A stretch of 64,000 nt of DNA from Candidatus Omnitrophota bacterium (GCA_041651115.1 JBAZJY010000002.1:73846-137845); one strand, 5' to 3'. Shown: positions 1-64,000, counted from the first letter of the stretch. Program-made: numbers and translations. The notes: generated by a model from the sequence alone, not told the origin.

Positions 1-3000
1 AATGAATACGCTTCAGAGCTTATCCGGGAACTGATCATCCCAAAGCTTACCCGGGAAATAAATACTTCTAAGAAATACGCATCCCTCAGGCAGGTGTACT
101 ATTCTCTGATCCTGGCGCAATGGTTTAAAGCAAAATTCAATTCGGGCAGCGGCAAATATGAAAACCTCATAAATAGAAAAAACCTTTCCGGCCTGACTTC
201 GCAAATATTCTGGGATAAGCAATTTTACTTCCAGCAATATCAGGATTCATTCAATAAGGGCGAGTACAACCTGAAAGAAAATCGCTCCACTCCCTTTGGC
301 CAGACCATCCGCACCTATATGAGCGGCGGCCTTACCCTGGGCAATGAAATATCGTCAGCTATACAGGCTCAAACCATCGCTTCCAAACGCAGCAGCAGTC
401 CGCTTGCCAATAAAACTTTTAATCAGGCGGCAGAGATAGATGCAAACGGTAATATTAGGATAGCCGAAGGCAGTGTTTCTGCGCAAGAAGAGAATATCGC
501 TATTTTGCACGCGCTTATTAATCAGGGGCCTAAGGCATTTTTGTCCGGAGAAAAAGGCGATGAAAACAGGGATAGGGTAATCGGTATTGCCGAAAAATTT
601 GATTTCTACGTGGAGGAACTTTTAGACGAAGAGGATGAAGAAGATTTTTTTGAGTACGTTTTAGGGCTGGAAAAGCTGCTTAAGTTAAATCCCAGGGTCC
701 ATCAAGAGCCATCGGAGATGTTCGTCCATCTGGATAATCTTTCGCATAATCTGGGGCACATTAACAATCTTTTTAATATCGCGATCATAAGTTTCAATAA
801 AGTAGATGAAGTGGAATTAAGAACAGGGCAGATGAATATGTATCTTGCCGAGTACCAGGCCATAAGAAAACTGCTCTCCTGGGATGGCCTCAACAAAATT
901 AATCCGGAAGCCGTTAGCGACTTATTTACCGATACTATCCGTTATGTGGTGGGTTCGCGCGCGCTTTTTAAAGAAATAGGAGATATCTTAAATTCCAACA
1001 GGGACATGATAAGGGAAAAAGAAGAGGGACTGTATAGCCTGATAGACGGCTATCTGGAAAGAGCCAGGCTGGTTGATTCCGAATGCACCCATAATCTTGG
1101 GATCCTGAAACGGCTCAAGGAAGAAATATATGAGCCCGGAAAAAAAGAGCCGATTAACATTGGAGTTTCTGTCTACGAGGCTATTGAGCCATATTTGCAT
1201 AATGGCCATAGGGTCAAGTTTATTACGGATTTCCGGGATCAGGGAATGATGGTGCAGGCCAATGCTTTGCGCCTCTCCTATACATGGACTAATCTCATCG
1301 GGAATGCCATAGATGCCGTTAATAAATTCAAGCGTACTCCCGAAGGAAGAGGAGTCGATGGGATATTGACTGTTTCTGTCAGGCCGGTGCATACGGAGAA
1401 TACGGACATAATGGAAGTATCGTTTCAGGATAACGGCGGCGGTATTTCCAAGGCGATGAGCGAGAACGACAGGCTGTTTCTGCGCGGCGAATCCGACAAG
1501 CAGGGGGGCACAGGCAGGGGCCTTGCTTTGTGCAAAGAGGCTGCGGAATTTCACGGCGGGACTATAAGTGTTGAACCGAGGAGAGTGAGTGAATTTGACG
1601 ACAGGCCCGAGAAAACAGAAGATCCGAAGCGCGGCGCTAGATTTGTCATCCGCCTGCCCGTTGTTGCCAGCTCGCCGGTGGCTATAAGCGAGATCGCTCA
1701 AAAGGATAGCGATAAGATCACCCGGGAAGATAAGGCCGCCATGCTTAACCACGCGCGGCAAATGGATTTTTACGTCCAGCGCATAGAGGAAGAGAACGAT
1801 AGCCAAAACCTGAAAGCATATGCGACAGCGCTCGCAATTCTGGAAAAAGAAGGAGTTAAGCCGGCAGAAGGAGTTTACGCGGGCAAGCAAATAGATTTTA
1901 ACATCGTCAGCCACGATATCGGCCATATGATCATAGAAATGACCGTACTTCTCGGTATTTTGGAATTAGTGCCTGTAGAGAACGATCCGGCTGGTTATAA
2001 AAAGAGGGCATTGGAGCTGTGGGCTAAAATTCAGGCTTGGCAGGCAATCTTAGACTGGGAAAAAACCCTTGGCATTGCTCCCGGCATCCTCTCACGCATG
2101 ACAGAGGAGATTGGCAGCGATCTTGACAGCGTGGGCAATTTTTATAACGAGGTAAAAGATTATTTTAACCGGCATGTAGATAGTGAGATAGTGGCTGATT
2201 ATTCGGCGGCAGTAGACTTGCGCAGAGGAGAGAGAGAAATAATTGACTTTCTTCTTAGTGAGCTTAAGAACAACATATCAGATCCTTCAAGGGCCGCGGC
2301 CATAGATGAAAAATTTATTATCAATAAATTAGTGTGGTCTTATGAAAAACTAAAATCGGCTAACCTGAACTTTCAACTAAGGTTAAGAGCAGAAAATCTC
2401 CAAACATATGGAAACCCGCTGCGCGTTTATTCTATTTTTAAGAACCTGATCACTAATGCCGTAGATGAAGCAGCGGGGCTTGCCACTGGAAGCAAGTTTG
2501 TTAAAACGCCATCCGGTAAGTTTACAGAGGTTCGGCTTACCGATGAGCAGAAAAGGACTGTTGAAGAAAATAAAACCATCATTATCGCGAATAAGAACAT
2601 TAAAGAAGGCGACAAAGATTACGCGGAGTTCAGCATTGAAAACATAGCCTATATAACTCCGGAGATGAATGCGGAGTTATATGGCGGCAGAAAACTTTTT
2701 GCCAAAGGCCAAACCGGTAAAGAAAGCGGCACAGGCCTTGGCCTGGCCCTCATTGAAGAGATCGTTAAAGAGCACGGCGGAAGCGTTGATTATTACATTA
2801 AAGATATTCCCGGCGATGATACGCTTAAAAAGATACAATTTGTGGTAAAGCTGCCCGCGGTTTCCAGCTCGCCGGTCAGCGGCGATAAGGTTATCTTGAG
2901 CACGGCGGGAACAACAATCTCTTTATCTTCCGGAGACCAGGCCCGGATAGTAAGTGAGTTCCGGAGGCTGGCCAATCAAATTACTACGGAATTTTCGGAA

Positions 3001-6000
3001 GAAGATTTCCGCGAGAGCATGGGTTTAATTGTCGGCACGCATGAAAACGGAGCATATAGAATTACCAGGCTGGTTCCGATCACTGAGTTTGAAAAAGGCA
3101 GCAGCTATGATTTCCTTCTTCCCGGAAAGGCCCAGGTGATCCGGATCATTGAGAATGAACTGCGGAGCGGTGAACAGATCCTGGGTGATTACCATAATCA
3201 TTCTTATGAAAGACTGCGCAGTTTTCAGAAACCGGGCCCCAGTTCAGAGGATGCCATGGGAGGCGGATACTTGAATATTATCGGATACGAGAATAAGATC
3301 GCAAATAACCGCCTGAACATAGTTTTAGAGCCCGAATTGGACTTGGATAAGATAACCATGGATGAGCTGGCGAATTTTGACCCGTCTAATTCGCGGGTTA
3401 TCCTCTATCCTTACATATCGCCGAACAGGGGATTGGAGAGAAGGATTATCGAGCTGGATAAGATCTATTTGGATGCCTTGACAAAAGAAGTTAATTCCGG
3501 AGCGACCAGCTCGCCGATGAAATTGGGGGATCTTAAGAAATTAGCTCTCGGCGCAATGATGGCGTTTTATTTGTCCTGCTTGAGCTTCCATAACGTTAAT
3601 GCCCAAGTCAATGACACGCCGGCAATTGATTATTATTTTACCGTTAGCTCGCAGCTCCAGGATTCCATAAACAACTTAGTAAAGAAAGAGTTTTATGACA
3701 TAGTTTCGTTATCGCCAGACCAGATAAAGCAGCTGTTGACGGCAAAAGACCTTACGGAATTTAAGTCGGTGGCTGAATCTATGTTAGAGAAGAAGGGGTT
3801 AAGCCTGCCTTATTATGCACCGGAGGATATTGCGGATTTAGTATCTTCCTCAAAAACAGGGGACAGCGATATCCAGAGGCTAATCAGGATCAAAGGCGGC
3901 CTGAATTATCTCAGTCAGCATCATCCCTGGGTATTCAGGTTCGTTATGTTTAATGCCCAAAGAATAATTTTTGATTTTACTTATAATAAAAGCGGGGGAT
4001 ATGAAAATGAGCGCAAAATATATTACGGCGTTTTGCTTGACAACTATGCCATTGAAGAAATCGCCGCATTTCTGGCGCATGAGGCCGCGCATAGCTTCTT
4101 GGAGCTGATGGGAATGCCTGTAGGCGGGGCCGCAGGAGAGAGCGTTGCGATATATTTAGGTGATCTGATATTAAAAAACGCAAATATCAGGTTAGGCGCA
4201 GATAAATTTATCCTTAATTTGTCTTCTGAAGCGGCAAACAGAGGTCATTGGGGGCCGTGGCAAGATGCATATTATGAAGAAACCTATAATAAGGCCGGCA
4301 TTGAATTAAGGGATCATCTCAGGCACTTGGAATTTATTACTAAGCTGCCCGCAACATTGTTGGATATCATCATATTTGGCTCAAAAGACCAGTGGGAAAT
4401 TTATCCGGAATACAGGCGGCTGGGGCTCGATGCGCTTGGGGAGATATTAGAATCTGTTGAGTCGCAGCCGGTTGAAACCAAGGAATTCTTCGGAGTTTTA
4501 TTTGCCAACTATTTTGATGAATTGTGGAACGCGGGGGACGGGCTATATCGTGAATTGATACGCGCATATTTATTAAAAAACACAAACTACATCCCTGCGG
4601 CAAAACAACGGTTGATATTAGATGAGGTCGGCAATGCTCAAGTGGATGCCAGCTCGCCGGTGAAGGCTGCAGGGTTCTTGAAGACGACCGCGCTGTTATC
4701 AATGCTGTTTTTCCTGCCGGTGTTTGTCCAGCAGTCATTCAGCCAGAGCGCAAGGGCGCCTACCAATGTAGAGATGACGATATATATGTCGCGCGTAAAG
4801 GACCTTTCCGAGGCCAAAGACTTAGGCAGTTTATTAAAGATCATCAAAGACGATAAGGCCCATGCATTGTTTAAGATGCAGGCGATGGATGCCGTGCAGC
4901 GCATGCCTATGGTAATGAATAAGGCCTCGGACCTGATGAGGGCACTTGGCGCGATTGAAGACATTTATAATGATCCGCAGACCAGCAATCTAATAAACGG
5001 GAATACAGTCAGCTGGCTGGAACAGATCATGAAGAAATATGAAATTATCTGGTGGGGGGGTAAGGATACTCTCTTTGCGCCGATAGATGTTTATAAAGGC
5101 ACAGCAGAACTGATCCAGCAGATCGCTGCCGATCACCCGGATTTTATCAAGCCCGGGTCGTTGGCAGAATTCATCAGCAGGCAGCGCCAACCGCAGCTGC
5201 TTTATAAGCCGTGGCCGCATTATCCGGTTTATCAAAATCCGCAGTTTATCGCCGGGGTGCAAAAATATAACGCCGACACGCGGGAATACTATTCCATTTC
5301 CATGGCTGTTTATGACCTGCTGAATCTGGCCGGGGTAGGCTTAAGCGATACGACTATCAGCCAGGCAACGGATTATATTATGCAGCAGCGGCAGGCCTTT
5401 GGCCAACGGGTATTCTTTGATAAAGAGACCACAGCCATATTCATTGTTACCGAAGGAGAGGAATCTCAAAAGGACGTTGATCTGTTACGGGGCATTGCGC
5501 TGGACGCAGGAGTCTTGGAAGAAAATATCCATATTTTCCGGGGCATGAAAGATAAGCGTAAGCTCGCAACGCTTATTTCCGAGAGCACCGGGCCGCTAAC
5601 CATCGCCACAAATATGGAAGGGAATGAAGCGTCCTGGCGCATGGATCCCGAAGGCAATCAGCTTTCTTATGCAGAGTTTGCCAAATGGCTTGAGGCACGA
5701 AGTATTTTAACCAATGTAAATATTATTCTTGACGGCTGCCTGTCGACCAACCTTACAGAAGGGATGATCAATCTGCTTTACGATCCTTATGATCCTGCTT
5801 CCAAAGCAGCAGCTATCAGAAGGGGCCTGCCGACCGTAGTCTCAACTTCGGACGATAACCACCCTAGTTATGCGGACCAGCAAGGCCAGAGTTTCTTTTA
5901 TTCCGAGTTAAGCCTTATGCCGCGCGTTCCCGGAAAGCCGCTCCTGGGCAGGCAGATATTAGATACCGAGATTGCCGGATATAAACGGATGTTCGTTCTT

Positions 6001-9000
6001 GAAAATCCGCGCGTTTCGGTTTTTCTGCCGCTGGAGGGCAGGGAAGAGTTAGACCATATTTTCGGCGGCAAGACAAAATGGGGAAAAGTCTGGTTTTTCC
6101 CGATCGGCCAGGCTGAACCTAAGACCGATACGCTTAAGCCGGATGGCCTGCTGGCGCTCGGGCCAAAAGAAACCGTTACCAGCTCGCCGCTGAAGGCCGG
6201 CGGGTTCTTTAAAACAGCTGCGTTGGTATCAATGTTGGTGCTCCTGCCGGCATTGGGCCAGCCATTATTCGGCCAGCAAGCTGAACTTTTATCTACCGAT
6301 GCGCAAGGCCGCGCAGAGTTTAAGAACAATGTCTCTCTTACTTTGGCATCTTTAGGGGGAGCCGTTGATATTACGGCAGCTGCCGAGGCTGATCGCCCCC
6401 GTACATACAATTACAACCCTCAAACCGGGATGCTGGAGATTACATATGCTATTCCGGGATATGTCAATGTCAGCAAACCCAACGACGTAGTTACAATAAC
6501 CGCGCGAAAAATTGTTCCGCAGTTTGCCCTTATTACCGATGAATCGGGAAGCCAGGATAAAGAAGCCATGACCGAGCAGGGCCGTCAGTTCGCAAGAGTC
6601 CTGCAGTTTATCCAGAATAGATATCCTGGCATGCGCAATATCCGAATAAGCACGGTTACCGATCCCAACCCTCAAGTTTCCTCTTATTCCGGTGCAGCCG
6701 ATGCGCAAGATTATTTTAATCAGCCGGTATTCCAGAGCGACCCGTTACTGGGAGCCACGCATTTCGTAGAGGCAGTAAGAAATACAATCAAATCTTTTAA
6801 TAATAGCGCTCCGGGGATAATTTTAGCAGCCTCTTCAGATTTTGAACAGGATCCTTTGGCCAGAGGCAGTGATCCTGTAAAACCGGAAGATTTGAGAGCT
6901 CCTTTTTATGAAATGGCCGGTGAATTAGAGGAGCTTAATACCCACCTTTTTATTGCAACGCAAAATGCTGACAGTCAAAAGAACATCCGAATATTGACGG
7001 ATGAGTATCTTAAAAAGTGCGAGGCGGAGGGAAAGGCGCCGTATATTCATTACCAGGTTGTAGGCGCGGAAAATATGAGCGCCGCATTTACCTCTTTTAT
7101 CGCTGAATCTGATTTTCCTGAACAAATTCCTTTACCTACGCAGAATAAGGATATCAAGATAGATTTTCTTTCTTCTGGCCCCGGCGGGCAAGACGCCTCC
7201 GGAGCGGTCAACCCGCAACAGGGGTCCCTTGCCGGTAGTATAAAAATAAACGGAAGCACTTTAGTCCTAAAAGATTTATTTAAGGGATTAGGGGATGTTG
7301 ATTCCGCGCAGGTCGTTTTTTCGTATGAACCCCTGATAGTTCCGCTACCATTAACGCACACCCCGCAGGATATTTACCTGGTGAAAGATTATAGCGGCAG
7401 CGTCAGGGATATAAAGTGGAATGCTTTCCTGAAAGACTTACTTATTAAATTAAAAGAGAGAGGAGACCGGATTATCGGCGGGACATTCTTTGGCCCGGAA
7501 GTCATCTCGGTAGCCGGTTTTGATGGCGTTTTAAGCGCCGTGGAATCGCCCAGGGGTGGGTATACCCATGGCTGGGCGGCCTTAAAAAAGATCTTCCAGC
7601 AAATGGACGATATGCCCGATAATGCGACATTATATTTTATTTCAGACGGCGTATTTAATGACCGGGATTTTACTGACGGGGAGAAAGAACGGGTCAAGGA
7701 AAAATTCCTGCAGAAATTAAAGGATAAAAACATACGCTTTGTCTGGATCGCGCCCGAAAAGGCTTCTCCGGGCGTAACCAAATTTTTGTCAAATGCCGTT
7801 AATAACGGAAAAGCAGCGGACAATCTCCGGGCTTCTTTAAGCCCCTATGCCACGCTGTTGACATTTGCCGTTGCTACCAACCCGGACAGGGGAGTGGTGT
7901 TTTATAAAAACGAAGATACGATTTCCGGCCTGGCCGAAGCCACGGGGCTTTATAGCAGGAAAGTTATCGATGTCCCGGAAAAATTCCCCATAAGGCAGGT
8001 GCAAATATTGTTTCAGGATGAGGGGAAAGAAAAGCGGATAGTAGTAGATATGCAAGACACAGAAGAAAAGCCCGGTTCCAGCTCGCCGATCACCGAGTTA
8101 TCCGGCCAGCTGCCTGAAGAAGAAGCCGCGCAGCTGGAAATACCATTTGTATACCCCCAGAATGCGCCTACCGTCATCTTGCCGCTGAAACTCAACGGCG
8201 CTGATAAAAAAGAATTAATGGAATATAAGGGTACCCTGGAGATTTTAAAAGCGAAATTATCAAATTACCTTGAACATCCCGAATATCTTAAAGACAAAGG
8301 AAAGCTCGAAAGCGTTTTGCCTATCGCCAAAGAGGCAATCAGCGAATTTTTGGGAAAAGTAGCTGCTGCCGATAAGTTAAGGCCGGTTTATGATACCTTT
8401 GCCCGGGCGGATTTTGATGCTCCTATAAACACAGATTTTGGCGACCAGTTTAATGGTTTTGTTGCTTATGTTCAAATGGGGATAAACCAACTTGATTCGC
8501 AAGGATCCATTTCATCGCGTTTAATTTTGAGCCTGATAACTACGCTTACCCAAACCATTGAATTTTTAGAGAACGCAATTTTAATCTTTGAAAAACTCAC
8601 TGGCCCCTCAAAGAGCGAATTTAAAACCAAGCTGTCAAACGGAGGATCGGGAAGCCCTTCCGTCCTCATATTGGATCTCAATGACCTTTTAAGCAGTGTC
8701 GGCTCAGAGATCAGCTCGCCGGTAAAAACAGAAGCTACGAATGATAAGGGCGGTATTGATTTTAGGGCGTTGCCGGTTGTGACGCAGCCGGTTTTAGGGA
8801 CGGTTCTCAGCCAAGGAGAAAAACGTCCCCAAATGGGGACGCTTTTACCTTGGACTGAGAACCGTCCCTCTCTTGACCAGGAATTACAGCAGATTAGGAA
8901 GATGATTGATTCCGGAATTGTTCCCTCAAGCGAGAGAATCAAGGAATATGCGCAGACTTGCGGCAGCCAGGACATAGATAAAATATTATCTTGTATCGCG

Positions 9001-9159
9001 GATATCTTAAGACTGGAAGAAGAGCGGGTTGAGGAAACCGATCCGCAGTTAAGACAGTTGGTCATGGTGCTTGAATCGGATAAGCCGGCAAATGAGATGC
9101 AGCTGGCAGTAGCCGCGATCTCGTTTTCCGCGAAAGATCCGGTTCTGGTGAAACCTTAA
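1..9159 (+). CDS. Giant multidomain protein, 5'-partial (frame open from nt 1; >3,050 aa). It has two GHKL/HATPase_c ATPase modules, an HExxH zincin-like motif, a vWA domain with a DxSGS MIDAS motif, and SSP-punctuated modules with internal signal-peptide-like segments.
   Basis: Frame 1 is open from nt 1 to the TAA at 9157-9159; the ORF track starts it at an in-frame GTG at 94. HATPase_c N/G1/G2 boxes are visible twice (NLIGNAIDAV..DNGGGIS..GGTGRGLALCKE at ~1290-1540; NLITNAVDEA..GTGLGLALIEEIVKEHGG at ~2440-2770). HEAAH lies at 4078-4092, DYSGSV at 7387-7401, and SSP junctions at 1667, 2864, 3506, 4649, 6179, 8078 and 8712. Confidence 0.7.
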   Translation, partial: NEYASELIRELIIPKLTREINTSKKYASLRQVYYSLILAQWFKAKFNSGSGKYENLINRKNLSGLTSQIFWDKQFYFQQYQDSFNKGEYNLKENRSTPFGQTIRTYMSGGLTLGNEISSAIQAQTIASKRSSSPLANKTFNQAAEIDANGNIRIAEGSVSAQEENIAILHALINQGPKAFLSGEKGDENRDRVIGIAEKFDFYVEELLDEEDEEDFFEYVLGLEKLLKLNPRVHQEPSEMFVHLDNLSHNLGHINNLFNIAIISFNKVDEVELRTGQMNMYLAEYQAIRKLLSWDGLNKINPEAVSDLFTDTIRYVVGSRALFKEIGDILNSNRDMIREKEEGLYSLIDGYLERARLVDSECTHNLGILKRLKEEIYEPGKKEPINIGVSVYEAIEPYLHNGHRVKFITDFRDQGMMVQANALRLSYTWTNLIGNAIDAVNKFKRTPEGRGVDGILTVSVRPVHTENTDIMEVSFQDNGGGISKAMSENDRLFLRGESDKQGGTGRGLALCKEAAEFHGGTISVEPRRVSEFDDRPEKTEDPKRGARFVIRLPVVASSPVAISEIAQKDSDKITREDKAAMLNHARQMDFYVQRIEEENDSQNLKAYATALAILEKEGVKPAEGVYAGKQIDFNIVSHDIGHMIIEMTVLLGILELVPVENDPAGYKKRALELWAKIQAWQAILDWEKTLGIAPGILSRMTEEIGSDLDSVGNFYNEVKDYFNRHVDSEIVADYSAAVDLRRGEREIIDFLLSELKNNISDPSRAAAIDEKFIINKLVWSYEKLKSANLNFQLRLRAENLQTYGNPLRVYSIFKNLITNAVDEAAGLATGSKFVKTPSGKFTEVRLTDEQKRTVEENKTIIIANKNIKEGDKDYAEFSIENIAYITPEMNAELYGGRKLFAKGQTGKESGTGLGLALIEEIVKEHGGSVDYYIKDIPGDDTLKKIQFVVKLPAVSSSPVSGDKVILSTAGTTISLSSGDQARIVSEFRRLANQITTEFSEEDFRESMGLIVGTHENGAYRITRLVPITEFEKGSSYDFLLPGKAQVIRIIENELRSGEQILGDYHNHSYERLRSFQKPGPSSEDAMGGGYLNIIGYENKIANNRLNIVLEPELDLDKITMDELANFDPSNSRVILYPYISPNRGLERRIIELDKIYLDALTKEVNSGATSSPMKLGDLKKLALGAMMAFYLSCLSFHNVNAQVNDTPAIDYYFTVSSQLQDSINNLVKKEFYDIVSLSPDQIKQLLTAKDLTEFKSVAESMLEKKGLSLPYYAPEDIADLVSSSKTGDSDIQRLIRIKGGLNYLSQHHPWVFRFVMFNAQRIIFDFTYNKSGGYENERKIYYGVLLDNYAIEEIAAFLAHEAAHSFLELMGMPVGGAAGESVAIYLGDLILKNANIRLGADKFILNLSSEAANRGHWGPWQDAYYEETYNKAGIELRDHLRHLEFITKLPATLLDIIIFGSKDQWEIYPEYRRLGLDALGEILESVESQPVETKEFFGVLFANYFDELWNAGDGLYRELIRAYLLKNTNYIPAAKQRLILDEVGNAQVDASSPVKAAGFLKTTALLSMLFFLPVFVQQSFSQSARAPTNVEMTIYMSRVKDLSEAKDLGSLLKIIKDDKAHALFKMQAMDAVQRMPMVMNKASDLMRALGAIEDIYNDPQTSNLINGNTVSWLEQIMKKYEIIWWGGKDTLFAPIDVYKGTAELIQQIAADHPDFIKPGSLAEFISRQRQPQLLYKPWPHYPVYQNPQFIAGVQKYNADTREYYSISMAVYDLLNLAGVGLSDTTISQATDYIMQQRQAFGQRVFFDKETTAIFIVTEGEESQKDVDLLRGIALDAGVLEENIHIFRGMKDKRKLATLISESTGPLTIATNMEGNEASWRMDPEGNQLSYAEFAKWLEARSILTNVNIILDGCLSTNLTEGMINLLYDPYDPASKAAAIRRGLPTVVSTSDDNHPSYADQQGQSFFYSELSLMPRVPGKPLLGRQILDTEIAGYKRMFVLENPRVSVFLPLEGREELDHIFGGKTKWGKVWFFPIGQAEPKTDTLKPDGLLALGPKETVTSSPLKAGGFFKTAALVSMLVLLPALGQPLFGQQAELLSTDAQGRAEFKNNVSLTLASLGGAVDITAAAEADRPRTYNYNPQTGMLEITYAIPGYVNVSKPNDVVTITARKIVPQFALITDESGSQDKEAMTEQGRQFARVLQFIQNRYPGMRNIRISTVTDPNPQVSSYSGAADAQDYFNQPVFQSDPLLGATHFVEAVRNTIKSFNNSAPGIILAASSDFEQDPLARGSDPVKPEDLRAPFYEMAGELEELNTHLFIATQNADSQKNIRILTDEYLKKCEAEGKAPYIHYQVVGAENMSAAFTSFIAESDFPEQIPLPTQNKDIKIDFLSSGPGGQDASGAVNPQQGSLAGSIKINGSTLVLKDLFKGLGDVDSAQVVFSYEPLIVPLPLTHTPQDIYLVKDYSGSVRDIKWNAFLKDLLIKLKERGDRIIGGTFFGPEVISVAGFDGVLSAVESPRGGYTHGWAALKKIFQQMDDMPDNATLYFISDGVFNDRDFTDGEKERVKEKFLQKLKDKNIRFVWIAPEKASPGVTKFLSNAVNNGKAADNLRASLSPYATLLTFAVATNPDRGVVFYKNEDTISGLAEATGLYSRKVIDVPEKFPIRQVQILFQDEGKEKRIVVDMQDTEEKPGSSSPITELSGQLPEEEAAQLEIPFVYPQNAPTVILPLKLNGADKKELMEYKGTLEILKAKLSNYLEHPEYLKDKGKLESVLPIAKEAISEFLGKVAAADKLRPVYDTFARADFDAPINTDFGDQFNGFVAYVQMGINQLDSQGSISSRLILSLITTLTQTIEFLENAILIFEKLTGPSKSEFKTKLSNGGSGSPSVLILDLNDLLSSVGSEISSPVKTEATNDKGGIDFRALPVVTQPVLGTVLSQGEKRPQMGTLLPWTENRPSLDQELQQIRKMIDSGIVPSSERIKEYAQTCGSQDIDKILSCIADILRLEEERVEETDPQLRQLVMVLESDKPANEMQLAVAAISFSAKDPVLVKP

Positions 9160-9244
9160 AAGCGTATTGTTACGAAGCGGGGCGACCTGCCTGTTTGGTT
9201 TATCAGCCAAAGTAAGCCAAAGAGCGCGCCCCCTTTAATTTACG

Positions 9245-9279
9245 GGGGATAACTTTAGCCTTGACAAAGTTATCCCCCG
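9245..9279. promoter_or_regulatory. Perfect 13-bp inverted repeat (GGGGGATAACTTT-N9-AAAGTTATCCCCC) with the loop carrying a TTGACA -35-like hexamer. It may be an operator or the terminator of the giant gene.
   Basis: Read directly: gggggataacttt agccttgac aaagttatccccc. An upstream ccccc run (9230-9234) could pair with ggggg instead. Confidence 0.4.
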
Positions 9280-9289
9280 GTGGTAAACT
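9261..9289 (+). promoter_or_regulatory. Candidate sigma70-type promoter for the pyr operon (TTGACA-17-TAAACT).
   Basis: TTGACA at 9261-9266 is followed by a 17-nt spacer and TAAACT at 9284-9289. The -10 matches TATAAT at only 4/6 positions. Confidence 0.3.
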
Positions 9290-9342
9290 TATAAAAATTG
9301 AAGATAACCTTTAAGCTGGCTCTTGAGAAGTCGGCAAGGTGA

Positions 9343-9954
<612 letters not shown>

Positions 9955-9957
9955 ATT

Positions 9958-10905
9958 ATGACCTGGACAAAAAAAGATCTATTGGGCCTGGAATACCTAA
10001 GCCGCGAAGAACTGGAATTGATCCTGGCAACCGCGGAATCCTTTAAAGAAGTTTCCAGCCGCGAGATCAAAAAAGTCCCTGCCTTGCGCGGAAAGACCGT
10101 AGTGAATTTATTCTATGAGCCGTCTACGCGCACAAGGGTTTCTTTTGAGGTTGCCGCAAAAAGGCTGTCTGCCGACGTAATTAATATTGCCACGGAAACT
10201 TCCAGCGTAAAGAAAGGAGAAACGCTTATTGATACGGGTAAGAACATACAGGCGCTCAAGGCGGATATTATCGTGATGCGCCATAATTATTCCGGAGCAG
10301 CGGCAATGCTGGCGCGCAGCCTTGATATCAGCGTAGTTAATGCCGGAGACGGCTGGCATGAGCATCCTACGCAGGCGCTGCTGGATATTTTTACCCTGAA
10401 GGAAAAACTGGGAAAGATCGCAGGTTTAAACGTAACCATTGTTGGAGATATCGCCCATTCCCGCGTTGCCCGTTCAAACATCTGGGGTTTGACTAAGCTG
10501 GGCGCAAAAGTAACGGTTTGCGCCCCGGCCATGATTATCCCGCCGGCAATTGAGCAAATGGGGGCTTATGTTACCAGTGATATTGATAAAGCGCTTGCCT
10601 CTGCCGACGCAGTGAATGTCTTGCGCATGCAGTTTGAGCGCGATGAACAAAATGCCTTTCCAAAACAGTTGGAATATTTTAAGAATTTCGGGATCACCGT
10701 TGATCGCTTGAAAAAAGCAAAGAAAGACATCATCGTCATGCATCCCGGCCCGATCAATCGCGGCATTGAAATGTCCAGTGAAGTTGCAGACGGCGCCAAT
10801 TCCGTAATTTTAGAGCAGGTGACCAACGGCATTGCCGTGCGCATGGCAGTGCTTTTCTTGGTTGCCCAGGCAAGAGAGAAGGGTAATGCAAAAAATACTG
10901 ATTAA
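9958..10905 (+). CDS. pyrB: Aspartate carbamoyltransferase catalytic subunit.
   Basis: STRTRVSFE and HPTQALLD motifs; 315 aa. Confidence 0.92.
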   Translation: MTWTKKDLLGLEYLSREELELILATAESFKEVSSREIKKVPALRGKTVVNLFYEPSTRTRVSFEVAAKRLSADVINIATETSSVKKGETLIDTGKNIQALKADIIVMRHNYSGAAAMLARSLDISVVNAGDGWHEHPTQALLDIFTLKEKLGKIAGLNVTIVGDIAHSRVARSNIWGLTKLGAKVTVCAPAMIIPPAIEQMGAYVTSDIDKALASADAVNVLRMQFERDEQNAFPKQLEYFKNFGITVDRLKKAKKDIIVMHPGPINRGIEMSSEVADGANSVILEQVTNGIAVRMAVLFLVAQAREKGNAKNTD

Positions 10906-12169
10906 GAACGGCAAGGTTATTGACCCGGCGCAAAATATCAACGGAGAAACCCTGGATATCCTGGTGCAGTCCGGAAAAATAGCCAAGCTCGCTAAAAATA
11001 TTAAGGCAGATGCCGATAAAGTAATTGATGCCTCGGGAAAGATCGTCATGCCTGGTATCGTAGATATGCACGTGCATTTAAGGGAGCCGGGCAGGGAAGA
11101 TAAAGAAACCGTGGCCAGCGCTACAGCCGCGGCATTAAAGGGCGGGGTAACGTCGGTGCTGGCAATGCCGAATACCCAGCCGGCAATGGACACTAAAGAA
11201 AGCCTGATATTATTAAAGAAGATTGTTAGGGCTTCCGGCCTTTGTAATGTTTTTATCTGCGCTGCGATCACCAAGGAAAGGCAGGGCAAAGAATTAACCG
11301 ATATCCCAGGGCTTAATAAGTCAGGCGCGATCGCCATATCAGACGACGGCGCGTCAGTAGATGACGAAAACTTGTTTTTGGCAGCGATGAAAAAGGCAAA
11401 GGCCGCCGGTATCCCGGTGATCTGCCACTCCGAAGATAAAAAACTTTCCGGTAACGGTGTAGTTAACCGGGGGATCATCTCCACTAAACTTGGCTTGCGC
11501 GGAATTTCCAGAGAGTCGGAATATACAAGGGTTGAGCGCGATATTAAACTGGCAGAAAAGGCAAAGGCAACAATCCACATTGCTCATGTCAGCTGCCGGG
11601 AGTCAGTGGAGCTCATCAAGCAGGCGAAAAAAAGAGGGGTCAGGGTAACCGCGGAAACTGCCCCGCATTATTTTTCTTTGGACCAGGACGCGCTAGCTGG
11701 CTACGATACAAATCTTAAAATGAACCCGCCGCTTAGAGAGGCCGCGGATGTGGAGGCAATAAAGCAGGGGTTGAAGAGCGGGGTGATTGATGCGATCGCC
11801 TCTGACCATGCCCCGCATACAGAGAATGAAAAGGACATTGAATTTGACCGCGCTGAATTCGGGGTGATCGGCCTGGAAACCGAACTTGCCGCCGGCATTA
11901 CCGAGCTGGTGCAAAAAGGAGTCCTGGATTGGCCGGGCCTGGTAAAAAAATTCTGCCTTAATCCGGCAAAAATATTAGGTATAGACAGGGGTACTTTACA
12001 AATCGGCAAACCGGCAGATATCATGGTTGTTTCGCCCAAAGATGAATGGATAGTGCAAAAGCATGGACTCGCCTCCAAATCCAAGAACTCCGCGTTCATC
12101 GGCAAAAAACTAACCGGCGTTGCCGAGTATACTGTCTGCAACGGAAATATCGCATATCAAAGGCTGTAA
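10886..12169 (+). CDS. pyrC: Dihydroorotase.
   Basis: DMHVHLREPG and SDHAPH metal-binding motifs. The ATG at 10886 (MQKILIKNGKVIDP) overlaps the pyrB end; the track ORF begins earlier at an alternative start. Confidence 0.88.
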   Translation: MQKILIKNGKVIDPAQNINGETLDILVQSGKIAKLAKNIKADADKVIDASGKIVMPGIVDMHVHLREPGREDKETVASATAAALKGGVTSVLAMPNTQPAMDTKESLILLKKIVRASGLCNVFICAAITKERQGKELTDIPGLNKSGAIAISDDGASVDDENLFLAAMKKAKAAGIPVICHSEDKKLSGNGVVNRGIISTKLGLRGISRESEYTRVERDIKLAEKAKATIHIAHVSCRESVELIKQAKKRGVRVTAETAPHYFSLDQDALAGYDTNLKMNPPLREAADVEAIKQGLKSGVIDAIASDHAPHTENEKDIEFDRAEFGVIGLETELAAGITELVQKGVLDWPGLVKKFCLNPAKILGIDRGTLQIGKPADIMVVSPKDEWIVQKHGLASKSKNSAFIGKKLTGVAEYTVCNGNIAYQRL

Positions 12170-12174
12170 AAGCA

Positions 12175-12203
12175 TTGAATATCGCCCACAATAAAGCTAT
12201 AAT
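12175..12203 (+). promoter_or_regulatory. Near-consensus promoter (TTGAAT-17-TATAAT) ending 8 nt before the EndoQ ATG, implying a leaderless or near-leaderless transcript.
   Basis: ttgaat at 12175-12180, a 17-nt spacer, tataat at 12198-12203, and ATG at 12212. Confidence 0.45.
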
Positions 12204-12211
12204 ACTATTCT

Positions 12212-13453
12212 ATGGAATTTATCGCTGATTTCCACATTCACTCAAGATACTCGCGCGCCACATCCAAGGATATGGATGTCAAGCATCTGGCGGAATGGGC
12301 AAAATTAAAGGGCATCACCCTGATGGGCACGGGTGATTTTACCCATCATTTGTGGCTTGAAGAGCTAAGAAATAACTTAGAAGACCTTGGCAATGGCCTG
12401 TTCAAATATAATGATATACATTTTATCCTCACCAGCGAGATCAGCAGTATCTATTCCAAAAAGGGGAAGACCTACCGCATCCATAATATGGTCTTCAGCC
12501 CTTCGCTTAAGACTACGGATAAGATCAATTATAAGCTTTCACAGTGCGGCAACCTTGCTTCTGACGGCAGGCCGATACTGGGCTTAGACGCGGCAGAGCT
12601 TGCGCGTATTGTCTTCGATATTGACGAGAACTGCATGGTCGTTCCCGGCCATATCTGGACACCATGGTTTTCCCTCTTCGGGTCAATGTCCGGCTTTGAC
12701 CGCATTGAAGATTGCTTTGAAGACCAGGCGCCGAAGATCTTCGCTTTGGAAACCGGCCTCTCCAGCGACCCGGCAATGAACTGGCGTTTAAGCGCGCTGG
12801 ATAAGTTCACCTTGATCAGCAATTCCGACAGCCACAGCCCGTCAAAGATCGGCAGAGAAGCAAATGTATTTGACTGTGATCTGGATTATAAAACGATCCG
12901 GGAAGTGCTTAAGACCAAGGACCAAAAGAGGTTTTTATACACGATTGAATTTTTCCCGGAAGAGGGCAAATACCATTATGACGGCCACCGTAACTGCGAT
13001 ATCAGATGGTCACCTAAAGAAACAAAACAGCATAACGGGAAATGCCCTAAGTGCAACAAGCCGGTTACTGTGGGGGTGATGAATCGCGTTGACCAGCTGG
13101 CAGACCGGCCGGAAGGATATAAGCCGTCCAATAGCATTCCCTTTAAGAATCTTATCCCCTTTGAGGAGATCATTGCCGAGGCAAAGGGCGTGGCGTCCAC
13201 TTCTGTCAGCGTAGAGCGGGACTATCATAGCCTGCTTGCCAAATTTGGCACAGAATTCAATATTCTGCTGCGCGCATCAGAAGATGAACTGCGCAAGGGC
13301 CTGCCGTCAAAAGTCGCGGAAGGAGTTTTGCGGGTGCGCAAGGGCAAAGTGAATATTAACCCCGGGTTTGACGGAGAATACGGCAAAGTCGCCATTTTTG
13401 GCGAAAAAGATAAGCCGACAGCAGAAGGTGAAAAGCAATTAAGCTTGTTTTAG
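12212..13453 (+). CDS. Endonuclease Q (EndoQ) homolog. It has a PHP-like N-terminal domain and a C-terminal zinc finger.
   Basis: The N-terminus FIADFHIHSRYSRATSKDMDVKHLAEWAKLKGITLMGTGD closely resembles the archaeal EndoQ N-terminus. GKCPKCNKP is a Zn-finger near the C-terminus. Confidence 0.7.
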   Translation: MEFIADFHIHSRYSRATSKDMDVKHLAEWAKLKGITLMGTGDFTHHLWLEELRNNLEDLGNGLFKYNDIHFILTSEISSIYSKKGKTYRIHNMVFSPSLKTTDKINYKLSQCGNLASDGRPILGLDAAELARIVFDIDENCMVVPGHIWTPWFSLFGSMSGFDRIEDCFEDQAPKIFALETGLSSDPAMNWRLSALDKFTLISNSDSHSPSKIGREANVFDCDLDYKTIREVLKTKDQKRFLYTIEFFPEEGKYHYDGHRNCDIRWSPKETKQHNGKCPKCNKPVTVGVMNRVDQLADRPEGYKPSNSIPFKNLIPFEEIIAEAKGVASTSVSVERDYHSLLAKFGTEFNILLRASEDELRKGLPSKVAEGVLRVRKGKVNINPGFDGEYGKVAIFGEKDKPTAEGEKQLSLF

Positions 13454-13458
13454 TATAT

Positions 13459-13530
13459 GCGCCTGTGGCCCAACGGATAGGGCACTAGCCTCCGGAGCTG
13501 GTGGTACAGGTTCGATTCCTGTCAGGCGCA
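13459..13530 (+). tRNA. tRNA-Arg (anticodon CCG).
   Basis: Cloverleaf folded by hand: acceptor GCGCCTG/CAGGCGC, anticodon loop CTCCGGA, T-loop TTCGATT. No encoded CCA. Confidence 0.85.
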
Positions 13531-13541
13531 CTTTTATAACA

Positions 13542-13623
13542 GCGGGTCCTGTCTGCTGATTTACCCCGCTGCGCTCAAGCTTGCGCTTTCGCTCGCGGGG
13601 TCCCCCAATCAGCAGCCACCCGC
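13542..13623. repeat. Copy A of a structured ~85-nt intergenic repeat (long imperfect hairpin; central AAGCTTGCGCTTTCG loop). It is MITE-like or a small structured RNA.
   Basis: About 85% identical to 37638-37731. Internal arms pair as ctgctgatt/aatcagcag, accccg/cggggt and gcgggt/acccgc. It lies immediately 3' of tRNA-Arg. Confidence 0.6.
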
Positions 13624-13652
13624 GCTAACGAATAAGTGTTTATGAGAATGCC

Positions 13653-14105
13653 ATGACTAAGAAAATCATAGGGGTAATTGGCGGAAGACAGTGTAATAAG
13701 GAAGTGGAGCAAACAGCCATAAAATTAGGCAAAAAATTGGCTAAAGTGGCTGATTTACTTGTTTGTGGCGGTTTAAGTGGAGTAATGGAGGCGGTAAGCA
13801 AGGGTTTTAAGGCTGCAGGAGGCACAACCATAGGTATTCTACCGGGTTACCACAAGACCGAAGCTAATTCTTTTGTTGATATAGTCATTCCTACGGGAAT
13901 GGGATTAGCAAGAAATGTGCTGGTGGTCAAGGCAGCCGATGTTGTAGTAGCCTTGCCCGGAGAAGCAGGTACGCTTTCTGAAATCGCCTATTGCCTGCAA
14001 TTCGGCGTTCCCGTAGTAAGTTTTAATTCCTGGGATATCCCCGGCGTGATCAAGGCCAAAACTATTGAGCAAACAATCAAAGAAGTCAGGAAAAAGTTAA
14101 AATGA
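13653..14105 (+). CDS. LOG / TIGR00725-family Rossmann-fold protein (predicted nucleotide 5'-monophosphate nucleosidase-like).
   Basis: GGxxGxME core ([12 protein letters not shown]) and PGExGTLSE motif; 150 aa. Confidence 0.6.
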
Positions 14106-15724
14106 AAAAGAAAGTGATTATCTTAGGTGGCGGCCCGAACCGGATCGGCCAGGGCATTGAATTTGATTACTGCTGCTGCCACGCTTCCTATGCGCTTGAG
14201 GAAGAAGGCATTGAAAGTATTATGGTCAACTGTAATCCCGAGACCGTATCCACGGATTACGATACCTCTGACCGGCTGTATTTTGAACCGATAACAATAG
14301 AAGACGTGATGAACATTGTTGAATTGGAAAAGCCGATCGGCTTGATCGTGCAATTCGGCGGCCAGACCCCGCTTAACCTGGCAGTCGGCCTGCGCAAGTT
14401 GGGCGTGAATATCCTCGGTACCAGCGCAGACAGCATAGACATTGCCGAAGACCGTAAACGTTTTAAAGAAATGCTCCACAAGCTAAGCCTGTTGCAGCCG
14501 GATAACGGCACGGCGTTTAATTTCAAAGAGGCCGAAGCAGCGGCAAAGCGGATCGGTTATCCGGTGCTGGTGCGGCCTTCCTATGTGCTCGGCGGCAGGG
14601 CAATGGAGATAGTTTATGACGAATCTATGCTGGAAAAATTCATTGCCGAGGCGGCGCGGGTATCGGGCGAACATCCGGTATTGATCGATAAGTTCCTTGA
14701 AGATGCCATTGAAGTTGACGTGGACTTGATCGGCGACGGAGAAACTTTTGTCATCGGCGGGATCATGGAGCATATTGAAGAAGCGGGGATCCACTCCGGA
14801 GATTCGGCAATGGCCTTGCCGACATTTACCCTCTCCGGCGGGATTTTAAATAAAGTCAGGCAGGCAACATACGAAATGGCAAAAGAACTTAAGGTCAGAG
14901 GCCTGATGAATGTCCAGTATGCGGTTAAAGACGATAAAGTCTATGTGCTGGAGGTTAACCCGCGGGCATCGCGCACCGTTCCGTTCGTGTCTAAGGCGAT
15001 CGGCGTGCCACTGGCAAAACTGGCGACTAAAGTAATGATGGGGAAAAAACTAAAAGACTTCAAGTTTACCAAAGAAATTATCCCGGATTACTTTTCCGTT
15101 AAAGAATCGGTTTTCCCCTTCAGCCGCTTCTCCGGAGTAGATGTGATCCTGGGACCGGAAATGAAATCCACCGGAGAAGTAATGGGCATAGACAGTGATT
15201 TTGGCAGGGCGTATATCAAGAGCCAGTTGGCAGCCGGCCAGGATCTGCCGGTCAAGGGAAATGTTTTTATCTCGGTAAGAGACCGCGATAAGCGCGCGAT
15301 AGCTTTTATCGCTAAAAAACTACAAGACCTGGGATTCAAGATTCTTGCTACCTCCGGCACAGCTTCGGCGCTGGAGAAAAATGGCATTAAAGTCAAGGTC
15401 CTGCGTAAGATCGCCGAGGGCAGGCCGAATATATTGGATCTAATGAAAGACGGGAAGGTTCAGCTGGCGATCAACACGCCTTCAGGCAGGGTGCCGCGCC
15501 AGGATGAAGTGGCCATCCGTTCGCGCGTTATTCGTTACGGCATACCTTATACCACGACGATTTCCGGCGCCCAGGCAACTACAAATGGCATTGAGGCGCT
15601 GATGAAAAGGGGCCTGGATGTAAAGCCGCTGCAGGAATACCATAAAAAAATCAAAAGTCAAAAATCAAAAGTCAAAACAAGATGGCCTAAGGAAGATAAA
15701 AATGCCGGAACTTCCAGAAGTTGA
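14102..15724 (+). CDS. carB: Carbamoyl-phosphate synthase large subunit, C-terminal half (second ATP-grasp plus MGS-like domain). This is a split carB.
   Basis: Starts [28 protein letters not shown], which is the second repeat of CarB. An MGS-like domain (ILATSGTAS) sits at the C-terminus. The low-complexity tail overlaps fpg. Confidence 0.85.
15646..15673 (+). repeat. Tandem 14-bp duplication (AAAAATCAAAAGTC x2, 28 bp) in the carB 3' tail.
   Basis: Read directly. Removing one copy restores a TAA at 15688-15690 ahead of the fpg RBS. Confidence 0.6.
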
Positions 15725-16502
15725 GACAATAAAGAGGGAATTAGAACAGGTGTTGGCGGGTAAGAAGATCATCGACGTGATCGTCAATAACCCGAAGGTC
15801 ATCCGCGAGCCGAAGAAAGACGGTTTTGTCAAAGGCTTAAAAGGCGCCGGGATCAGGAATGTTTTAAGAAAAGCAAAGCTTTTGATCATTGAGCTTTCTA
15901 CCGGTAAATCCCTGGCCATTCATCTAAAAATGACCGGCCAGCTGATCTATCCGGGTAACGGCAAGTCCAGCAGGGTAAGCTTCAAGCTTTCCGACGGCAG
16001 ATTGCTGGATTTTAATGACCAGCGCCTGTTCGCGGAATTGCGGCTGGTTAATGACTGGCGCGCCTTAAAGTTCGTGCGGGAGTTGGGGCCTGAACCGTTT
16101 GATATTACCCGGGAACGTTTCAAGGCAATGCTTACCGATAAAAAAACAAAGATAAAGCCGCTGATCATGGACCAGCAATTCATTTCCGGTATCGGTAATC
16201 TGTATGCTGCCGAAGCGTTATTCAGGGCAAAGATAGATCCTTCGCGCCCGGCATGCAGCCTGAAAGATGCCGAAAAAGATTTGTTGTTTAAGGAAATAAA
16301 AGATACATTGAAAGAGGCGATAAAATACGGCGGCTCGTCCGTTGACCAATATGTGCGTTCAACGGGTAAGCCCGGCAATTACGCGAAATACCACCGGGTT
16401 TATGACCGCCTGGGCAAGCCTTGCCCAATATGTAAAACGCCGGTAAAGCGAATTGCCTTGGGTGGCAGGGGAACATATTTTTGCCCTAAATGCCAGAAAT
16501 AA
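15702..16502 (+). CDS. mutM: Formamidopyrimidine-DNA glycosylase.
   Basis: N-terminal MPELPEVE catalytic motif and a C-terminal zinc finger CPICKTP..CPKCQK. Confidence 0.9.
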
Positions 16503-16518
16503 CGGGAGCTAGCAGAAG

Positions 16519-17211
16519 ATGAAAAAACGTATTAAGATAAACGGAGTCATCATTTTTATCTGCGTCATCGCAATGATGCTTTTTCCTAATGTATTTTTGC
16601 GCATGAGCTTCAACAAGATAGATATTTTAACGGGCATACTAGGATTAGAGCTTATGTTTTTCGGGCTGCTGCTAAGGGTTTCCAGCCGCGGTTATAAATC
16701 CGAACTTTCCGTAGGGGGCAATAATCTTGTGCGCACCGGCCCATACTCGTTAGTAAGGAACCCGATGTACCTGGGTATTTGTTGCATTGCCCTCGGTATT
16801 ATCATGGTGCTATTCCAGTGGTGGACGCTGGCCGTATTCGGTATATTTTTTGCGTTGCGTTACCTTACCTTGATCCGGGTTGAAGAGAAAGGCCTTCTTG
16901 AAAAATTCGGACACCGTTACAGCGAATATCAGAAAGACGTGCCGCGGATATTGCCCAGGCTGAACACGCGGCTGAATAAGGACCTGCTGAATTGCCTGCC
17001 GTTAAAGCTGAGCTGGATAAAAAAAGAACTGAACAGCATTTTGATCATTGTCCCGGGGGTCTTAGGCATTGATATGTGGAAGAAATTCATATTATGCGAA
17101 AACGACCTCGCGCTGCCGTATTTTTTGATCCTTAGCTGGATAATCTGCGCGCTGATTGTCCTGGCAGCTGTTCTGGTAAAAAATTATGAAGGCTACCCAA
17201 AGCAAAAGTAA
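16519..17211 (+). CDS. Isoprenylcysteine carboxyl methyltransferase (ICMT) / phospholipid methyltransferase-family membrane protein.
   Basis: Multi-TM protein with the RTGPYSLVRNPMYLG family motif. Confidence 0.65.
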   Translation: MKKRIKINGVIIFICVIAMMLFPNVFLRMSFNKIDILTGILGLELMFFGLLLRVSSRGYKSELSVGGNNLVRTGPYSLVRNPMYLGICCIALGIIMVLFQWWTLAVFGIFFALRYLTLIRVEEKGLLEKFGHRYSEYQKDVPRILPRLNTRLNKDLLNCLPLKLSWIKKELNSILIIVPGVLGIDMWKKFILCENDLALPYFLILSWIICALIVLAAVLVKNYEGYPKQK

Positions 17212-17998
17212 GATCTTAAGCAATTTAAAAATATCCGGGAACTATTTTAAGCTCCAGGTTATCTGTCCTTGCGTTGCTGCTGCAGCTCGGCCCGGGCAGT
17301 TTGTGATGGTGCAGGTGAATAACGGCATTGAGCCGCTGCTGCGCCGGCCGCTGGGCGTGCATAGGCTTCCGGGGCAGAAAAAAAATATCGTAGAGCTGCT
17401 TTATGAAGTTGTGGGCAGGGGAACAGGTCTTCTTTCACGCAAAAAGCCAGGCGAAAGCATAGATATTATCGGCCCGCTGGGCAATGGCTTTGATTATGGG
17501 CCAGCCTACGGCCGGTACAGGCCGCAGGTTTTGGTAGCCGGGGGAATGGGGGTAGCGCCGTTAACTTTTCTTGCAGAAAAGTTAACGGAAGGCAAAAGGC
17601 AAAAGGCAAAAGGCAAAATTATAGTTCTGCTTGGGGCAAAGACCAAAGATCAGATTCTTTGTGAAAAAGAATTCAAAAAAATAGGTTGTGAAGTGAGGAT
17701 TGCTACCGATGATGGTTCGCGTGGATTTAAGGGCAGAGTTACCGATTTATTGAACCGCGAATTACGCACCACGGATTACGCACCGTGGACTATTTATGCC
17801 TGCGGGCCAGGGCCGATGTTAAGGGCAATATCCTGTTTGTCAAAAGACCGCAGCCTGCCTGCGCAGCTTTCTTTGGAAGCGCATATGAGCTGCGGCTTTG
17901 GCGCCTGTTTAGGCTGCGTGGTTAGTACTACCGGCGGATATAAAAGAGTATGTAAAGAAGGCCCGGTTTTTTCGGCCGAGGAAATTATCTGGGAATAA
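17186..17998 (+). CDS. pyrK: Dihydroorotate dehydrogenase electron-transfer subunit.
   Basis: FAD/NAD-binding fold with a C-terminal 2Fe-2S cysteine cluster CGFGACLGCVV. Confidence 0.85.
   Translation: MKATQSKSKILSNLKISGNYFKLQVICPCVAAAARPGQFVMVQVNNGIEPLLRRPLGVHRLPGQKKNIVELLYEVVGRGTGLLSRKKPGESIDIIGPLGNGFDYGPAYGRYRPQVLVAGGMGVAPLTFLAEKLTEGKRQKAKGKIIVLLGAKTKDQILCEKEFKKIGCEVRIATDDGSRGFKGRVTDLLNRELRTTDYAPWTIYACGPGPMLRAISCLSKDRSLPAQLSLEAHMSCGFGACLGCVVSTTGGYKRVCKEGPVFSAEEIIWE
17591..17618 (+). repeat. (GGCAAAA)x4 heptanucleotide tandem repeat inside pyrK.
   Basis: Read directly. It encodes KRQKAKGK in a linker that is longer than in typical PyrK. Confidence 0.8.
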
Positions 17999-18011
17999 AC
18001 TGGAGGGGCAC

Positions 18012-18371
18012 ATGACCCAAATAGCTTATATTCTTCTGGGTTTGGCTGCCGGGATCTTCGGCGGAATGTTCGGCATCGGCGGAGGCGCGATCCTCGTTCC
18101 TGCGCTGGTATACGTTTTCGGCCTGACGCAGCATCAGGCGCAAGGGACAACCCTGGCAGTAATGATTCCGCCGATCGGGCTGCTGGCGGCAATGCGTTAT
18201 TATTACGGCGGCAATGTAAAGCTGGGCATGGCAGGGTTTATTTGCGCTGGGTTTTTTATCGGCGGCCTGATCGGCGCCAACTTTGTGCAGGGCATATCTG
18301 CTCCACTGTTGAAAAAGCTATTCGGCACGTTCCTTCTGGTGGTGTCTTTGCATATGGTCATCGGAAAATAA
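18012..18371 (+). CDS. Half-size TSUP (TauE/SafE, DUF81) membrane protein with a single 4-TM repeat.
   Basis: GxGGG motif (FGIGGGAILVPAL); 119 aa, whereas canonical members are about 250 aa. Confidence 0.6.
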   Translation: MTQIAYILLGLAAGIFGGMFGIGGGAILVPALVYVFGLTQHQAQGTTLAVMIPPIGLLAAMRYYYGGNVKLGMAGFICAGFFIGGLIGANFVQGISAPLLKKLFGTFLLVVSLHMVIGK

Positions 18372-18372
18372 T

Positions 18373-19314
18373 ATGAAAACAAAAATTTCCGTTAATATCG
18401 GCAGGCTCAAATTAAAGAACCCGGTAATGGTTTCCTCCGGCACTTTCGGGTATGGGGAAGAATTCTCCGATTTTGTTGAGCTGAAAAAAATCGGGGCGAT
18501 CGTATCCAAGACCATCACTTTGAATCCGCGTAAAGGAAATCCTCCGCCGCGTACCTGCGAAACCCCGGGCGGCATGCTTAATTCCATTGGCCTGGAAAAT
18601 CCCGGGTTAAACGCATTTATCGGCGATAAACTGTCTGTTTTAGTTAAGACCGGAGCGCCGGTAATCGTGAGTATCGCCTCGGAATCCGGCATTGCTGAAT
18701 TTGTAAAATTGGCAGGATGCCTGGATAAGTTGAAAGAGGTTGCGGCAATAGAAGTAAATATATCCTGCCCGAACGTGCGAAGCGCAAAGCGTATGGCCAC
18801 CAGCGCTAAATTGATTTCGCAGGACCCCAAGGCAACCTATGAGACGATCAGGGCAATACGCAAAGTTACGGGAAAAACATTGATCGCTAAACTTTCGCCG
18901 AACGTTACCGATATTTCCGAGATTGCCCTTGCCAGTGAAGCGGCAGGCAGCGATGCAGTAAGCTTGATAAATACCTTGACCGGGATGAGTATTGACGTGG
19001 ATACGCGTAAGCCGAAGATCGCCTGCGTTACCGCAGGCTTGAGCGGCCCGGCGATCCGGCCGATTGCCGTAAGGATGGTCTGGGAGGTTTATCGCGCAAT
19101 AAAGCTACCGGTGATCGGCATGGGCGGCATTAACGATGTGAATAGCGCTTTAGAATTTCTCATTGCCGGAGCAAGCGCCGTGAGCATAGGCACGGCCAAT
19201 TTCATTAATCCCGGGGTAGCCGAAGAAATCATTTCCGGCCTCGGGCGATTTATGGTAAAAAATAAGATAACTGACATTAAGCAGCTTATCGGGAGCGTGA
19301 AGCTTGAAAAGTGA
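18373..19314 (+). CDS. pyrD: Dihydroorotate dehydrogenase catalytic subunit (class 1B).
   Basis: NPVMVSSGTFGYG N-terminus and TIM-barrel FMN motifs (GMGGI). Confidence 0.9.
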   Translation: MKTKISVNIGRLKLKNPVMVSSGTFGYGEEFSDFVELKKIGAIVSKTITLNPRKGNPPPRTCETPGGMLNSIGLENPGLNAFIGDKLSVLVKTGAPVIVSIASESGIAEFVKLAGCLDKLKEVAAIEVNISCPNVRSAKRMATSAKLISQDPKATYETIRAIRKVTGKTLIAKLSPNVTDISEIALASEAAGSDAVSLINTLTGMSIDVDTRKPKIACVTAGLSGPAIRPIAVRMVWEVYRAIKLPVIGMGGINDVNSALEFLIAGASAVSIGTANFINPGVAEEIISGLGRFMVKNKITDIKQLIGSVKLEK

Positions 19315-19978
19315 GATCATCCTGGCTTTAGACGTTGACGCGGCGCAAAAAGCAAAAAAAATTGCGGCAAGGCTTTATCCGAAGATAAAAATATTTAAGA
19401 TAGGCCTGCAGCTTTTTAGCGCTAGCGGCCCGGAGATGATCAAATATATCAACCGTAAAGGCGCAGCTGTTTTCCTGGACCTGAAATTATTTGATATTCC
19501 CAACACGGTTGCCAATGCTATCCGGCAGGCAGTGCGGCTAAGAGTCAAAATGCTCACTTTGCATATTTCCGGCGGAGAGGCAATGTTAAAAGCAGCCGTA
19601 GAAGCAGCCAAAAACGAAGCGCGCTCGCTTGGCGTAAAAAAACCGCTTTTGATCGGAGTAACTGTATTGACCAGCCAAAAAGCCTCTGCGGAAACAGTGC
19701 TAAGGATGGCAAAGGCAGGCCTTGCCTGCGGTTTAGACGGGATAGTCTGCTCTGCCCGCGAAGCAGCATATTTAAGGAAGAAAATAAAAAGCAGGTTTTA
19801 TATTATTACTCCAGGCATAAGGCCGGGTAATGCATGCACCGACGACCAGAAGCGCACTGCCACTGTCCGGGAAGCGGTTAAGGCAGGAAGTAATTTTTTA
19901 GTAATCGGCAGGCCGGTACTCAAAGCAAAAAATCCGCTGCTCGCGGTAAAAGAAGTCTTAGCAGAAATTGGAGAGTAG
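19304..19978 (+). CDS. pyrF: Orotidine-5'-phosphate decarboxylase.
   Basis: IILALDV..KIGLQLF..DLKLFDIPNTV motifs. TTG start overlapping the pyrD stop. Confidence 0.85.
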   Translation: MKSEIILALDVDAAQKAKKIAARLYPKIKIFKIGLQLFSASGPEMIKYINRKGAAVFLDLKLFDIPNTVANAIRQAVRLRVKMLTLHISGGEAMLKAAVEAAKNEARSLGVKKPLLIGVTVLTSQKASAETVLRMAKAGLACGLDGIVCSAREAAYLRKKIKSRFYIITPGIRPGNACTDDQKRTATVREAVKAGSNFLVIGRPVLKAKNPLLAVKEVLAEIGE

Positions 19979-19981
19979 ACA

Positions 19982-20590
19982 ATGGCAGAAGAAATCAAAA
20001 ATCTGATTGAGAAGATCCACAGCGAAGGAATACAGGCAGCTGAAGCCAAGGCCGCAGAGATTGAAAATAAGGCAAGAGAAGAAGCAGATGCCATCGTGAG
20101 CCGGGCAAAAGAAGAGGCGGAGGCAATGCTTTCCGCAGCCAAGGAACGGATCTCGCGCATGGAAGAAAAAAGCAAAACCCTGCTTACCCAGGCAGCAAGA
20201 GACCTCCTGCTTTCTTTGCGAAAAGAGATCAATGCTGTTTTGGGCCGCCTGGTCAACGCAGATGTGCGTTCTGCGTTAAACCCGGATGCGCTGCAAAGAA
20301 TAATCCTGGAGATGGTCAAGAATTATCCCGGAGGCCAAGAACAGGAAATTGTAATTTCCTTAAAGAAAGAAGATGCCGAACAGTTACAAAAACATTTCTT
20401 GGGCCGTCTCAAGGAAGAAACAAAGAGAAATATCGTGATCAAGCCTTCGGAAGATATCCTCGGCGGCTTTACTATCAGCTTTGACGCGGGAAAATCCCAA
20501 TTTGATTTTACCGATAAGGCGCTGGCAGAATACATCAGTTTATATCTTAAGCCGAATTTAAGCGGGATACTTAAAGAAGCGACTTCCTAA
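19982..20590 (+). CDS. atpE: V-type ATP synthase subunit E.
   Basis: About 200 aa, highly charged and helical (AEAKAAEIENKAREEAD..), positioned at the operon head. Confidence 0.7.
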   Translation: MAEEIKNLIEKIHSEGIQAAEAKAAEIENKAREEADAIVSRAKEEAEAMLSAAKERISRMEEKSKTLLTQAARDLLLSLRKEINAVLGRLVNADVRSALNPDALQRIILEMVKNYPGGQEQEIVISLKKEDAEQLQKHFLGRLKEETKRNIVIKPSEDILGGFTISFDAGKSQFDFTDKALAEYISLYLKPNLSGILKEATS

Positions 20591-20591
20591 A

Positions 20592-21125
20592 ATGAATTCT
20601 AATTACGTTTATTTGATTTCTCAATTGCCAATGCTGCATTTTAACGCAAAGCCGGCGCTTTCTTTTGAAAAGTTCATGGAGCTTTGCCAACGATTCATCC
20701 CGGAAAAAGACGCGCAGCGTCTAAGCAGCCTGCCGCAGCCGGATAGCTATGCCGGATCCAAGGAACAAGATCCGGTTATCCGGCAGTGGATTGACTTTGA
20801 CCTGTCTTTAAGGAACGACTTGGCAAAGATCCGCGCCAGCCGCAGGCATGTTGACCCTGCGGCCTACTTACGCGCCGGCGGCTTACGTGACGGCAGCGTA
20901 ATGCATGTTGTTAATGCCGCTCAAAGGAACCCTTCTCCTTTGGAAGCGGAGAGATTGCTTGATGAAGCAAGGTGGCATGAACTGGACGAGTTGGAAGCGG
21001 GCCGGTTTTTTGACTTTGGGGCTTTGGTGATCTACGCGTATAAATTGATCATCCTTATCCGCTGGGAAAAGATAGGCAGCGCGGACAAAGAAAAGATATT
21101 TGAAGAAACTCTTGTTAAAAATTAA
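20592..21125 (+). CDS. Hypothetical protein occupying the position of the conserved DUF2764-like gene in Chlamydia/spirochaete-type V-ATPase operons.
   Basis: Sits between atpE and atpA. No recognisable motif. Confidence 0.35.
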   Translation: MNSNYVYLISQLPMLHFNAKPALSFEKFMELCQRFIPEKDAQRLSSLPQPDSYAGSKEQDPVIRQWIDFDLSLRNDLAKIRASRRHVDPAAYLRAGGLRDGSVMHVVNAAQRNPSPLEAERLLDEARWHELDELEAGRFFDFGALVIYAYKLIILIRWEKIGSADKEKIFEETLVKN

Positions 21126-21138
21126 GGCGGGCTAAAAG

Positions 21139-22875
21139 ATGCGAGAAATAAGAAAAGGAAGGATTACGAAGATCAACGCTAACATGGTAAGCGCGCAGTT
21201 CAGCGACTTTGTCATGCAGAATGAAGTCGCTTATATTATCCACGGCCAAGAGCGCTTAAAAGCGGAAATCATCCGCGTGCGCGGCAACTCCGCGGAGATG
21301 CAGGTTTATGAAGCCACTACCGGCTTGAAACTCGGCGAAGAAGTTGAGTTCAGCGGAGAGCTGCTTTCCGTGGAATTGGGGCCGGGGTTACTGGGTCAGA
21401 TCTTTGACGGCCTGCAGAACCCACTTCCTTTGTTAGCGCAAAAATGCGGATTTTTCTTAAAACGCGGTATTTATATGGATCCCCTGGAAGACAAGCAGGA
21501 ATGGGAATTTACCCCGCTGGTTAAGCCGGGAGATAAGCTGCGCGCCGGAGAAAAGATCGGTTTTGTCCCGGAAAAAATATTTAAACATTATATCATGGTG
21601 CCGTTTGCTTTATCCGGCGTATTTGAAGTGGTGAATATTGCCGCGGCAGGCAAATATAATTTAAAGCAGCCGGTCGCGCAAATAAAGGACCAGAATGCCA
21701 AGGTTTTTGATATTTGCCTTTCCCAGGTCTGGCCGGTAAAGATGCCGATCAGGGCCTATGCGGAAAAACTCAGGCCGCAGGAGACTCTGGTTACCAAAAT
21801 GCGCCTGATCGATTCGCTCTTCCCGGTTGCCAAGGGCGGGACCTATTGCATCCCCGGCCCGTTTGGCGCGGGAAAAACCGTGCTGCAGCAATTGACCAGC
21901 CGCCATGCGGAAGTCGATATCGTGATCATTGCCGCATGCGGCGAACGCGCCGGAGAAGTCGTAGAAACTTTGAAGACCTTTCCGGAGATAACCGACCCGC
22001 GCACCGGCAAGCCATTAAGCGACCGCACGGTAATTATCTGTAATACCAGCTCTATGCCTGTGGCTGCCCGCGAATCAAGCGTTTACACTGCCGTAACCAT
22101 TGCCGAATATTACCGCCAGATGGGGCTGAATGTCCTGCTTCTGGCTGATTCCACGTCGCGCTGGGCGCAGGCAATGCGGGAAATGTCCGGCAGGCTGGAA
22201 GAGATCCCCGGCGAAGAAGCATTCCCCGCGTACCTTGAATCGCGCATTGCTTCTTTTTATGAAAGGGCAGGTCTGGTGCGGCTTTATGACGGCACAACCG
22301 GTTCAGTTACTATCGGAGGCACAGTCAGCCCGGCAGGCGGAAACTTTGAAGAACCGGTAACCCAGGCAACGCTAAAGGTCGTGGGCGCTTTTCACGGCCT
22401 TTCCCGGGAACGCTCCGATGCCAGAAGATACCCGGCAATCGACCCTTTGATCAGCTGGAGCAAGTATAAAAGCTTCATTTCCGATGACCGGGTCGCCTCC
22501 GGGCACGGTATCTTGCGTAAGAGCCATAATGTGGCGCAAATGATGAAGGTTATCGGCGAAGAAGGCACTGCCCTGGCCGATTACACGGATTATCTTAAGG
22601 GAGAATTTTTTGATTTTGTCTACCTGCAGCAAAATGCGTTTGACGCGGTGGATGAAGCCTCAGCCAAAGAACGGCAGGCATATATATTTGATTTTATCTA
22701 CGGGATCCTGAGCGCGGAACTTGTTTTTAAAGACAAAGAAGACGCGCTGCGTTTCTTCCAGAAATTACGTCAGCTTTTTAAAGGCTGGAACTCCGCCGGC
22801 TGGGAAAGCAGGGAATTCCATGAGGCGGAGGCGGAAATAAATAGTTTATTGAAAGAGAAAATAAAGGAAAAATAA
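21139..22875 (+). CDS. atpA: V-type ATP synthase catalytic subunit A.
   Basis: Walker [10 protein letters not shown]; 578 aa. Confidence 0.92.
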
Positions 22876-22876
22876 T

Positions 22877-24169
22877 ATGCAAAAAGTTTATACCAATATC
22901 ATCCAGATCGCCGGAGACGTGGTTACGGTTGAAGCGGAGGGGGTAGGGTATTCGGAGATTGCCCAGATCTTTACCCGCAACAGCGTTTCTTTGGCGCAGG
23001 TTATCCGTCTCGACGGGAAAAAGGTATTTTTACAGATCTTTGCCGGCAGCCGCGGAGTTTCCACCGGGGACAAGGTAAGGTTCTTAGGCCATGCCATGCG
23101 CGTTGCCAGCGGCGCAAATCTTCTAGGCCGCGTTTTTAACGGCAGCGGCCTGCCTTTGGATAACGGGCCGCAGCTGACAGACGAGATGATCGAGATCGGC
23201 GGGCCGCCGGTAAACCCGGTAAAAAGGATCATCCCGCGTAAAATGATCCGCACCGGTATCCCGATGATTGATGTTTTTAATTCGCTTGTCGAGTCGCAGA
23301 AACTGCCGATCTTTTCCATTGCCGGCGAGCCGTATAATGAATTGCTGGCGCGCATTGCCGTGCAGGCGGAAATCGACATCATTATCCTCGGCGGCATGGG
23401 CCTGAAATACGACGACTTCCTTTTCTTCCGCGATACGCTTGAAGAGCACGGCAGCCTTTCGCGCTCGATCATGTTCGTGCATACGGCAGCTGACCCGACA
23501 GTAGAGTGCCTGCTGGTGCCGGACATCAGCCTGGCAGTGGCGGAAAATTTTGCGCTGCAGGGGAAAAGGGTGCTTGTGCTTTTGACCGATATGACTAATT
23601 TCTGCGATTCTTTAAAAGAGATCGCCATTACCATGGAGCAGATCCCCTCTAACCGCGGATATCCGGGCGACCTATACAGCCAGCTTGCCAGCCGTTATGA
23701 AAAGGCAGTGGATTTTGACACTGCCGGATCGATCACCATCCTGGCGGCAACTACTATGCCCGGAGACGACGTCACGCATCCTGTCCCGGATAATACCGGC
23801 TACATTACCGAGGGCCAGTTTTATTTAAAGAACGGCGTGATCGAGCCTTTTGGGTCCTTAAGCCGTTTAAAGCAGCAGGTAAACGCTAAAACCCGCGACG
23901 ACCACCGGGTGATCATGGATATGATGATCCAGCTTTTTGCCAGCTACCGCGAAGCGCTGGAAAAACAATCCATGGGTTTCCAGATGAGTGCCTGGGATAA
24001 AAAGCTTCTGCAATACGGAAAGCTTTTTGAAGAAAAAATGATGTCTTTAAAAGTGAATATCCCTCTGGAAAAGGCGCTTGACCTGGGTTGGCAAATCATG
24101 GCAGATTGTTTCCAGCCTGAAGAAACCGGCATCAAAAAATCCATGATCGAGAAATATTGGCCAAAATGA
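22877..24169 (+). CDS. atpB: V-type ATP synthase subunit B.
   Basis: Degenerate P-loop region, A/B-family fold, 430 aa. Confidence 0.9.
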
Positions 24170-25482
24170 AGCCTTTTATTATCTCCTGTCTTGTGGTTTT
24201 ATCGTTTCTACGCATTCCTGCTTTTGCCGGCGAGGAAGATAAGCTTAACAAGGCCTGGCAGCATATCGCTGTAAATCGTCTATTTAGCCAGCAGCTTAGT
24301 TCCGAAGAAGCCATAGTCTGGCACCTTGATTATAATGGTTTTGCCGCGCTCGTTCCCGGCTGCCTGATGATTTTTGATTACGATAATGAAACCCCCGCTC
24401 CGCAGAATGATAAGAAATCCGAAACCGGCATTGTGGAAAGCCTGCTTACGGGAGTGATCAACCCCGAAGAAATCAAGGACCAGCCCGTAATATTTTTCTT
24501 TTCTCATGAGCATCCGGCGGAAAAGCTGATCAAACTGCTTAAATGGAAGGATGCGATCAAGGATGTGCTTTTTGTTTTGCCGGAGGGAATCTATTTAAAA
24601 TATGAGGAGCAAATCAAGGAGCTCAAGCAGGCAGACAGCGCCGATTTAAATAAAAAAGACGTTTTTAGCGTGATTAAACGCGTACTGCCAAACCACACAT
24701 ATGTTGTTAAGGGCAATACTATTTCAGTGCTTGAGCAGCAGGCGCCGCATCCGGGCGTGGAGTTTATCGTAGAGACTGCCAACGGCCTTACCATATATCA
24801 TTCGGGCTCCCTTCTCTGCCGGCATTGCCCGGATGTAGAGAACGAACGCATAGCCCTGGCAGTTTATTCGGACCTGCGCAGCCCCGCCGGAAACATTTTT
24901 CTGGCTGGTAACTGCGCTATCCCGGAATACGACATCGGGATAATCGGCGTAAGCGGGTTTAAGCCGGGGGGTTTTGAGGCAGAGATAGCCGGGCGGATAA
25001 AAGAGAAAAACTATTTATTGGAGAAAGATAAATTCTTTACCGAAAGAAATCCGTATTTTTGGGCTGATCTGGGAAATTTGCTTTGGGTTGAGCATGAAAC
25101 CAGCGCGATCAACGATTATTTCAAAAAAATAAAAGGCAATCCGGACATATTAAAGGACATAAAAAACGCCGTAGTCAGGAGATACGCCGAGTACATGGAT
25201 GACGTAAGACAATATTGCAGCCTGGAGACAACGCCCGATGAATGCGATGAGAAAATAAGCTACCGGAAATACGGAGGGATTTTTTATACCTTTAGTTCTG
25301 ATGTCCCAAGCTTTGCCCGGGGAGAATGCTTTCTTTTCAGCGCCGGCCATAAACCGGCCGGCGGAGAATACTTTTCCGGCTATTGGTCTTCCGAGGGATG
25401 GCCGTTATTCCCGCCAAACAGCATTTTATGGGATATTTTCCAGGAACATGGAATTAAGGATGTAGGCGATAATGAAAATTAA
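24166..25482 (+). CDS. Secreted hypothetical protein inserted within the V-ATPase operon.
   Basis: N-terminal signal peptide [21 protein letters not shown]. No recognised domain. The ATG overlaps the atpB stop (ATGA). Confidence 0.5.
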
Positions 25483-26086
25483 ATTAACTAAAGGCGAGTT
25501 AAAGCGGCAGCGCGATGCGTTAAGGCAATATCAGCGTTATCTGCCTACCTTACAGTTAAAAAAACAACAATTGCAGCTTGAGATCCTGCAGCAGCACAAT
25601 TTGCTGGAGGAAAGAAAACATGCCCTGGCAGGAAAAAAGAAGGCGGCGGCCAGCTGGGCCGGCTTGATCGTCGAGCAGAAGGAGGGCCTGCGTAATTTTA
25701 TTTTTCCGGAACGCGTGGCTACCGGCCAAAAAAATATTGCCGGAGTGGACATCCCGGTTTTTGAGAAACTTGAATTTAAGGCAGCGGATTATGATCTATT
25801 CCTTGAGCCTCTCTGGTTGGACGCGGCAATAGAGGCACTAAGGCAGATCGTCTCGCTGCAGGAAGAAATGAAGGTAATGGAAAAAGGCGTGGATATCTTA
25901 AAGCGTGAGCTACGCATCACCACGCAGCGGGTCAATTTGTTTGAGAAGGTAAAGATCCCCGAAGCGGAAGAGGCGATCAGGCTGATCAAGATCTATATCG
26001 GAGACCAGATGGCTAATGCCGTGGGCCGCTCTAAGATCGCCAAGGCAAAGATAGAAGCGAATGTTTTAGAGGAGGCACTGGTATGA
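25472..26086 (+). CDS. atpD: V-type ATP synthase subunit D.
   Basis: [36 protein letters not shown]-terminus. Confidence 0.85.
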   Translation: MKIKLTKGELKRQRDALRQYQRYLPTLQLKKQQLQLEILQQHNLLEERKHALAGKKKAAASWAGLIVEQKEGLRNFIFPERVATGQKNIAGVDIPVFEKLEFKAADYDLFLEPLWLDAAIEALRQIVSLQEEMKVMEKGVDILKRELRITTQRVNLFEKVKIPEAEEAIRLIKIYIGDQMANAVGRSKIAKAKIEANVLEEALV

Positions 26087-27852
26087 TCGTACCGATGAAA
26101 AAAACCACGGTCATTACCCAGCATAAAGATGCGCAGGAGGCTGTCGGGCAGCTGCGTAAACTCGGGCTGCTGCATGTTGAACACCAAAAGCCGCCGCAAA
26201 GCCAGGATATAAACATCCTGCAGGAAGATGCCGGATTAGTTAATGCCTGCCTTGAAGTTTTTGGCCAGGCTGGCTGCCAGGCAAATAATGTTATTGCTAA
26301 AACAGGGCTCGTTGATTGGAAAATAAAAGCAAGGCACGTTGTTGATTTATGGAAAAGATACGGCCACCTTGGTGATTTTTCAAATACGCTCAAGCACCAG
26401 ATCAATGAATGGCGGAAATGGGGTGATTTTGACCTGCAGAGATTACAGGAACTCCAGCAAAAAGGCATTTACCTTAAATTTTATCAGGTTCCTATCCGTC
26501 AACTAAAAGAATTCCCCCGGGAGGTTGTTATAGAGCAGGTATTTGTTACCGGAGGGCTTGCGCATTGCGTGGCGATTTCCACAAATAAATTTGAAGTGCC
26601 GTTCAAGGAGGTTAGCCTGCCTAAGCTGAGCCTTTCCGGGATGCTTGCCAAGCTTGAGGAAGATGAAAAAACGATGCAGGCGATAAAAAATGAGATCTGT
26701 CTTGCCGTAAGTTATGTCCCGGAGCTATTGGAGGTAAAAAAGAAGCTGGAAAAAGAGATTGAGTTCCAGCAGGCATTGGCAGGCATGGGAGAAAGCAGGG
26801 CAGTCGTTTATTTAACAGGATATATTCCGCGGGAATGCGAAGGCAAGATATTGGCAGAAGCAAAAATAAAAAAGTGGGGCATCTTGATCAGCGACCCGCA
26901 AGAAGATGATAATGTGCCGGTTTTGATCCGCAATCCCCGGTGGGTTTCTATTATCAGCCCAGTTTTCCGCATGTTGGAGATCGTGCCGGGGTATCGGGAA
27001 ATGGACATTAGCCGGTTATTTTTGGTATTCTTCGGTATCTTCTTCGGTATGTTAATCGGAGATTCCGGTTACGGCTTGATCTATGCAGCCGTCACTTTTT
27101 GGGCGCAGAGGAAGTTCGGTAAAAAAGTATCCAATAAAGCGATGTTTTTCCTCTTTTACGTTTTGAGTTTTTGCGCTATCATATGGGGGCTATTGACAGG
27201 AACATTTTTCGGGCAAGCCTGGTTATTGAAAGCCGGATACAGGCCGTTAATACCCGCCTTAAACGACGTAAAAAATATACAGGCATTTTGTTTTTTTCTC
27301 GGTGCACTACATCTTACATTAGCGCACTCATGGCAGGCGGCAATAAAGTTCCCTTCCTTAAAGGCGCTGGCCGACATCGGCTGGGTCTGTATCCTCTGGA
27401 CCGCTTATTTTCTGGCAAATGCGCTTATTTTAGGAGATGCTTTTCCGGGCTTCGGAAAGTGGCTGGTTAGCTGCGGCATCAGCCTCGTAGTTTTATTTAC
27501 CAGCCCGCAAAAAAATCTTTTAAAAACGATCGGCAGCGGGTTGGGGACTCTGGCGCTCAGCCTGATGAATAATTTCACCGACGTGGTTTCTTATGTGCGC
27601 CTTTTTGCCGTAGGCTTGGCAGGCGTAGCGATCGCCGATACTTTTAATTCTATGGCCGGCGGAGTTGTTTCCGCGAACTTTTTTTCGCTGTTATTGGCGG
27701 GGGTGATCATTCTGGCGGGGCATTTGTTAAATCTTTTACTGGGGCCGATGTCTGTTCTGGTGCATGGGGTGCGGCTTAATGTGCTGGAATTCAGCAGCCA
27801 CGCAGGCGTATCGTGGAGCGGGACAGCGTATAAGCCGCTCAAGCAGGATTAA
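26083..27852 (+). CDS. atpI: V-type ATP synthase subunit I (a-subunit; membrane).
   Basis: Soluble N-terminal half followed by a C-terminal multi-TM domain; 589 aa. Confidence 0.8.
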   Translation: MIVPMKKTTVITQHKDAQEAVGQLRKLGLLHVEHQKPPQSQDINILQEDAGLVNACLEVFGQAGCQANNVIAKTGLVDWKIKARHVVDLWKRYGHLGDFSNTLKHQINEWRKWGDFDLQRLQELQQKGIYLKFYQVPIRQLKEFPREVVIEQVFVTGGLAHCVAISTNKFEVPFKEVSLPKLSLSGMLAKLEEDEKTMQAIKNEICLAVSYVPELLEVKKKLEKEIEFQQALAGMGESRAVVYLTGYIPRECEGKILAEAKIKKWGILISDPQEDDNVPVLIRNPRWVSIISPVFRMLEIVPGYREMDISRLFLVFFGIFFGMLIGDSGYGLIYAAVTFWAQRKFGKKVSNKAMFFLFYVLSFCAIIWGLLTGTFFGQAWLLKAGYRPLIPALNDVKNIQAFCFFLGALHLTLAHSWQAAIKFPSLKALADIGWVCILWTAYFLANALILGDAFPGFGKWLVSCGISLVVLFTSPQKNLLKTIGSGLGTLALSLMNNFTDVVSYVRLFAVGLAGVAIADTFNSMAGGVVSANFFSLLLAGVIILAGHLLNLLLGPMSVLVHGVRLNVLEFSSHAGVSWSGTAYKPLKQD

Positions 27853-27879
27853 GTCAATTTTTAAAGAAGGGAGTCTGAT

Positions 27880-28326
27880 ATGTTGGAGCAATTCAAAGAT
27901 TTAGGCGCGATAACGGCTTTGGCTCTTTCTGCGTTCGGGTCAGCCCTTGGCGCCGGCGTTGCGGGGATGAGCGCAATCGGTGCATGGAAGAAAAATTTTT
28001 CCCAGAATAAACCGGCGTCCTTTATGATGGTGGCTTTTGTCGGCGCGCCGCTTACCCAGACGGTTTATGGCATGATCATTATGAATAGGATGGCCGAGAT
28101 CGCCAACAAAGGAACATACCTCTGGAGCGTCGGGATTTTCGCTGGCATTGCCATGGGGCTTTCTGCATACTGGCAGGGTAAATGCGCGGCAGCTGCCTGC
28201 GACGCCATGGGAGAAACAGGTAAGGGGTTTGGAAACTATATTGTTGTCCTGGGTATTATTGAAACCGTCGCGTTGTTCGTGATGGCGTTTACTTTAGGCG
28301 TCCTGGGAAAATTCGCCGGCGCATAA
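27880..28326 (+). CDS. atpK: V-type ATP synthase subunit K (proteolipid).
   Basis: Four predicted TM helices, with a conserved Glu in the last helix (GIIETVALF). Confidence 0.8.
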   Translation: MLEQFKDLGAITALALSAFGSALGAGVAGMSAIGAWKKNFSQNKPASFMMVAFVGAPLTQTVYGMIIMNRMAEIANKGTYLWSVGIFAGIAMGLSAYWQGKCAAAACDAMGETGKGFGNYIVVLGIIETVALFVMAFTLGVLGKFAGA

Positions 28327-28332
28327 AATATC

Positions 28333-28409
28333 GGGCGGTTAGTTCAGCTGGTTAGAACGTCTCTCTTACACAGAGAAGGTCAGGGGTCCGAGTCCTCTAC
28401 CGCCCACCA
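28333..28409 (+). tRNA. tRNA-Val (anticodon TAC), CCA encoded.
   Basis: Acceptor GGGCGGT/ACCGCCC, anticodon loop CTTACAC, T-loop TCCGAGT, 3' ACCA. Confidence 0.85.
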
Positions 28410-28419
28410 TAAATATTTG

Positions 28420-28448
28420 TTGCAAACAGCAGATTTTTAGTCTACAAT
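28420..28448 (+). promoter_or_regulatory. Promoter for tRNA-Asp (TTGCAA-17-TACAAT).
   Basis: ttgcaa at 28420-28425, a 17-nt spacer, tacaat at 28443-28448. The tRNA starts 16 nt downstream. Confidence 0.5.
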
Positions 28449-28464
28449 TAGCACCCTACGAATT

Positions 28465-28540
28465 GGGGTCGTGGTGTAGCCCGGTCTAACACGTCGCCCT
28501 GTCACGGCGAAGATCGCGAGTTCAAATCTCGTCGACCCCG
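28465..28540 (+). tRNA. tRNA-Asp (anticodon GTC).
   Basis: Acceptor GGGGTCG/CGACCCC, anticodon loop CTGTCAC, T-loop TTCAAAT. Confidence 0.88.
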
Positions 28541-28569
28541 TTGAAATTTTCCGACAAGGAAAATTTCAA
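28541..28569 (+). terminator. Perfect 12-bp hairpin (TTGAAATTTTCC-N5-GGAAAATTTCAA) immediately 3' of tRNA-Asp. It may be a processing site or terminator stem.
   Basis: Read directly. No T-run follows. Confidence 0.35.
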
Positions 28570-28648
28570 CGGCACTTGAGCGAACGATAGTGCGGCGGCA
28601 AGCCGCACAGTGAGCGAAAGTGCATGTTCCATTAACCTTCCCCACCAT

Positions 28649-29779
28649 ATGCAACCGCTGAAAATATTGTATGTGATCACGAAGCTTGAATTAGGCGGCG
28701 CGCAAAAACAACTATTGGCCCTGATCCGCGGCCTTGATAAAGATAAATTCCAACCATGCTTATTTACCGGCGATAGCGGCCTGCTGGATGAAGAGGCGGA
28801 CGCGATACCGGGGCTGGGAATAAAAAGGTCAAGCCGGCTTAAAAGGCAAATCAGCCCGCTTAACGATTGGCTGGCTTTATGTGAGATCCGGCGTTTCATT
28901 AAGGCAAACAACATAGATATCGTTCATACGCACAGCTCCAAGGCGGGGATCATCGGCCGCATTGCCGCAAAGCTTGCCAACGTAAAGATCATTATCCATA
29001 CCGTGCACGGGTGGAGTTTTAATGATTATCAAAATCCCCTGATCAGATGCGCGTATATATGGCTGGAAAAAATCACCGCAGGTTTTTCCCGCGCTTTGAT
29101 CGTTGTATCCGAGCACGACCGGCAAGAAGGATTAAAACAGGGCATTGGCAGGCCGGATAAATATTCTCTTATCCGTTACGGCATAGATCGCAATGAATTC
29201 ATCCCGGGATCGAACACGGGTGAATTAGCGGTATGCACGGTTTCCTGCCTTAAGCCGCAAAAGTCTCCGCAAGATTTTATACGGCTTGCCGCAAGTATAA
29301 CTAAGAAGTATAATAACGTAAGATTTATTATTGTTGGTGACGGTGTCTTGCGCAGGCAGATTGAAAAGATGATCAATAGTTTCGGCCTGCAGCAGAAAGT
29401 CAAACTTTGCGGATGGCAGCGCAACGTAGCCGAAATACTGGCAGCCGCCGATATTTTTGTCCTTACTTCGCTTTGGGAAGGCTTGCCGATTTCCGCGCTT
29501 GAGGCGCTTAGCTGCGGCCTGCCGGTTGTGGCAACCGACACCGGGGGAATATCCGAAATAATAGAAGAAGGCAGGAACGGTTTTCTTTGTCCCCGCCGGG
29601 ATATCGGGCAAATGGCGGAAAAATTGGAGAGGTTACTTAAAGATAGATCCATGAGAATAAAAATGGCAGCTGCGGCAAAAGAAAGCCTGACAGCAGATTT
29701 TGATATCAACGCGCTTGCGTTTAATACGCAAAAACTGTATGCAAGCTTATCCGGTTTGGGGAATTGTTGTCATGCTTAA
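28649..29779 (+). CDS. Glycosyltransferase family 4 (GT-B fold).
   Basis: EGLPISALEALSCGLPVVATDTGG motif. ATG at 28649 (MQPLKILYV); the track ORF starts upstream at 28610. Confidence 0.85.
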   Translation: MQPLKILYVITKLELGGAQKQLLALIRGLDKDKFQPCLFTGDSGLLDEEADAIPGLGIKRSSRLKRQISPLNDWLALCEIRRFIKANNIDIVHTHSSKAGIIGRIAAKLANVKIIIHTVHGWSFNDYQNPLIRCAYIWLEKITAGFSRALIVVSEHDRQEGLKQGIGRPDKYSLIRYGIDRNEFIPGSNTGELAVCTVSCLKPQKSPQDFIRLAASITKKYNNVRFIIVGDGVLRRQIEKMINSFGLQQKVKLCGWQRNVAEILAAADIFVLTSLWEGLPISALEALSCGLPVVATDTGGISEIIEEGRNGFLCPRRDIGQMAEKLERLLKDRSMRIKMAAAAKESLTADFDINALAFNTQKLYASLSGLGNCCHA

Positions 29780-30746
29780 ATATTTTGCCATAGCTCTGAT
29801 TGCTTTTTTCGCCGGTCACGCCGCGGTTATTATTTTAAGAAAGATCGGTGAAAAAAATAAGATCTTAATGCGCCACGGCATTCCGCAGGTCGGAGGCGTG
29901 GCAATGTTCGCAGGCTTCGCAGCCGCGGTCATGGCATGTTCCGCATTTTACTGCGGCCTGCCCCGGCAGGTCTTCGGAGCGTTTTTTGCTTCGCTGGTGA
30001 TGTTTTTGTTCGGGCTGGTAGATGACAAATACGAATTATCGGTGGCGGCGAAATTCCTGGCTCAGGTCATCAGCGCCTGCGTCCTTGTCCTCTTCGGCGT
30101 AAAAACAAAAATCGCGGGTATCCCGGATGCAGCCAACATGTTTATTACTTTCGTCTGGCTGCTGGGGATTGCCAATGCCTTTAACCACCTGGACATTATT
30201 GACGGATTAGCAGGTATATCCGCGCTGGCGGTAAGCGTTGTATTCTTTATCCTTTCTTCATCCGGCAACGATCCGGCAACGGCGTTCTTTTCTCTGGCCC
30301 TGGCAGGAAGCATTTTAAGCTTCCTGTTTTATAATTTTCCGCCGGCAAAAATATATATGGGCAATTCGGGAAGCCATTTTTTGGGGTTTGCCCTTGCTGC
30401 TGCGGCCCTGATGGTCAGCTATGCTTCCGCCGATAAAAAGATCGCCCTGCTCAGCCCGTTGTTTATCCTCGGCCTGCCGATCCTTGATACGAGTTTTTTG
30501 ATCTGGGTAAGGATAAAAAAACGCCGGCTGCCGTTTAATAAAAGCAATGACCACATTGCCATGAGGCTGGTTGCCGCAGGCTTCTCCGTTAAAAAAACGC
30601 TGTTGATCCTGTCTGCCGTAGGAATACTTTTTCCCATTTGCGGGCTGATCCTGGTAGTCCTGCCGGCCCCGTTTTCCGTATTCGTTGTTTTGGCAGCATT
30701 ATTAACGGCAGCAGTTTTTTCCGTAAAGATGTTCCGCAAGCGATAA
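29772..30746 (+). CDS. Polyprenyl-phosphate sugar-1-phosphate transferase (WecA/MraY family).
   Basis: DDxxD-like (GLVDDKYELS) and NAFNHLDIIDGLAG motifs; multi-TM. Confidence 0.85.
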   Translation: MLKYFAIALIAFFAGHAAVIILRKIGEKNKILMRHGIPQVGGVAMFAGFAAAVMACSAFYCGLPRQVFGAFFASLVMFLFGLVDDKYELSVAAKFLAQVISACVLVLFGVKTKIAGIPDAANMFITFVWLLGIANAFNHLDIIDGLAGISALAVSVVFFILSSSGNDPATAFFSLALAGSILSFLFYNFPPAKIYMGNSGSHFLGFALAAAALMVSYASADKKIALLSPLFILGLPILDTSFLIWVRIKKRRLPFNKSNDHIAMRLVAAGFSVKKTLLILSAVGILFPICGLILVVLPAPFSVFVVLAALLTAAVFSVKMFRKR

Positions 30747-32048
30747 ATGGCTAAAAAAAGGATCATTATTTTAGGCGCAGGCCTTGCCGGCTTAAGCGCT
30801 GCCTGGCACTTAGAGAGGCGCGGGATTGAACCCGTAATCTTTGAGCGGGAAAAAGAAGTGGGCGGCCTCTGCCATTCAAAATCAATAAGCGGATTCGTAT
30901 TTGATTACAGCGGCCACCTGCTGCATTTTAAAACCCGTTATGTTTTTGACCTGATTAAGCGGCTGCTGGGGCATAATCTGGTTGAGCACCGGCGCAGCGC
31001 GTGGGTTTATTTCCGCGGCCGGTATATCCGCTATCCGTTCCAGGCCAACCTCTATGGCTTGCCTCCACGCATTATCAGGGAATGTGTTGTCGGGTTTATG
31101 CGCAGCGCAGCGCCTGCCAGCCGCAGCTATGCCAATTTCCTTGACTGGATCAAGGGGAATCTCGGAGAAGGCATTGCCAAGCATTTCATGATCCCCTATA
31201 ACACAAAATTCTGGACTGTGCATCCGCGGAAATTGACCTGTGATTGGCTGGATGCTTTTATACCGGTCCCGGATTTCGCGCAGCTTATCCGGGGGGCAGT
31301 GGGAGCCAAAGATGAAGCCTTGGGCTATAACGAACGGTTCTGGTATCCTCGCGAAGGCGGTATACGCCAGCTACCTCTGGCATTTGCTTCCGGGATCAGG
31401 AACATCCATACTGCTTGCCCGGTTGCGGAGATCAACTTGCAAAAAAGGCAGCTGAAGCTGGAGTCCGGCGCCAAAGAAAAATTTGATTGGCTGGTATCAA
31501 CGGTAGCCCTGCCAGAACTGCCTTTCATGGTTAAAGATATGCCGGGCAGGATGCAGGGGATGTTTGCTAAACTAAAGTGGAATTCCGTAGTAAATTTAAA
31601 CCTCGGACTTGATAAAAAAGATAATTCCGGCAGGCATTGGGCGTATTTCCCCCAAAAAAATATTTGCTTTTTCAGGCTGGGTTTCCCGCATAATTTTTCC
31701 GACAGGGTCGCGCCTGCCGGGAAAAGTTCGCTGTACGCGGAAGTGGCTTATTCCCCCGATGCGCCGGTAAAAAAAGAATTGCTTAGCAAACGGATAAAAA
31801 ATGATCTGGTAAAGGCGGGGATCATCAATAGCCCGAAAGAAGCTTGCTGTGATGATATTAATGACATAAAATATGCCTATCCCATCCATGACCGTAATTA
31901 CCGGCCGGTAAGGGAGGGAATCCTGGATTTCTTAAAGCGTAACAAAGTAATCTCGTGCGGCCGTTACGGCTCGTGGCGTTATTTTTCCATGGAGGACGCT
32001 ATACTTGACGCCAGGGATGCGGTTGCTCTTCTATCAAAAAAAGCTTAA
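30747..32048 (+). CDS. FAD/NAD(P)-binding oxidoreductase (amine-oxidase / UDP-galactopyranose-mutase-like fold).
   Basis: N-terminal Rossmann motif IIILGAGLAGLSAAWHL..E..GG; 433 aa. Confidence 0.6.
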   Translation: MAKKRIIILGAGLAGLSAAWHLERRGIEPVIFEREKEVGGLCHSKSISGFVFDYSGHLLHFKTRYVFDLIKRLLGHNLVEHRRSAWVYFRGRYIRYPFQANLYGLPPRIIRECVVGFMRSAAPASRSYANFLDWIKGNLGEGIAKHFMIPYNTKFWTVHPRKLTCDWLDAFIPVPDFAQLIRGAVGAKDEALGYNERFWYPREGGIRQLPLAFASGIRNIHTACPVAEINLQKRQLKLESGAKEKFDWLVSTVALPELPFMVKDMPGRMQGMFAKLKWNSVVNLNLGLDKKDNSGRHWAYFPQKNICFFRLGFPHNFSDRVAPAGKSSLYAEVAYSPDAPVKKELLSKRIKNDLVKAGIINSPKEACCDDINDIKYAYPIHDRNYRPVREGILDFLKRNKVISCGRYGSWRYFSMEDAILDARDAVALLSKKA

Positions 32049-32052
32049 AGTA

Positions 32053-33651
32053 ATGAAGCATAAATACGCCTTCCTGTTGATCCTTTTGATCGCCTTCCAC
32101 GCGGTGAATAACTACGTTTGGCTCAAGCAAGATAATGAAAGTTTGGCGAAAGACACCGCCAGCCACGTCAACCGCATAATCTCTATCCGCGAAGAATTAC
32201 AGAATATCGACCTTTTTAGAGAGAAGATCCCGGAAGAACCCGGCCCGTTAGCCACCGTCTTTGCTCCGGGAAGCGCGTGCTGGCCGCAATTCTTCCATTT
32301 TATTGCCGCTTTAATATCCTTTGGCTGCAAGGACATCCTGTTTTGTATCAGGTTTTACAACATGTTGTATTTTGCCCTCCTTGTCGTCGCGGTTTACTTC
32401 CTCGGGAAAAAACTGTTCAATCCCCAGGCCGGCATGCTTGCCGCGTGCATTATCTCTTTTTATCCGGGCGTATTCGGCCTTTCCCGCAAATGCGGCCTTG
32501 ATTTTCCGCTGATAGCTTTTATTTGCGTAGTTGCCTATTTCCTGCTTAACTGCGATAATTTTCAGAAGCGCCTGCCGAGCATATTATTCGGGGTAAGCTT
32601 AGGGGTAGCAACTTTTTTCAAAGTGCAAATCCTGATTTTTATCGCCGGCCCTTTAGCATACGTAGCGCTCAAGGGGCTTATCTATGGCAGAGATAAGAAG
32701 GGTTGTTTTTCCAACCTTTTCTTTTCGCTGGCGCTGGCAGCTGCCATATCCCTGATTTGGTGGAACCGGATCTTTTTTATCGAAGCCCCGGAAGCCAATG
32801 CCTACGCGAAATTAGTTTTTAAATATTTCTCGATTAACGTGCCGCTGCAGATGCGCAAATATTTTGAAGCGCTCTATATCCATATGTCTCCGCTTTTTTC
32901 TGCGGCATTTTTGCTGGGTTTGTTCTTGTGTTTCCGCAAGGCAAGCAGGGATGCGATGTTCTTCCTTGGCTGCTGGATCATACCGCCGTATCTTTTCTTT
33001 TCCGGGATGCTGCCGTACAATAACCAGAGATATATCTTTCCCGTATTTGGCGCGCTTACCCTGATCTCGGCCATGGGATTAATGCAGATCCCCGCCAAAA
33101 AAACAAAGCGCTTTTTAATCGCCTCCCTGTTGATCCTCGGTATCGTGCAGTTTTTCCTGGTAAGCTACCGGGGCGCTCTTGAGCCGTTCGTTTTTACTTC
33201 TGAATTCGGGCAGCCGCCCGAAAAGAATAATCACCGAGCGGTTATGGAAAAGTTCAATTGGATAATCGAAACAGACTGCCCCGGCCAGAAAAGGATCGCC
33301 ATTATCGAGGAGCAATACTTTAAGACGGATTTCTGCATACGCCTCGGATATTTATTAAAGGTGCTGAATAAAGAGAATAAAGTTTTTTTAAGCGCCGGGG
33401 GATTTATCGTTCCGCGTTTCCAGGTTTCAAAAGAATTCCTGGATAATGTAAATGATTTCCAGTTTTTGATCGCCTTTTCCGAAAATGAAGAAGGCCCCGA
33501 CTTTTCCGGGCTGCTGGCGTCTTCTATCAGCGCTGAGCGGGAGGCGGTATTGAAAGTGATGGAGCAATTCAAGTCTTACATGGTCATGGAAAGGGCCATG
33601 CTCCTGCCTGATGAAATCTATGTTTTTCTCTTGAGGCGGCAAGAAGATTAA
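32053..33651 (+). CDS. Multi-pass membrane glycosyltransferase, GT-C superfamily (ArnT/PMT-like).
   Basis: About 12 predicted TM segments, a large C-terminal soluble domain, and its location in a glycan cluster. Confidence 0.55.
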   Translation: MKHKYAFLLILLIAFHAVNNYVWLKQDNESLAKDTASHVNRIISIREELQNIDLFREKIPEEPGPLATVFAPGSACWPQFFHFIAALISFGCKDILFCIRFYNMLYFALLVVAVYFLGKKLFNPQAGMLAACIISFYPGVFGLSRKCGLDFPLIAFICVVAYFLLNCDNFQKRLPSILFGVSLGVATFFKVQILIFIAGPLAYVALKGLIYGRDKKGCFSNLFFSLALAAAISLIWWNRIFFIEAPEANAYAKLVFKYFSINVPLQMRKYFEALYIHMSPLFSAAFLLGLFLCFRKASRDAMFFLGCWIIPPYLFFSGMLPYNNQRYIFPVFGALTLISAMGLMQIPAKKTKRFLIASLLILGIVQFFLVSYRGALEPFVFTSEFGQPPEKNNHRAVMEKFNWIIETDCPGQKRIAIIEEQYFKTDFCIRLGYLLKVLNKENKVFLSAGGFIVPRFQVSKEFLDNVNDFQFLIAFSENEEGPDFSGLLASSISAEREAVLKVMEQFKSYMVMERAMLLPDEIYVFLLRRQED

Positions 33652-33661
33652 GGCGCGGCAT

Positions 33662-34552
33662 ATGGCTAGCCCATATTTCAGCATCATTATCCCTTTTTAT
33701 AATAAAGAAAAGTCTCTTGATACCTGCTTGAGGTCTTTAGCGCTGCAGGATTTCCCTAAAGATAACTATGAGGTCATCTGCGTAGATAACAATTCTACGG
33801 ACGGTTCGGCTGCCATAGTCAAAAAATATGGCAACATAAAAATAATCGAAGAGAAGATACAAAATGTCTATGCCGCCAGGAATACCGGGATAGGGAATTC
33901 ATCCGGCTCAACCGTGGTCTTTACCGACGCGGATGTGGAGGTACCGGTTGATTGGCTCTCCAATATTTATTCCGCAATGCAAAAGAATAAATATGATATA
34001 CTCATCGGCTGGTATTGGCCGGCCCGGCCCATCAGGCTGCTGCAAATACACAGCCTGCTGCTTTGCGAGAGGATAAAGAAGGCGGTAAAAGACAAAGATA
34101 CCTCTATGGTTACTGCCGGAGCGATCTGCCTTATCATCAAAAAGGAAATATTCCTGAAAGAAGGGTTGTTCTTTGATAATTCCAACAGCGAGGATATGTA
34201 TTTTACGATAAGATGTATGTCGGCCGGCTACAACGTGGGATTTGAAGAAAAGATCGCGGTAAAACGCAATGATATTGATTCTATAGGAATCTTTGTGTTG
34301 AAGAATTTTATATACGGCTGCTCCAATGCCCTGGACATAAAAGACAGGCTTCTCTTTTCGGGAAAGCTCAAATATATGTTCATTACCGTAAAATTCATGT
34401 TTAAATATTTTCCGGTAGGCATGGGCCTGTTGCTGTTTACCTTTTCCTTTTTCTCCGGCTATGTTTTAAGCAAAACCCGGATATTGTCTCCGCAAGACTT
34501 GTCCCGCCTGGTGCAGCGCTACACGCGGTTCATCAGCAAAAACGCCGTATAA
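33662..34552 (+). CDS. Glycosyltransferase family 2.
   Basis: SIIIPFYN..VICVDNNSTDGS..FTDADV (DxD) motifs. Confidence 0.8.
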   Translation: MASPYFSIIIPFYNKEKSLDTCLRSLALQDFPKDNYEVICVDNNSTDGSAAIVKKYGNIKIIEEKIQNVYAARNTGIGNSSGSTVVFTDADVEVPVDWLSNIYSAMQKNKYDILIGWYWPARPIRLLQIHSLLLCERIKKAVKDKDTSMVTAGAICLIIKKEIFLKEGLFFDNSNSEDMYFTIRCMSAGYNVGFEEKIAVKRNDIDSIGIFVLKNFIYGCSNALDIKDRLLFSGKLKYMFITVKFMFKYFPVGMGLLLFTFSFFSGYVLSKTRILSPQDLSRLVQRYTRFISKNAV

Positions 34553-34556
34553 CGTA

Positions 34557-35702
34557 TTATTTCATCCAATCCGTGTGCAGGCCCGGGTTAAATTCCAATT
34601 CCATCGGCTGGTGCACGGACGTCCGGGTCATATTGCAATACCAGCGGTTGCGCGTCATTCCGCAGTGATAATAAGATTTCCTTGCCCTTAGCGCCTGGTA
34701 TTTTTCATTGTTCCATATCGTCCGGAAATCTCCGCCTGCGTATTTGCCCATCTTAATGTTACCCTGGCAGCAGCTCATTACCGTGCCGTCGGTCCTGAAA
34801 ATCGTCCCCATCCACGGGTATGGGCATTTCCCGCGGTAAGGATTATATTTTTCAAGATAGGGCATGGCATATTGATCAATATCAATGCTAAAGTCATCCC
34901 AGTTATTATTTTTTTCCAATTCTATTCCTCCGATCCGTTTCTGGCAGGAAAACCTTATTTTGTTGGCGTCGGCAAAGGCCTCGGCCTCCGTAAATACTTT
35001 ATACGCCTTATCCGCTATCGCGGAGAGCTGGAATTCTCTTTGGAATACGCCCATGTCGCAATTGTTGAGAAAAATGTCATTTATCCCGCGCGCTTTGAGG
35101 AACTCCATTATTTTCGGCACTTCATCAATATTAAAAGGAGAACAAGTGGTAGCAATGCGGATATGGAAACGCGGGTTCTTTATTTTTTCCCGGAAGGAGA
35201 TATATTTTTCTATATTAGCGATGACCTTTGTGAATTCAGCTCCCCGCCGTATCTTTTCGTAAAGCGCGGGCGTAGCCGCGTCCAGCGAGATGTTTACAAA
35301 GAAGCCTAGTTCTACGAGCATCCGGATGACCCCTTCTTTGGTATTTACGGCATTGGTGAATATTTTCGGCAGGAAATCATATTTGGCGCAGGTCTCGGCC
35401 ATTTTAGGGAAATTAACCGCCATGGTCGGCTCTCCGACGAGAAAAAGGTTAACTTCCGAGGCGTAAGGGAAAAGCTCCTTTTCTATTTTCTGGAACAGTT
35501 CCAGCGGCATCTCTTTTTTGTCCTGGCGCCTCTTCGGCCAGCACATGATGCAGTCCAGGTCGCACCTCTGCGTAGGCTCGACAAAAAGCCTGAAAGGATA
35601 GGATTGGAGTACCTGCTTTTTCTGCCGCGCCTCTTCGATGTTCAGGACGGCGTTTTTGTATGCGGCAGTAGCTTTAAATTGTTCCGTGGTTAATATGGCC
35701 AT
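34557..35702 (-). CDS. Radical SAM protein with a SPASM-like C-terminal cysteine cluster.
   Basis: CDLDCIMCW (CxxxCxxC) near the N-terminus plus C-terminal CxxC..C clusters. It is the only convincing minus-strand gene. Confidence 0.8.
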   Translation of the reverse strand: MAILTTEQFKATAAYKNAVLNIEEARQKKQVLQSYPFRLFVEPTQRCDLDCIMCWPKRRQDKKEMPLELFQKIEKELFPYASEVNLFLVGEPTMAVNFPKMAETCAKYDFLPKIFTNAVNTKEGVIRMLVELGFFVNISLDAATPALYEKIRRGAEFTKVIANIEKYISFREKIKNPRFHIRIATTCSPFNIDEVPKIMEFLKARGINDIFLNNCDMGVFQREFQLSAIADKAYKVFTEAEAFADANKIRFSCQKRIGGIELEKNNNWDDFSIDIDQYAMPYLEKYNPYRGKCPYPWMGTIFRTDGTVMSCCQGNIKMGKYAGGDFRTIWNNEKYQALRARKSYYHCGMTRNRWYCNMTRTSVHQPMELEFNPGLHTDWMK

Positions 35703-35763
35703 GAGCCCGATTATACATCGTTTCGGCAGGTTGCGGAATTATTTTTATGCGCTGCCTAAACTC

Positions 35764-35792
35764 TTGATATTTAAGCCCGGTGTTGTATAATA
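35764..35792 (+). promoter_or_regulatory. Consensus-like promoter for tRNA-Leu (TTGATA-16-TATAAT).
   Basis: ttgata at 35764-35769 and tataat about 16 nt downstream. The tRNA begins roughly 30 nt later. Confidence 0.5.
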
Positions 35793-35820
35793 ACCCTGCC
35801 CAATCTTTAAGGAAAGCTAC

Positions 35821-35901
35821 GCGCGGGTGGTGGAATGGCAGACACGCTACTTTGAGGGGGTAGTGGGGCGACCTGTGAGGGTTCAACTCCCTCCCCGCGC
35901 A
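35821..35901 (+). tRNA. tRNA-Leu (anticodon GAG), long variable arm.
   Basis: Acceptor GCGCGGG/CCCGCGC, anticodon loop TTGAGGG, long variable arm, T-loop TTCAACT. Confidence 0.8.
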
Positions 35902-35916
35902 TAAATTTATAGTCTT

Positions 35917-36249
35917 ATGGGGGAACCGATGGTTACGATAGAAGACTTCCGGAAATTAGAACTAAAAGTCGCTGAAATCAAGGAAGTTAATGATCATCCC
36001 AACGCAGACCGCCTGTATGTGATCACCGTTGACTTGGGCGATAAAACCAAGCAGATCGTTGCCGGGATCCGGGCGTCGTATCAGAAAGAAGACCTGATCG
36101 GCAAACAGGTCGTGGTTATTGATAATCTTGAGCCGGCAATGCTGCGCGGCGTGGAAAGCCAGGGCATGCTCCTGGCTGCTTCTGATGAAGAAGGCATTGC
36201 CGTTGTCAGCCCGCTTAGGAAAGTAAAGTTAGGCAGCATCGTCAAATAA
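35917..36249 (+). CDS. tRNA-binding protein (CsaA / Trbp111 / EMAP-II-like OB-fold).
   Basis: LDLRVAEI-type motif (ELKVAEIKEVNDHPNADRLYV) and the typical 110-aa size. Confidence 0.8.
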   Translation: MGEPMVTIEDFRKLELKVAEIKEVNDHPNADRLYVITVDLGDKTKQIVAGIRASYQKEDLIGKQVVVIDNLEPAMLRGVESQGMLLAASDEEGIAVVSPLRKVKLGSIVK

Positions 36250-36734
36250 TGAGGCAGCTCCTGCCGAAAGAAGCTTGTTTAAAATGCCAGGGCTGCTGCC
36301 GGTTTGCTGAGGCGGCAACTATCTGGGCGCCCGCCCTTTTGGATAAAGAAATAAAAACCCTCCTAAAGAAAAACGCAGCCGCGTTCATTTCCCCCGGGAA
36401 GAAGCTTAAGCCCGTTGCCTCTAAAGATAAAAATATTTTTCTCTGTCCGTTTTTAAACTGCAGCGATAATCAATGTAAGATTTACTCTCTAAGGCCGCTT
36501 GAATGCCGGCTTTATCCGTTCCTGATTAACCGTAGCAGCGGCAAGATCTATCTTGCGGTTGACCGTAATTGCCCTTTTGTCAGTGAAAAAATGGAAAGTA
36601 AACCGTTTAAGGATTACGCCGCTTATTTGGCGCGCCTCTTAAACGGCAGGGCCTTCCGGAAATTATTAAAAGACAATCCGCAGATCATCCAGGCGTATCC
36701 GCAAGTAACGAACATTGCCCGGATAAAGGTATAG
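36249..36734 (+). CDS. YkgJ-family (UPF0153) cysteine-cluster protein.
   Basis: CLKCQGCCRF and CPFL..C..CKIY..RPLECRLYPF motifs. Confidence 0.7.
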   Translation: MRQLLPKEACLKCQGCCRFAEAATIWAPALLDKEIKTLLKKNAAAFISPGKKLKPVASKDKNIFLCPFLNCSDNQCKIYSLRPLECRLYPFLINRSSGKIYLAVDRNCPFVSEKMESKPFKDYAAYLARLLNGRAFRKLLKDNPQIIQAYPQVTNIARIKV

Positions 36735-36736
36735 CA

Positions 36737-37639
36737 ATGAAATTAAAGAAACTCCGGCTGCAGGATAAATCTTTATTTGTCAGGTTCCTTAATTTACGCG
36801 GGCAGGGAAAAGAGTTGTCGGTTTTCGCGTTCGCCAACATCTATATCTGGAAAAAGCTTTATGATATCCGCTGGATAGTTATTGGTGAATGCCTGTGCGT
36901 ATTTTTTATAGACAGGATCGGCGCGTTTTTATACCTGCCTCCGCTGGGCAGGCAGATAAGCCGTAAGAGCGTAGATCCGGCGTTCAGGATCATGGATAGC
37001 TTTAATTCCAATAAGGAAATTTCCCGCATTGAAAACATAGAAGAGGCGGATATCGCCTTATTTAAAGAACTTGGCTATGCGTGCGAATATAAATCCAGCG
37101 ATTATGTCTGTAGCCGGATTAGCCTTGCCGGATTATCCGGAGATAAATTCAAGCCCAAGCGCGCGGCATATAATTATTTTGTGAAGCATTATAAATACGA
37201 ATACCTGCCATTTTCTCCGCGTTATAAGGCCGGATGCCTGGAATTATTCAGGCTTTGGCAGGAACAACGCGCCGGCGCAAGCAGTGACAAGATCTATCGC
37301 GGCATGATCGAAGACAGCCTCGGATGCCTGAAGATACTTTTTGCCGCCTGTCGCAAGCTTGATATCACCGGCAGGATAGTCAGGGTTGAAGGAAAGATCA
37401 AGGCATTCAGCTTTGGTTATCGGCTGAACCGGGAAACTTTTTGTATTCTTTATGAGATAACCGACCTTTCCATTAAAGGAATAGCGCAATTCATTTTCCG
37501 CGAATTCTGCTCCGAGTTGAAAAAATTCCGTTACATTAATATCATGGATGATTCCGGGCTTGAGAACCTAAAAAAAGTAAAGCTTTCGTATCGCCCTGTA
37601 AAATTAGTACCTGCATATATTGCAAGGAGGCATAAGTAA
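36737..37639 (+). CDS. Hypothetical protein, possibly DUF2156 (MprF C-terminal-like aminoacyl-tRNA-dependent transferase fold).
   Basis: SVFAFANIYIWKKLY resembles the family's F.NLY.W N-terminal signature. About 300 aa. Assignment made from motif memory only. Confidence 0.4.
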   Translation: MKLKKLRLQDKSLFVRFLNLRGQGKELSVFAFANIYIWKKLYDIRWIVIGECLCVFFIDRIGAFLYLPPLGRQISRKSVDPAFRIMDSFNSNKEISRIENIEEADIALFKELGYACEYKSSDYVCSRISLAGLSGDKFKPKRAAYNYFVKHYKYEYLPFSPRYKAGCLELFRLWQEQRAGASSDKIYRGMIEDSLGCLKILFAACRKLDITGRIVRVEGKIKAFSFGYRLNRETFCILYEITDLSIKGIAQFIFREFCSELKKFRYINIMDDSGLENLKKVKLSYRPVKLVPAYIARRHK

Positions 37640-37731
37640 TTGCGGGTCCTGCCTGCCGATTTACCCCGTCCTCACTGAAAGCTTGCGCTTTCGTTCGGTC
37701 GGGGTCCCCAAATCAGCAGTCACCCGCAATT
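37638..37731. repeat. Copy B of the structured intergenic repeat, with perfect 10-bp terminal inverted repeats AATTGCGGGT/ACCCGCAATT.
   Basis: Aligns with 13542-13623 and overlaps the stop codon of the upstream gene. Confidence 0.6.
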
Positions 37732-37743
37732 ACTATCGTACCT

Positions 37744-38565
37744 ATGAATAAGAATATCGACGCAGTAGAATTCACGATTTTTGATACCGAAACTACCGGC
37801 CTTGACCCGTCATTAGGCGATCGGATAGTTGAGATCGCCGCCGTGCGCAGGAAAGGCAAAGAAAAGTTAGCTGAATTTCAAACTTTGATTAACCCCGGAA
37901 GACAGATATCAGCCGCCGCCTTTAAGGTAAATCATATTACTCCGGAAATGCTTAAAGACGCGCCGCAAGCGGCAGAGGTGATGCCGAAATTTTTGGATTT
38001 TATCCGCGGCACCTGCCTTTGTTCTTATAATGCCGGCTTTGATATTGAATTCCTGAATAATGAATTGGCGCTTTGCCGGGCAGGCAGCCTGGATGAGGTC
38101 GTTGCCGCGGATATTCTAAAAATGGCAAGGCGGCTTTTGCCCGGCCTGGAGCGCTACGCATTGTGGTTTGTGGCGGATAAGCTGGGGGTAAAAATGCAGC
38201 AGGAGCACCGCGCAATGTCCGACGTGGCAATGACCATACAGGTCTTTGATAAGCTTAACGCGATACTGGAGGCAAAAGGTGTCCTGGATTTCCATAATTT
38301 TTCCGGATTGTTCGGGTTGAAGTCGCAGCTCCTGGATGACCTGACCAATCAGAAACTTGCCCAGATACAGCAGGCGCTGGACCTGAAATTAAAGATCAAG
38401 ATAAAATATCTTTCCGGCTCAAGCGCCGCAGTAACCGAGCGCGAAGTGATCCCTAAAGAAGTCCGCAAGGAATACAACCATTATTACCTGATCGGGTACT
38501 GCTGTTTAAAAAAAGAAGAACGTTCTTTCCGCGTTGATGGCATACTACATCTTGAAGTCGTATAA
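37744..38565 (+). CDS. DEDD-family 3'-5' exonuclease (DnaQ / Pol III epsilon-like) with a C-terminal extension containing a WYL-like motif.
   Basis: Exo I motif FDTETTGLD, Exo II/III motifs (YNAGFDIEFL; HRAMSDV). The C-terminus carries RSFRVDGILHLEV. Confidence 0.75.
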   Translation: MNKNIDAVEFTIFDTETTGLDPSLGDRIVEIAAVRRKGKEKLAEFQTLINPGRQISAAAFKVNHITPEMLKDAPQAAEVMPKFLDFIRGTCLCSYNAGFDIEFLNNELALCRAGSLDEVVAADILKMARRLLPGLERYALWFVADKLGVKMQQEHRAMSDVAMTIQVFDKLNAILEAKGVLDFHNFSGLFGLKSQLLDDLTNQKLAQIQQALDLKLKIKIKYLSGSSAAVTEREVIPKEVRKEYNHYYLIGYCCLKKEERSFRVDGILHLEVV

Positions 38566-39913
38566 ATTAAGCCTTCCGGTTTTGAATATTTTCGCAGCCT
38601 TGAGCCGGCAAAGGCATTGTTTTTTCCTGGACTCCAGCCTTAATTCCGGCGGCTTAGGCAGGTTTTCCTTTTTGGGCGCTGACCCTTATTTTGTTTTAAG
38701 GACGGATAATAAAAATCCTTTTGCAATAATGCGGCAGTTGCTTGAATGCGGCAGCGCGGCATCTTATCGTAAAAATATCCCGTTCTGGGCGGGGGCAGTG
38801 GGTTATTTGTCTTATGACCTGGGGTTCACGCTGGAGGGCAGCGTTAAAAAAAGAAAAAAGCCTGCCTCCGGAGTTCCGGAATGCGTTTTTGGCTTCTATA
38901 ATACCGCGGTGATCGTTGATCATTATAAGCGGCTGCTTTATGTTTTGTCGCTCGGGCTGCCTGAGAAAAAATCTTCTTTGGTTAAGAAACTGGCAGAACT
39001 TAATTTTAAAAAGCTCCGCAGCTTGCTGGCGCAGGCAGAAACCCGCAGGCATGCCGGTGGGCCGGATGAACTTTTAGGGCACCAGCCGGCGCGGATAAAT
39101 TCGGATTTCAGCCGTAACGATTATATCAAAGCCGTAAAACTGGCAAAAGAATATATCCGCCGCGGCGACATTTATCAAGTCAACCTTAGCCAGCAGTTCA
39201 ACGCGCGATCCGGCCTTTCCGGCCAGGAGATTTACCGCAGGCTGCGGCTTGCCAGCCCGGCTTGTTTTAGCGCGTATTTTGACGCCGGAGATTTTCAGAT
39301 CATCAGTTCTTCTCCGGAAAGGTTCCTCAAACTGGAAAGAGGCGCGGTTTCCACGCGGCCGATGAAAGGCACGCGGCCGCGCGCGGACCAGCCGCTGCTG
39401 GATAAAAAACACAGGCAGGAGCTTTTAGCCAGCGCCAAGGACAAAGCAGAATTGCTGATGATCGTAGATCTAGAGAGGAATGACCTGGGCAGGGTGTGCG
39501 ATTATGGCTCGGTAACTGCCCCGCGTTTAAGGCAGCTGGAAAAATACCGCACGGTATTCCAGACAACTGCTACGGTAACCGGTTCCCTGCATAAAACCAA
39601 AGACCGGCTTGACCTTTTAGAGGCCTGCTTTCCCGGAGGCTCGATCACCGGCTGCCCAAAGATCCGCGCGATGGAAATAATCGAGGAATTGGAGCCTGCG
39701 CGCCGCGGTATCTATACCGGCAGCCTCGGCTATTTAAGTTTTTCCGGGGGTATGGATTTTAATATCATGATCCGCACCATCCTTAAAAAAGGCGACAGGT
39801 TAAGTTTCGGAGCAGGCGGCGGGATTGTTGCCGATTCAGACCCGGCTGCAGAGTACGAAGAAACGCTGATTAAGGCAAAAGGCATGTTTGAAGCGATCGG
39901 CAGGCAGGTATAA
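38537..39913 (+). CDS. pabB: Aminodeoxychorismate synthase component I (chorismate-binding, TrpE/PabB family).
   Basis: C-terminal chorismate-binding motifs (RGIYTGSLGYL; GAGGGIVADSDP). Paired with a downstream class-IV aminotransferase-fold gene. Start uncertain. Confidence 0.7.
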   Translation: MAYYILKSYKLSLPVLNIFAALSRQRHCFFLDSSLNSGGLGRFSFLGADPYFVLRTDNKNPFAIMRQLLECGSAASYRKNIPFWAGAVGYLSYDLGFTLEGSVKKRKKPASGVPECVFGFYNTAVIVDHYKRLLYVLSLGLPEKKSSLVKKLAELNFKKLRSLLAQAETRRHAGGPDELLGHQPARINSDFSRNDYIKAVKLAKEYIRRGDIYQVNLSQQFNARSGLSGQEIYRRLRLASPACFSAYFDAGDFQIISSSPERFLKLERGAVSTRPMKGTRPRADQPLLDKKHRQELLASAKDKAELLMIVDLERNDLGRVCDYGSVTAPRLRQLEKYRTVFQTTATVTGSLHKTKDRLDLLEACFPGGSITGCPKIRAMEIIEELEPARRGIYTGSLGYLSFSGGMDFNIMIRTILKKGDRLSFGAGGGIVADSDPAAEYEETLIKAKGMFEAIGRQV

Positions 39914-39914
39914 T

Positions 39915-40661
39915 ATGGAAGAAATAGATTTTGGCATTTTTGAAACAATGCGTTCCCGTAACAAGAAAATCATTTATTTTAACCGGCATCTGGAGCGGAT
40001 GAGAAAATCCGCAAAGGCCCTCGGCTTAAGCATTCCGTACTCATCGGCAGAGATAAAACGCCTTATTGCAGAAGCAGTTAAGCAATGCAGGGCCAAAGAC
40101 GTCCGCCTGCGATTAGTTCTTTGTGCCGGCAAGGGAAAGAGCAGGTTGACGGTCTCGGCAAAAAAATATCAGCCGCCTGCTCCGGAAAAATATAAGCGAG
40201 GTTACTCCGTCTGTATTTCCGATTTAAGACAGGCAGAAAATTCTTTTCTTGCGCGCCTGAAGCTGGTAAGCCGGATACCCTACGAGCTTTCCTATCGGCA
40301 GGCAAAGGACAAGAATTTCGACGAAGCGATCATCCTGAATAACCGCGGCTATATTTGCGAGGCAAGCCGCAGCAATATATTTTTTATAAAAGGCAGCACC
40401 CTATTTACTCCCTCGCTTGAATGTTCCTGTTTGCCGGGCATCAGCCGCCGGGTAGTTTTTGATATCGCCGCAAAAAACAAGATCCCGGTATATGAAGGAA
40501 AATTCACCATCGCTGACCTAGCCAATGCCGACGCGGCGTTCCTTACCAATTCCCTGATCGGGGTCATGCCGCTGACAAAAATAGAGAACAAGCCGATAAA
40601 TAAGCGCCGTCCCCATCCGTTAATCCGCCTCTTTATGCATCGCTACGCCAGCCTTGTTTAG
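39915..40661 (+). CDS. pabC: Aminodeoxychorismate lyase / class IV aminotransferase-fold protein.
   Basis: Fold IV size and motifs (NIFF..G); adjacent to pabB. Confidence 0.65.
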   Translation: MEEIDFGIFETMRSRNKKIIYFNRHLERMRKSAKALGLSIPYSSAEIKRLIAEAVKQCRAKDVRLRLVLCAGKGKSRLTVSAKKYQPPAPEKYKRGYSVCISDLRQAENSFLARLKLVSRIPYELSYRQAKDKNFDEAIILNNRGYICEASRSNIFFIKGSTLFTPSLECSCLPGISRRVVFDIAAKNKIPVYEGKFTIADLANADAAFLTNSLIGVMPLTKIENKPINKRRPHPLIRLFMHRYASLV

Positions 40662-40681
40662 AGCCATGGTTTCTGTTATAA
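40647..40681 (+). promoter_or_regulatory. Candidate promoter with an extended -10 (TTGTTT-17-TGTTATAAT) upstream of the lipoprotein gene.
   Basis: Read directly. RBS GGAGG lies before the ATG at 40706. Confidence 0.3.
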
Positions 40682-40705
40682 TTTAGGCTAAATTACGGAG
40701 GTATC

Positions 40706-43075
40706 ATGCCCTTAAGATTACTTTTAGCCGCGTTTATTTTTGTCAATCTGGCCGGATGCAACGCAAAAACCGACCTAGACGAAGCGCGGCAGGCAGTGCA
40801 GCAGTCCAATGTTTCATACATCCGCGCCGCAAAAGCTTATCAAGCCGCGATTTCCCGCGCTAAAGGCAGCGAACAATTAAACCAACTGCATTTTGAACTT
40901 GGCCGGCTCTATCACAGCCGCGGCGATCTAAAAGCCGCTGTTGAAGAGCTCAAAAAAACAAGCCGGCCTGAGGCAGCCAAGCTTATTGCGCTTTCTTATT
41001 TTCGGTTGGGAGACTTTACCGACGCGCTGGAGGCGTTCAATAATCTTAAAGAGCCCGACGACGAAACGCGCTATTACCACGGCCTGACCTGCGAGCGGCT
41101 TAATCTTTATGACCAGGCATTGGATATTTACCGCCAAATAAAGGCAGGACAATTTTCGCGGCTTGCCTCCGGACGCGCCGGCATGATCGAAAGGAAGGCC
41201 GGTCCGGCGTTGATCAAGGATATTGACCCGCGAGCCGCCAAAATAATCGCCGGGGCGCCGGCAGACGAAGAGTACCCTCAGGCAGGGGGACTGATTTTAT
41301 CCTGCGACGAGCGCATTGAAGTTACCGATAAAGATACCCAGATCGCCAGCCTGCATTATATAATTAAAATACTTAACGAGCGCGGCAAAGAAGATTTTTC
41401 CGAAGCCCAGATAGAGTATGATACCACCTATGAGAAGATCGAGTTGGAATATGCCCGCACGATCAAGCCCGACGGCACGGTTGTGGACGTGGGCAGCCGC
41501 CATATCCGCGATGTTTCCAGATACCTGAATTTCCCGCTTTACAGCAATGTCCACGTTTATATTATTTCTTTTCCCGAGATCGCCGAAGGCGCGGCAGTAG
41601 AGTATAAGCTTAAGATCTACCGTAATAAATTGATCAACAAAAACGACTTTGTACTGGATTACCCCCTGCAGACATCTGCCCCGGTGATTTCCGCGGATTT
41701 CTTGCTGGCTGTTCCGGCATCAAGCGATATAAATATAAAAACGCTGAATGAAAAATACAATAATTTTAACGCCGACCTAAAGCCGGCGATTGAACAAACT
41801 TCCGGGCGTAAGGTTTATCGCTGGCAGTTTAAGAACATTCCCCAGATCATCCCCGAAACAGACATGCCGGCAGCAGTCCAGATTAATCCGACGATCCTTA
41901 TTTCTACCTTTAAAACCTGGGAAGATATCCATAAGTGGTGGTGGGCATTGGCTAAGGACAAAATAAAGGCCGACGAAGCAACAAAAAACAAGGCCCGCGA
42001 ATTAACGCAGAAAGTTTCCTCGGAAGAAGAAAAGATCCGGGCAATATACAATTTTTGTGCGCAAAAAATACGTTATGTTGCGGTTGAATACGGCCAGGCA
42101 GGCTATGAGCCGCATAAGGCAGAGGATATCTTCCGGAACAAATACGGCGACTGCAAGGACCAGGCAATACTCCTGGTAACAATGCTTAAGGAGATAGGCG
42201 TAGAAGCATATCCCGTATTGATCCCCACGCGCGAGGCTTATAACCTGGATCCGGATTTTCCTTCTATGATGTTCAACCACTGCATTGCCGCCGTAGTGCT
42301 TGAGGATAAAGTCGTATTTCTTGACCCTACGGCTGAAACCTGTTCTTTCGGCGACCTGCCTGCGGATGACCAAAACCGGCAGGTGCTCATATTTAAAGAC
42401 GGAAAATACGAGATCGCGGCCACGCCGCTTTATCCGGCCGGGCACAATTCAGCCAAGCAGGTCATAGAGATAAAGATCCACAGCGAAGAGAATATTGCCG
42501 CTGAAAAAACAGTTTTCACGCACGGCATGTACGACCAGGCCCAGCGCTATTGGCTGTTATATACCCCTCCGCAGCTGGTTGAAGAAGTGCTGAAACAAAA
42601 GATACAGGAAATTTCCATCGGCAGCCAGCTTGAAAATTACAATATTGATAATTTAAACGACCTGAATAAACCGGTAGTCCTGAAATATGCTTTTAAAGGC
42701 AAAGAATACCTTACTGTCGCGGGGAAGTTAATGATCCTGCCGCAGTTGACAGGGATTGATTCCGGCATTGTTGCAAAGGACAGCCGCCGTTTCCCTATTG
42801 ATTTTAACGTCCTGGAAAGCAAGGAAACGGATTTTAGTATTGCATTACCGGACGGTTTTAAGGTCAAGTATATGCCTGAGAGCGTCAGCGAAGACAGCCC
42901 GTGGCTGAAGTTCAGCGCCGCTTACAGGCAGGACGGCAAGAATATATATTTTCTGCAAAGAATGGAAATGAAAAATACGCTTGTAACTGAAACGGAATAC
43001 CCCGCATTCAAAAATTTTATTGAGCGGCTGGCAAAAAAGATCAAGCAAAGGATCGTGTTGGAAAGGAACAAGTAG
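40706..43075 (+). CDS. Lipoprotein with N-terminal TPR-like repeats, a DUF3857-like region and a transglutaminase-like cysteine-protease core.
   Basis: Lipobox LAGC at the signal-peptide end; YGDCKDQAILLVTMLKEIGVEAYPVLI matches the transglutaminase-core Cys motif. Confidence 0.65.
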   Translation: MPLRLLLAAFIFVNLAGCNAKTDLDEARQAVQQSNVSYIRAAKAYQAAISRAKGSEQLNQLHFELGRLYHSRGDLKAAVEELKKTSRPEAAKLIALSYFRLGDFTDALEAFNNLKEPDDETRYYHGLTCERLNLYDQALDIYRQIKAGQFSRLASGRAGMIERKAGPALIKDIDPRAAKIIAGAPADEEYPQAGGLILSCDERIEVTDKDTQIASLHYIIKILNERGKEDFSEAQIEYDTTYEKIELEYARTIKPDGTVVDVGSRHIRDVSRYLNFPLYSNVHVYIISFPEIAEGAAVEYKLKIYRNKLINKNDFVLDYPLQTSAPVISADFLLAVPASSDINIKTLNEKYNNFNADLKPAIEQTSGRKVYRWQFKNIPQIIPETDMPAAVQINPTILISTFKTWEDIHKWWWALAKDKIKADEATKNKARELTQKVSSEEEKIRAIYNFCAQKIRYVAVEYGQAGYEPHKAEDIFRNKYGDCKDQAILLVTMLKEIGVEAYPVLIPTREAYNLDPDFPSMMFNHCIAAVVLEDKVVFLDPTAETCSFGDLPADDQNRQVLIFKDGKYEIAATPLYPAGHNSAKQVIEIKIHSEENIAAEKTVFTHGMYDQAQRYWLLYTPPQLVEEVLKQKIQEISIGSQLENYNIDNLNDLNKPVVLKYAFKGKEYLTVAGKLMILPQLTGIDSGIVAKDSRRFPIDFNVLESKETDFSIALPDGFKVKYMPESVSEDSPWLKFSAAYRQDGKNIYFLQRMEMKNTLVTETEYPAFKNFIERLAKKIKQRIVLERNK

Positions 43076-43079
43076 TTTT

Positions 43080-45011
43080 ATGGAAAGCAGCGCCTTATCG
43101 CAGCAGTCCCGCAAATATATCCGTTTGGACTCGGTATTCCCGGTTGAATTTCAGGTAATCGGGTTAGACGACGCAACCCGGATGTCCGAATGGCTGCAGG
43201 GTTTTACCCGTAACGTCAGCAAAGGCGGCATTTGCCTTGAAGTAAACCGCCTGCCTGCTGATGTGGCGGCGCTCTTGCGCAGCCGGCAAGCGAAATTGTC
43301 GTTAAAAATAGAAATGCCTGTTTTACGCAGCCCCGTTCCCGCCGTTGCCAACATCGTCTGGATAAAAGAGCCGGAGGGCCATGATCAGAAGTATGTGATC
43401 GGCTTAAGCTATGAAGAGATTGACAGGTGCCAGAATTCAAAGATCATGTTCCAGGCGCGGCTGAAAAAAATAATCCTTCCCGTAGCCGCAGCGATCATCC
43501 TGATCTTGGCATCTGCCTTTTTACTGGGCACTTACTTTAATATGAAATTGGTCCGCGGCAACAAAGCTGCCGTGGAGCAGCTTGTTAAGACCATCCAGGA
43601 ATCAAGCTTTGCCAAGCAAAAAATAAGAGAGATCACCGGAGACCGGGAGGAGTTGCTGTCAAAGATCCAGGCTCTGCAGTTGCGCATAGAAACGGTTGAA
43701 AACGAGAAAGCAAGAGCCGAACAGGAAAAGATCGTGCAGGCCGGGTTCAGCCCGGATATCCACGTGGGAAAGCTGATGCAAGAAAAGTCAGCGCTGGAGG
43801 ATAGCCTTATCCGGCTGCAGCAGAAAGAGAGCGCGATCGCCGAAGAATTGCTGCAGCTTGACCAACGCAAGGCCAGGCTTGAGAAAACGAATCTGGATAA
43901 AATGTACCACTGGCTGGCGATCCATCAAAACCACCGCACCGGCCTGGTAATGAGCTTTGAAGGAGACGGCGAGCTGACCAATTGGGCGTTTGTTTATGAC
44001 CAGTCCCTGGCAGCCCAGGCGTATTTAATTTTATCCGATTTTGAACGGGCAAAAAAAGTGCTGGCCTTTTTTGCCAAGAAAGCGCAAAGGAGCGACGGAT
44101 TATTTTATAACGCTTATTATTCCAACGATTCCACTCCCGCAGAATTTACCGTGCATTGCGGCCCAAACCTCTGGCTGGGCATCGCGATCATCCAGTATTC
44201 CGAGAAGACAAAAGACAACACGTTCATGAAGCTGGCAGAAGAGATCGCGCAGGCGATCATCAGGCTGCAAATGGAAGATCAGGACGGCGGGTTAAGGGGC
44301 GGGCCAAATGTCGAATGGTATTCTACGGAGCATAACCTTGACGCTTACGCGTTTTTTAACATGCTTTATAAGCGCACGGGTAAAAGTCAATATCGCGACA
44401 GCCGGGATAAAATACTGCATTGGCTGAATATACATACTTACGATAAGGAGGATGTCCCGGTCATCCGCGGCAAGGGCGATGCTACGATTGCCACAGATAC
44501 TTATGCCTGGTCCATTGCCGCCATCGGGCCGCAAAAACTGGAAGAGATCGGCATGAATCCCGATATGATCATGGATTTTGCCGAGAAGAACTGCGCGGTG
44601 GAGGTAGATTATATCCGGCCGGAAGGCAAGGCCGTCAAGATCAAGGGTTTTGATTTTGCCCCGCAGAGGCACCTTGGCCGGGGCGGAGTTGTTTCTGCGG
44701 AATGGACCTCGCAGATGGTCATATCCTTTAAGATCATGGCTGATTTTTACTATAAGAAAAAAATGCCGGCTAAGGCGCGCGGTTATGAATTAAAGGCTGA
44801 CAATTACCTGACCGGCCTCGGCAATATGATCATTTCCAGCCCTTCTCCGTCGGGGCAAGGCGACAGCTGCCTGCCTTACGCAACTCAGGAAAACGTAGAT
44901 ACCGGCCACGGCTGGATGACGCCTAAGGGTAAGACTACCGGATCGGTAGCCGGCACAGCATATACACTTTTTGCGTATTATAATTATAATCCGCTGAAGC
45001 TGAAAGAATGA
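43080..45011 (+). CDS. PilZ-domain protein with a TM segment, a coiled coil and a C-terminal (alpha/alpha)6-barrel-like domain.
   Basis: RxxxR (RKYIR) and N/DxSxxG (RNVSKGG) c-di-GMP-binding motifs. One TM (ILPVAAAIILILASAFLL) and a long heptad region. Confidence 0.6.
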   Translation: MESSALSQQSRKYIRLDSVFPVEFQVIGLDDATRMSEWLQGFTRNVSKGGICLEVNRLPADVAALLRSRQAKLSLKIEMPVLRSPVPAVANIVWIKEPEGHDQKYVIGLSYEEIDRCQNSKIMFQARLKKIILPVAAAIILILASAFLLGTYFNMKLVRGNKAAVEQLVKTIQESSFAKQKIREITGDREELLSKIQALQLRIETVENEKARAEQEKIVQAGFSPDIHVGKLMQEKSALEDSLIRLQQKESAIAEELLQLDQRKARLEKTNLDKMYHWLAIHQNHRTGLVMSFEGDGELTNWAFVYDQSLAAQAYLILSDFERAKKVLAFFAKKAQRSDGLFYNAYYSNDSTPAEFTVHCGPNLWLGIAIIQYSEKTKDNTFMKLAEEIAQAIIRLQMEDQDGGLRGGPNVEWYSTEHNLDAYAFFNMLYKRTGKSQYRDSRDKILHWLNIHTYDKEDVPVIRGKGDATIATDTYAWSIAAIGPQKLEEIGMNPDMIMDFAEKNCAVEVDYIRPEGKAVKIKGFDFAPQRHLGRGGVVSAEWTSQMVISFKIMADFYYKKKMPAKARGYELKADNYLTGLGNMIISSPSPSGQGDSCLPYATQENVDTGHGWMTPKGKTTGSVAGTAYTLFAYYNYNPLKLKE

Positions 45012-45640
45012 ACAAGGAGCTGAACTCTATTTATAATAAGTTATACAAGGCCTTTGGCCCGCAGAAATGGTGGCCGGCAGAAACAGCTTTTGAGGTGATG
45101 GTGGGAGCGATCCTCACCCAGAATACCAGCTGGACTAACGTGGAAAAAGCGATTGCCAGCCTAAAAAAACATAAAGCGCTGGATTCGCGCAAGCTGCGCC
45201 GCCTAAGCCACAAGCAGTTAAGCCGGCTGATTAAGCCGGCAGGTTACTATAACATTAAGGCAAAACGGCTGAAGAATTTTCTTGATTTCTTATTCGGCGC
45301 GTATAAGGCCGACATCAGAAAAATGTCAGCTGTTGACACCGATATTTTGCGCGGGCAATTGCTGTCGGTAAACGGCATTGGCCCGGAAACAGCGGATTCA
45401 ATCCTGCTTTATGCCTTGAACAAGCCGGTGTTCGTAGTCGATGCTTACACTAAGAGGATCATCGGCAGGCACAAGCTGATAAAAGAGTCTAGCGGATACG
45501 ACGAGGTGCAGAAGCTGTTTATGTCCGGCCTTAAGAAGGAAGAAAAAATATTTAACGAATATCACGCGCTTCTGGTAAAATTAGCTAAGGACTTCTGTTT
45601 AAAGTCAAAGCCAAAATGCGAAAAATGCCCGATAAAATAA
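45008..45640 (+). CDS. HhH-GPD superfamily base-excision DNA glycosylase (endonuclease III-related).
   Basis: HhH motif LLSVNGIGPETADSIL, a catalytic Asp (VVDAY) and a C-terminal Cys cluster. Confidence 0.7.
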   Translation: MNKELNSIYNKLYKAFGPQKWWPAETAFEVMVGAILTQNTSWTNVEKAIASLKKHKALDSRKLRRLSHKQLSRLIKPAGYYNIKAKRLKNFLDFLFGAYKADIRKMSAVDTDILRGQLLSVNGIGPETADSILLYALNKPVFVVDAYTKRIIGRHKLIKESSGYDEVQKLFMSGLKKEEKIFNEYHALLVKLAKDFCLKSKPKCEKCPIK

Positions 45641-46965
45641 AAAAAGAAAAAAGCCGGCTATGGAAAAGATTATACCGGGATTTTTCTTTAGGCCCTGCCA
45701 GGATAGAAAGGTTCATCAGCCAGATGCACGCGGAAATGGATGCCGGGCTGGCCGGCAGGAAAAGTTCGCTGGAGATGCTGCCGGCATTCGTGGATATCCC
45801 GTCGGGAAAAGAAAAGGGAAGGTTTATCGCCCTTGACCTGGGAGGCACAAACTTTCGCTTGCTTGAACTCCGGCTTAAAGGAAACGGCAGGATAAAAAAG
45901 CTTAAAGAAAAAAAATTCATCTTAAAAGATAGTTACATTAAGGGCAACGGAGAAGAGCTTTTTGATTTTTTTGCCGGCTGCATCAAAGATTTTTCCGGCA
46001 GCGCGAGCTGCGACATCGGATTCACTTTTTCTTTTCCGGTCAGACAGAAGGCCGTTGCTTCAGGCATACTTTTATATTGGACAAAGGGGTTTTCCGCCAC
46101 AGGCGTTGTCGGTAAAGACGTGGTAGCCATGCTTAATGAAGCACTGGCACAAAAGGGGCTAACAGGCATAAAAGTTTCCGCGCTGGTCAATGATACCGTA
46201 GGCACGCTGGTTAGCCGGGCTTATCAAGACCATAGCTGTGATACCTCGGTGATCCTGGGCACAGGGACAAATGCCTGTTACCGCGAAAAATTTTCCCGTA
46301 TTGCCAAATGGAAGGGCGCAGGAACAAAAAGCGGCTATATGCTGGTGAATACGGAGTGGGGGAATTTCAATAAGGTTGATGTTACGGTTTATGACCGCAT
46401 GCTTGATAACGCCTCGGAAAATCCCGGCTATCATCTTTTAGAAAAAATGATTTCCGGTATGTACCTGGGAGAACTTGTCCGGCTGGTCATGTTGGATACG
46501 GCAAAGCAGGGTATTTTATTTTGCGGCAAAATGCCCGCGGTATTAAGATCAAGGCGTAGTTTTAAAACCGAAAACATGTCTTGCATTGCCGCTGATCAGA
46601 CCGCCAGCCTGGTAAAAACCGAAGCATTATTACGCAAGCTGGGGGTTATTGGTTCATCTTACGCAGATCGCAGGCAGATCAAAGAAATATGCAACTTAAT
46701 AGCCAGCCGCAGCGCCCTCTTAAGCGCAGCTGCTCTGGCGGCAATAATTTTAAAAGTTGATCCGCGCGTCTTGCGCAAACACACGGTTGCTGTTGACGGG
46801 ACAGTATACGAAAAATACCCGGGCTTTGCCAAAAAGATCAGGGTCGGGCTAGGGCAGATACTCGGCAACAAGGCCAAAAAAATAAAAATAGCTTTAACCA
46901 AAGACGGTTCAGGCACAGGCGCTGCAATTATTGCCGCAATATCAAAGGAGGAAGGTTATGCGTAA
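45616..46965 (+). CDS. Hexokinase-family sugar kinase (eukaryote-type).
   Basis: Signature LEMLPAFV..GKEKGRFIALDLGGTNFRLL plus other hexokinase motifs (e.g. GTGTNACY). Confidence 0.8.
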   Translation: MRKMPDKIKKEKSRLWKRLYRDFSLGPARIERFISQMHAEMDAGLAGRKSSLEMLPAFVDIPSGKEKGRFIALDLGGTNFRLLELRLKGNGRIKKLKEKKFILKDSYIKGNGEELFDFFAGCIKDFSGSASCDIGFTFSFPVRQKAVASGILLYWTKGFSATGVVGKDVVAMLNEALAQKGLTGIKVSALVNDTVGTLVSRAYQDHSCDTSVILGTGTNACYREKFSRIAKWKGAGTKSGYMLVNTEWGNFNKVDVTVYDRMLDNASENPGYHLLEKMISGMYLGELVRLVMLDTAKQGILFCGKMPAVLRSRRSFKTENMSCIAADQTASLVKTEALLRKLGVIGSSYADRRQIKEICNLIASRSALLSAAALAAIILKVDPRVLRKHTVAVDGTVYEKYPGFAKKIRVGLGQILGNKAKKIKIALTKDGSGTGAAIIAAISKEEGYA

Positions 46966-47638
46966 GTTGATCATTACCCTGGCGATCATTTTAAGTTTAA
47001 CGGCGGTATCTTATGCGGCGCCTTGTTACGGCACAAAACTGCCCGAAAAACACAAATTCTTTGCCAGTTTTGAATCGTATTCTCTTTTTAAGCGGTATCT
47101 GGAAGACAGCCAGGGCAAAGTACGTTCGCAGCAGCAATTTTACGGCATGTCTTTCGGCGTATTTGACTGGCTTTCCATTGACCTGAAGGCAGGGGGCGGC
47201 AATGTTAAGCAGCATCCCCTTGGCAGCGACGAAGTAGATTATTCATCCAGCTTTGCCGGAGGATACGGCTTGCGCGTAAAATTCTTTGACAAAAATAATA
47301 TGAAGGCGGTCCTGGGGTTCCAGCATATCTGCGTCCACCCCAAAAGCACGCATTTGGGCGACATAAGGAATAAAACGATCCTGGATGATTGGCAATGGTC
47401 ATTGCTCGGGTCCTATGGGTTCAAACACTTGACGCCATATCTGGGCGTAAGGTGGTCAAGGGTTGATTATATCCACTGGGTAGGCGATAATAAAAAACGC
47501 GTGATGTCGGATTTTACCAAAAGCGTGGGTCTGGTCTATGGTTTTGACATCCTTTTAACAGAAAAATTCTGGCTCAACATCGAAGGTTCCAGCTTTGACA
47601 GCGACGCATTAGCAGTCAGCATAAATTACGCGTTTTAA
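46958..47638 (+). CDS. Putative outer-membrane beta-barrel protein.
   Basis: Signal peptide, alternating amphipathic strands, and a C-terminal aromatic residue (..INYAF). Confidence 0.45.
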   Translation: MRKLIITLAIILSLTAVSYAAPCYGTKLPEKHKFFASFESYSLFKRYLEDSQGKVRSQQQFYGMSFGVFDWLSIDLKAGGGNVKQHPLGSDEVDYSSSFAGGYGLRVKFFDKNNMKAVLGFQHICVHPKSTHLGDIRNKTILDDWQWSLLGSYGFKHLTPYLGVRWSRVDYIHWVGDNKKRVMSDFTKSVGLVYGFDILLTEKFWLNIEGSSFDSDALAVSINYAF

Positions 47639-47642
47639 GATT

Positions 47643-47718
47643 AGGGACGGTTCTGGGCCAAAGCGAAAAGTGTCCCCAAAAGCAAGACACTTTTCCCTTT
47701 GTCCGCAGAACCGTCCCT
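47643..47718 (+). terminator. Nested perfect hairpins (outer 13-bp AGGGACGGTTCTG/CAGAACCGTCCCT; inner 8-bp AAAGTGTC/GACACTTT). A terminator or structured regulatory RNA between the OMP gene and the M20 peptidase gene.
   Basis: Read directly. Confidence 0.4.
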
Positions 47719-47729
47719 ACCACGACTTT

Positions 47730-48851
47730 ATGATAAATAAACAGAGGTTAGTAAGATTATTGCAGCAGTTGATCCGCATAGATTCGCAGAATCCCGGGTC
47801 AACGGAAAAAGAGATCGCGTTTTTTGTTGCCGGGTACCTGCGCAAGCTCGGCCTGGTTACCAGGATATACGCGTTTAAAAAAGACCGCTCAAATTTGCTC
47901 GCCTACCTGAAAGGCCGCGGCAGCAAATCGCTTTTGATCACGCCCCATCTTGACACTGTACCCGCGGGAAGGAACTGGAACTTTTTGCCCTTTGGCGCAA
48001 CGATCAAAAATAACCGGATATACGGCCTGGGCGCTACCGATTGCAAATGCAATCTTGCCGCAGGCATGGAAGCGATTAATAGTTTAGTTGAAGATAAGGA
48101 AGTTTTAGATTATAATCTGGTCTTTGCCGCTACGGCAGATGAAGAGACCGGCTCGGATCGCGGCCTGATACCGCTGATAAATAAAGGCATATTAAAGCCG
48201 GACGCGGCGGTAGTATTGGACGCAGATGACTTTGAGATCGTGGTCGCGCAAAAAGGCCTGATCCATTTAAAGGTAAAAATTTCCGGTAAAAAAGCGCATG
48301 GCGCTTATCCGTGGCGCGGAATCAATGCCATTGCGATTGCCGTGGATATTTTGAAAGACCTCAAGGCGTATAAGTTTAAATATACGAAGAATAAATACCT
48401 GAAGCCGCCGACGGTAAATATCGGCACGATCCGTGGCGGGGACAAGGTTAACATCGTTGCCGATTGGTGCGAATTTGAATTGGATTTCCGTTTTTTGCCG
48501 GGGATGCGCGCGGAAAAGATCATCAGTGATCTAAAAAAGATCATCGGCAGGCGTGCCAGGAAATATAAAATTGAAATCTCCGGCATACAAAAAGATTATC
48601 GCATAGACAGCAGGCATCCTTTAGTAAGCAGCCTTAGCGCCGCGTTCAAGCGCTGCGGTATCAGGCCGGATGTTTCCGGCTCAGAAGGCGCGACCACGAT
48701 AACGTTCTTTCAGGATAAAAATATCCCGGCGATTGCCACGGGCTTCGGGGCAGCGGGATGCGCGCATACGGTTGACGAATACGTAAAGATTGAAGACCTT
48801 TATAAGGGCAGCCGCGCACTGGAAGAATTTTTAAAAAGGTATAAATTCTGA
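47730..48851 (+). CDS. M20-family metallopeptidase (ArgE/DapE-like).
   Basis: Metal-binding motifs HLDTVP and ADEETG, and a dimerisation domain. Confidence 0.8.
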   Translation: MINKQRLVRLLQQLIRIDSQNPGSTEKEIAFFVAGYLRKLGLVTRIYAFKKDRSNLLAYLKGRGSKSLLITPHLDTVPAGRNWNFLPFGATIKNNRIYGLGATDCKCNLAAGMEAINSLVEDKEVLDYNLVFAATADEETGSDRGLIPLINKGILKPDAAVVLDADDFEIVVAQKGLIHLKVKISGKKAHGAYPWRGINAIAIAVDILKDLKAYKFKYTKNKYLKPPTVNIGTIRGGDKVNIVADWCEFELDFRFLPGMRAEKIISDLKKIIGRRARKYKIEISGIQKDYRIDSRHPLVSSLSAAFKRCGIRPDVSGSEGATTITFFQDKNIPAIATGFGAAGCAHTVDEYVKIEDLYKGSRALEEFLKRYKF

Positions 48852-48871
48852 ATTTACGCAAGGAGAAACTC

Positions 48872-49837
48872 ATGGAAGGTATTAAAATCATCAAGCGGCC
48901 GAAATTAAAAGACCCTTATCTTATTGTTGCCTGGCCGGGAATGGGCGAAGTGGCGTTTAAATCAGCGCACTACCTCGTAGAAACGCTCAAGGCGGAAGAA
49001 TGCGCAGAGCTATTGGCGGATGAATTCTTTTATCCTACCTCAAGCAACGTTAAGAGCGGGGTATTAAGCCTGCCTGACCTGCCGAGCGGCAAGTTCTATT
49101 ACTGGAAAAATAAATCCGGCAAGAACGACATTGTCATCTTTATGAGTAATGCCCAGCCTGACCTTTCCGGCTCAGAGTTATATTGCGAGCGGATACTTGC
49201 TTATGCCAAGCATATTAAAGTAAAGGCTTTGATCGGCATCGCGGCAATGCCGCAGCCGGTGGAGCATACGCAGCAGCCCAATGTCTGGGTAACCGCGACT
49301 TCCGCGGACCAGATCAACAGCTTAAAAAAATACGAGCTGGATATCCTTGCCGACGGCCAGATCAGCGGCATGAACGGCCTGTTCCTCGGCATTGCCAAAC
49401 GCGAAGGATTCCAGGGATTCTGCCTGTTGGGTGAGATACCGCTTTATACCATCCAGATTGAAAATCCTAAAGCCAGCTGCGCGGTATTGGAGGCTTTGGC
49501 AAAAATACTGGGTATCCAGATCGATCTTAGCAGCCTGCTGACACAGGCACACATCATGGAAGAAGAGATCAATAAGCTCATGGATTATCTGAAGCTCGGC
49601 ACTCCGCTGGGGCCCATCGGAGAAGAGGAGATCGAAAAAATAAAAAAATCCCTTAGCCAGCTTACCAAGCTTCCGGCTTCGGTCAAGGAAAAGATCGACG
49701 GGCTCTTTAACCAGGCAAAGACGGATATCAGCAAAGCCGGAGAACTTAAGCGGGAGCTGGATAAATGGAACGTGTACAAGGAATACGAGGACCGTTTCCT
49801 TGACCTGTTCAAGAAAAAAAAGGACAACAGCAACTAA
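48872..49837 (+). CDS. PAC2-family protein (proteasome-assembly-chaperone-like fold).
   Basis: N-terminus PYLIVAWPGMGEVAFKSAHYLV matches the PAC2 signature. It has a C-terminal charged extension. Confidence 0.55.
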   Translation: MEGIKIIKRPKLKDPYLIVAWPGMGEVAFKSAHYLVETLKAEECAELLADEFFYPTSSNVKSGVLSLPDLPSGKFYYWKNKSGKNDIVIFMSNAQPDLSGSELYCERILAYAKHIKVKALIGIAAMPQPVEHTQQPNVWVTATSADQINSLKKYELDILADGQISGMNGLFLGIAKREGFQGFCLLGEIPLYTIQIENPKASCAVLEALAKILGIQIDLSSLLTQAHIMEEEINKLMDYLKLGTPLGPIGEEEIEKIKKSLSQLTKLPASVKEKIDGLFNQAKTDISKAGELKRELDKWNVYKEYEDRFLDLFKKKKDNSN

Positions 49838-49849
49838 CCCGGCGGAAAA

Positions 49850-50464
49850 ATGATCAAGGCAGCGATCTTTGATTTAGGCAACGTGTTGATCAACTTTGAC
49901 CACCGCATTGCGGTCATAAAAATCGCTCCCCTCTGCGCCATGCAGGAAGAGGAGATCTACAATTTTTTCTTTGACTCGCCGCTTACCGGCCTGTTTGAAG
50001 AAGGCAAGATCGACGCCCTGGAGTTTTTCTCGGAAGTAAAAAAATCCCTGCAACTCAAGATTGGTTATGATGAGTTCCTGCCGGTATGGAACGAGATCTT
50101 TTTTCTTACCGAATCCAACCGCAGCGTATATGGCCTGGCGGAAAAATTGAGGAAGAAATATAAGACCGCGCTCCTTTCCAATATTAACTCCCTGCATTTT
50201 GATTATCTGAGAGAGAATTTTCCCATCTTTGGCCCTTTTCATAATTTGCTCCTTTCTTTTGAGATGAAGCTTAAAAAACCCGACGCCGGTATTTATAAAA
50301 AAACGCTGGAAACCCTCGGCGTATTGCCCCACGAGGCCTTTTACACCGACGACCGACCGGAGCTTATTGAGAGCGCGGCCGGGCTGGGCATACAGGCTTT
50401 TGTATTTAAAGGAGTTGAGCAGTTAAAGGATGACCTGCTCGCTGCGGGCGTAGAGATCGGCTGA
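49850..50464 (+). CDS. HAD-superfamily hydrolase (subfamily IA).
   Basis: Motif I FDLGNVL and motif II/III/IV placement. Confidence 0.75.
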   Translation: MIKAAIFDLGNVLINFDHRIAVIKIAPLCAMQEEEIYNFFFDSPLTGLFEEGKIDALEFFSEVKKSLQLKIGYDEFLPVWNEIFFLTESNRSVYGLAEKLRKKYKTALLSNINSLHFDYLRENFPIFGPFHNLLLSFEMKLKKPDAGIYKKTLETLGVLPHEAFYTDDRPELIESAAGLGIQAFVFKGVEQLKDDLLAAGVEIG

Positions 50465-51204
50465 TGAAAACGGCTAAGTTCCAACCCAGGTTTTACCGGC
50501 AATGGCTAACCGCAAAAGGATTATTTAAAACAGGCGTCAGGGTAAAAGAGACCGACCTGATGATCTTATCCGATAAGCCGATAGACCGCGATTTTTGCGC
50601 AGAGAGAATAAGTTTTTACCGCAGCCAGATAGAAAACTATATTGCCAAAGACCCGAGGTTTTCATCCAGCCTAAAGCCGCTGGCAGTAGAATTGAAAGCA
50701 GCGCCGATAATAAAAAAAATGGCCGTTGCGGCAAGACTGGCCGGTGTCGGGCCCATGGCGGCAGTTGCCGGAGCGCTTGCCGAATGTTTAGGCAGGGATC
50801 TTTTAAGGCGCGGAGCAAAAGATATTATCATTGAGAACGGTGGGGATATTTTTCTGAAGATTTCCCGGCCCTGCAAGGCAGCAATTTACAGCGGCCGGTC
50901 AAAGCTATGGAGCGGCCTCGGCATTGAAATCATGCCGCAAAAAAAAGCAATGGGGGTCTGCGCATCAAGCGCTACGATCGGCCATTCGCTTAGTTTTGGG
51001 CAGGCAGAGAGCGTGGTGATCCTGGCAAAGGATGCCTTTCTTGCCGACGCAGCAGCCACGGCAACCTGCAACCGCACGCAGGGTAAAAACAGTTTAGGGC
51101 AGGCATTGGGGTTTGCCCGTTCAATAAAAGGGGTTTTTGGGGCAGTGGTTATCTTTAAAAATAACCTGGCATGTTTTGGGAAAGGGTTTAGATTAGCCAA
51201 ATGA
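50464..51204 (+). CDS. Hypothetical protein (UPF0280-like).
   Basis: About 246 aa. Weak recollection of the family; no decisive motif. Confidence 0.35.
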   Translation: MKTAKFQPRFYRQWLTAKGLFKTGVRVKETDLMILSDKPIDRDFCAERISFYRSQIENYIAKDPRFSSSLKPLAVELKAAPIIKKMAVAARLAGVGPMAAVAGALAECLGRDLLRRGAKDIIIENGGDIFLKISRPCKAAIYSGRSKLWSGLGIEIMPQKKAMGVCASSATIGHSLSFGQAESVVILAKDAFLADAAATATCNRTQGKNSLGQALGFARSIKGVFGAVVIFKNNLACFGKGFRLAK

Positions 51205-51854
51205 ACCGTCCGCCGGATATCTCCATCAACAGGCTTGCAGTTTACCTAAGGTTCCTTGAAGGTTTTGTGGAAGAAAAGGGCGCGGATTCCACGATCAACT
51301 CAGAGGAGCTGGCAAGGTTTCTTGACATAAACCCCCATCAGATACGCAAAGACCTTTCCTATTTCGGAAAATTCGGCGAAAGGGGAAAGGGGTACCGCGC
51401 CGAAGAGCTGCGGGATAAATTACGCAAGATACTCGGCCTGGAAAAAAAATGGAACCTTTGCCTTTGCGGCATGGGCAATTTAGGAAGCGCCTTGTTCGCT
51501 TACGGGGGTTTCAGGCAGCTGCATTTGGATATTGTCGCGGTATTTGATAATGACCCGCATAAGATCGGCGAATCGGTCAAGGGGGTAAAAATATTCGCCC
51601 CCGATAAGATCAGCCGCGTGGCAAAACAGCTGCACATTGACATCGCGATCATTGCCGTGCCGCCGCAGGCAGCGCAGGCAGTAACCGATAAATTGATCAC
51701 CGCCGGGGTAAGGGCGATACTGAATTTCGCTCCGGTCAAGCTCAACGTCCCCGCATCGGTGAAGCTGCGCAACGTTGATCTCTCGACGCAGCTGATCAAC
51801 CTTACTTATTTCCTCTCTTGCGTCAAAACACTTGACAAAAACAAGATATTGTGA
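51201..51854 (+). CDS. rex: Redox-sensing transcriptional repressor Rex.
   Basis: Winged-helix N-terminus (INSEELARFLDINPHQIRKDLSYFGKFG..GYRAEEL) followed by a Rossmann domain (CLCGMGNLG). Confidence 0.85.
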   Translation: MNRPPDISINRLAVYLRFLEGFVEEKGADSTINSEELARFLDINPHQIRKDLSYFGKFGERGKGYRAEELRDKLRKILGLEKKWNLCLCGMGNLGSALFAYGGFRQLHLDIVAVFDNDPHKIGESVKGVKIFAPDKISRVAKQLHIDIAIIAVPPQAAQAVTDKLITAGVRAILNFAPVKLNVPASVKLRNVDLSTQLINLTYFLSCVKTLDKNKIL

Positions 51855-51947
51855 TAAAAAAATAATATCAGCGCAATATTTTGCGCGGCTTAAATAATAT
51901 TTTGGAGGGTAAATTAATAAAATTGGAAAAATCAGGTAAAGGATTAA

Positions 51948-51980
51948 GGGCTCAAGATTCGTGGAGCCCTTATTTTATTT
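51948..51980 (+). terminator. Intrinsic-terminator-like hairpin (GGGCTC-N10-GAGCCC plus T-rich tract) ending about 3 nt before the ATG of the next gene. This is a possible attenuator.
   Basis: Read directly. A 6-4-6 palindrome GCGCAATATTTTGCGC lies just upstream (~51880). Confidence 0.4.
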
Positions 51981-51983
51981 AAG

Positions 51984-52973
51984 ATGCTTACCGTCGGCTT
52001 GACTTACGACTTAAAAAGCGATTACGAGTTTAAAAAAGGTGATCCACCGGACGCAAACGCGGAGTTTGACCATCCTTCGACAATAGACGTGATCGCAAAC
52101 GCGATCAGGTCCCAGGGCGTTAAAGTAAAAAAGATCGGTAATGCCGCAAACCTCCTTGAGCAGATCAATGACCTTAACGTGGCGATCGTTTTTAATATCT
52201 CTGAAGGCATCTCCGGCAGGAACCGGGAATCGCAGGTGCCGATACTCCTGGAAATGGCGGGTATTCCTTTTGTCGGCGCGGACGCCCTGACGCTTTCACT
52301 CACCCTTGATAAGATCATGGCGAAAAAGATCTTCATCGCCGAAAACATCCCCACCCCGAAATTCCGCGAGATAAAAAATACAGACTCGCTTTCCGACTCC
52401 GACCATCTGAAATTTCCCCTGATCGTAAAGCCGCGCTTTGAAGGTTCGTCAAAAGGCCTAAGCGAGAGTTCGCGCGTGGAAACTCCCGAAGAACTGGAAA
52501 AGCAGGCGGGATATATAATTAATACCTATAAACAGCCGGCATTGATCGAAGAATTCATTTCCGGCCAGGAATTCACCGTGGCAGTCGTGGGCAATGACCC
52601 GCCGGAAGTCCTGCCTGTGGTGCAGATAAAAATCGACGGGAAATTGCAATTGAACGATAAATTCTATACCTTCGCGCGTATCACTTCCAATCGCCTTGAA
52701 TATACCTGCCCGGCGCACATAGACGCAGGCCTGAACAAAAAAATTTCCGACCTGGCTTTAAAAACCTATAATGCGGTTGAGTGCCAAGATTTCGGCAGGG
52801 TTGATTTCCGGGTAGATAAGGACGGCAGGCCATACGTGCTGGAAATAAACCCATTGCCGTCTTTGTCCACCGAAGACGTATTTCCGCTCGTAGCCAAACA
52901 GATCGGCCTGACTTACGAGCAGATCATCGGCAGGATCTTAAGCAGCGCTTTAAAAAGGCATAACCTAAAATAA
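51984..52973 (+). CDS. ATP-grasp ligase, D-Ala-D-Ala-ligase-like family (not canonical Ddl).
   Basis: ATP-grasp motifs (LIVKP..GSSKG; EEFI.G.E.TV; VLEINPLP). Confidence 0.75.
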   Translation: MLTVGLTYDLKSDYEFKKGDPPDANAEFDHPSTIDVIANAIRSQGVKVKKIGNAANLLEQINDLNVAIVFNISEGISGRNRESQVPILLEMAGIPFVGADALTLSLTLDKIMAKKIFIAENIPTPKFREIKNTDSLSDSDHLKFPLIVKPRFEGSSKGLSESSRVETPEELEKQAGYIINTYKQPALIEEFISGQEFTVAVVGNDPPEVLPVVQIKIDGKLQLNDKFYTFARITSNRLEYTCPAHIDAGLNKKISDLALKTYNAVECQDFGRVDFRVDKDGRPYVLEINPLPSLSTEDVFPLVAKQIGLTYEQIIGRILSSALKRHNLK

Positions 52974-53996
52974 ATGAAAATCGCGCTGACCTATAATTTA
53001 AAAGAAAAGGACGAGACAAAACCTCCGGATTATTTTTCCGAATTTGATTCGGAGGAAACGATAAACGCGATCATCTCGGCGATTCGCAACCGCGGCCATG
53101 AAGTGTGCGGCGTAAACGCCGGACAGGAAAACCTTTTTTCGTATTTTAAAAGGAACCGCGTGGATATGGTATTTAATATCGCCGAGGGCAGGGCGGGAAA
53201 ATTCCGCGAATCAGAGATCCCGGCAATACTGGATTACCTTGATATCCCCTACACCGGCTCAAATACATTTTCCCTTGCCCTTGCTTTGAATAAAGCGGTG
53301 ACTAAAAAAATCCTCAAGGCAGAGAATATTCCTACCCCGCAATTCCAGGTATTTTCAAAAGGAAACGAAGACCTTGACCAGGCGTTAAAATTCCCCCTTA
53401 TCGTCAAGCCGAATTGCGAAGGCTCTGCCAAGGGCATTAACGCTTCAAACGTTGTCAATTCCAAAGACGGCTTGTACAAAAAAGCCGAGGAAATCATCGG
53501 CCTCTATAAACAGGAGGTGCTGGTTGAAGAATTTATCCACGGCAAGGAATTGACTGTGGGCGTGCTTGAGAACGGCAAGGCCACGGCGCTGCCGATCTTA
53601 GAGATCGATTTTACCGCCTGCGTTAAGAGCGGTGAATATTTTTACAGCTGGCGGATGAAAGAATTTCAGGGCAATGCCGAGCTTGGCCTGATGCCTAATT
53701 TTTACTGCCCGGCGCGGCTGGACAAAGAGACTGAAGCAAAAGTAAAAGAGATTGCTATCAGGACGCATCAGGCAGTAGGATGCTTTGACATCTCCCGCAC
53801 GGATATCAGGCTGGATGAAAATAATGTGCCCTATGTGCTGGAAATAAACCCTTTGCCCGGGCTTGACCCCAAAGAATCTAATTTCCCGATCATGGCATAT
53901 GCAGCCGGGATGAAATACGACGAGCTTATAGATGCGATACTCACCAGCGCTGCCGAGCGCTATTTCGGTAAAAAAGCAATCAGCCGGAATAATTAA
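52974..53996 (+). CDS. Second ATP-grasp ligase, paralogous to the preceding gene.
   Basis: Same motif set (LIVKPN.EGSAKG; EEFI.G.ELTV; VLEINPLPG). Confidence 0.75.
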   Translation: MKIALTYNLKEKDETKPPDYFSEFDSEETINAIISAIRNRGHEVCGVNAGQENLFSYFKRNRVDMVFNIAEGRAGKFRESEIPAILDYLDIPYTGSNTFSLALALNKAVTKKILKAENIPTPQFQVFSKGNEDLDQALKFPLIVKPNCEGSAKGINASNVVNSKDGLYKKAEEIIGLYKQEVLVEEFIHGKELTVGVLENGKATALPILEIDFTACVKSGEYFYSWRMKEFQGNAELGLMPNFYCPARLDKETEAKVKEIAIRTHQAVGCFDISRTDIRLDENNVPYVLEINPLPGLDPKESNFPIMAYAAGMKYDELIDAILTSAAERYFGKKAISRNN

Positions 53997-54013
53997 GAGG
54001 AGGGAAAGATTAA

Positions 54014-55198
54014 TTGAGTAACCTATTGACGGTTGAAACAAAAGCGCAGCAGGAAGCTGTAACGCCGCCACGCCAATCAAGAAAGTCCCTGGATTATCAA
54101 CAGATCAGCCTTTATAAAGACGTTAATCCCCTGGACTGGGAAGATTGGCATTGGCAGATCAAGCACCGCATCCGCGCAAAAGAAGAACTGTCGCAGGTAA
54201 TTAAATTAACTCCCGAAGAAGAAGAAGGCTTAAAAAAGGCAAGCGGAAGGCTGTCATTGGCAATCACCCCTTATTGGGCGACTTTGATTGACCCGGATGA
54301 CCCGGATTGCCCGCTACGCCGGCAATCCGTGCCGGTAAAAACGGAATTCGTGGTCTCTCCGCATGAAATGGTTGATCCTTGCGCAGAAGACCGTGATTCC
54401 CCTGCTCCGCATCTTGTGCACAGGTATCCGGACAGGGTCCTGCTCCTGGCTACTGACCACTGCGCAATGTATTGCCGCCATTGCACCAGAAGAAGGCTGG
54501 TAGGCGAACGCAGCATTGAAGAAACTGATTTTTCCACCCGTTTTGACGCGGCGATAGATTATATTAAAGCCAACCGCAAGATCCGCGACGTGCTGATCTC
54601 CGGCGGAGATCCCTTAACGCTGGAAGACGATCAATTGGAGAACCTGCTGCAGAAAATACGCTCTATTTCCCACGTGGAATTCCTGCGCATCGGTACCCGG
54701 GTCCCGGTAACCCTGCCGCAGCGCATCACGGAAAAACTAGCAACAATGCTGAAAAAATATTCGCCCGTGTGGATGAGCATACATTTTAACCATCCAAAAG
54801 AAATAACCAAGCGCTGCAAACTCGCCTGCGATATGCTTTCTGATTCAGGCATACCCTTGGGCAGCCAGAGCGTGCTTTTAAAAGGCATTAATGACCGGCC
54901 GTATATCATGAAAAAGCTGGTGCAGGAGCTCTTGCAGATCAGGGTAAGGCCGTATTATATTTACCAGTGCGATCCGGTAAAAGGCACGCAGCATTTCCGC
55001 ACTCCCGTGGCAGTAGGCATCAACATTATGGAAAAACTGCGCGGCCATACTTCCGGTTATGCAGTGCCTACCTATGTGATTGACGGGCCGGGCGGCGGCG
55101 GTAAGATCCCCGTAGGCCCGAATTACATCCTTTCGCAGGCAAAAGGCAAGTACGTGCTGCGTAATTACAAAGGAAAGATCTACACCTACCTGGAATAA
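54014..55198 (+). CDS. Lysine 2,3-aminomutase family (KamA-like) radical SAM / PLP enzyme.
   Basis: CAMYCRHCTRRR (CxxxCxxC) and the KamA-type C-terminus (YVIDGPGGGGKIPV). TTG start with a strong RBS. Confidence 0.85.
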   Translation: MSNLLTVETKAQQEAVTPPRQSRKSLDYQQISLYKDVNPLDWEDWHWQIKHRIRAKEELSQVIKLTPEEEEGLKKASGRLSLAITPYWATLIDPDDPDCPLRRQSVPVKTEFVVSPHEMVDPCAEDRDSPAPHLVHRYPDRVLLLATDHCAMYCRHCTRRRLVGERSIEETDFSTRFDAAIDYIKANRKIRDVLISGGDPLTLEDDQLENLLQKIRSISHVEFLRIGTRVPVTLPQRITEKLATMLKKYSPVWMSIHFNHPKEITKRCKLACDMLSDSGIPLGSQSVLLKGINDRPYIMKKLVQELLQIRVRPYYIYQCDPVKGTQHFRTPVAVGINIMEKLRGHTSGYAVPTYVIDGPGGGGKIPVGPNYILSQAKGKYVLRNYKGKIYTYLE

Positions 55199-55202
55199 CC
55201 GC

Positions 55203-55231
55203 TTGACCCCCCACATCCCCAGAGATATAAT
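55203..55231 (+). promoter_or_regulatory. Strong promoter (TTGACC-17-TATAAT) with a ~100-nt 5'UTR containing a CCATAGC-N4-GCTATGG hairpin.
   Basis: Read directly upstream of the EF-G-like gene. Confidence 0.5.
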
Positions 55232-55334
55232 AAGTCCATAGCATACGCTATGGGATGGGAATGACATAAGCTGCTGGTATTGATACTCTTTTCTCCCTCT
55301 ATTAATAACTTCCTATTAAAAAAGGAGTGCTAAT

Positions 55335-57266
55335 ATGGACGCTAAGAACAAGAGAAGTATCATCCTTTTGGGCCACTCACATTCCGGAAAAACAAGCTTG
55401 GCAGAAAGCCTGCTTTTCCGGTGTAAAGCCACCAGCCGAAAGGGCAGCGTTTTAGAAGGCAATACGGTCAGCGATTACGGCTGGGATGAGATTGAGCGTA
55501 AGATCTCCATCAACGACAGCTTTATGTTCTGCGATTTCCAGAATACCCGCATCCAGGTCATAGATTCCCCCGGTTATATTGATTTCTTTGGCGAAGTAAT
55601 TGCCGGCATCCGCGCCGCAGATAACGCGGTGGTAGTAATTGACGCGATAGAGGGCGTGCAGATAGGCACGGAAAAGGCATGGGCGCTTGCAGAAGAACTC
55701 TCTATGCCGCGGCTCATTTTTGTCAATAAATCCGATCTTGACGGCATAGATAATAACAAAGTGATCGCGGATATTAAGGCTTCGCTTTCCAAAAAGGCAA
55801 TCCCCTTAGATGACGGGGTGGAACTGATCGAACTGGTTGCTGAAAGCGATGACGCTCTCCTGGAAAAATACCTTGCGCAGGGAAGTCTTTCGCCTGAAGA
55901 AGTAAACATCGGTTTGCGCAAGGCAGTTGCCAATGCCAAGGTCTTTCCCATAATTTTCGGCTCGGCGCTGAAAGATTCAGGCATTGAAGGCCTGCTTCAG
56001 GCAATAAAAGATTACTGCGCTGCGCCTGATGAGCGGCCTAGCCCGGAGCTGGTTGAGGGCCAGCTTACTTTAAAGCCGGATGCGCCATTTTCCGGGTTCG
56101 TATTTAAAAGTATCATTGATCCTTATGTCGGGCAGCTAAGCCTGGTAAAGATCTTTTCCGGTAAACTCGCGGCAAATTCCAGTTTTTACAATAATACCCA
56201 GAAAACATCAGAACGTTTCGGCCAGATTTACCTGCCCCAAGGCAAGGAACAGCGTTCAATAGATTTTGCGGATTGCGGCGATATTATCGCCATCCCCAAA
56301 TTAAAGCAAACGCACACTTCCGATTCTTTGTGCGAGCAGGCACATCCGGTAACTTTTAAGCCGATGGCCTTCCCTGAGCCAATGATGTCTGCTTCGGTAA
56401 AGCCGCGTTCGCGCCAGGACGAAGAAAAAATTTCCCAGTCTACGGCAAAATTAACTGCCGAAGACCCGACGATAAAAGTATACCGCGACCCGGAGACTAA
56501 AGAAGAGATCATCTCCGGTTTAGGCGACCTGCATTTGAACGTTGCCGTGGGCAGGCTCAAAAAACGGTTTAACGTGGAAGTTGACCTTGGCACGCCCAAA
56601 GTCCCGTATAAAGAAACAGTTACCAAGACAGTGCGCATGCAGGGCAAATACAAGCGCCAGTCCGGAGGAAGAGGCCAGTACGGCGATGTCTGGATTGAAG
56701 TGAGGCCGCTTGAGCCGGGCAAGGGATTTGAATTCGTGGATAAGATCTACGGGGGCGCGATCCCGCGTAACTTTATTCCGTCGGTAGAAAAAGGCGTGCG
56801 CCAGGCAATGGCTGAAGGCGTGGTTGCCGGATATCCGGTGGTAGATATGCAGGTGGTGCTGCAGGACGGCTCGTATCATGAAGTTGATTCATCGGACATG
56901 GCATTTCAGATTGCCGGGTCAATGGCGTTGAGAAAGGCGACAATGGAAGCGCATCCTGCGCTACTTGAGCCGATCATGGAAGTGGAAGTTTATATCCCGG
57001 AAGATTTCGTGGGGCAGGTTTCCGGTGACCTTAATTCCCGGCGCGGCAGGCCGCTGGGCATGGAAGTAAAAGGCAAGACCAATATTGTCAAGGCGCAGGT
57101 GCCCTTGGCAGAAATGTTCACTTACGGTAATGACTTGCGTTCAATGACTCAAGGTAAAGGCACGTTCACGATGAAATTCCTGCATTATGAACAAGTGCCT
57201 GCGAAGATCGCAAATAACATTATCAGCAGGTATCAGGCGCAAGCCAAAAAAGACGAGCAGGAATAA
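55335..57266 (+). CDS. Elongation factor G-like translational GTPase paralog with a divergent G1 box.
   Basis: Five-domain EF-G-like architecture (643 aa). G1 is GHSHSGKTS rather than AHIDAGKTT. DxxG (DSPGY) and NKxD (NKSD) are present. Confidence 0.85.
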   Translation: MDAKNKRSIILLGHSHSGKTSLAESLLFRCKATSRKGSVLEGNTVSDYGWDEIERKISINDSFMFCDFQNTRIQVIDSPGYIDFFGEVIAGIRAADNAVVVIDAIEGVQIGTEKAWALAEELSMPRLIFVNKSDLDGIDNNKVIADIKASLSKKAIPLDDGVELIELVAESDDALLEKYLAQGSLSPEEVNIGLRKAVANAKVFPIIFGSALKDSGIEGLLQAIKDYCAAPDERPSPELVEGQLTLKPDAPFSGFVFKSIIDPYVGQLSLVKIFSGKLAANSSFYNNTQKTSERFGQIYLPQGKEQRSIDFADCGDIIAIPKLKQTHTSDSLCEQAHPVTFKPMAFPEPMMSASVKPRSRQDEEKISQSTAKLTAEDPTIKVYRDPETKEEIISGLGDLHLNVAVGRLKKRFNVEVDLGTPKVPYKETVTKTVRMQGKYKRQSGGRGQYGDVWIEVRPLEPGKGFEFVDKIYGGAIPRNFIPSVEKGVRQAMAEGVVAGYPVVDMQVVLQDGSYHEVDSSDMAFQIAGSMALRKATMEAHPALLEPIMEVEVYIPEDFVGQVSGDLNSRRGRPLGMEVKGKTNIVKAQVPLAEMFTYGNDLRSMTQGKGTFTMKFLHYEQVPAKIANNIISRYQAQAKKDEQE

Positions 57267-57313
57267 TTCCCGCCGCTTTTAACTAATCTGCGTAAGAAGA
57301 AAGGAACGATTAC

Positions 57314-58018
57314 GTGAAAATAGGAATTTTTGGCATTGAAGGATTTTATCAAGGCAAGGCTAACATCATTGACAGCCGCGTAAAAGCCCTGAAAGTAATG
57401 TTTAATTCTCCCAAAGAGGTTTATATTCAGGCTGACGTGGTGATTGATGCGGATAAATTAGTTGAAGCTGACGGGATTATTGCTCCGGAAAGCGCGAAAC
57501 TGGATTTGATCGTTAATGATATGGAGTTTGTAGAGACGAGGCTCGGACGGGCAACTGATGATCTGGAAAAAGGCTTGTTTACCCGCTTCAAGGAATTGCT
57601 GGATAAAGAAAAGTTCCTTTCTGAGGCGCAGCTTGGTGAAGACGAAAAGAAGCTGATTGCCGGTTACTCTCTGTTAACGATCAAGCCGGTTTATCTTGCT
57701 AAACCTGAAGAGATAGAGAATAAAGAGAAGCTGCTTTTTAATGCGTATTATTGCTTTGGCTATATTTCCTTTTTTACTGCCGGTGATAAAGACGCGCATT
57801 CATGGCCGATCAAGAAAGGCGCGAATGCCTGGGAGGCATCCGGGGCAATTCATTCAGATATTCAGAAGGGCTTTATCCGCGCGGAAGTTGTGAGCTACAA
57901 TGACCTCACTGCCGACGGCAGCCTTTCCAAGGCGCGTTCCAGTAATCACATTCGCCTTGAAATGAAGGAATATATCGTCCAAGACGGCGATTATATCGTC
58001 TTTAGGTGTAATAAATAA
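57314..58018 (+). CDS. YchF/Obg-like protein with a degenerate P-loop and a C-terminal TGS domain.
   Basis: N-terminus MKIGIFGIEGFYQGKA lacks GxxxxGK[ST]. The C-terminus QDGDYIVFRCN is TGS-like. GTG start; 234 aa versus about 363 for YchF. Confidence 0.5.
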   Translation: MKIGIFGIEGFYQGKANIIDSRVKALKVMFNSPKEVYIQADVVIDADKLVEADGIIAPESAKLDLIVNDMEFVETRLGRATDDLEKGLFTRFKELLDKEKFLSEAQLGEDEKKLIAGYSLLTIKPVYLAKPEEIENKEKLLFNAYYCFGYISFFTAGDKDAHSWPIKKGANAWEASGAIHSDIQKGFIRAEVVSYNDLTADGSLSKARSSNHIRLEMKEYIVQDGDYIVFRCNK

Positions 58019-58071
58019 CTGTTAGTTTTAGCTTCTCCTTTCGTCTATTAACATAGAAAGGAGAGGCAATC

Positions 58072-58617
58072 ATGAAAGAACTGGTTCCGGAAGAGATCAT
58101 TGAGCGTAAGATTTTTTTGATTCGTGGGCAAAAGGTGATGCTAAGCACGCATCTGGCAGAATTATATGGCGTAGAAGCCAAAGTGCTTATTCAGGCGGTC
58201 AAGCGTAATATTAAAAGATTCCCGGAAGATTTTATGTTTCAACTTACTTGGCGGGAGGCTTTATGTTTGAAGTCACAAATTGTGACTTCAAGTTCAAGGT
58301 CACAATTTGTGACCTTGGGAAAAGGTAAGAATATTAAATATTTACCCTACGCTTTTACCGAACAGGGAGTTGCAATGCTTTCCAGTGTATTGAGAAGCGA
58401 TAGGGCGGTTCAGGTGAATATTGCTATTATGCGGGCTTTCGTAAAATTACGGCAGTTTTTATCTGCGCATAAGGAGCTTACGCATAAATTGGATGAGTTG
58501 GAACGCCGGGTTGCAATGCATGACGGCAAGATTAAGGATATATTTGAGGCAATAAGGCAGCTTATGGCGGCGCCGGTTGAAGAAAAGAGAAAGATCGCCG
58601 GCTTTAGCCGTATATAG
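58072..58617 (+). CDS. ORF6N-domain protein (phage antirepressor / KilA-N-related family).
   Basis: IERKIFLIRGQKVMLSTHLAELYGVEAKVLIQAVKRNIKRFPEDFMFQLT is a near-canonical ORF6N N-terminus. Confidence 0.8.
   Translation: MKELVPEEIIERKIFLIRGQKVMLSTHLAELYGVEAKVLIQAVKRNIKRFPEDFMFQLTWREALCLKSQIVTSSSRSQFVTLGKGKNIKYLPYAFTEQGVAMLSSVLRSDRAVQVNIAIMRAFVKLRQFLSAHKELTHKLDELERRVAMHDGKIKDIFEAIRQLMAAPVEEKRKIAGFSRI
58270..58316. repeat. Two tandem perfect palindromes (AAGTCACAAATTGTGACTT; AAGGTCACAATTTGTGACCTT) inside the ORF6N coding sequence.
   Basis: Read directly. They encode a duplicated SQIVTS/SQFVTL peptide. Confidence 0.6.
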
Positions 58618-58853
58618 CAACGTTCTTTCGCAATTTTGCGTCTGGCTTGTCTTGGCTTTTCGCAGGGACGCTCGCCCCGCCCAGCGTGCGCCTAACAAGA
58701 CGTTTTATATAACTCAATAATTCCCAAGGTATTATAAAACAAATCCGGGTTAATTCCGGAGATACGATATCTAATTGCAGCGTTTAAGCGGATGGATTGG
58801 GTTGGTTTGGAGCAGGGCGTAGGAGGCTTGGAGCCAGCCGGAGAAAGGAAGGT

Positions 58854-59327
58854 ATGCGTAAATTATTGACGAGTGTAATTTTATTATTATCTGTCGCAAG
58901 CCTTACAGCTCAAGCACGGGATAGTGATATAAAACTTTTGGGTTTTGAGAGTAGAAGTACAGGTTCTGTCACGGGGCGGGCCGATCCTGATAAGCCAGGA
59001 TTTTATTACGCTGAGGCTCCAAGGATAAGAGAAAAGAAGGTGGAATCCGGAGTATTAGTTATTACCGTAGCTAACATTTTCGCAAATTGTGCTCAGAAAT
59101 TTGAAGGTAGTATTGAAGTCAAAAGTGGTATTTTAAACCTTAAGTATATAGAAAAAGAAATGAACTGGAAAGAAATGATGCTTTGTAAAGGACAGCACAA
59201 TTTAATTTATAAAATAGAAGGAATCAAGGATATTGATCGTTATAAATTTCAATTAAACGGGGAAGACATAGATTCATCAATAAAATATACTGATGGAATT
59301 CGGACAGCCACCGCTCCTCATCAATAA
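58854..59327 (+). CDS. Small secreted hypothetical protein.
   Basis: Signal peptide MRKLLTSVILLLSVASLTAQA; RBS GGAGAAAGGAAGG. Confidence 0.45.
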   Translation: MRKLLTSVILLLSVASLTAQARDSDIKLLGFESRSTGSVTGRADPDKPGFYYAEAPRIREKKVESGVLVITVANIFANCAQKFEGSIEVKSGILNLKYIEKEMNWKEMMLCKGQHNLIYKIEGIKDIDRYKFQLNGEDIDSSIKYTDGIRTATAPHQ

Positions 59328-59355
59328 AATAATTCCGGGGACAGGGTACTTAATT

Positions 59356-60153
59356 ATGGGTATATTTAGAGGGCGGGTGATCGGGGTAACTGTGGTTCTG
59401 GCGGCGTTGTTGTTCGCGCCTTCTGCCGCCTTCACCGAGGAGCCGGCAGGAGAAGAATTTTTTGACGGCCTCCTGGGCCAGCTGGATAGTATGGATGTTT
59501 CAGTCAGAAAAAAAGCAGTCATTGAGCTGGCAAGCCAGATGCGGCGCAGCACGATAAACCCCAATCTTCCGAAAGCCAAGATAAGCGCAAGGCTTCAGGA
59601 ATTTATCGGGGAAGAGAAGGTAAAATCCATAAAAACACAAGCCATCCAGGCATTGGTCTATTATGACCAGCAAGAAGGAAAGCTTGATTATCTATCGGTT
59701 TTCCGGGATTTTCTTTCCTGCGTTGATGATACAAATATTTCTTTCCGCGACTCCGGGCTTATGGATGATATCCTTCAGGAAATTTTCAGCTTTGCCTGCA
59801 TAAAGGATGGCAAAAAACTAAGAGACGATATTTACGCTTTGCTTTGCAGCCAGATCAAAAACGGAACCTCCGAGCGCCGGCTGCGGAACCTGATCCGGAT
59901 CGTGGCTAAGGCATTCTATTATGATGAATTCAGGGACGATCGGCCGGCTGATCTCTTTGCCGTGATCGCCAAGGCCATATCCACAAACTCACAGTATTAT
60001 TTGTCGGATTATGCTGCCGGGATCCTTTTGCTTAATTATATCGGCGATTCTAAAATGCGCGACGGAAAAATCATCGTTGATATGGCTTTGCGAAGCTCGG
60101 ATAATGCAACGCGCTATGTGGCAACCCGGATCGCAGAGGAGTTGGAACAATAA
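59356..60153 (+). CDS. Secreted hypothetical alpha-helical (HEAT/ARM-like) repeat protein.
   Basis: Signal peptide followed by a repetitive helical sequence. Confidence 0.4.
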   Translation: MGIFRGRVIGVTVVLAALLFAPSAAFTEEPAGEEFFDGLLGQLDSMDVSVRKKAVIELASQMRRSTINPNLPKAKISARLQEFIGEEKVKSIKTQAIQALVYYDQQEGKLDYLSVFRDFLSCVDDTNISFRDSGLMDDILQEIFSFACIKDGKKLRDDIYALLCSQIKNGTSERRLRNLIRIVAKAFYYDEFRDDRPADLFAVIAKAISTNSQYYLSDYAAGILLLNYIGDSKMRDGKIIVDMALRSSDNATRYVATRIAEELEQ

Positions 60154-60195
60154 AAGTAAAACGTTAGGGACAGTCCCTATAAGACAGGAGAGGAA

Positions 60196-61752
60196 ATGGT
60201 TAAAATCAAGCGGGCGTTGATCAGCGTGTCGGATAAAACGGGAGTATTGGAACTGGCAAAAACCTTGAATAAATTCGGCGTGGAAATTCTTTCTACCGGC
60301 GGCACGGCAAAAATGATACGCGACCACGGTATTGCGGTAAAAGAAGTATCCGAGTACACCGGATTCCCCGAAATGTTAGACGGCAGGGTAAAGACCCTGC
60401 ATCCGCGGATCCATGGCGGCTTACTTGCCTTAAGAGACAAAGAGGAACATATGCGCGCATTAAAAAACCATGATATCGGCCTGATTGATATGGTGGTGGT
60501 TAACTTATATCCCTTCGAGCAAACGATCAATAAACCCGGGGTAACCATTGAAGAAGCCATTGAGAACATTGATATCGGCGGTCCGAGCATGCTGCGCTCT
60601 GCGGCAAAGAATGCCAGGTCAGTGGCAGTAGTCTGCAATCCTTCGCGCTACGGCCAGATCATTGATGAGCTGAATAGAAATGACGGCTATCTTCCTACGA
60701 AACTGATGCGCGAGTTAGGTCTGGAGGTATTTAAGACAACCAGCCATTATGACGGGATAATCTATAATTATTTTAAAAATCAATATGATCCGGGAGTAAA
60801 AAGCGCATTCCCTGCTCAAATGTCCATTAGTTTTGATAAACTGCAAGACCTGCGTTACGGCGAGAACCCGCATCAAAAAGCAGCCTTTTATAAGTTGGCA
60901 AACGAGGCAGCAGGATTGACTGCAATGAAGCAGCTTTGGGGTAAAGAGTTGTCGTTTAATAACATCCTTGACCTGAATGCCGCGGTAAATATCGTCAAGG
61001 AATTCGCGCTTCCGGCAGTAGTATTCATTAAACACAATAATCCCTGCGGCGTTGCCGAAAATAAAGATATGCTTAAGGCATACCGCGATGCCTGGAGCTG
61101 TGATAAGCTTTCCGCATTTGGCGGGGTATTAAGCATTAATAGAAAGGTTGATCTTGCTTTGGCAAAGTTAATTGCCAAGAGCGGGTTCCTGGAATGTATT
61201 GTTTGCCCGGGCTTTGTCCCGAATGCGCTTGAACTATTAAAAGCCAAGAAAAATTTAAGGCTTTTGGAACTTCCGGGCATGCTGGACAAGACCGCAGGCC
61301 TTGATTTTAAAAAAGTAAACGGCGGCTTATTACTGCAGGATGAAGATAGCCTGACGCTGGACGAGAACAACCTGAAGGTGGTAACTAAAATAAAGCCGAC
61401 AAAAGCGCAGATGGAATCACTCCTCTTTGCCTGGAAAGTGGCAAAACACGTTAAGTCAAACGCGATTATCCTTACCCGCGGCACAAAGACTGTGGGTATT
61501 GGCGCAGGCCAGATGTCGCGTGTTGATTCGGTATTTATCTCCACGAAGAAAGCCGGCAAATTAGCCCTTGGCTCTGTGCTTGCTTCAGACGCCTTCTTTC
61601 CCAAAGAAGACGCGATCCAACTGGCTGCCAAATACAAGATCAAGGCGATCATTCAGCCGGGCGGCTCCATTGCGGATGAACAGATCATCAAAATGGCTGA
61701 TAAACACAAGATCCCGATGGTTACAACCGGCATCAGGCATTTCCGCCACTAA
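60196..61752 (+). CDS. purH: Bifunctional AICAR transformylase / IMP cyclohydrolase.
   Basis: MGS-like N-terminus (ALISVSDKTG..LSTGGTAK) and the AICARFT domain; 518 aa. Confidence 0.92.
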   Translation: MVKIKRALISVSDKTGVLELAKTLNKFGVEILSTGGTAKMIRDHGIAVKEVSEYTGFPEMLDGRVKTLHPRIHGGLLALRDKEEHMRALKNHDIGLIDMVVVNLYPFEQTINKPGVTIEEAIENIDIGGPSMLRSAAKNARSVAVVCNPSRYGQIIDELNRNDGYLPTKLMRELGLEVFKTTSHYDGIIYNYFKNQYDPGVKSAFPAQMSISFDKLQDLRYGENPHQKAAFYKLANEAAGLTAMKQLWGKELSFNNILDLNAAVNIVKEFALPAVVFIKHNNPCGVAENKDMLKAYRDAWSCDKLSAFGGVLSINRKVDLALAKLIAKSGFLECIVCPGFVPNALELLKAKKNLRLLELPGMLDKTAGLDFKKVNGGLLLQDEDSLTLDENNLKVVTKIKPTKAQMESLLFAWKVAKHVKSNAIILTRGTKTVGIGAGQMSRVDSVFISTKKAGKLALGSVLASDAFFPKEDAIQLAAKYKIKAIIQPGGSIADEQIIKMADKHKIPMVTTGIRHFRH

Positions 61753-63119
61753 TGACTTATCCGCAGGCGATCAGCTACCTTGGATCGTTAATCAATTACG
61801 AAAGATTCAGCGGCTGGGCCTATAGGGAATCTTTTAGGCTGGAGCGCTTCCGGGATTTTTTGCATAGCATCGGCGATCCGCAAGCCGGGTTAAAATGCGT
61901 GCATGTTGCCGGCAGCAAAGGAAAGGGCTCTACCTGCGCGTTCATCAGCTATGTTTTGCGCAGGTTAGGATATAATGTCGGGCTTTATACCTCTCCGCAC
62001 TTATCAGATTTCCGGGAAAGAATACGCATATTAGGTGTCAGGTGTCAGGTGTCAGGTGTCAGGCAAGGTGGGGATTTTGAAGGGATGATCCCCAGGAAAG
62101 ACCTGGCGCGGTTAGTAACCGGGCTTAAGCCGGCAATAGATAAATTTCATCGGGCTAAAAAGCATGAGCCGCTGTCTTTTTTTGAAGTTTATACGGCGCT
62201 GGCGTTTATTTATTTTAAAGAAAAGAAAGTTGATTTCGCGGTTTTAGAAACAGGCCTTGGCGGAAGACTGGATGCCACTAATACGGTTGACCCGCTGGTA
62301 TGCGTGATCACGCCGATCAGTTATGAGCATACACAGCAATTAGGCAATACGCTTAAAGCGATTGCCGGGGAAAAAGCAGGGATCATTAAATCCAAAAGAT
62401 CCATCGTGATCAGCGCGGAGCAAAAAGAAGAAGTCGCCAGAGTGATCAGGGAAAGATGCAAGCACACAGGCGCAAGATTATATCGGGTTGGGAAAGATAC
62501 AAAGTATAAAGAAAACAGAAATGGAAGTTTCACGGTCCGGGGGATTAAAGCCGGCTACTCCGGATTAAGGATCAGGCTTTTAGGCCCGCATCAAATGGCT
62601 AATGCCAGCGCTGCCATTGCAGCAGTAGAAGCGTTGGGTTTTTACGGCAGTAAAGCTGCCGGTTCTATCAGGCAAGGGCTTTATGAGACGGTTTGGCCGG
62701 GAAGATGCGAGGTTATTTTGCGCAGGCCGACAATTGTTTTAGACGGCGCGCAAAACAGCGCTTCAGCCGGAGTTTTAAAGAAGGCGATCAGGGAGAACTT
62801 CTCCGCCGCAGGCGGATCCGCCTCCGGCGGAAAGTATAAGAAACTGATCCTTGTGCTGGGCATTTCCAGCGATAAGGATATCAAAGGCATTTGCCGGCAG
62901 TTCCGCGGCTTTGTTGACAGGGTTATCCTTACTAAAGCTGATAACCCGCGAGCAATAGATCCGGAAAAGCTGGCAGGAAATTTTTGCGGTAAAGAAATTT
63001 TTATCACAAAAAACGTTAAGGAAGCAGGGAGATTAGCCTTAATGCTTGCCGGCCAGGAGGATTTAATTGTCGTGACCGGTTCTTTATTTGTGGTCGGAGA
63101 ATTCAGGGATGAAAGATAA
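61752..63119 (+). CDS. folC: Folylpolyglutamate synthase / dihydrofolate synthase.
   Basis: P-loop HVAGSKGKGST and Mur-ligase-family motifs. Confidence 0.88.
   Translation: MTYPQAISYLGSLINYERFSGWAYRESFRLERFRDFLHSIGDPQAGLKCVHVAGSKGKGSTCAFISYVLRRLGYNVGLYTSPHLSDFRERIRILGVRCQVSGVRQGGDFEGMIPRKDLARLVTGLKPAIDKFHRAKKHEPLSFFEVYTALAFIYFKEKKVDFAVLETGLGGRLDATNTVDPLVCVITPISYEHTQQLGNTLKAIAGEKAGIIKSKRSIVISAEQKEEVARVIRERCKHTGARLYRVGKDTKYKENRNGSFTVRGIKAGYSGLRIRLLGPHQMANASAAIAAVEALGFYGSKAAGSIRQGLYETVWPGRCEVILRRPTIVLDGAQNSASAGVLKKAIRENFSAAGGSASGGKYKKLILVLGISSDKDIKGICRQFRGFVDRVILTKADNPRAIDPEKLAGNFCGKEIFITKNVKEAGRLALMLAGQEDLIVVTGSLFVVGEFRDER
62044..62073 (+). repeat. (GGTGTCA)x4 heptanucleotide tandem repeat inside folC.
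   Basis: Read directly. It encodes GVRCQVSGVR, an insertion-like segment. Confidence 0.8.
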
Positions 63120-64000
63120 GAGATTAGTTTTGGTTGCGGCAAGTTTTTTGGCTTTATTCCTTGAGCTTAGCCTTATCCGCTGGCTTCCCGCCCATGTTTT
63201 TTCCCTGGCTTTCTTTTCCAATATTGTCCTGATTGCTGCTTTCCTTGGCCTTGGCCTGGGCTTTATGGCGGCAAATTTAAGGCAGGAATTATTTGATTAT
63301 TTTATTTTTATTTTAGCCTGTTTCGTGTGTCTTGCCCTGGCCTTACGCGACCTGCGCATTGAAATTCCCTTTAACAACCAGACATGGCTATGGAGCTATG
63401 TTACGGGCAACAAGGGCCAGGCTTCTTTATTAAAAGTTTCCATTAGCCAGGCGATTGCCATAATTTTTGCCGCTGCCGCGCTGGTATTTATTCCGGTTGG
63501 CCAAAAGATCTGCCGGCTGATGAAAGAATTCAAGCCCTTGCCGGCCTATTCGTGGAATATCTTCGGAAGTTTGCTGGGGATCGTTATTTTCGCTGCCTTA
63601 TCGGTATTTTCCGCGCCGGCTTATCTGTGGTTTGCCATAATCGGGGCAATTGCTGTTTTGGTGATGAATAAGAAGCGGTTTTTGATTTCCAGTGTGTTGG
63701 TTATAGCCGCAGTAGCAATAGTTTTAAAATTTGTTGAAAAAGATACTTTATGGTCTCCGTATTACGCAATTAGAACCATAGTCAGCCCGTATAATGACGT
63801 TGCTGTTTATGTAAATCGTATGCCGCATCAAGTAGCGGTAAATTTTGAAAAAAATAAAGAGTTATACGAAAAATATTTACTTGCTTATCAATGGTTCAAA
63901 CCAAAGAAGATATTAATCATGGGCTCGGGCACAGGCAATGATGTTTTTGCCGCTTGGCAGGCAGGAGCAGAACATATTGATGCCGTAGAGATTGACCCGG
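63109..64000 (+). CDS. Membrane-anchored spermidine/spermine-synthase-family protein (3'-partial, runs off the window).
   Basis: ATG at 63109 with no stop to the window end. N-terminal multi-TM region, then ILIMGSGTGNDV..AVEIDP (SpeE-like SAM-fold motif). Confidence 0.6.
   Translation, partial: MKDKRLVLVAASFLALFLELSLIRWLPAHVFSLAFFSNIVLIAAFLGLGLGFMAANLRQELFDYFIFILACFVCLALALRDLRIEIPFNNQTWLWSYVTGNKGQASLLKVSISQAIAIIFAAAALVFIPVGQKICRLMKEFKPLPAYSWNIFGSLLGIVIFAALSVFSAPAYLWFAIIGAIAVLVMNKKRFLISSVLVIAAVAIVLKFVEKDTLWSPYYAIRTIVSPYNDVAVYVNRMPHQVAVNFEKNKELYEKYLLAYQWFKPKKILIMGSGTGNDVFAAWQAGAEHIDAVEIDP

Follow-up and report, generated by a model that had tools for sequence, protein, structure and literature searches.

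Two diverged relatives of translation-associated NTPases lie side by side in the DNA analysed here, a stretch of 64,000 nucleotides (the window) from a 579-kb contig of Candidatus Omnitrophota. Are they two parts of one system at the ribosome, or two factors with histories of their own? The initial annotation recognized both as divergent translation-GTPase-like proteins, which our analysis bears out, and hinted at a shared, specialised function. On balance we favor a different description, in which the region carries two separate ribosome-factor derivatives, an EF-G2-type paralog of elongation factor G and an ATPase-less derivative of YchF, which do not form an obligate pair. Both genes are real and conserved, and neither is a pseudogene. 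By its signature residues the EF-G paralog belongs to an already known kind, EFG II (also called EF-G2). The short YchF, hereafter sYchF, is the more unusual of the two, and our search of the literature found no published description of such a short form without the nucleotide-binding motifs.

Arrangement of the locus and its promoter

The promoter, the leader hairpin and the two reading frames all lie at the coordinates initially given. The EF-G paralog (55335..57266, + strand, ATG start) encodes 643 aa, and sYchF (57314..58018, + strand, GTG start) encodes 234 aa. For each protein there are over 100 close relatives, nearly constant in length, and, since the promoter recurs as well, the features described here exceed what chance would produce. 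Unlike canonical EF-G, the paralog sits between kamA and the sYchF gene, with kamA and ATP-grasp genes upstream, and no str-operon genes adjoin it in the 64-kb window. The spacer between the two frames is only 47 nt long (57267..57313, + strand) and, as read from the sequence, carries the ribosome-binding site of sYchF, AAAGGAA, at 57300-57306. Since we find no terminator on the + strand of this spacer, the sole terminator-like site being on the minus strand, the two genes are likely to be co-transcribed.

Transcription would start from a sigma-70-type promoter, TTGACC-17-TATAAT (55203..55231, + strand), which matches the consensus at 11 of 12 positions, a score that only 15 of 2000 random 260-nt windows (0.75%) attain. 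The same promoter recurs 5' of the orthologous EF-G gene in 12 of 17 related loci (score at least 10/12), in keeping with the consensus promoter originally proposed. Where the EF-G paralog is lacking (11 loci), no such promoter lies 5' of sYchF, nor does one in 27 loci of the Verrucomicrobiota type. The promoter is part of the EF-G unit alone and travels with that gene.

The leader that follows (55232..55334, + strand, about 100 nt) contains a 7-bp hairpin stem, CCATAGC-ATAC-GCTATGG at 55236-55253 on the + strand, and a strong ribosome-binding site, AAGGAG at 55322-55327, ahead of the ATG at 55335. A leader of this length with such a hairpin is thus present as the initial annotation had it, but its description as a long structured 5'UTR does not hold up. 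The predicted RNA fold of -18.3 kcal/mol is no better than that of shuffled sequences (mean -18.06, z = -0.08), an Rfam search of the leader gave no match, and the leader is not conserved: among relatives the ATG follows the -10 box at anything from 15 to 152 nt, and the hairpin sits in a 25-nt stretch that is missing from the closest relative (L003). The hairpin is specific to this window.

A short YchF without its ATPase machinery

What is left of YchF in a protein of 234 residues, where YchF and OLA1 have about 350-370? A profile-profile alignment with canonical YchF (probability 100%, E 6e-91) pairs residues 1-234 with E. coli residues 3-363, and sYchF is homologous end to end to the YchF/OLA1 family (TIGR00092; PDB 1JAL, 2DBY, 2OHF, 8KIE). 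The same alignment places deletions, clean and in frame, at E. coli residues 12-37, 73-92, 104-114, 117-127, 146-154 and about 210-262. Inside them fall the P-loop (Walker A), switch I, DxxG with switch II, the catalytic His114, G4 (NxxE) and G5; the ATPase-domain helix alpha-7 is also missing. The protein does begin like YchF, with MKIGIFG, but has no GxxxxGK[ST]. It had been read as carrying a degenerate P-loop, a reading that we abandon, the 'GK' at residues 14-15 corresponding to G42-V43 of E. coli YchF and the real P-loop being deleted; among relatives, K, R, N, T, I and Q all occur at position 15. What has been retained are the hallmark motifs DxRL, DLEFVExRL, FFTAG and IHxDxxxGFIRAE.

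The sole Pfam match is PF06071, the YchF C-terminal domain (residues 151-233, E 1.7e-30, 105.4 bits against a cutoff of 27), in agreement with the earlier view of a YchF-like protein that has no Walker A motif and ends in a TGS-like domain. The G domain PF01926, which Pfam detects in canonical YchFs, is not detected by it in sYchF. The family model TIGR00092 gives 109.2 bits against a cutoff of 279.2, mostly from the C-terminal 99 residues. An AlphaFold2 model of high confidence (pLDDT 95.6, pTM 0.86) finds strong Foldseek matches in the PDB only among YchF/OLA1 structures, which occupy ranks 1-15 (E 1e-15 to 1e-20, TMq 0.69-0.80). Like YchF, it is laid out in three lobes, core sheet, helical hairpin and TGS-like domain. 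The former G-domain core (residues 1-58; 57314..57487, + strand) has by DSSP on the model strands at 2-5, 14-18, 38-43 and 54-58 and helices at 21-30 and 46-51. The hairpin (residues 59-97; 57488..57604, + strand), with modeled helices at 59-79 and 83-97, is the counterpart of the YchF coiled coil; its helices align with E. coli alpha-4 and alpha-5, and its tip is 9 residues shorter. The TGS-like domain (residues about 150-234; 57761..58015, + strand), delimited by PF06071 and alignments, carries the hallmark motif IHSDIQKGFIRAE, and residues 143-233 match YchF of E. coli, H. influenzae and Thermus. The protein is a derivative of YchF/OLA1 from which the ATPase machinery has been cut out, leaving a small beta-sheet core, a shortened hairpin and an intact TGS-like domain. 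In the public databases it matches MFA5156546.1, named 'DUF933 domain-containing protein'.

How might such a protein act? From its sequence we infer that sYchF would neither bind nor hydrolyse nucleotide, and that it probably keeps an RNA- or ribosome-binding role, independent of nucleotide, through the cleft between its helical and TGS-like parts, which in YchF form a proposed nucleic-acid-binding cleft. Binding in the manner of E. coli YchF is doubtful, since there a lysine-rich helical tip and helix alpha-7 contact the 50S subunit and both contacts are missing here. The loss of E. coli residues 146-154 takes out K149 and K152, and K156 and K159 face non-basic residues in sYchF, whereas in E. 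coli these tip lysines contact helix H62 of the 23S rRNA. One could instead suppose that sYchF works outside translation as a nucleotide-independent protein-protein adaptor or regulator, for instance by titrating partners of canonical YchF. YchF has been described as multifunctional, and the gene neighborhood of sYchF, which varies between phyla, indicates no particular function. Nevertheless, we consider such an adaptor unlikely, the best-conserved parts of sYchF being precisely the TGS-like domain and the helical hairpin of the proposed cleft, with R76 fully and R79 almost fully conserved at the hairpin tip.

The short form is widespread and of constant length, 225-236 residues across Omnitrophota and Verrucomicrobiota. 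Among the matches listed there are at least 120 close clusters (229-236 aa, 65-100% identical), whose named sources are all Omnitrophota except for one MAG labelled Deltaproteobacteria; at 50% identity there are about 30 clusters of 225-235 aa whose matches run from end to end, and full-length matches occur in about 70 species-level genomes of the two phyla. Forty-eight columns are invariant over the whole length, most of them in the TGS-like domain. As judged from these alignments, the short form is under strong purifying selection in both phyla. That the reading frame is a truncated or decaying YchF pseudogene, an alternative raised in the initial annotation and suggested by a protein 130 aa shorter than YchF that scores far below the TIGR00092 cutoff, is ruled out by these conservation data, and its chances are further reduced to practically nil by the clean in-frame deletions, the confident model and flanking DNA that holds no remnants of the missing segments and has the EF-G stop codon 47 nt upstream.

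YchF/OLA1 is among the few universally conserved NTPases and its role is still debated, which gives an ATPase-less form that is stable across two phyla a wider interest. It is conceivable, though we lean clearly against it, that sYchF alone represents the YchF family in Omnitrophota and much of Verrucomicrobiota, possibly forming with the His-less EF-G paralog a mode of translation that avoids hydrolysis. If sYchF were the sole YchF, a universally conserved NTPase would there have lost nucleotide binding entirely with purifying selection still strong, and the core cellular role of YchF would need no ATP hydrolysis. A replacement of the canonical protein by sYchF would reveal where in YchF the conserved function resides. 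There is also a practical side. TIGR00092 and COG0012 serve as universal marker genes. With sYchF far under the TIGR00092 cutoff, marker-based completeness estimates or phylogenies of Omnitrophota and Verrucomicrobiota may be affected.

Partners or neighbors

In the window and in 17 loci the two genes follow each other directly and point the same way. However, this adjacency is lineage-specific. In 10 of 27 Omnitrophota loci the EF-G paralog is absent at the syntenic site and sYchF is present, and in about 45 loci, mostly from Verrucomicrobiota, sYchF occurs without this EF-G in other gene contexts, at least six loci of the Verrucomicrobiota type having uvrA upstream and a gene for a TPR protein downstream. 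The EF-G paralog and its promoter are found, or are missing, as one unit between kamA and sYchF, and the two genes are no obligate pair. This synteny weakens the suggestion that the two genes work as a pair connected with the beta-amino-acid cluster.

Could the two proteins nevertheless form one system, for example one that rescues, splits or protects ribosomes, perhaps with a link to the kamA and ATP-grasp genes? Such a system would account for the adjacency and common orientation and for the short gap without a terminator; canonical YchF reportedly promotes the splitting of ribosomes, and two loci of the Opitutaceae type (L049, L055) have a different EFG II-type gene at a distance of about 1.7 kb from sYchF. 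Against it are the many loci in which sYchF does without the paralog, the confinement of the promoter to the EF-G unit, and the housekeeping nature of the genes downstream of sYchF (purH, a FolC-like gene, mnmE and folE). Protection in particular, which the initial annotation had hinted at, comes down to shared ancestry: the EF-G paralog is similar in size to Tet(M) and Tet(O) (about 640 aa) and shares their EF-G-like order of domains, but it scores 330 bits on the tet_protect model NF012153, whose cutoff is 775, and about 200 bits against the solved Tet(M) and Tet(O), compared with 545 for EF-G. It is not a member of that family, and we reject a ribosome-protection protein of the Tet(M) type. 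Taken together, these observations make a single system quite unlikely, and we retain the description of two separate factors in what follows.

The EF-G paralog and its missing histidine

The EF-G paralog has the five-domain architecture of EF-G (G, II, III, IV and V; Pfam GTP_EFTU, EF-G_D2, EFG_III, EFG_IV and EFG_C), in the same order as canonical EF-G (EFG I), and is 48-61 aa shorter than the solved EF-Gs (691-704 aa), close to the 60 aa first estimated. The 119 relatives compared here are all at least 630 aa and most 641-652 aa long, 66-100% identical, and every named source among them is Omnitrophota or Omnitrophica. The protein is identical to MFA5156545.1.

Which EF-G is it? The best NCBIfam model is NF009381 (PRK12740.1-5; 811.6 bits, cutoff 583), from a series that also contains an EF-G2 model and that outscores the canonical EF-G model; on the latter, the equivalog TIGR00484, the paralog reaches 641.2 bits, under the cutoff of 659.4. 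It also stays below the EF-G2 equivalog NF009377 (575 against 890) and the cutoff of the Bacteroides EF-G2 model. In phmmer it scores 545 bits against canonical Thermus EF-G and less, 451 bits, against Thermus EF-G2. Since phmmer favors canonical EF-G and the NF009377 cutoff is not reached, placement in EFG II rests on signature residues rather than on a tree.

These residues point to EFG II as defined by Margus, Remm and Tenson (2011), whose studied members are the EF-G2 proteins of Thermus thermophilus (PDB 1WDT), Mycobacterium smegmatis and Bacteroides thetaiotaomicron. Aligned with Table 1 of that work (PMC3150367), the paralog is non-EFG-I at all six type I positions of EFG II, with five exact EFG II matches (G13, L22, S58, G303 and K322); the sixth is Ser259, where EFG II has Thr and EFG I has Ile. 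The P-loop, GHSHSGKTSL (residues 13-22; 55371..55400, + strand), has an intact Walker A motif and carries two of these matches, Gly13 and Leu22, where according to the same table EFG I has Ala and Thr. The G1 box was described initially as non-canonical, and it does differ from the AHxDxGKT of canonical EF-G, beginning with Gly rather than Ala; it is no oddity, GHxxxGKT followed by Leu being the normal G1 of EFG II, a result of the kind that the initial annotation had set down as speaking against its reading. In the family the motif reads G-H-[AS]-[QH]-S-G-K-T-[ST]-L, with G13 (119/119), G18, K19 and T20 invariant and L22 in 117 of the 119 sequences. Ser58, the EFG II serine that stands for Thr in G2, is found in all 119, and of the three signature positions in domain II, Thr (Tth 316), Gly (Tth 360) and Lys/Arg (Tth 379), the last two, G303 and K322, are invariant.

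A further EFG II feature is a deletion in G', the main deletion-prone region of this subfamily. About 50 residues of canonical EF-G are gone at residues about 155-163 (55797..55823, + strand): residues 155 to 163 align with residues 161 to 215 of Thermus EF-G, and in the NCBIfam alignment residue 163 falls at profile position 211. The acidic helix after the deletion, ESDDALLEKYL, is kept, as in both EFG II and canonical EF-G.

Switch II reads DSPGY (residues 77-81; 55563..55577, + strand) and aligns with DTPGH of Thermus EF-G (DxPGH in canonical EF-G generally), which puts Tyr81 (55575-55577) at the position of the catalytic histidine. Of the family's sequences, 70 carry Tyr at this position and 49 carry Phe instead (41%, a difference from EFG II), and none has His; this answers the check on switch II that had been called for. 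The canonical P-loop Ile and Asp are replaced by Ala/Ser and Gln/His in the family, and RGITI of switch I, lost in EFG II as well, has become RK-x-SI (RKISI here). The guanine pocket is complete (GxxxxGKT, Ser in G2, DxPG, NKxD and GSA). As far as its residues tell, the paralog has lost what canonical EF-G employs to hydrolyse GTP upon activation by the ribosome. We take Thermus EF-G2 to carry Tyr at the catalytic position as well. GTPase activity is reported as retained in that protein, and for this reason loss of the histidine is no proof of a dead GTPase. M. smegmatis EF-G2 likewise has a tyrosine there (Tyr98), but differs from our paralog, which has kept G4 (NKxD), G5 (GSA) and the His of the P-loop; in EF-G1, the H88Y mutation almost completely abolishes ribosome-dependent GTPase activity.

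The remainder of the protein stays very near canonical EF-G (domains II-V score 460 bits over 468 residues), and conservation in domains III-V far exceeds what has been described for EFG II as a whole. The tip loops of domain IV (56643..56894, + strand), GKYKRQSGGRGQYG (residues 437-450) and SYHEVDSS (residues 513-520), are invariant at nearly every position in the 119 sequences and align with the canonical loops, sharing SGGRGQYG and YHEVDSS with them and a conserved basic loop I (K440, R441) with EFG II. The sequence thus indicates that the tip which canonical EF-G places in the decoding center has been kept.

Is this protein, then, the sole housekeeping EF-G of an organism whose lineage evolved a G domain without the catalytic histidine? 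The closeness of domains II-V, the invariant domain IV loops and the strong conserved promoter would all suit such a role; on three NCBIfam 'elongation factor G' models the protein also scores above cutoff, and no second EF-G is encoded within the 64-kb window. However, 10 of 27 Omnitrophota loci have no such gene at the syntenic site, which would be surprising for a single copy that the cell cannot do without, barring a move to another place in the genome; the paralog bears the signature residues of EFG II, and in a survey of 305 genomes a lone EF-G gene was always EFG I. With the loss of GTPase activity that a His-to-Tyr change causes in canonical EF-G, we judge a sole EF-G to be very unlikely. 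The role that we infer for the EF-G2-type paralog is instead that it would bind GTP and occupy the EF-G site of the ribosome while hydrolysing little or no GTP, and may serve as a slow or stress-specific translocase or as a ribosome-binding factor, alongside a canonical EF-G that would be encoded elsewhere in the genome; the same kind of role has been reported for the EF-G2 proteins of Bacteroides and mycobacteria.

The paralog adds Omnitrophota to the lineages with an EF-G2-type factor, and its intact guanine pocket and conserved domain IV would offer a clean natural test of translocation without GTP hydrolysis. NCBI and JGI records name it plainly 'elongation factor G', a name that can conceal a protein without the catalytic histidine.

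A short form of YchF without nucleotide-binding motifs

Our analysis indicates that the 234-aa protein encoded at 57314-58018 (+), which we call short YchF or sYchF, is a new form of the YchF/OLA1 scaffold, from which the whole NTPase machinery has been excised and which is conserved across two phyla. The protein is identical to MFA5156546.1; databases label it and its relatives as "DUF933 domain-containing protein" or, misleadingly, as "ribosome-binding ATPase YchF", and a full-text literature search returned no paper mentioning DUF933 or such a short YchF. As first described, its N-terminus reads MKIGIFG and it lacks a Walker A motif, and the suggested check for the YchF C-terminal domain gave a PF06071 match at residues 151-233, the only Pfam match of the protein.

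The initial annotation read the missing motif as a degenerate P-loop. We reject this reading, because the true P-loop is deleted. When 95 short sequences were compared, profile to profile, with canonical YchFs (E. coli YchF among them), the alignment was global (E. coli 3-363 aligned with query 1-234, probability 100%, E 6e-91), and in it the "GK" of sYchF (residues 14-15) pairs with E. coli G42-V43 and not with the P-loop; across relatives position 15 is K, R, N, T, I or Q. The segments of E. coli YchF that are absent are 12-37 (Walker A, helix alpha-1 and switch I), 73-92 (DxxG and switch II), 104-114 (with the catalytic His114), 117-127 (an adjacent G-domain segment), 146-154 (the tip of the helical hairpin) and about 210-262 (G4 (NxxE), G5 and helix alpha-7). 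What is left is modeled confidently by AlphaFold2 (pLDDT 95.6, pTM 0.86) as a small sheet, a helical hairpin (59-79 and 83-97) and a TGS-like domain, and a Foldseek search of the PDB with this model places YchF/OLA1 structures at all of ranks 1-15 (E 1e-15 to 1e-20, TMq 0.69-0.80).

Could such a protein simply be the product of a truncated pseudogene, as had been offered as an alternative? Its constant length, its end-to-end relatives and invariant columns throughout rule this out. The matches listed include at least 120 close clusters of 229-236 aa, 65-100% identical to sYchF, whose named sources are Omnitrophota except for one MAG labeled Deltaproteobacteria. Among 1.84 billion representatives searched, some 30 clusters at 50% identity, of 225-235 aa, align from end to end, whereas for canonical YchFs (340-370 aa) the alignment is limited to the C-terminal 100 residues plus a short stretch in the middle. 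When GTDB species genomes were scanned, about 70 proved to encode a protein that matches over the full length (36-82% identity), most of them labeled Omnitrophota or Verrucomicrobiota, with a few MAGs labeled otherwise, and a 58-sequence alignment has 48 invariant columns distributed along the whole length. In a crude neighbor-joining tree of short and canonical YchFs (BLOSUM distances, no bootstrap) the Omnitrophota and Verrucomicrobiota short forms make up one pure clade of 73 sequences; other short clusters are scattered in this tree, which gives no basis for claims about origin.

As for function, E. coli YchF in its complex with the 50S subunit binds mainly via the helical domain, with the tip lysines K149, K152, K156 and K159 contacting H62, and a contact of the TGS domain with 16S helix h5 has been proposed. 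In contrast to E. coli YchF, sYchF has lost both the tip lysines and alpha-7, while R76 and R79 at its hairpin tip are conserved. From these sequence features we infer that sYchF may be a nucleotide-independent RNA- or ribosome-binding protein, and that its binding mode, if it does bind the ribosome, would have to differ from that of E. coli YchF. No canonical YchF was found within the 64-kb window, and a query with P0264, the closest canonical YchF in a library of representative proteins, gave no Omnitrophota or Verrucomicrobiota source name among its top 120 matches. Two further "canonical" YchF representatives in this library, P0262 and P0263, have internally duplicated segments and no N-terminus, and look like assembly or gene-calling chimeras.

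A probable EF-G2-type paralog

The gene directly upstream, at 55335-57266 (+), encodes a 643-aa protein identical to MFA5156545.1 ("elongation factor G"), in which Pfam finds all five EF-G domains. By its signature residues it is probably an EF-G2-type paralog, a further member of the already known EFG II / EF-G2 group. The unusual G1 box reported initially is present as described (GHSHSGKTS, residues 13-21), and so is the reduced length, the solved EF-Gs having 691-704 aa. Aligned to Thermus EF-G, whose numbering we use for the signature positions, the protein has GHSHSGKT at G1 instead of AHIDAGKT, so that GxxxxGKT is still satisfied, RKISI instead of RGITI at G2, DSPGY instead of DTPGH in switch II, and NKSD at G4, while its G' subdomain is short by about 50 residues (query 155-163 corresponds to Thermus 161-215). 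These traits can be set beside those with which Margus et al. 2011 (PMC3150367) defined the EFG II subfamily: G1 of the form GhxxxGKT, a relaxed G2 with Ser for Thr, deletions in G', and type I signature residues. At five of the six signature positions the protein carries the exact EFG II residue and at none the EFG I residue: G13 (position 19, Ala in EFG I and Gly in EFG II), L22 (28, Thr and Leu), S58 (64, Thr and Ser), G303 (360, Ala and Gly) and K322 (379, Gly and Lys). The sixth, S259 (316, Ile and Thr), is hydrophilic, as is the EFG II residue.

Among NCBIfam models the protein exceeds the cutoff of NF009381 (PRK12740.1-5; 811.6 bits, cutoff 583), narrowly misses that of the canonical EF-G equivalog TIGR00484 (641.2 bits, cutoff 659.4), and lies below those of the EF-G2 equivalog NF009377 (PRK12740.1-1; 575 bits, cutoff 890), the Bacteroides EF-G2 model (491 bits, cutoff 1000) and tet_protect (330 bits, cutoff 775). 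Among PDB sequences canonical Thermus EF-G matches it best (545 bits), with domains II-V contributing 460 bits and the G domain no more than 83; the match to Thermus EF-G2 (1WDT) reaches 451 bits, and those to Tet(M)/Tet(O) about 200 bits. As a member of EFG II / EF-G2, to which its signature residues assign it, the paralog has an unusually well preserved nucleotide pocket and unusually well preserved domains III-V. Across 119 family members G13, G18, K19, T20, S58, G303 and K322 are invariant, NKxD and GSA are retained, and there is next to no variation in the domain IV loops GK[YF]KRQSGGRGQYG and S[YF]H[ED]VDSS.

The suggested inspection of the catalytic His of switch II was informative, since this position is Tyr in our protein and, in the D-x-P-G-[Y/F] motif of the 119 members, Tyr in 70, Phe in 49 and His in none. 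The paralog is very likely to bind both GTP and the ribosome. The apparatus of canonical GTPase activation has been lost from it, namely the catalytic His, the Ile and Asp of the P-loop and the Ile of switch I. A 2026 preprint reports Tyr98 at the catalytic position of M. smegmatis EF-G2 and an almost complete loss of ribosome-dependent GTPase activity in an H88Y mutant of EF-G1; it also notes that Thermus EF-G2 is still active both as a GTPase and in translocation, and that Bacteroides EF-G2 sustains translocation at a slow rate.

A tblastn search found no canonical EF-G within the 64-kb window. In the survey of 305 genomes by Margus et al. 2011 (PMC3150367), a lone EF-G gene was in every case an EFG I, and our gene is missing from a third of syntenic sites; it is therefore likely that the 643-aa protein is a paralog and not the sole EF-G. 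For YchF there is no precedent like this single-EF-G rule.

Adjacency, promoter and leader

The initial annotation took the two neighboring genes to hint at a specialised ribosome-associated function. Synteny over 80 related loci (tblastn and ORF clustering) indicates that their adjacency is lineage-specific and that the EF-G unit comes and goes independently of sYchF, and a functional partnership is not supported; the observations first made were confirmed, and their interpretation is supported in part. In Omnitrophota the conserved block runs ATP-grasp, ATP-grasp, kamA, the EF-G paralog where present, sYchF, purH, a FolC-like Mur ligase, mnmE and folE. The paralog lies directly 5' of sYchF in 17 loci, sYchF follows kamA directly in eight (L008, L010, L024, L028, L035, L041, L043 and L051), and other ORFs occupy the site in two (L001 and L013). 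Neither kamA nor purH nor an adjacent EF-G paralog occurs in about 45 more sYchF loci, mostly labeled Verrucomicrobiota; in at least six of these sYchF lies between uvrA, identified by one Pfam scan (L015) plus clustering, and a gene for a TPR protein. In two Opitutaceae-type loci there is another EFG II-type gene, more diverged and coding for about 700 aa, on the opposite strand about 1.7 kb 3' of sYchF (L049 8424-10538 and L055 8577-10676, both on the minus strand), with GHASSGKT, DAPGY/DSPGY, and NALD instead of NKxD. A 366-aa ORF without a Pfam match lies between kamA and the paralog in L004 (643-1743), and the corresponding ORF of L013 lies between kamA and sYchF.

Within the window itself the two genes are likely to be co-transcribed, judging from a gap of 47 nt with no plus-strand terminator, and both have strong ribosome-binding sites. 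The promoter proposed at the outset is real and part of the EF-G unit, since it recurs with the paralog gene, is rare in random windows and is absent 5' of sYchF alone. It reads TTGACC-17-TATAAT at 55203-55231 (11/12 positions), and 5' of the orthologous gene an 11/12 match is found in 11 of 17 related loci and a 10/12 match in one more, a level of 11/12 being reached in only 15 of 2000 random 260-nt windows; it was not found 5' of sYchF in 11 loci without the paralog or in 27 Verrucomicrobiota-type loci. The leader fared differently. The 7-bp hairpin is there (55236-55253), within a 25-nt stretch missing from the closest relative, L003, and the spacing from -10 box to ATG ranges from 15 to 152 nt among related loci. 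We dropped the long structured 5' UTR, or a riboswitch, because Rfam in E-value mode gave no match over 54900-58900, the fold is no more stable than that of shuffled sequence (z = -0.08), and an alignment of five upstream regions has only promoter and RBS in common.

Surrounding genes

The contig from which the window comes belongs to a Candidatus Omnitrophota MAG and is 579,436 bp long. Upstream lie two Ddl-like ATP-grasp genes (51984-52973 and 52974-53996, +), paralogs that share 40% identity, and a KamA-family 2,3-aminomutase gene (54014-55198, +), whose product scores 523.7 bits with the lysine 2,3-aminomutase AblA model (cutoff 525.4). This block (51984-55198) is kept in about 20 Omnitrophota loci and might yield a beta-amino-acid peptide or a modification.

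Downstream, an ORF6N/Rha-like DNA-binding protein gene (58072-58617, +) and two ORFs without a Pfam match (58797-59327 and 59293-60153, +) separate sYchF from purH (60196-61752, +). This interval of ~2.1 kb (58072-60153), where GC drops to 0.43, appears to be foreign DNA that was inserted recently, because purH directly follows sYchF in 23 related loci. Taking 60196-63119 together with related loci, the conserved housekeeping run 3' of sYchF begins with purH and continues with three genes related to folate or to tRNA modification, namely that for the FolC-like Mur-ligase protein, mnmE and folE (GTP cyclohydrolase I). At its start the window holds a 3021-aa ORF on the plus strand (94-9159).
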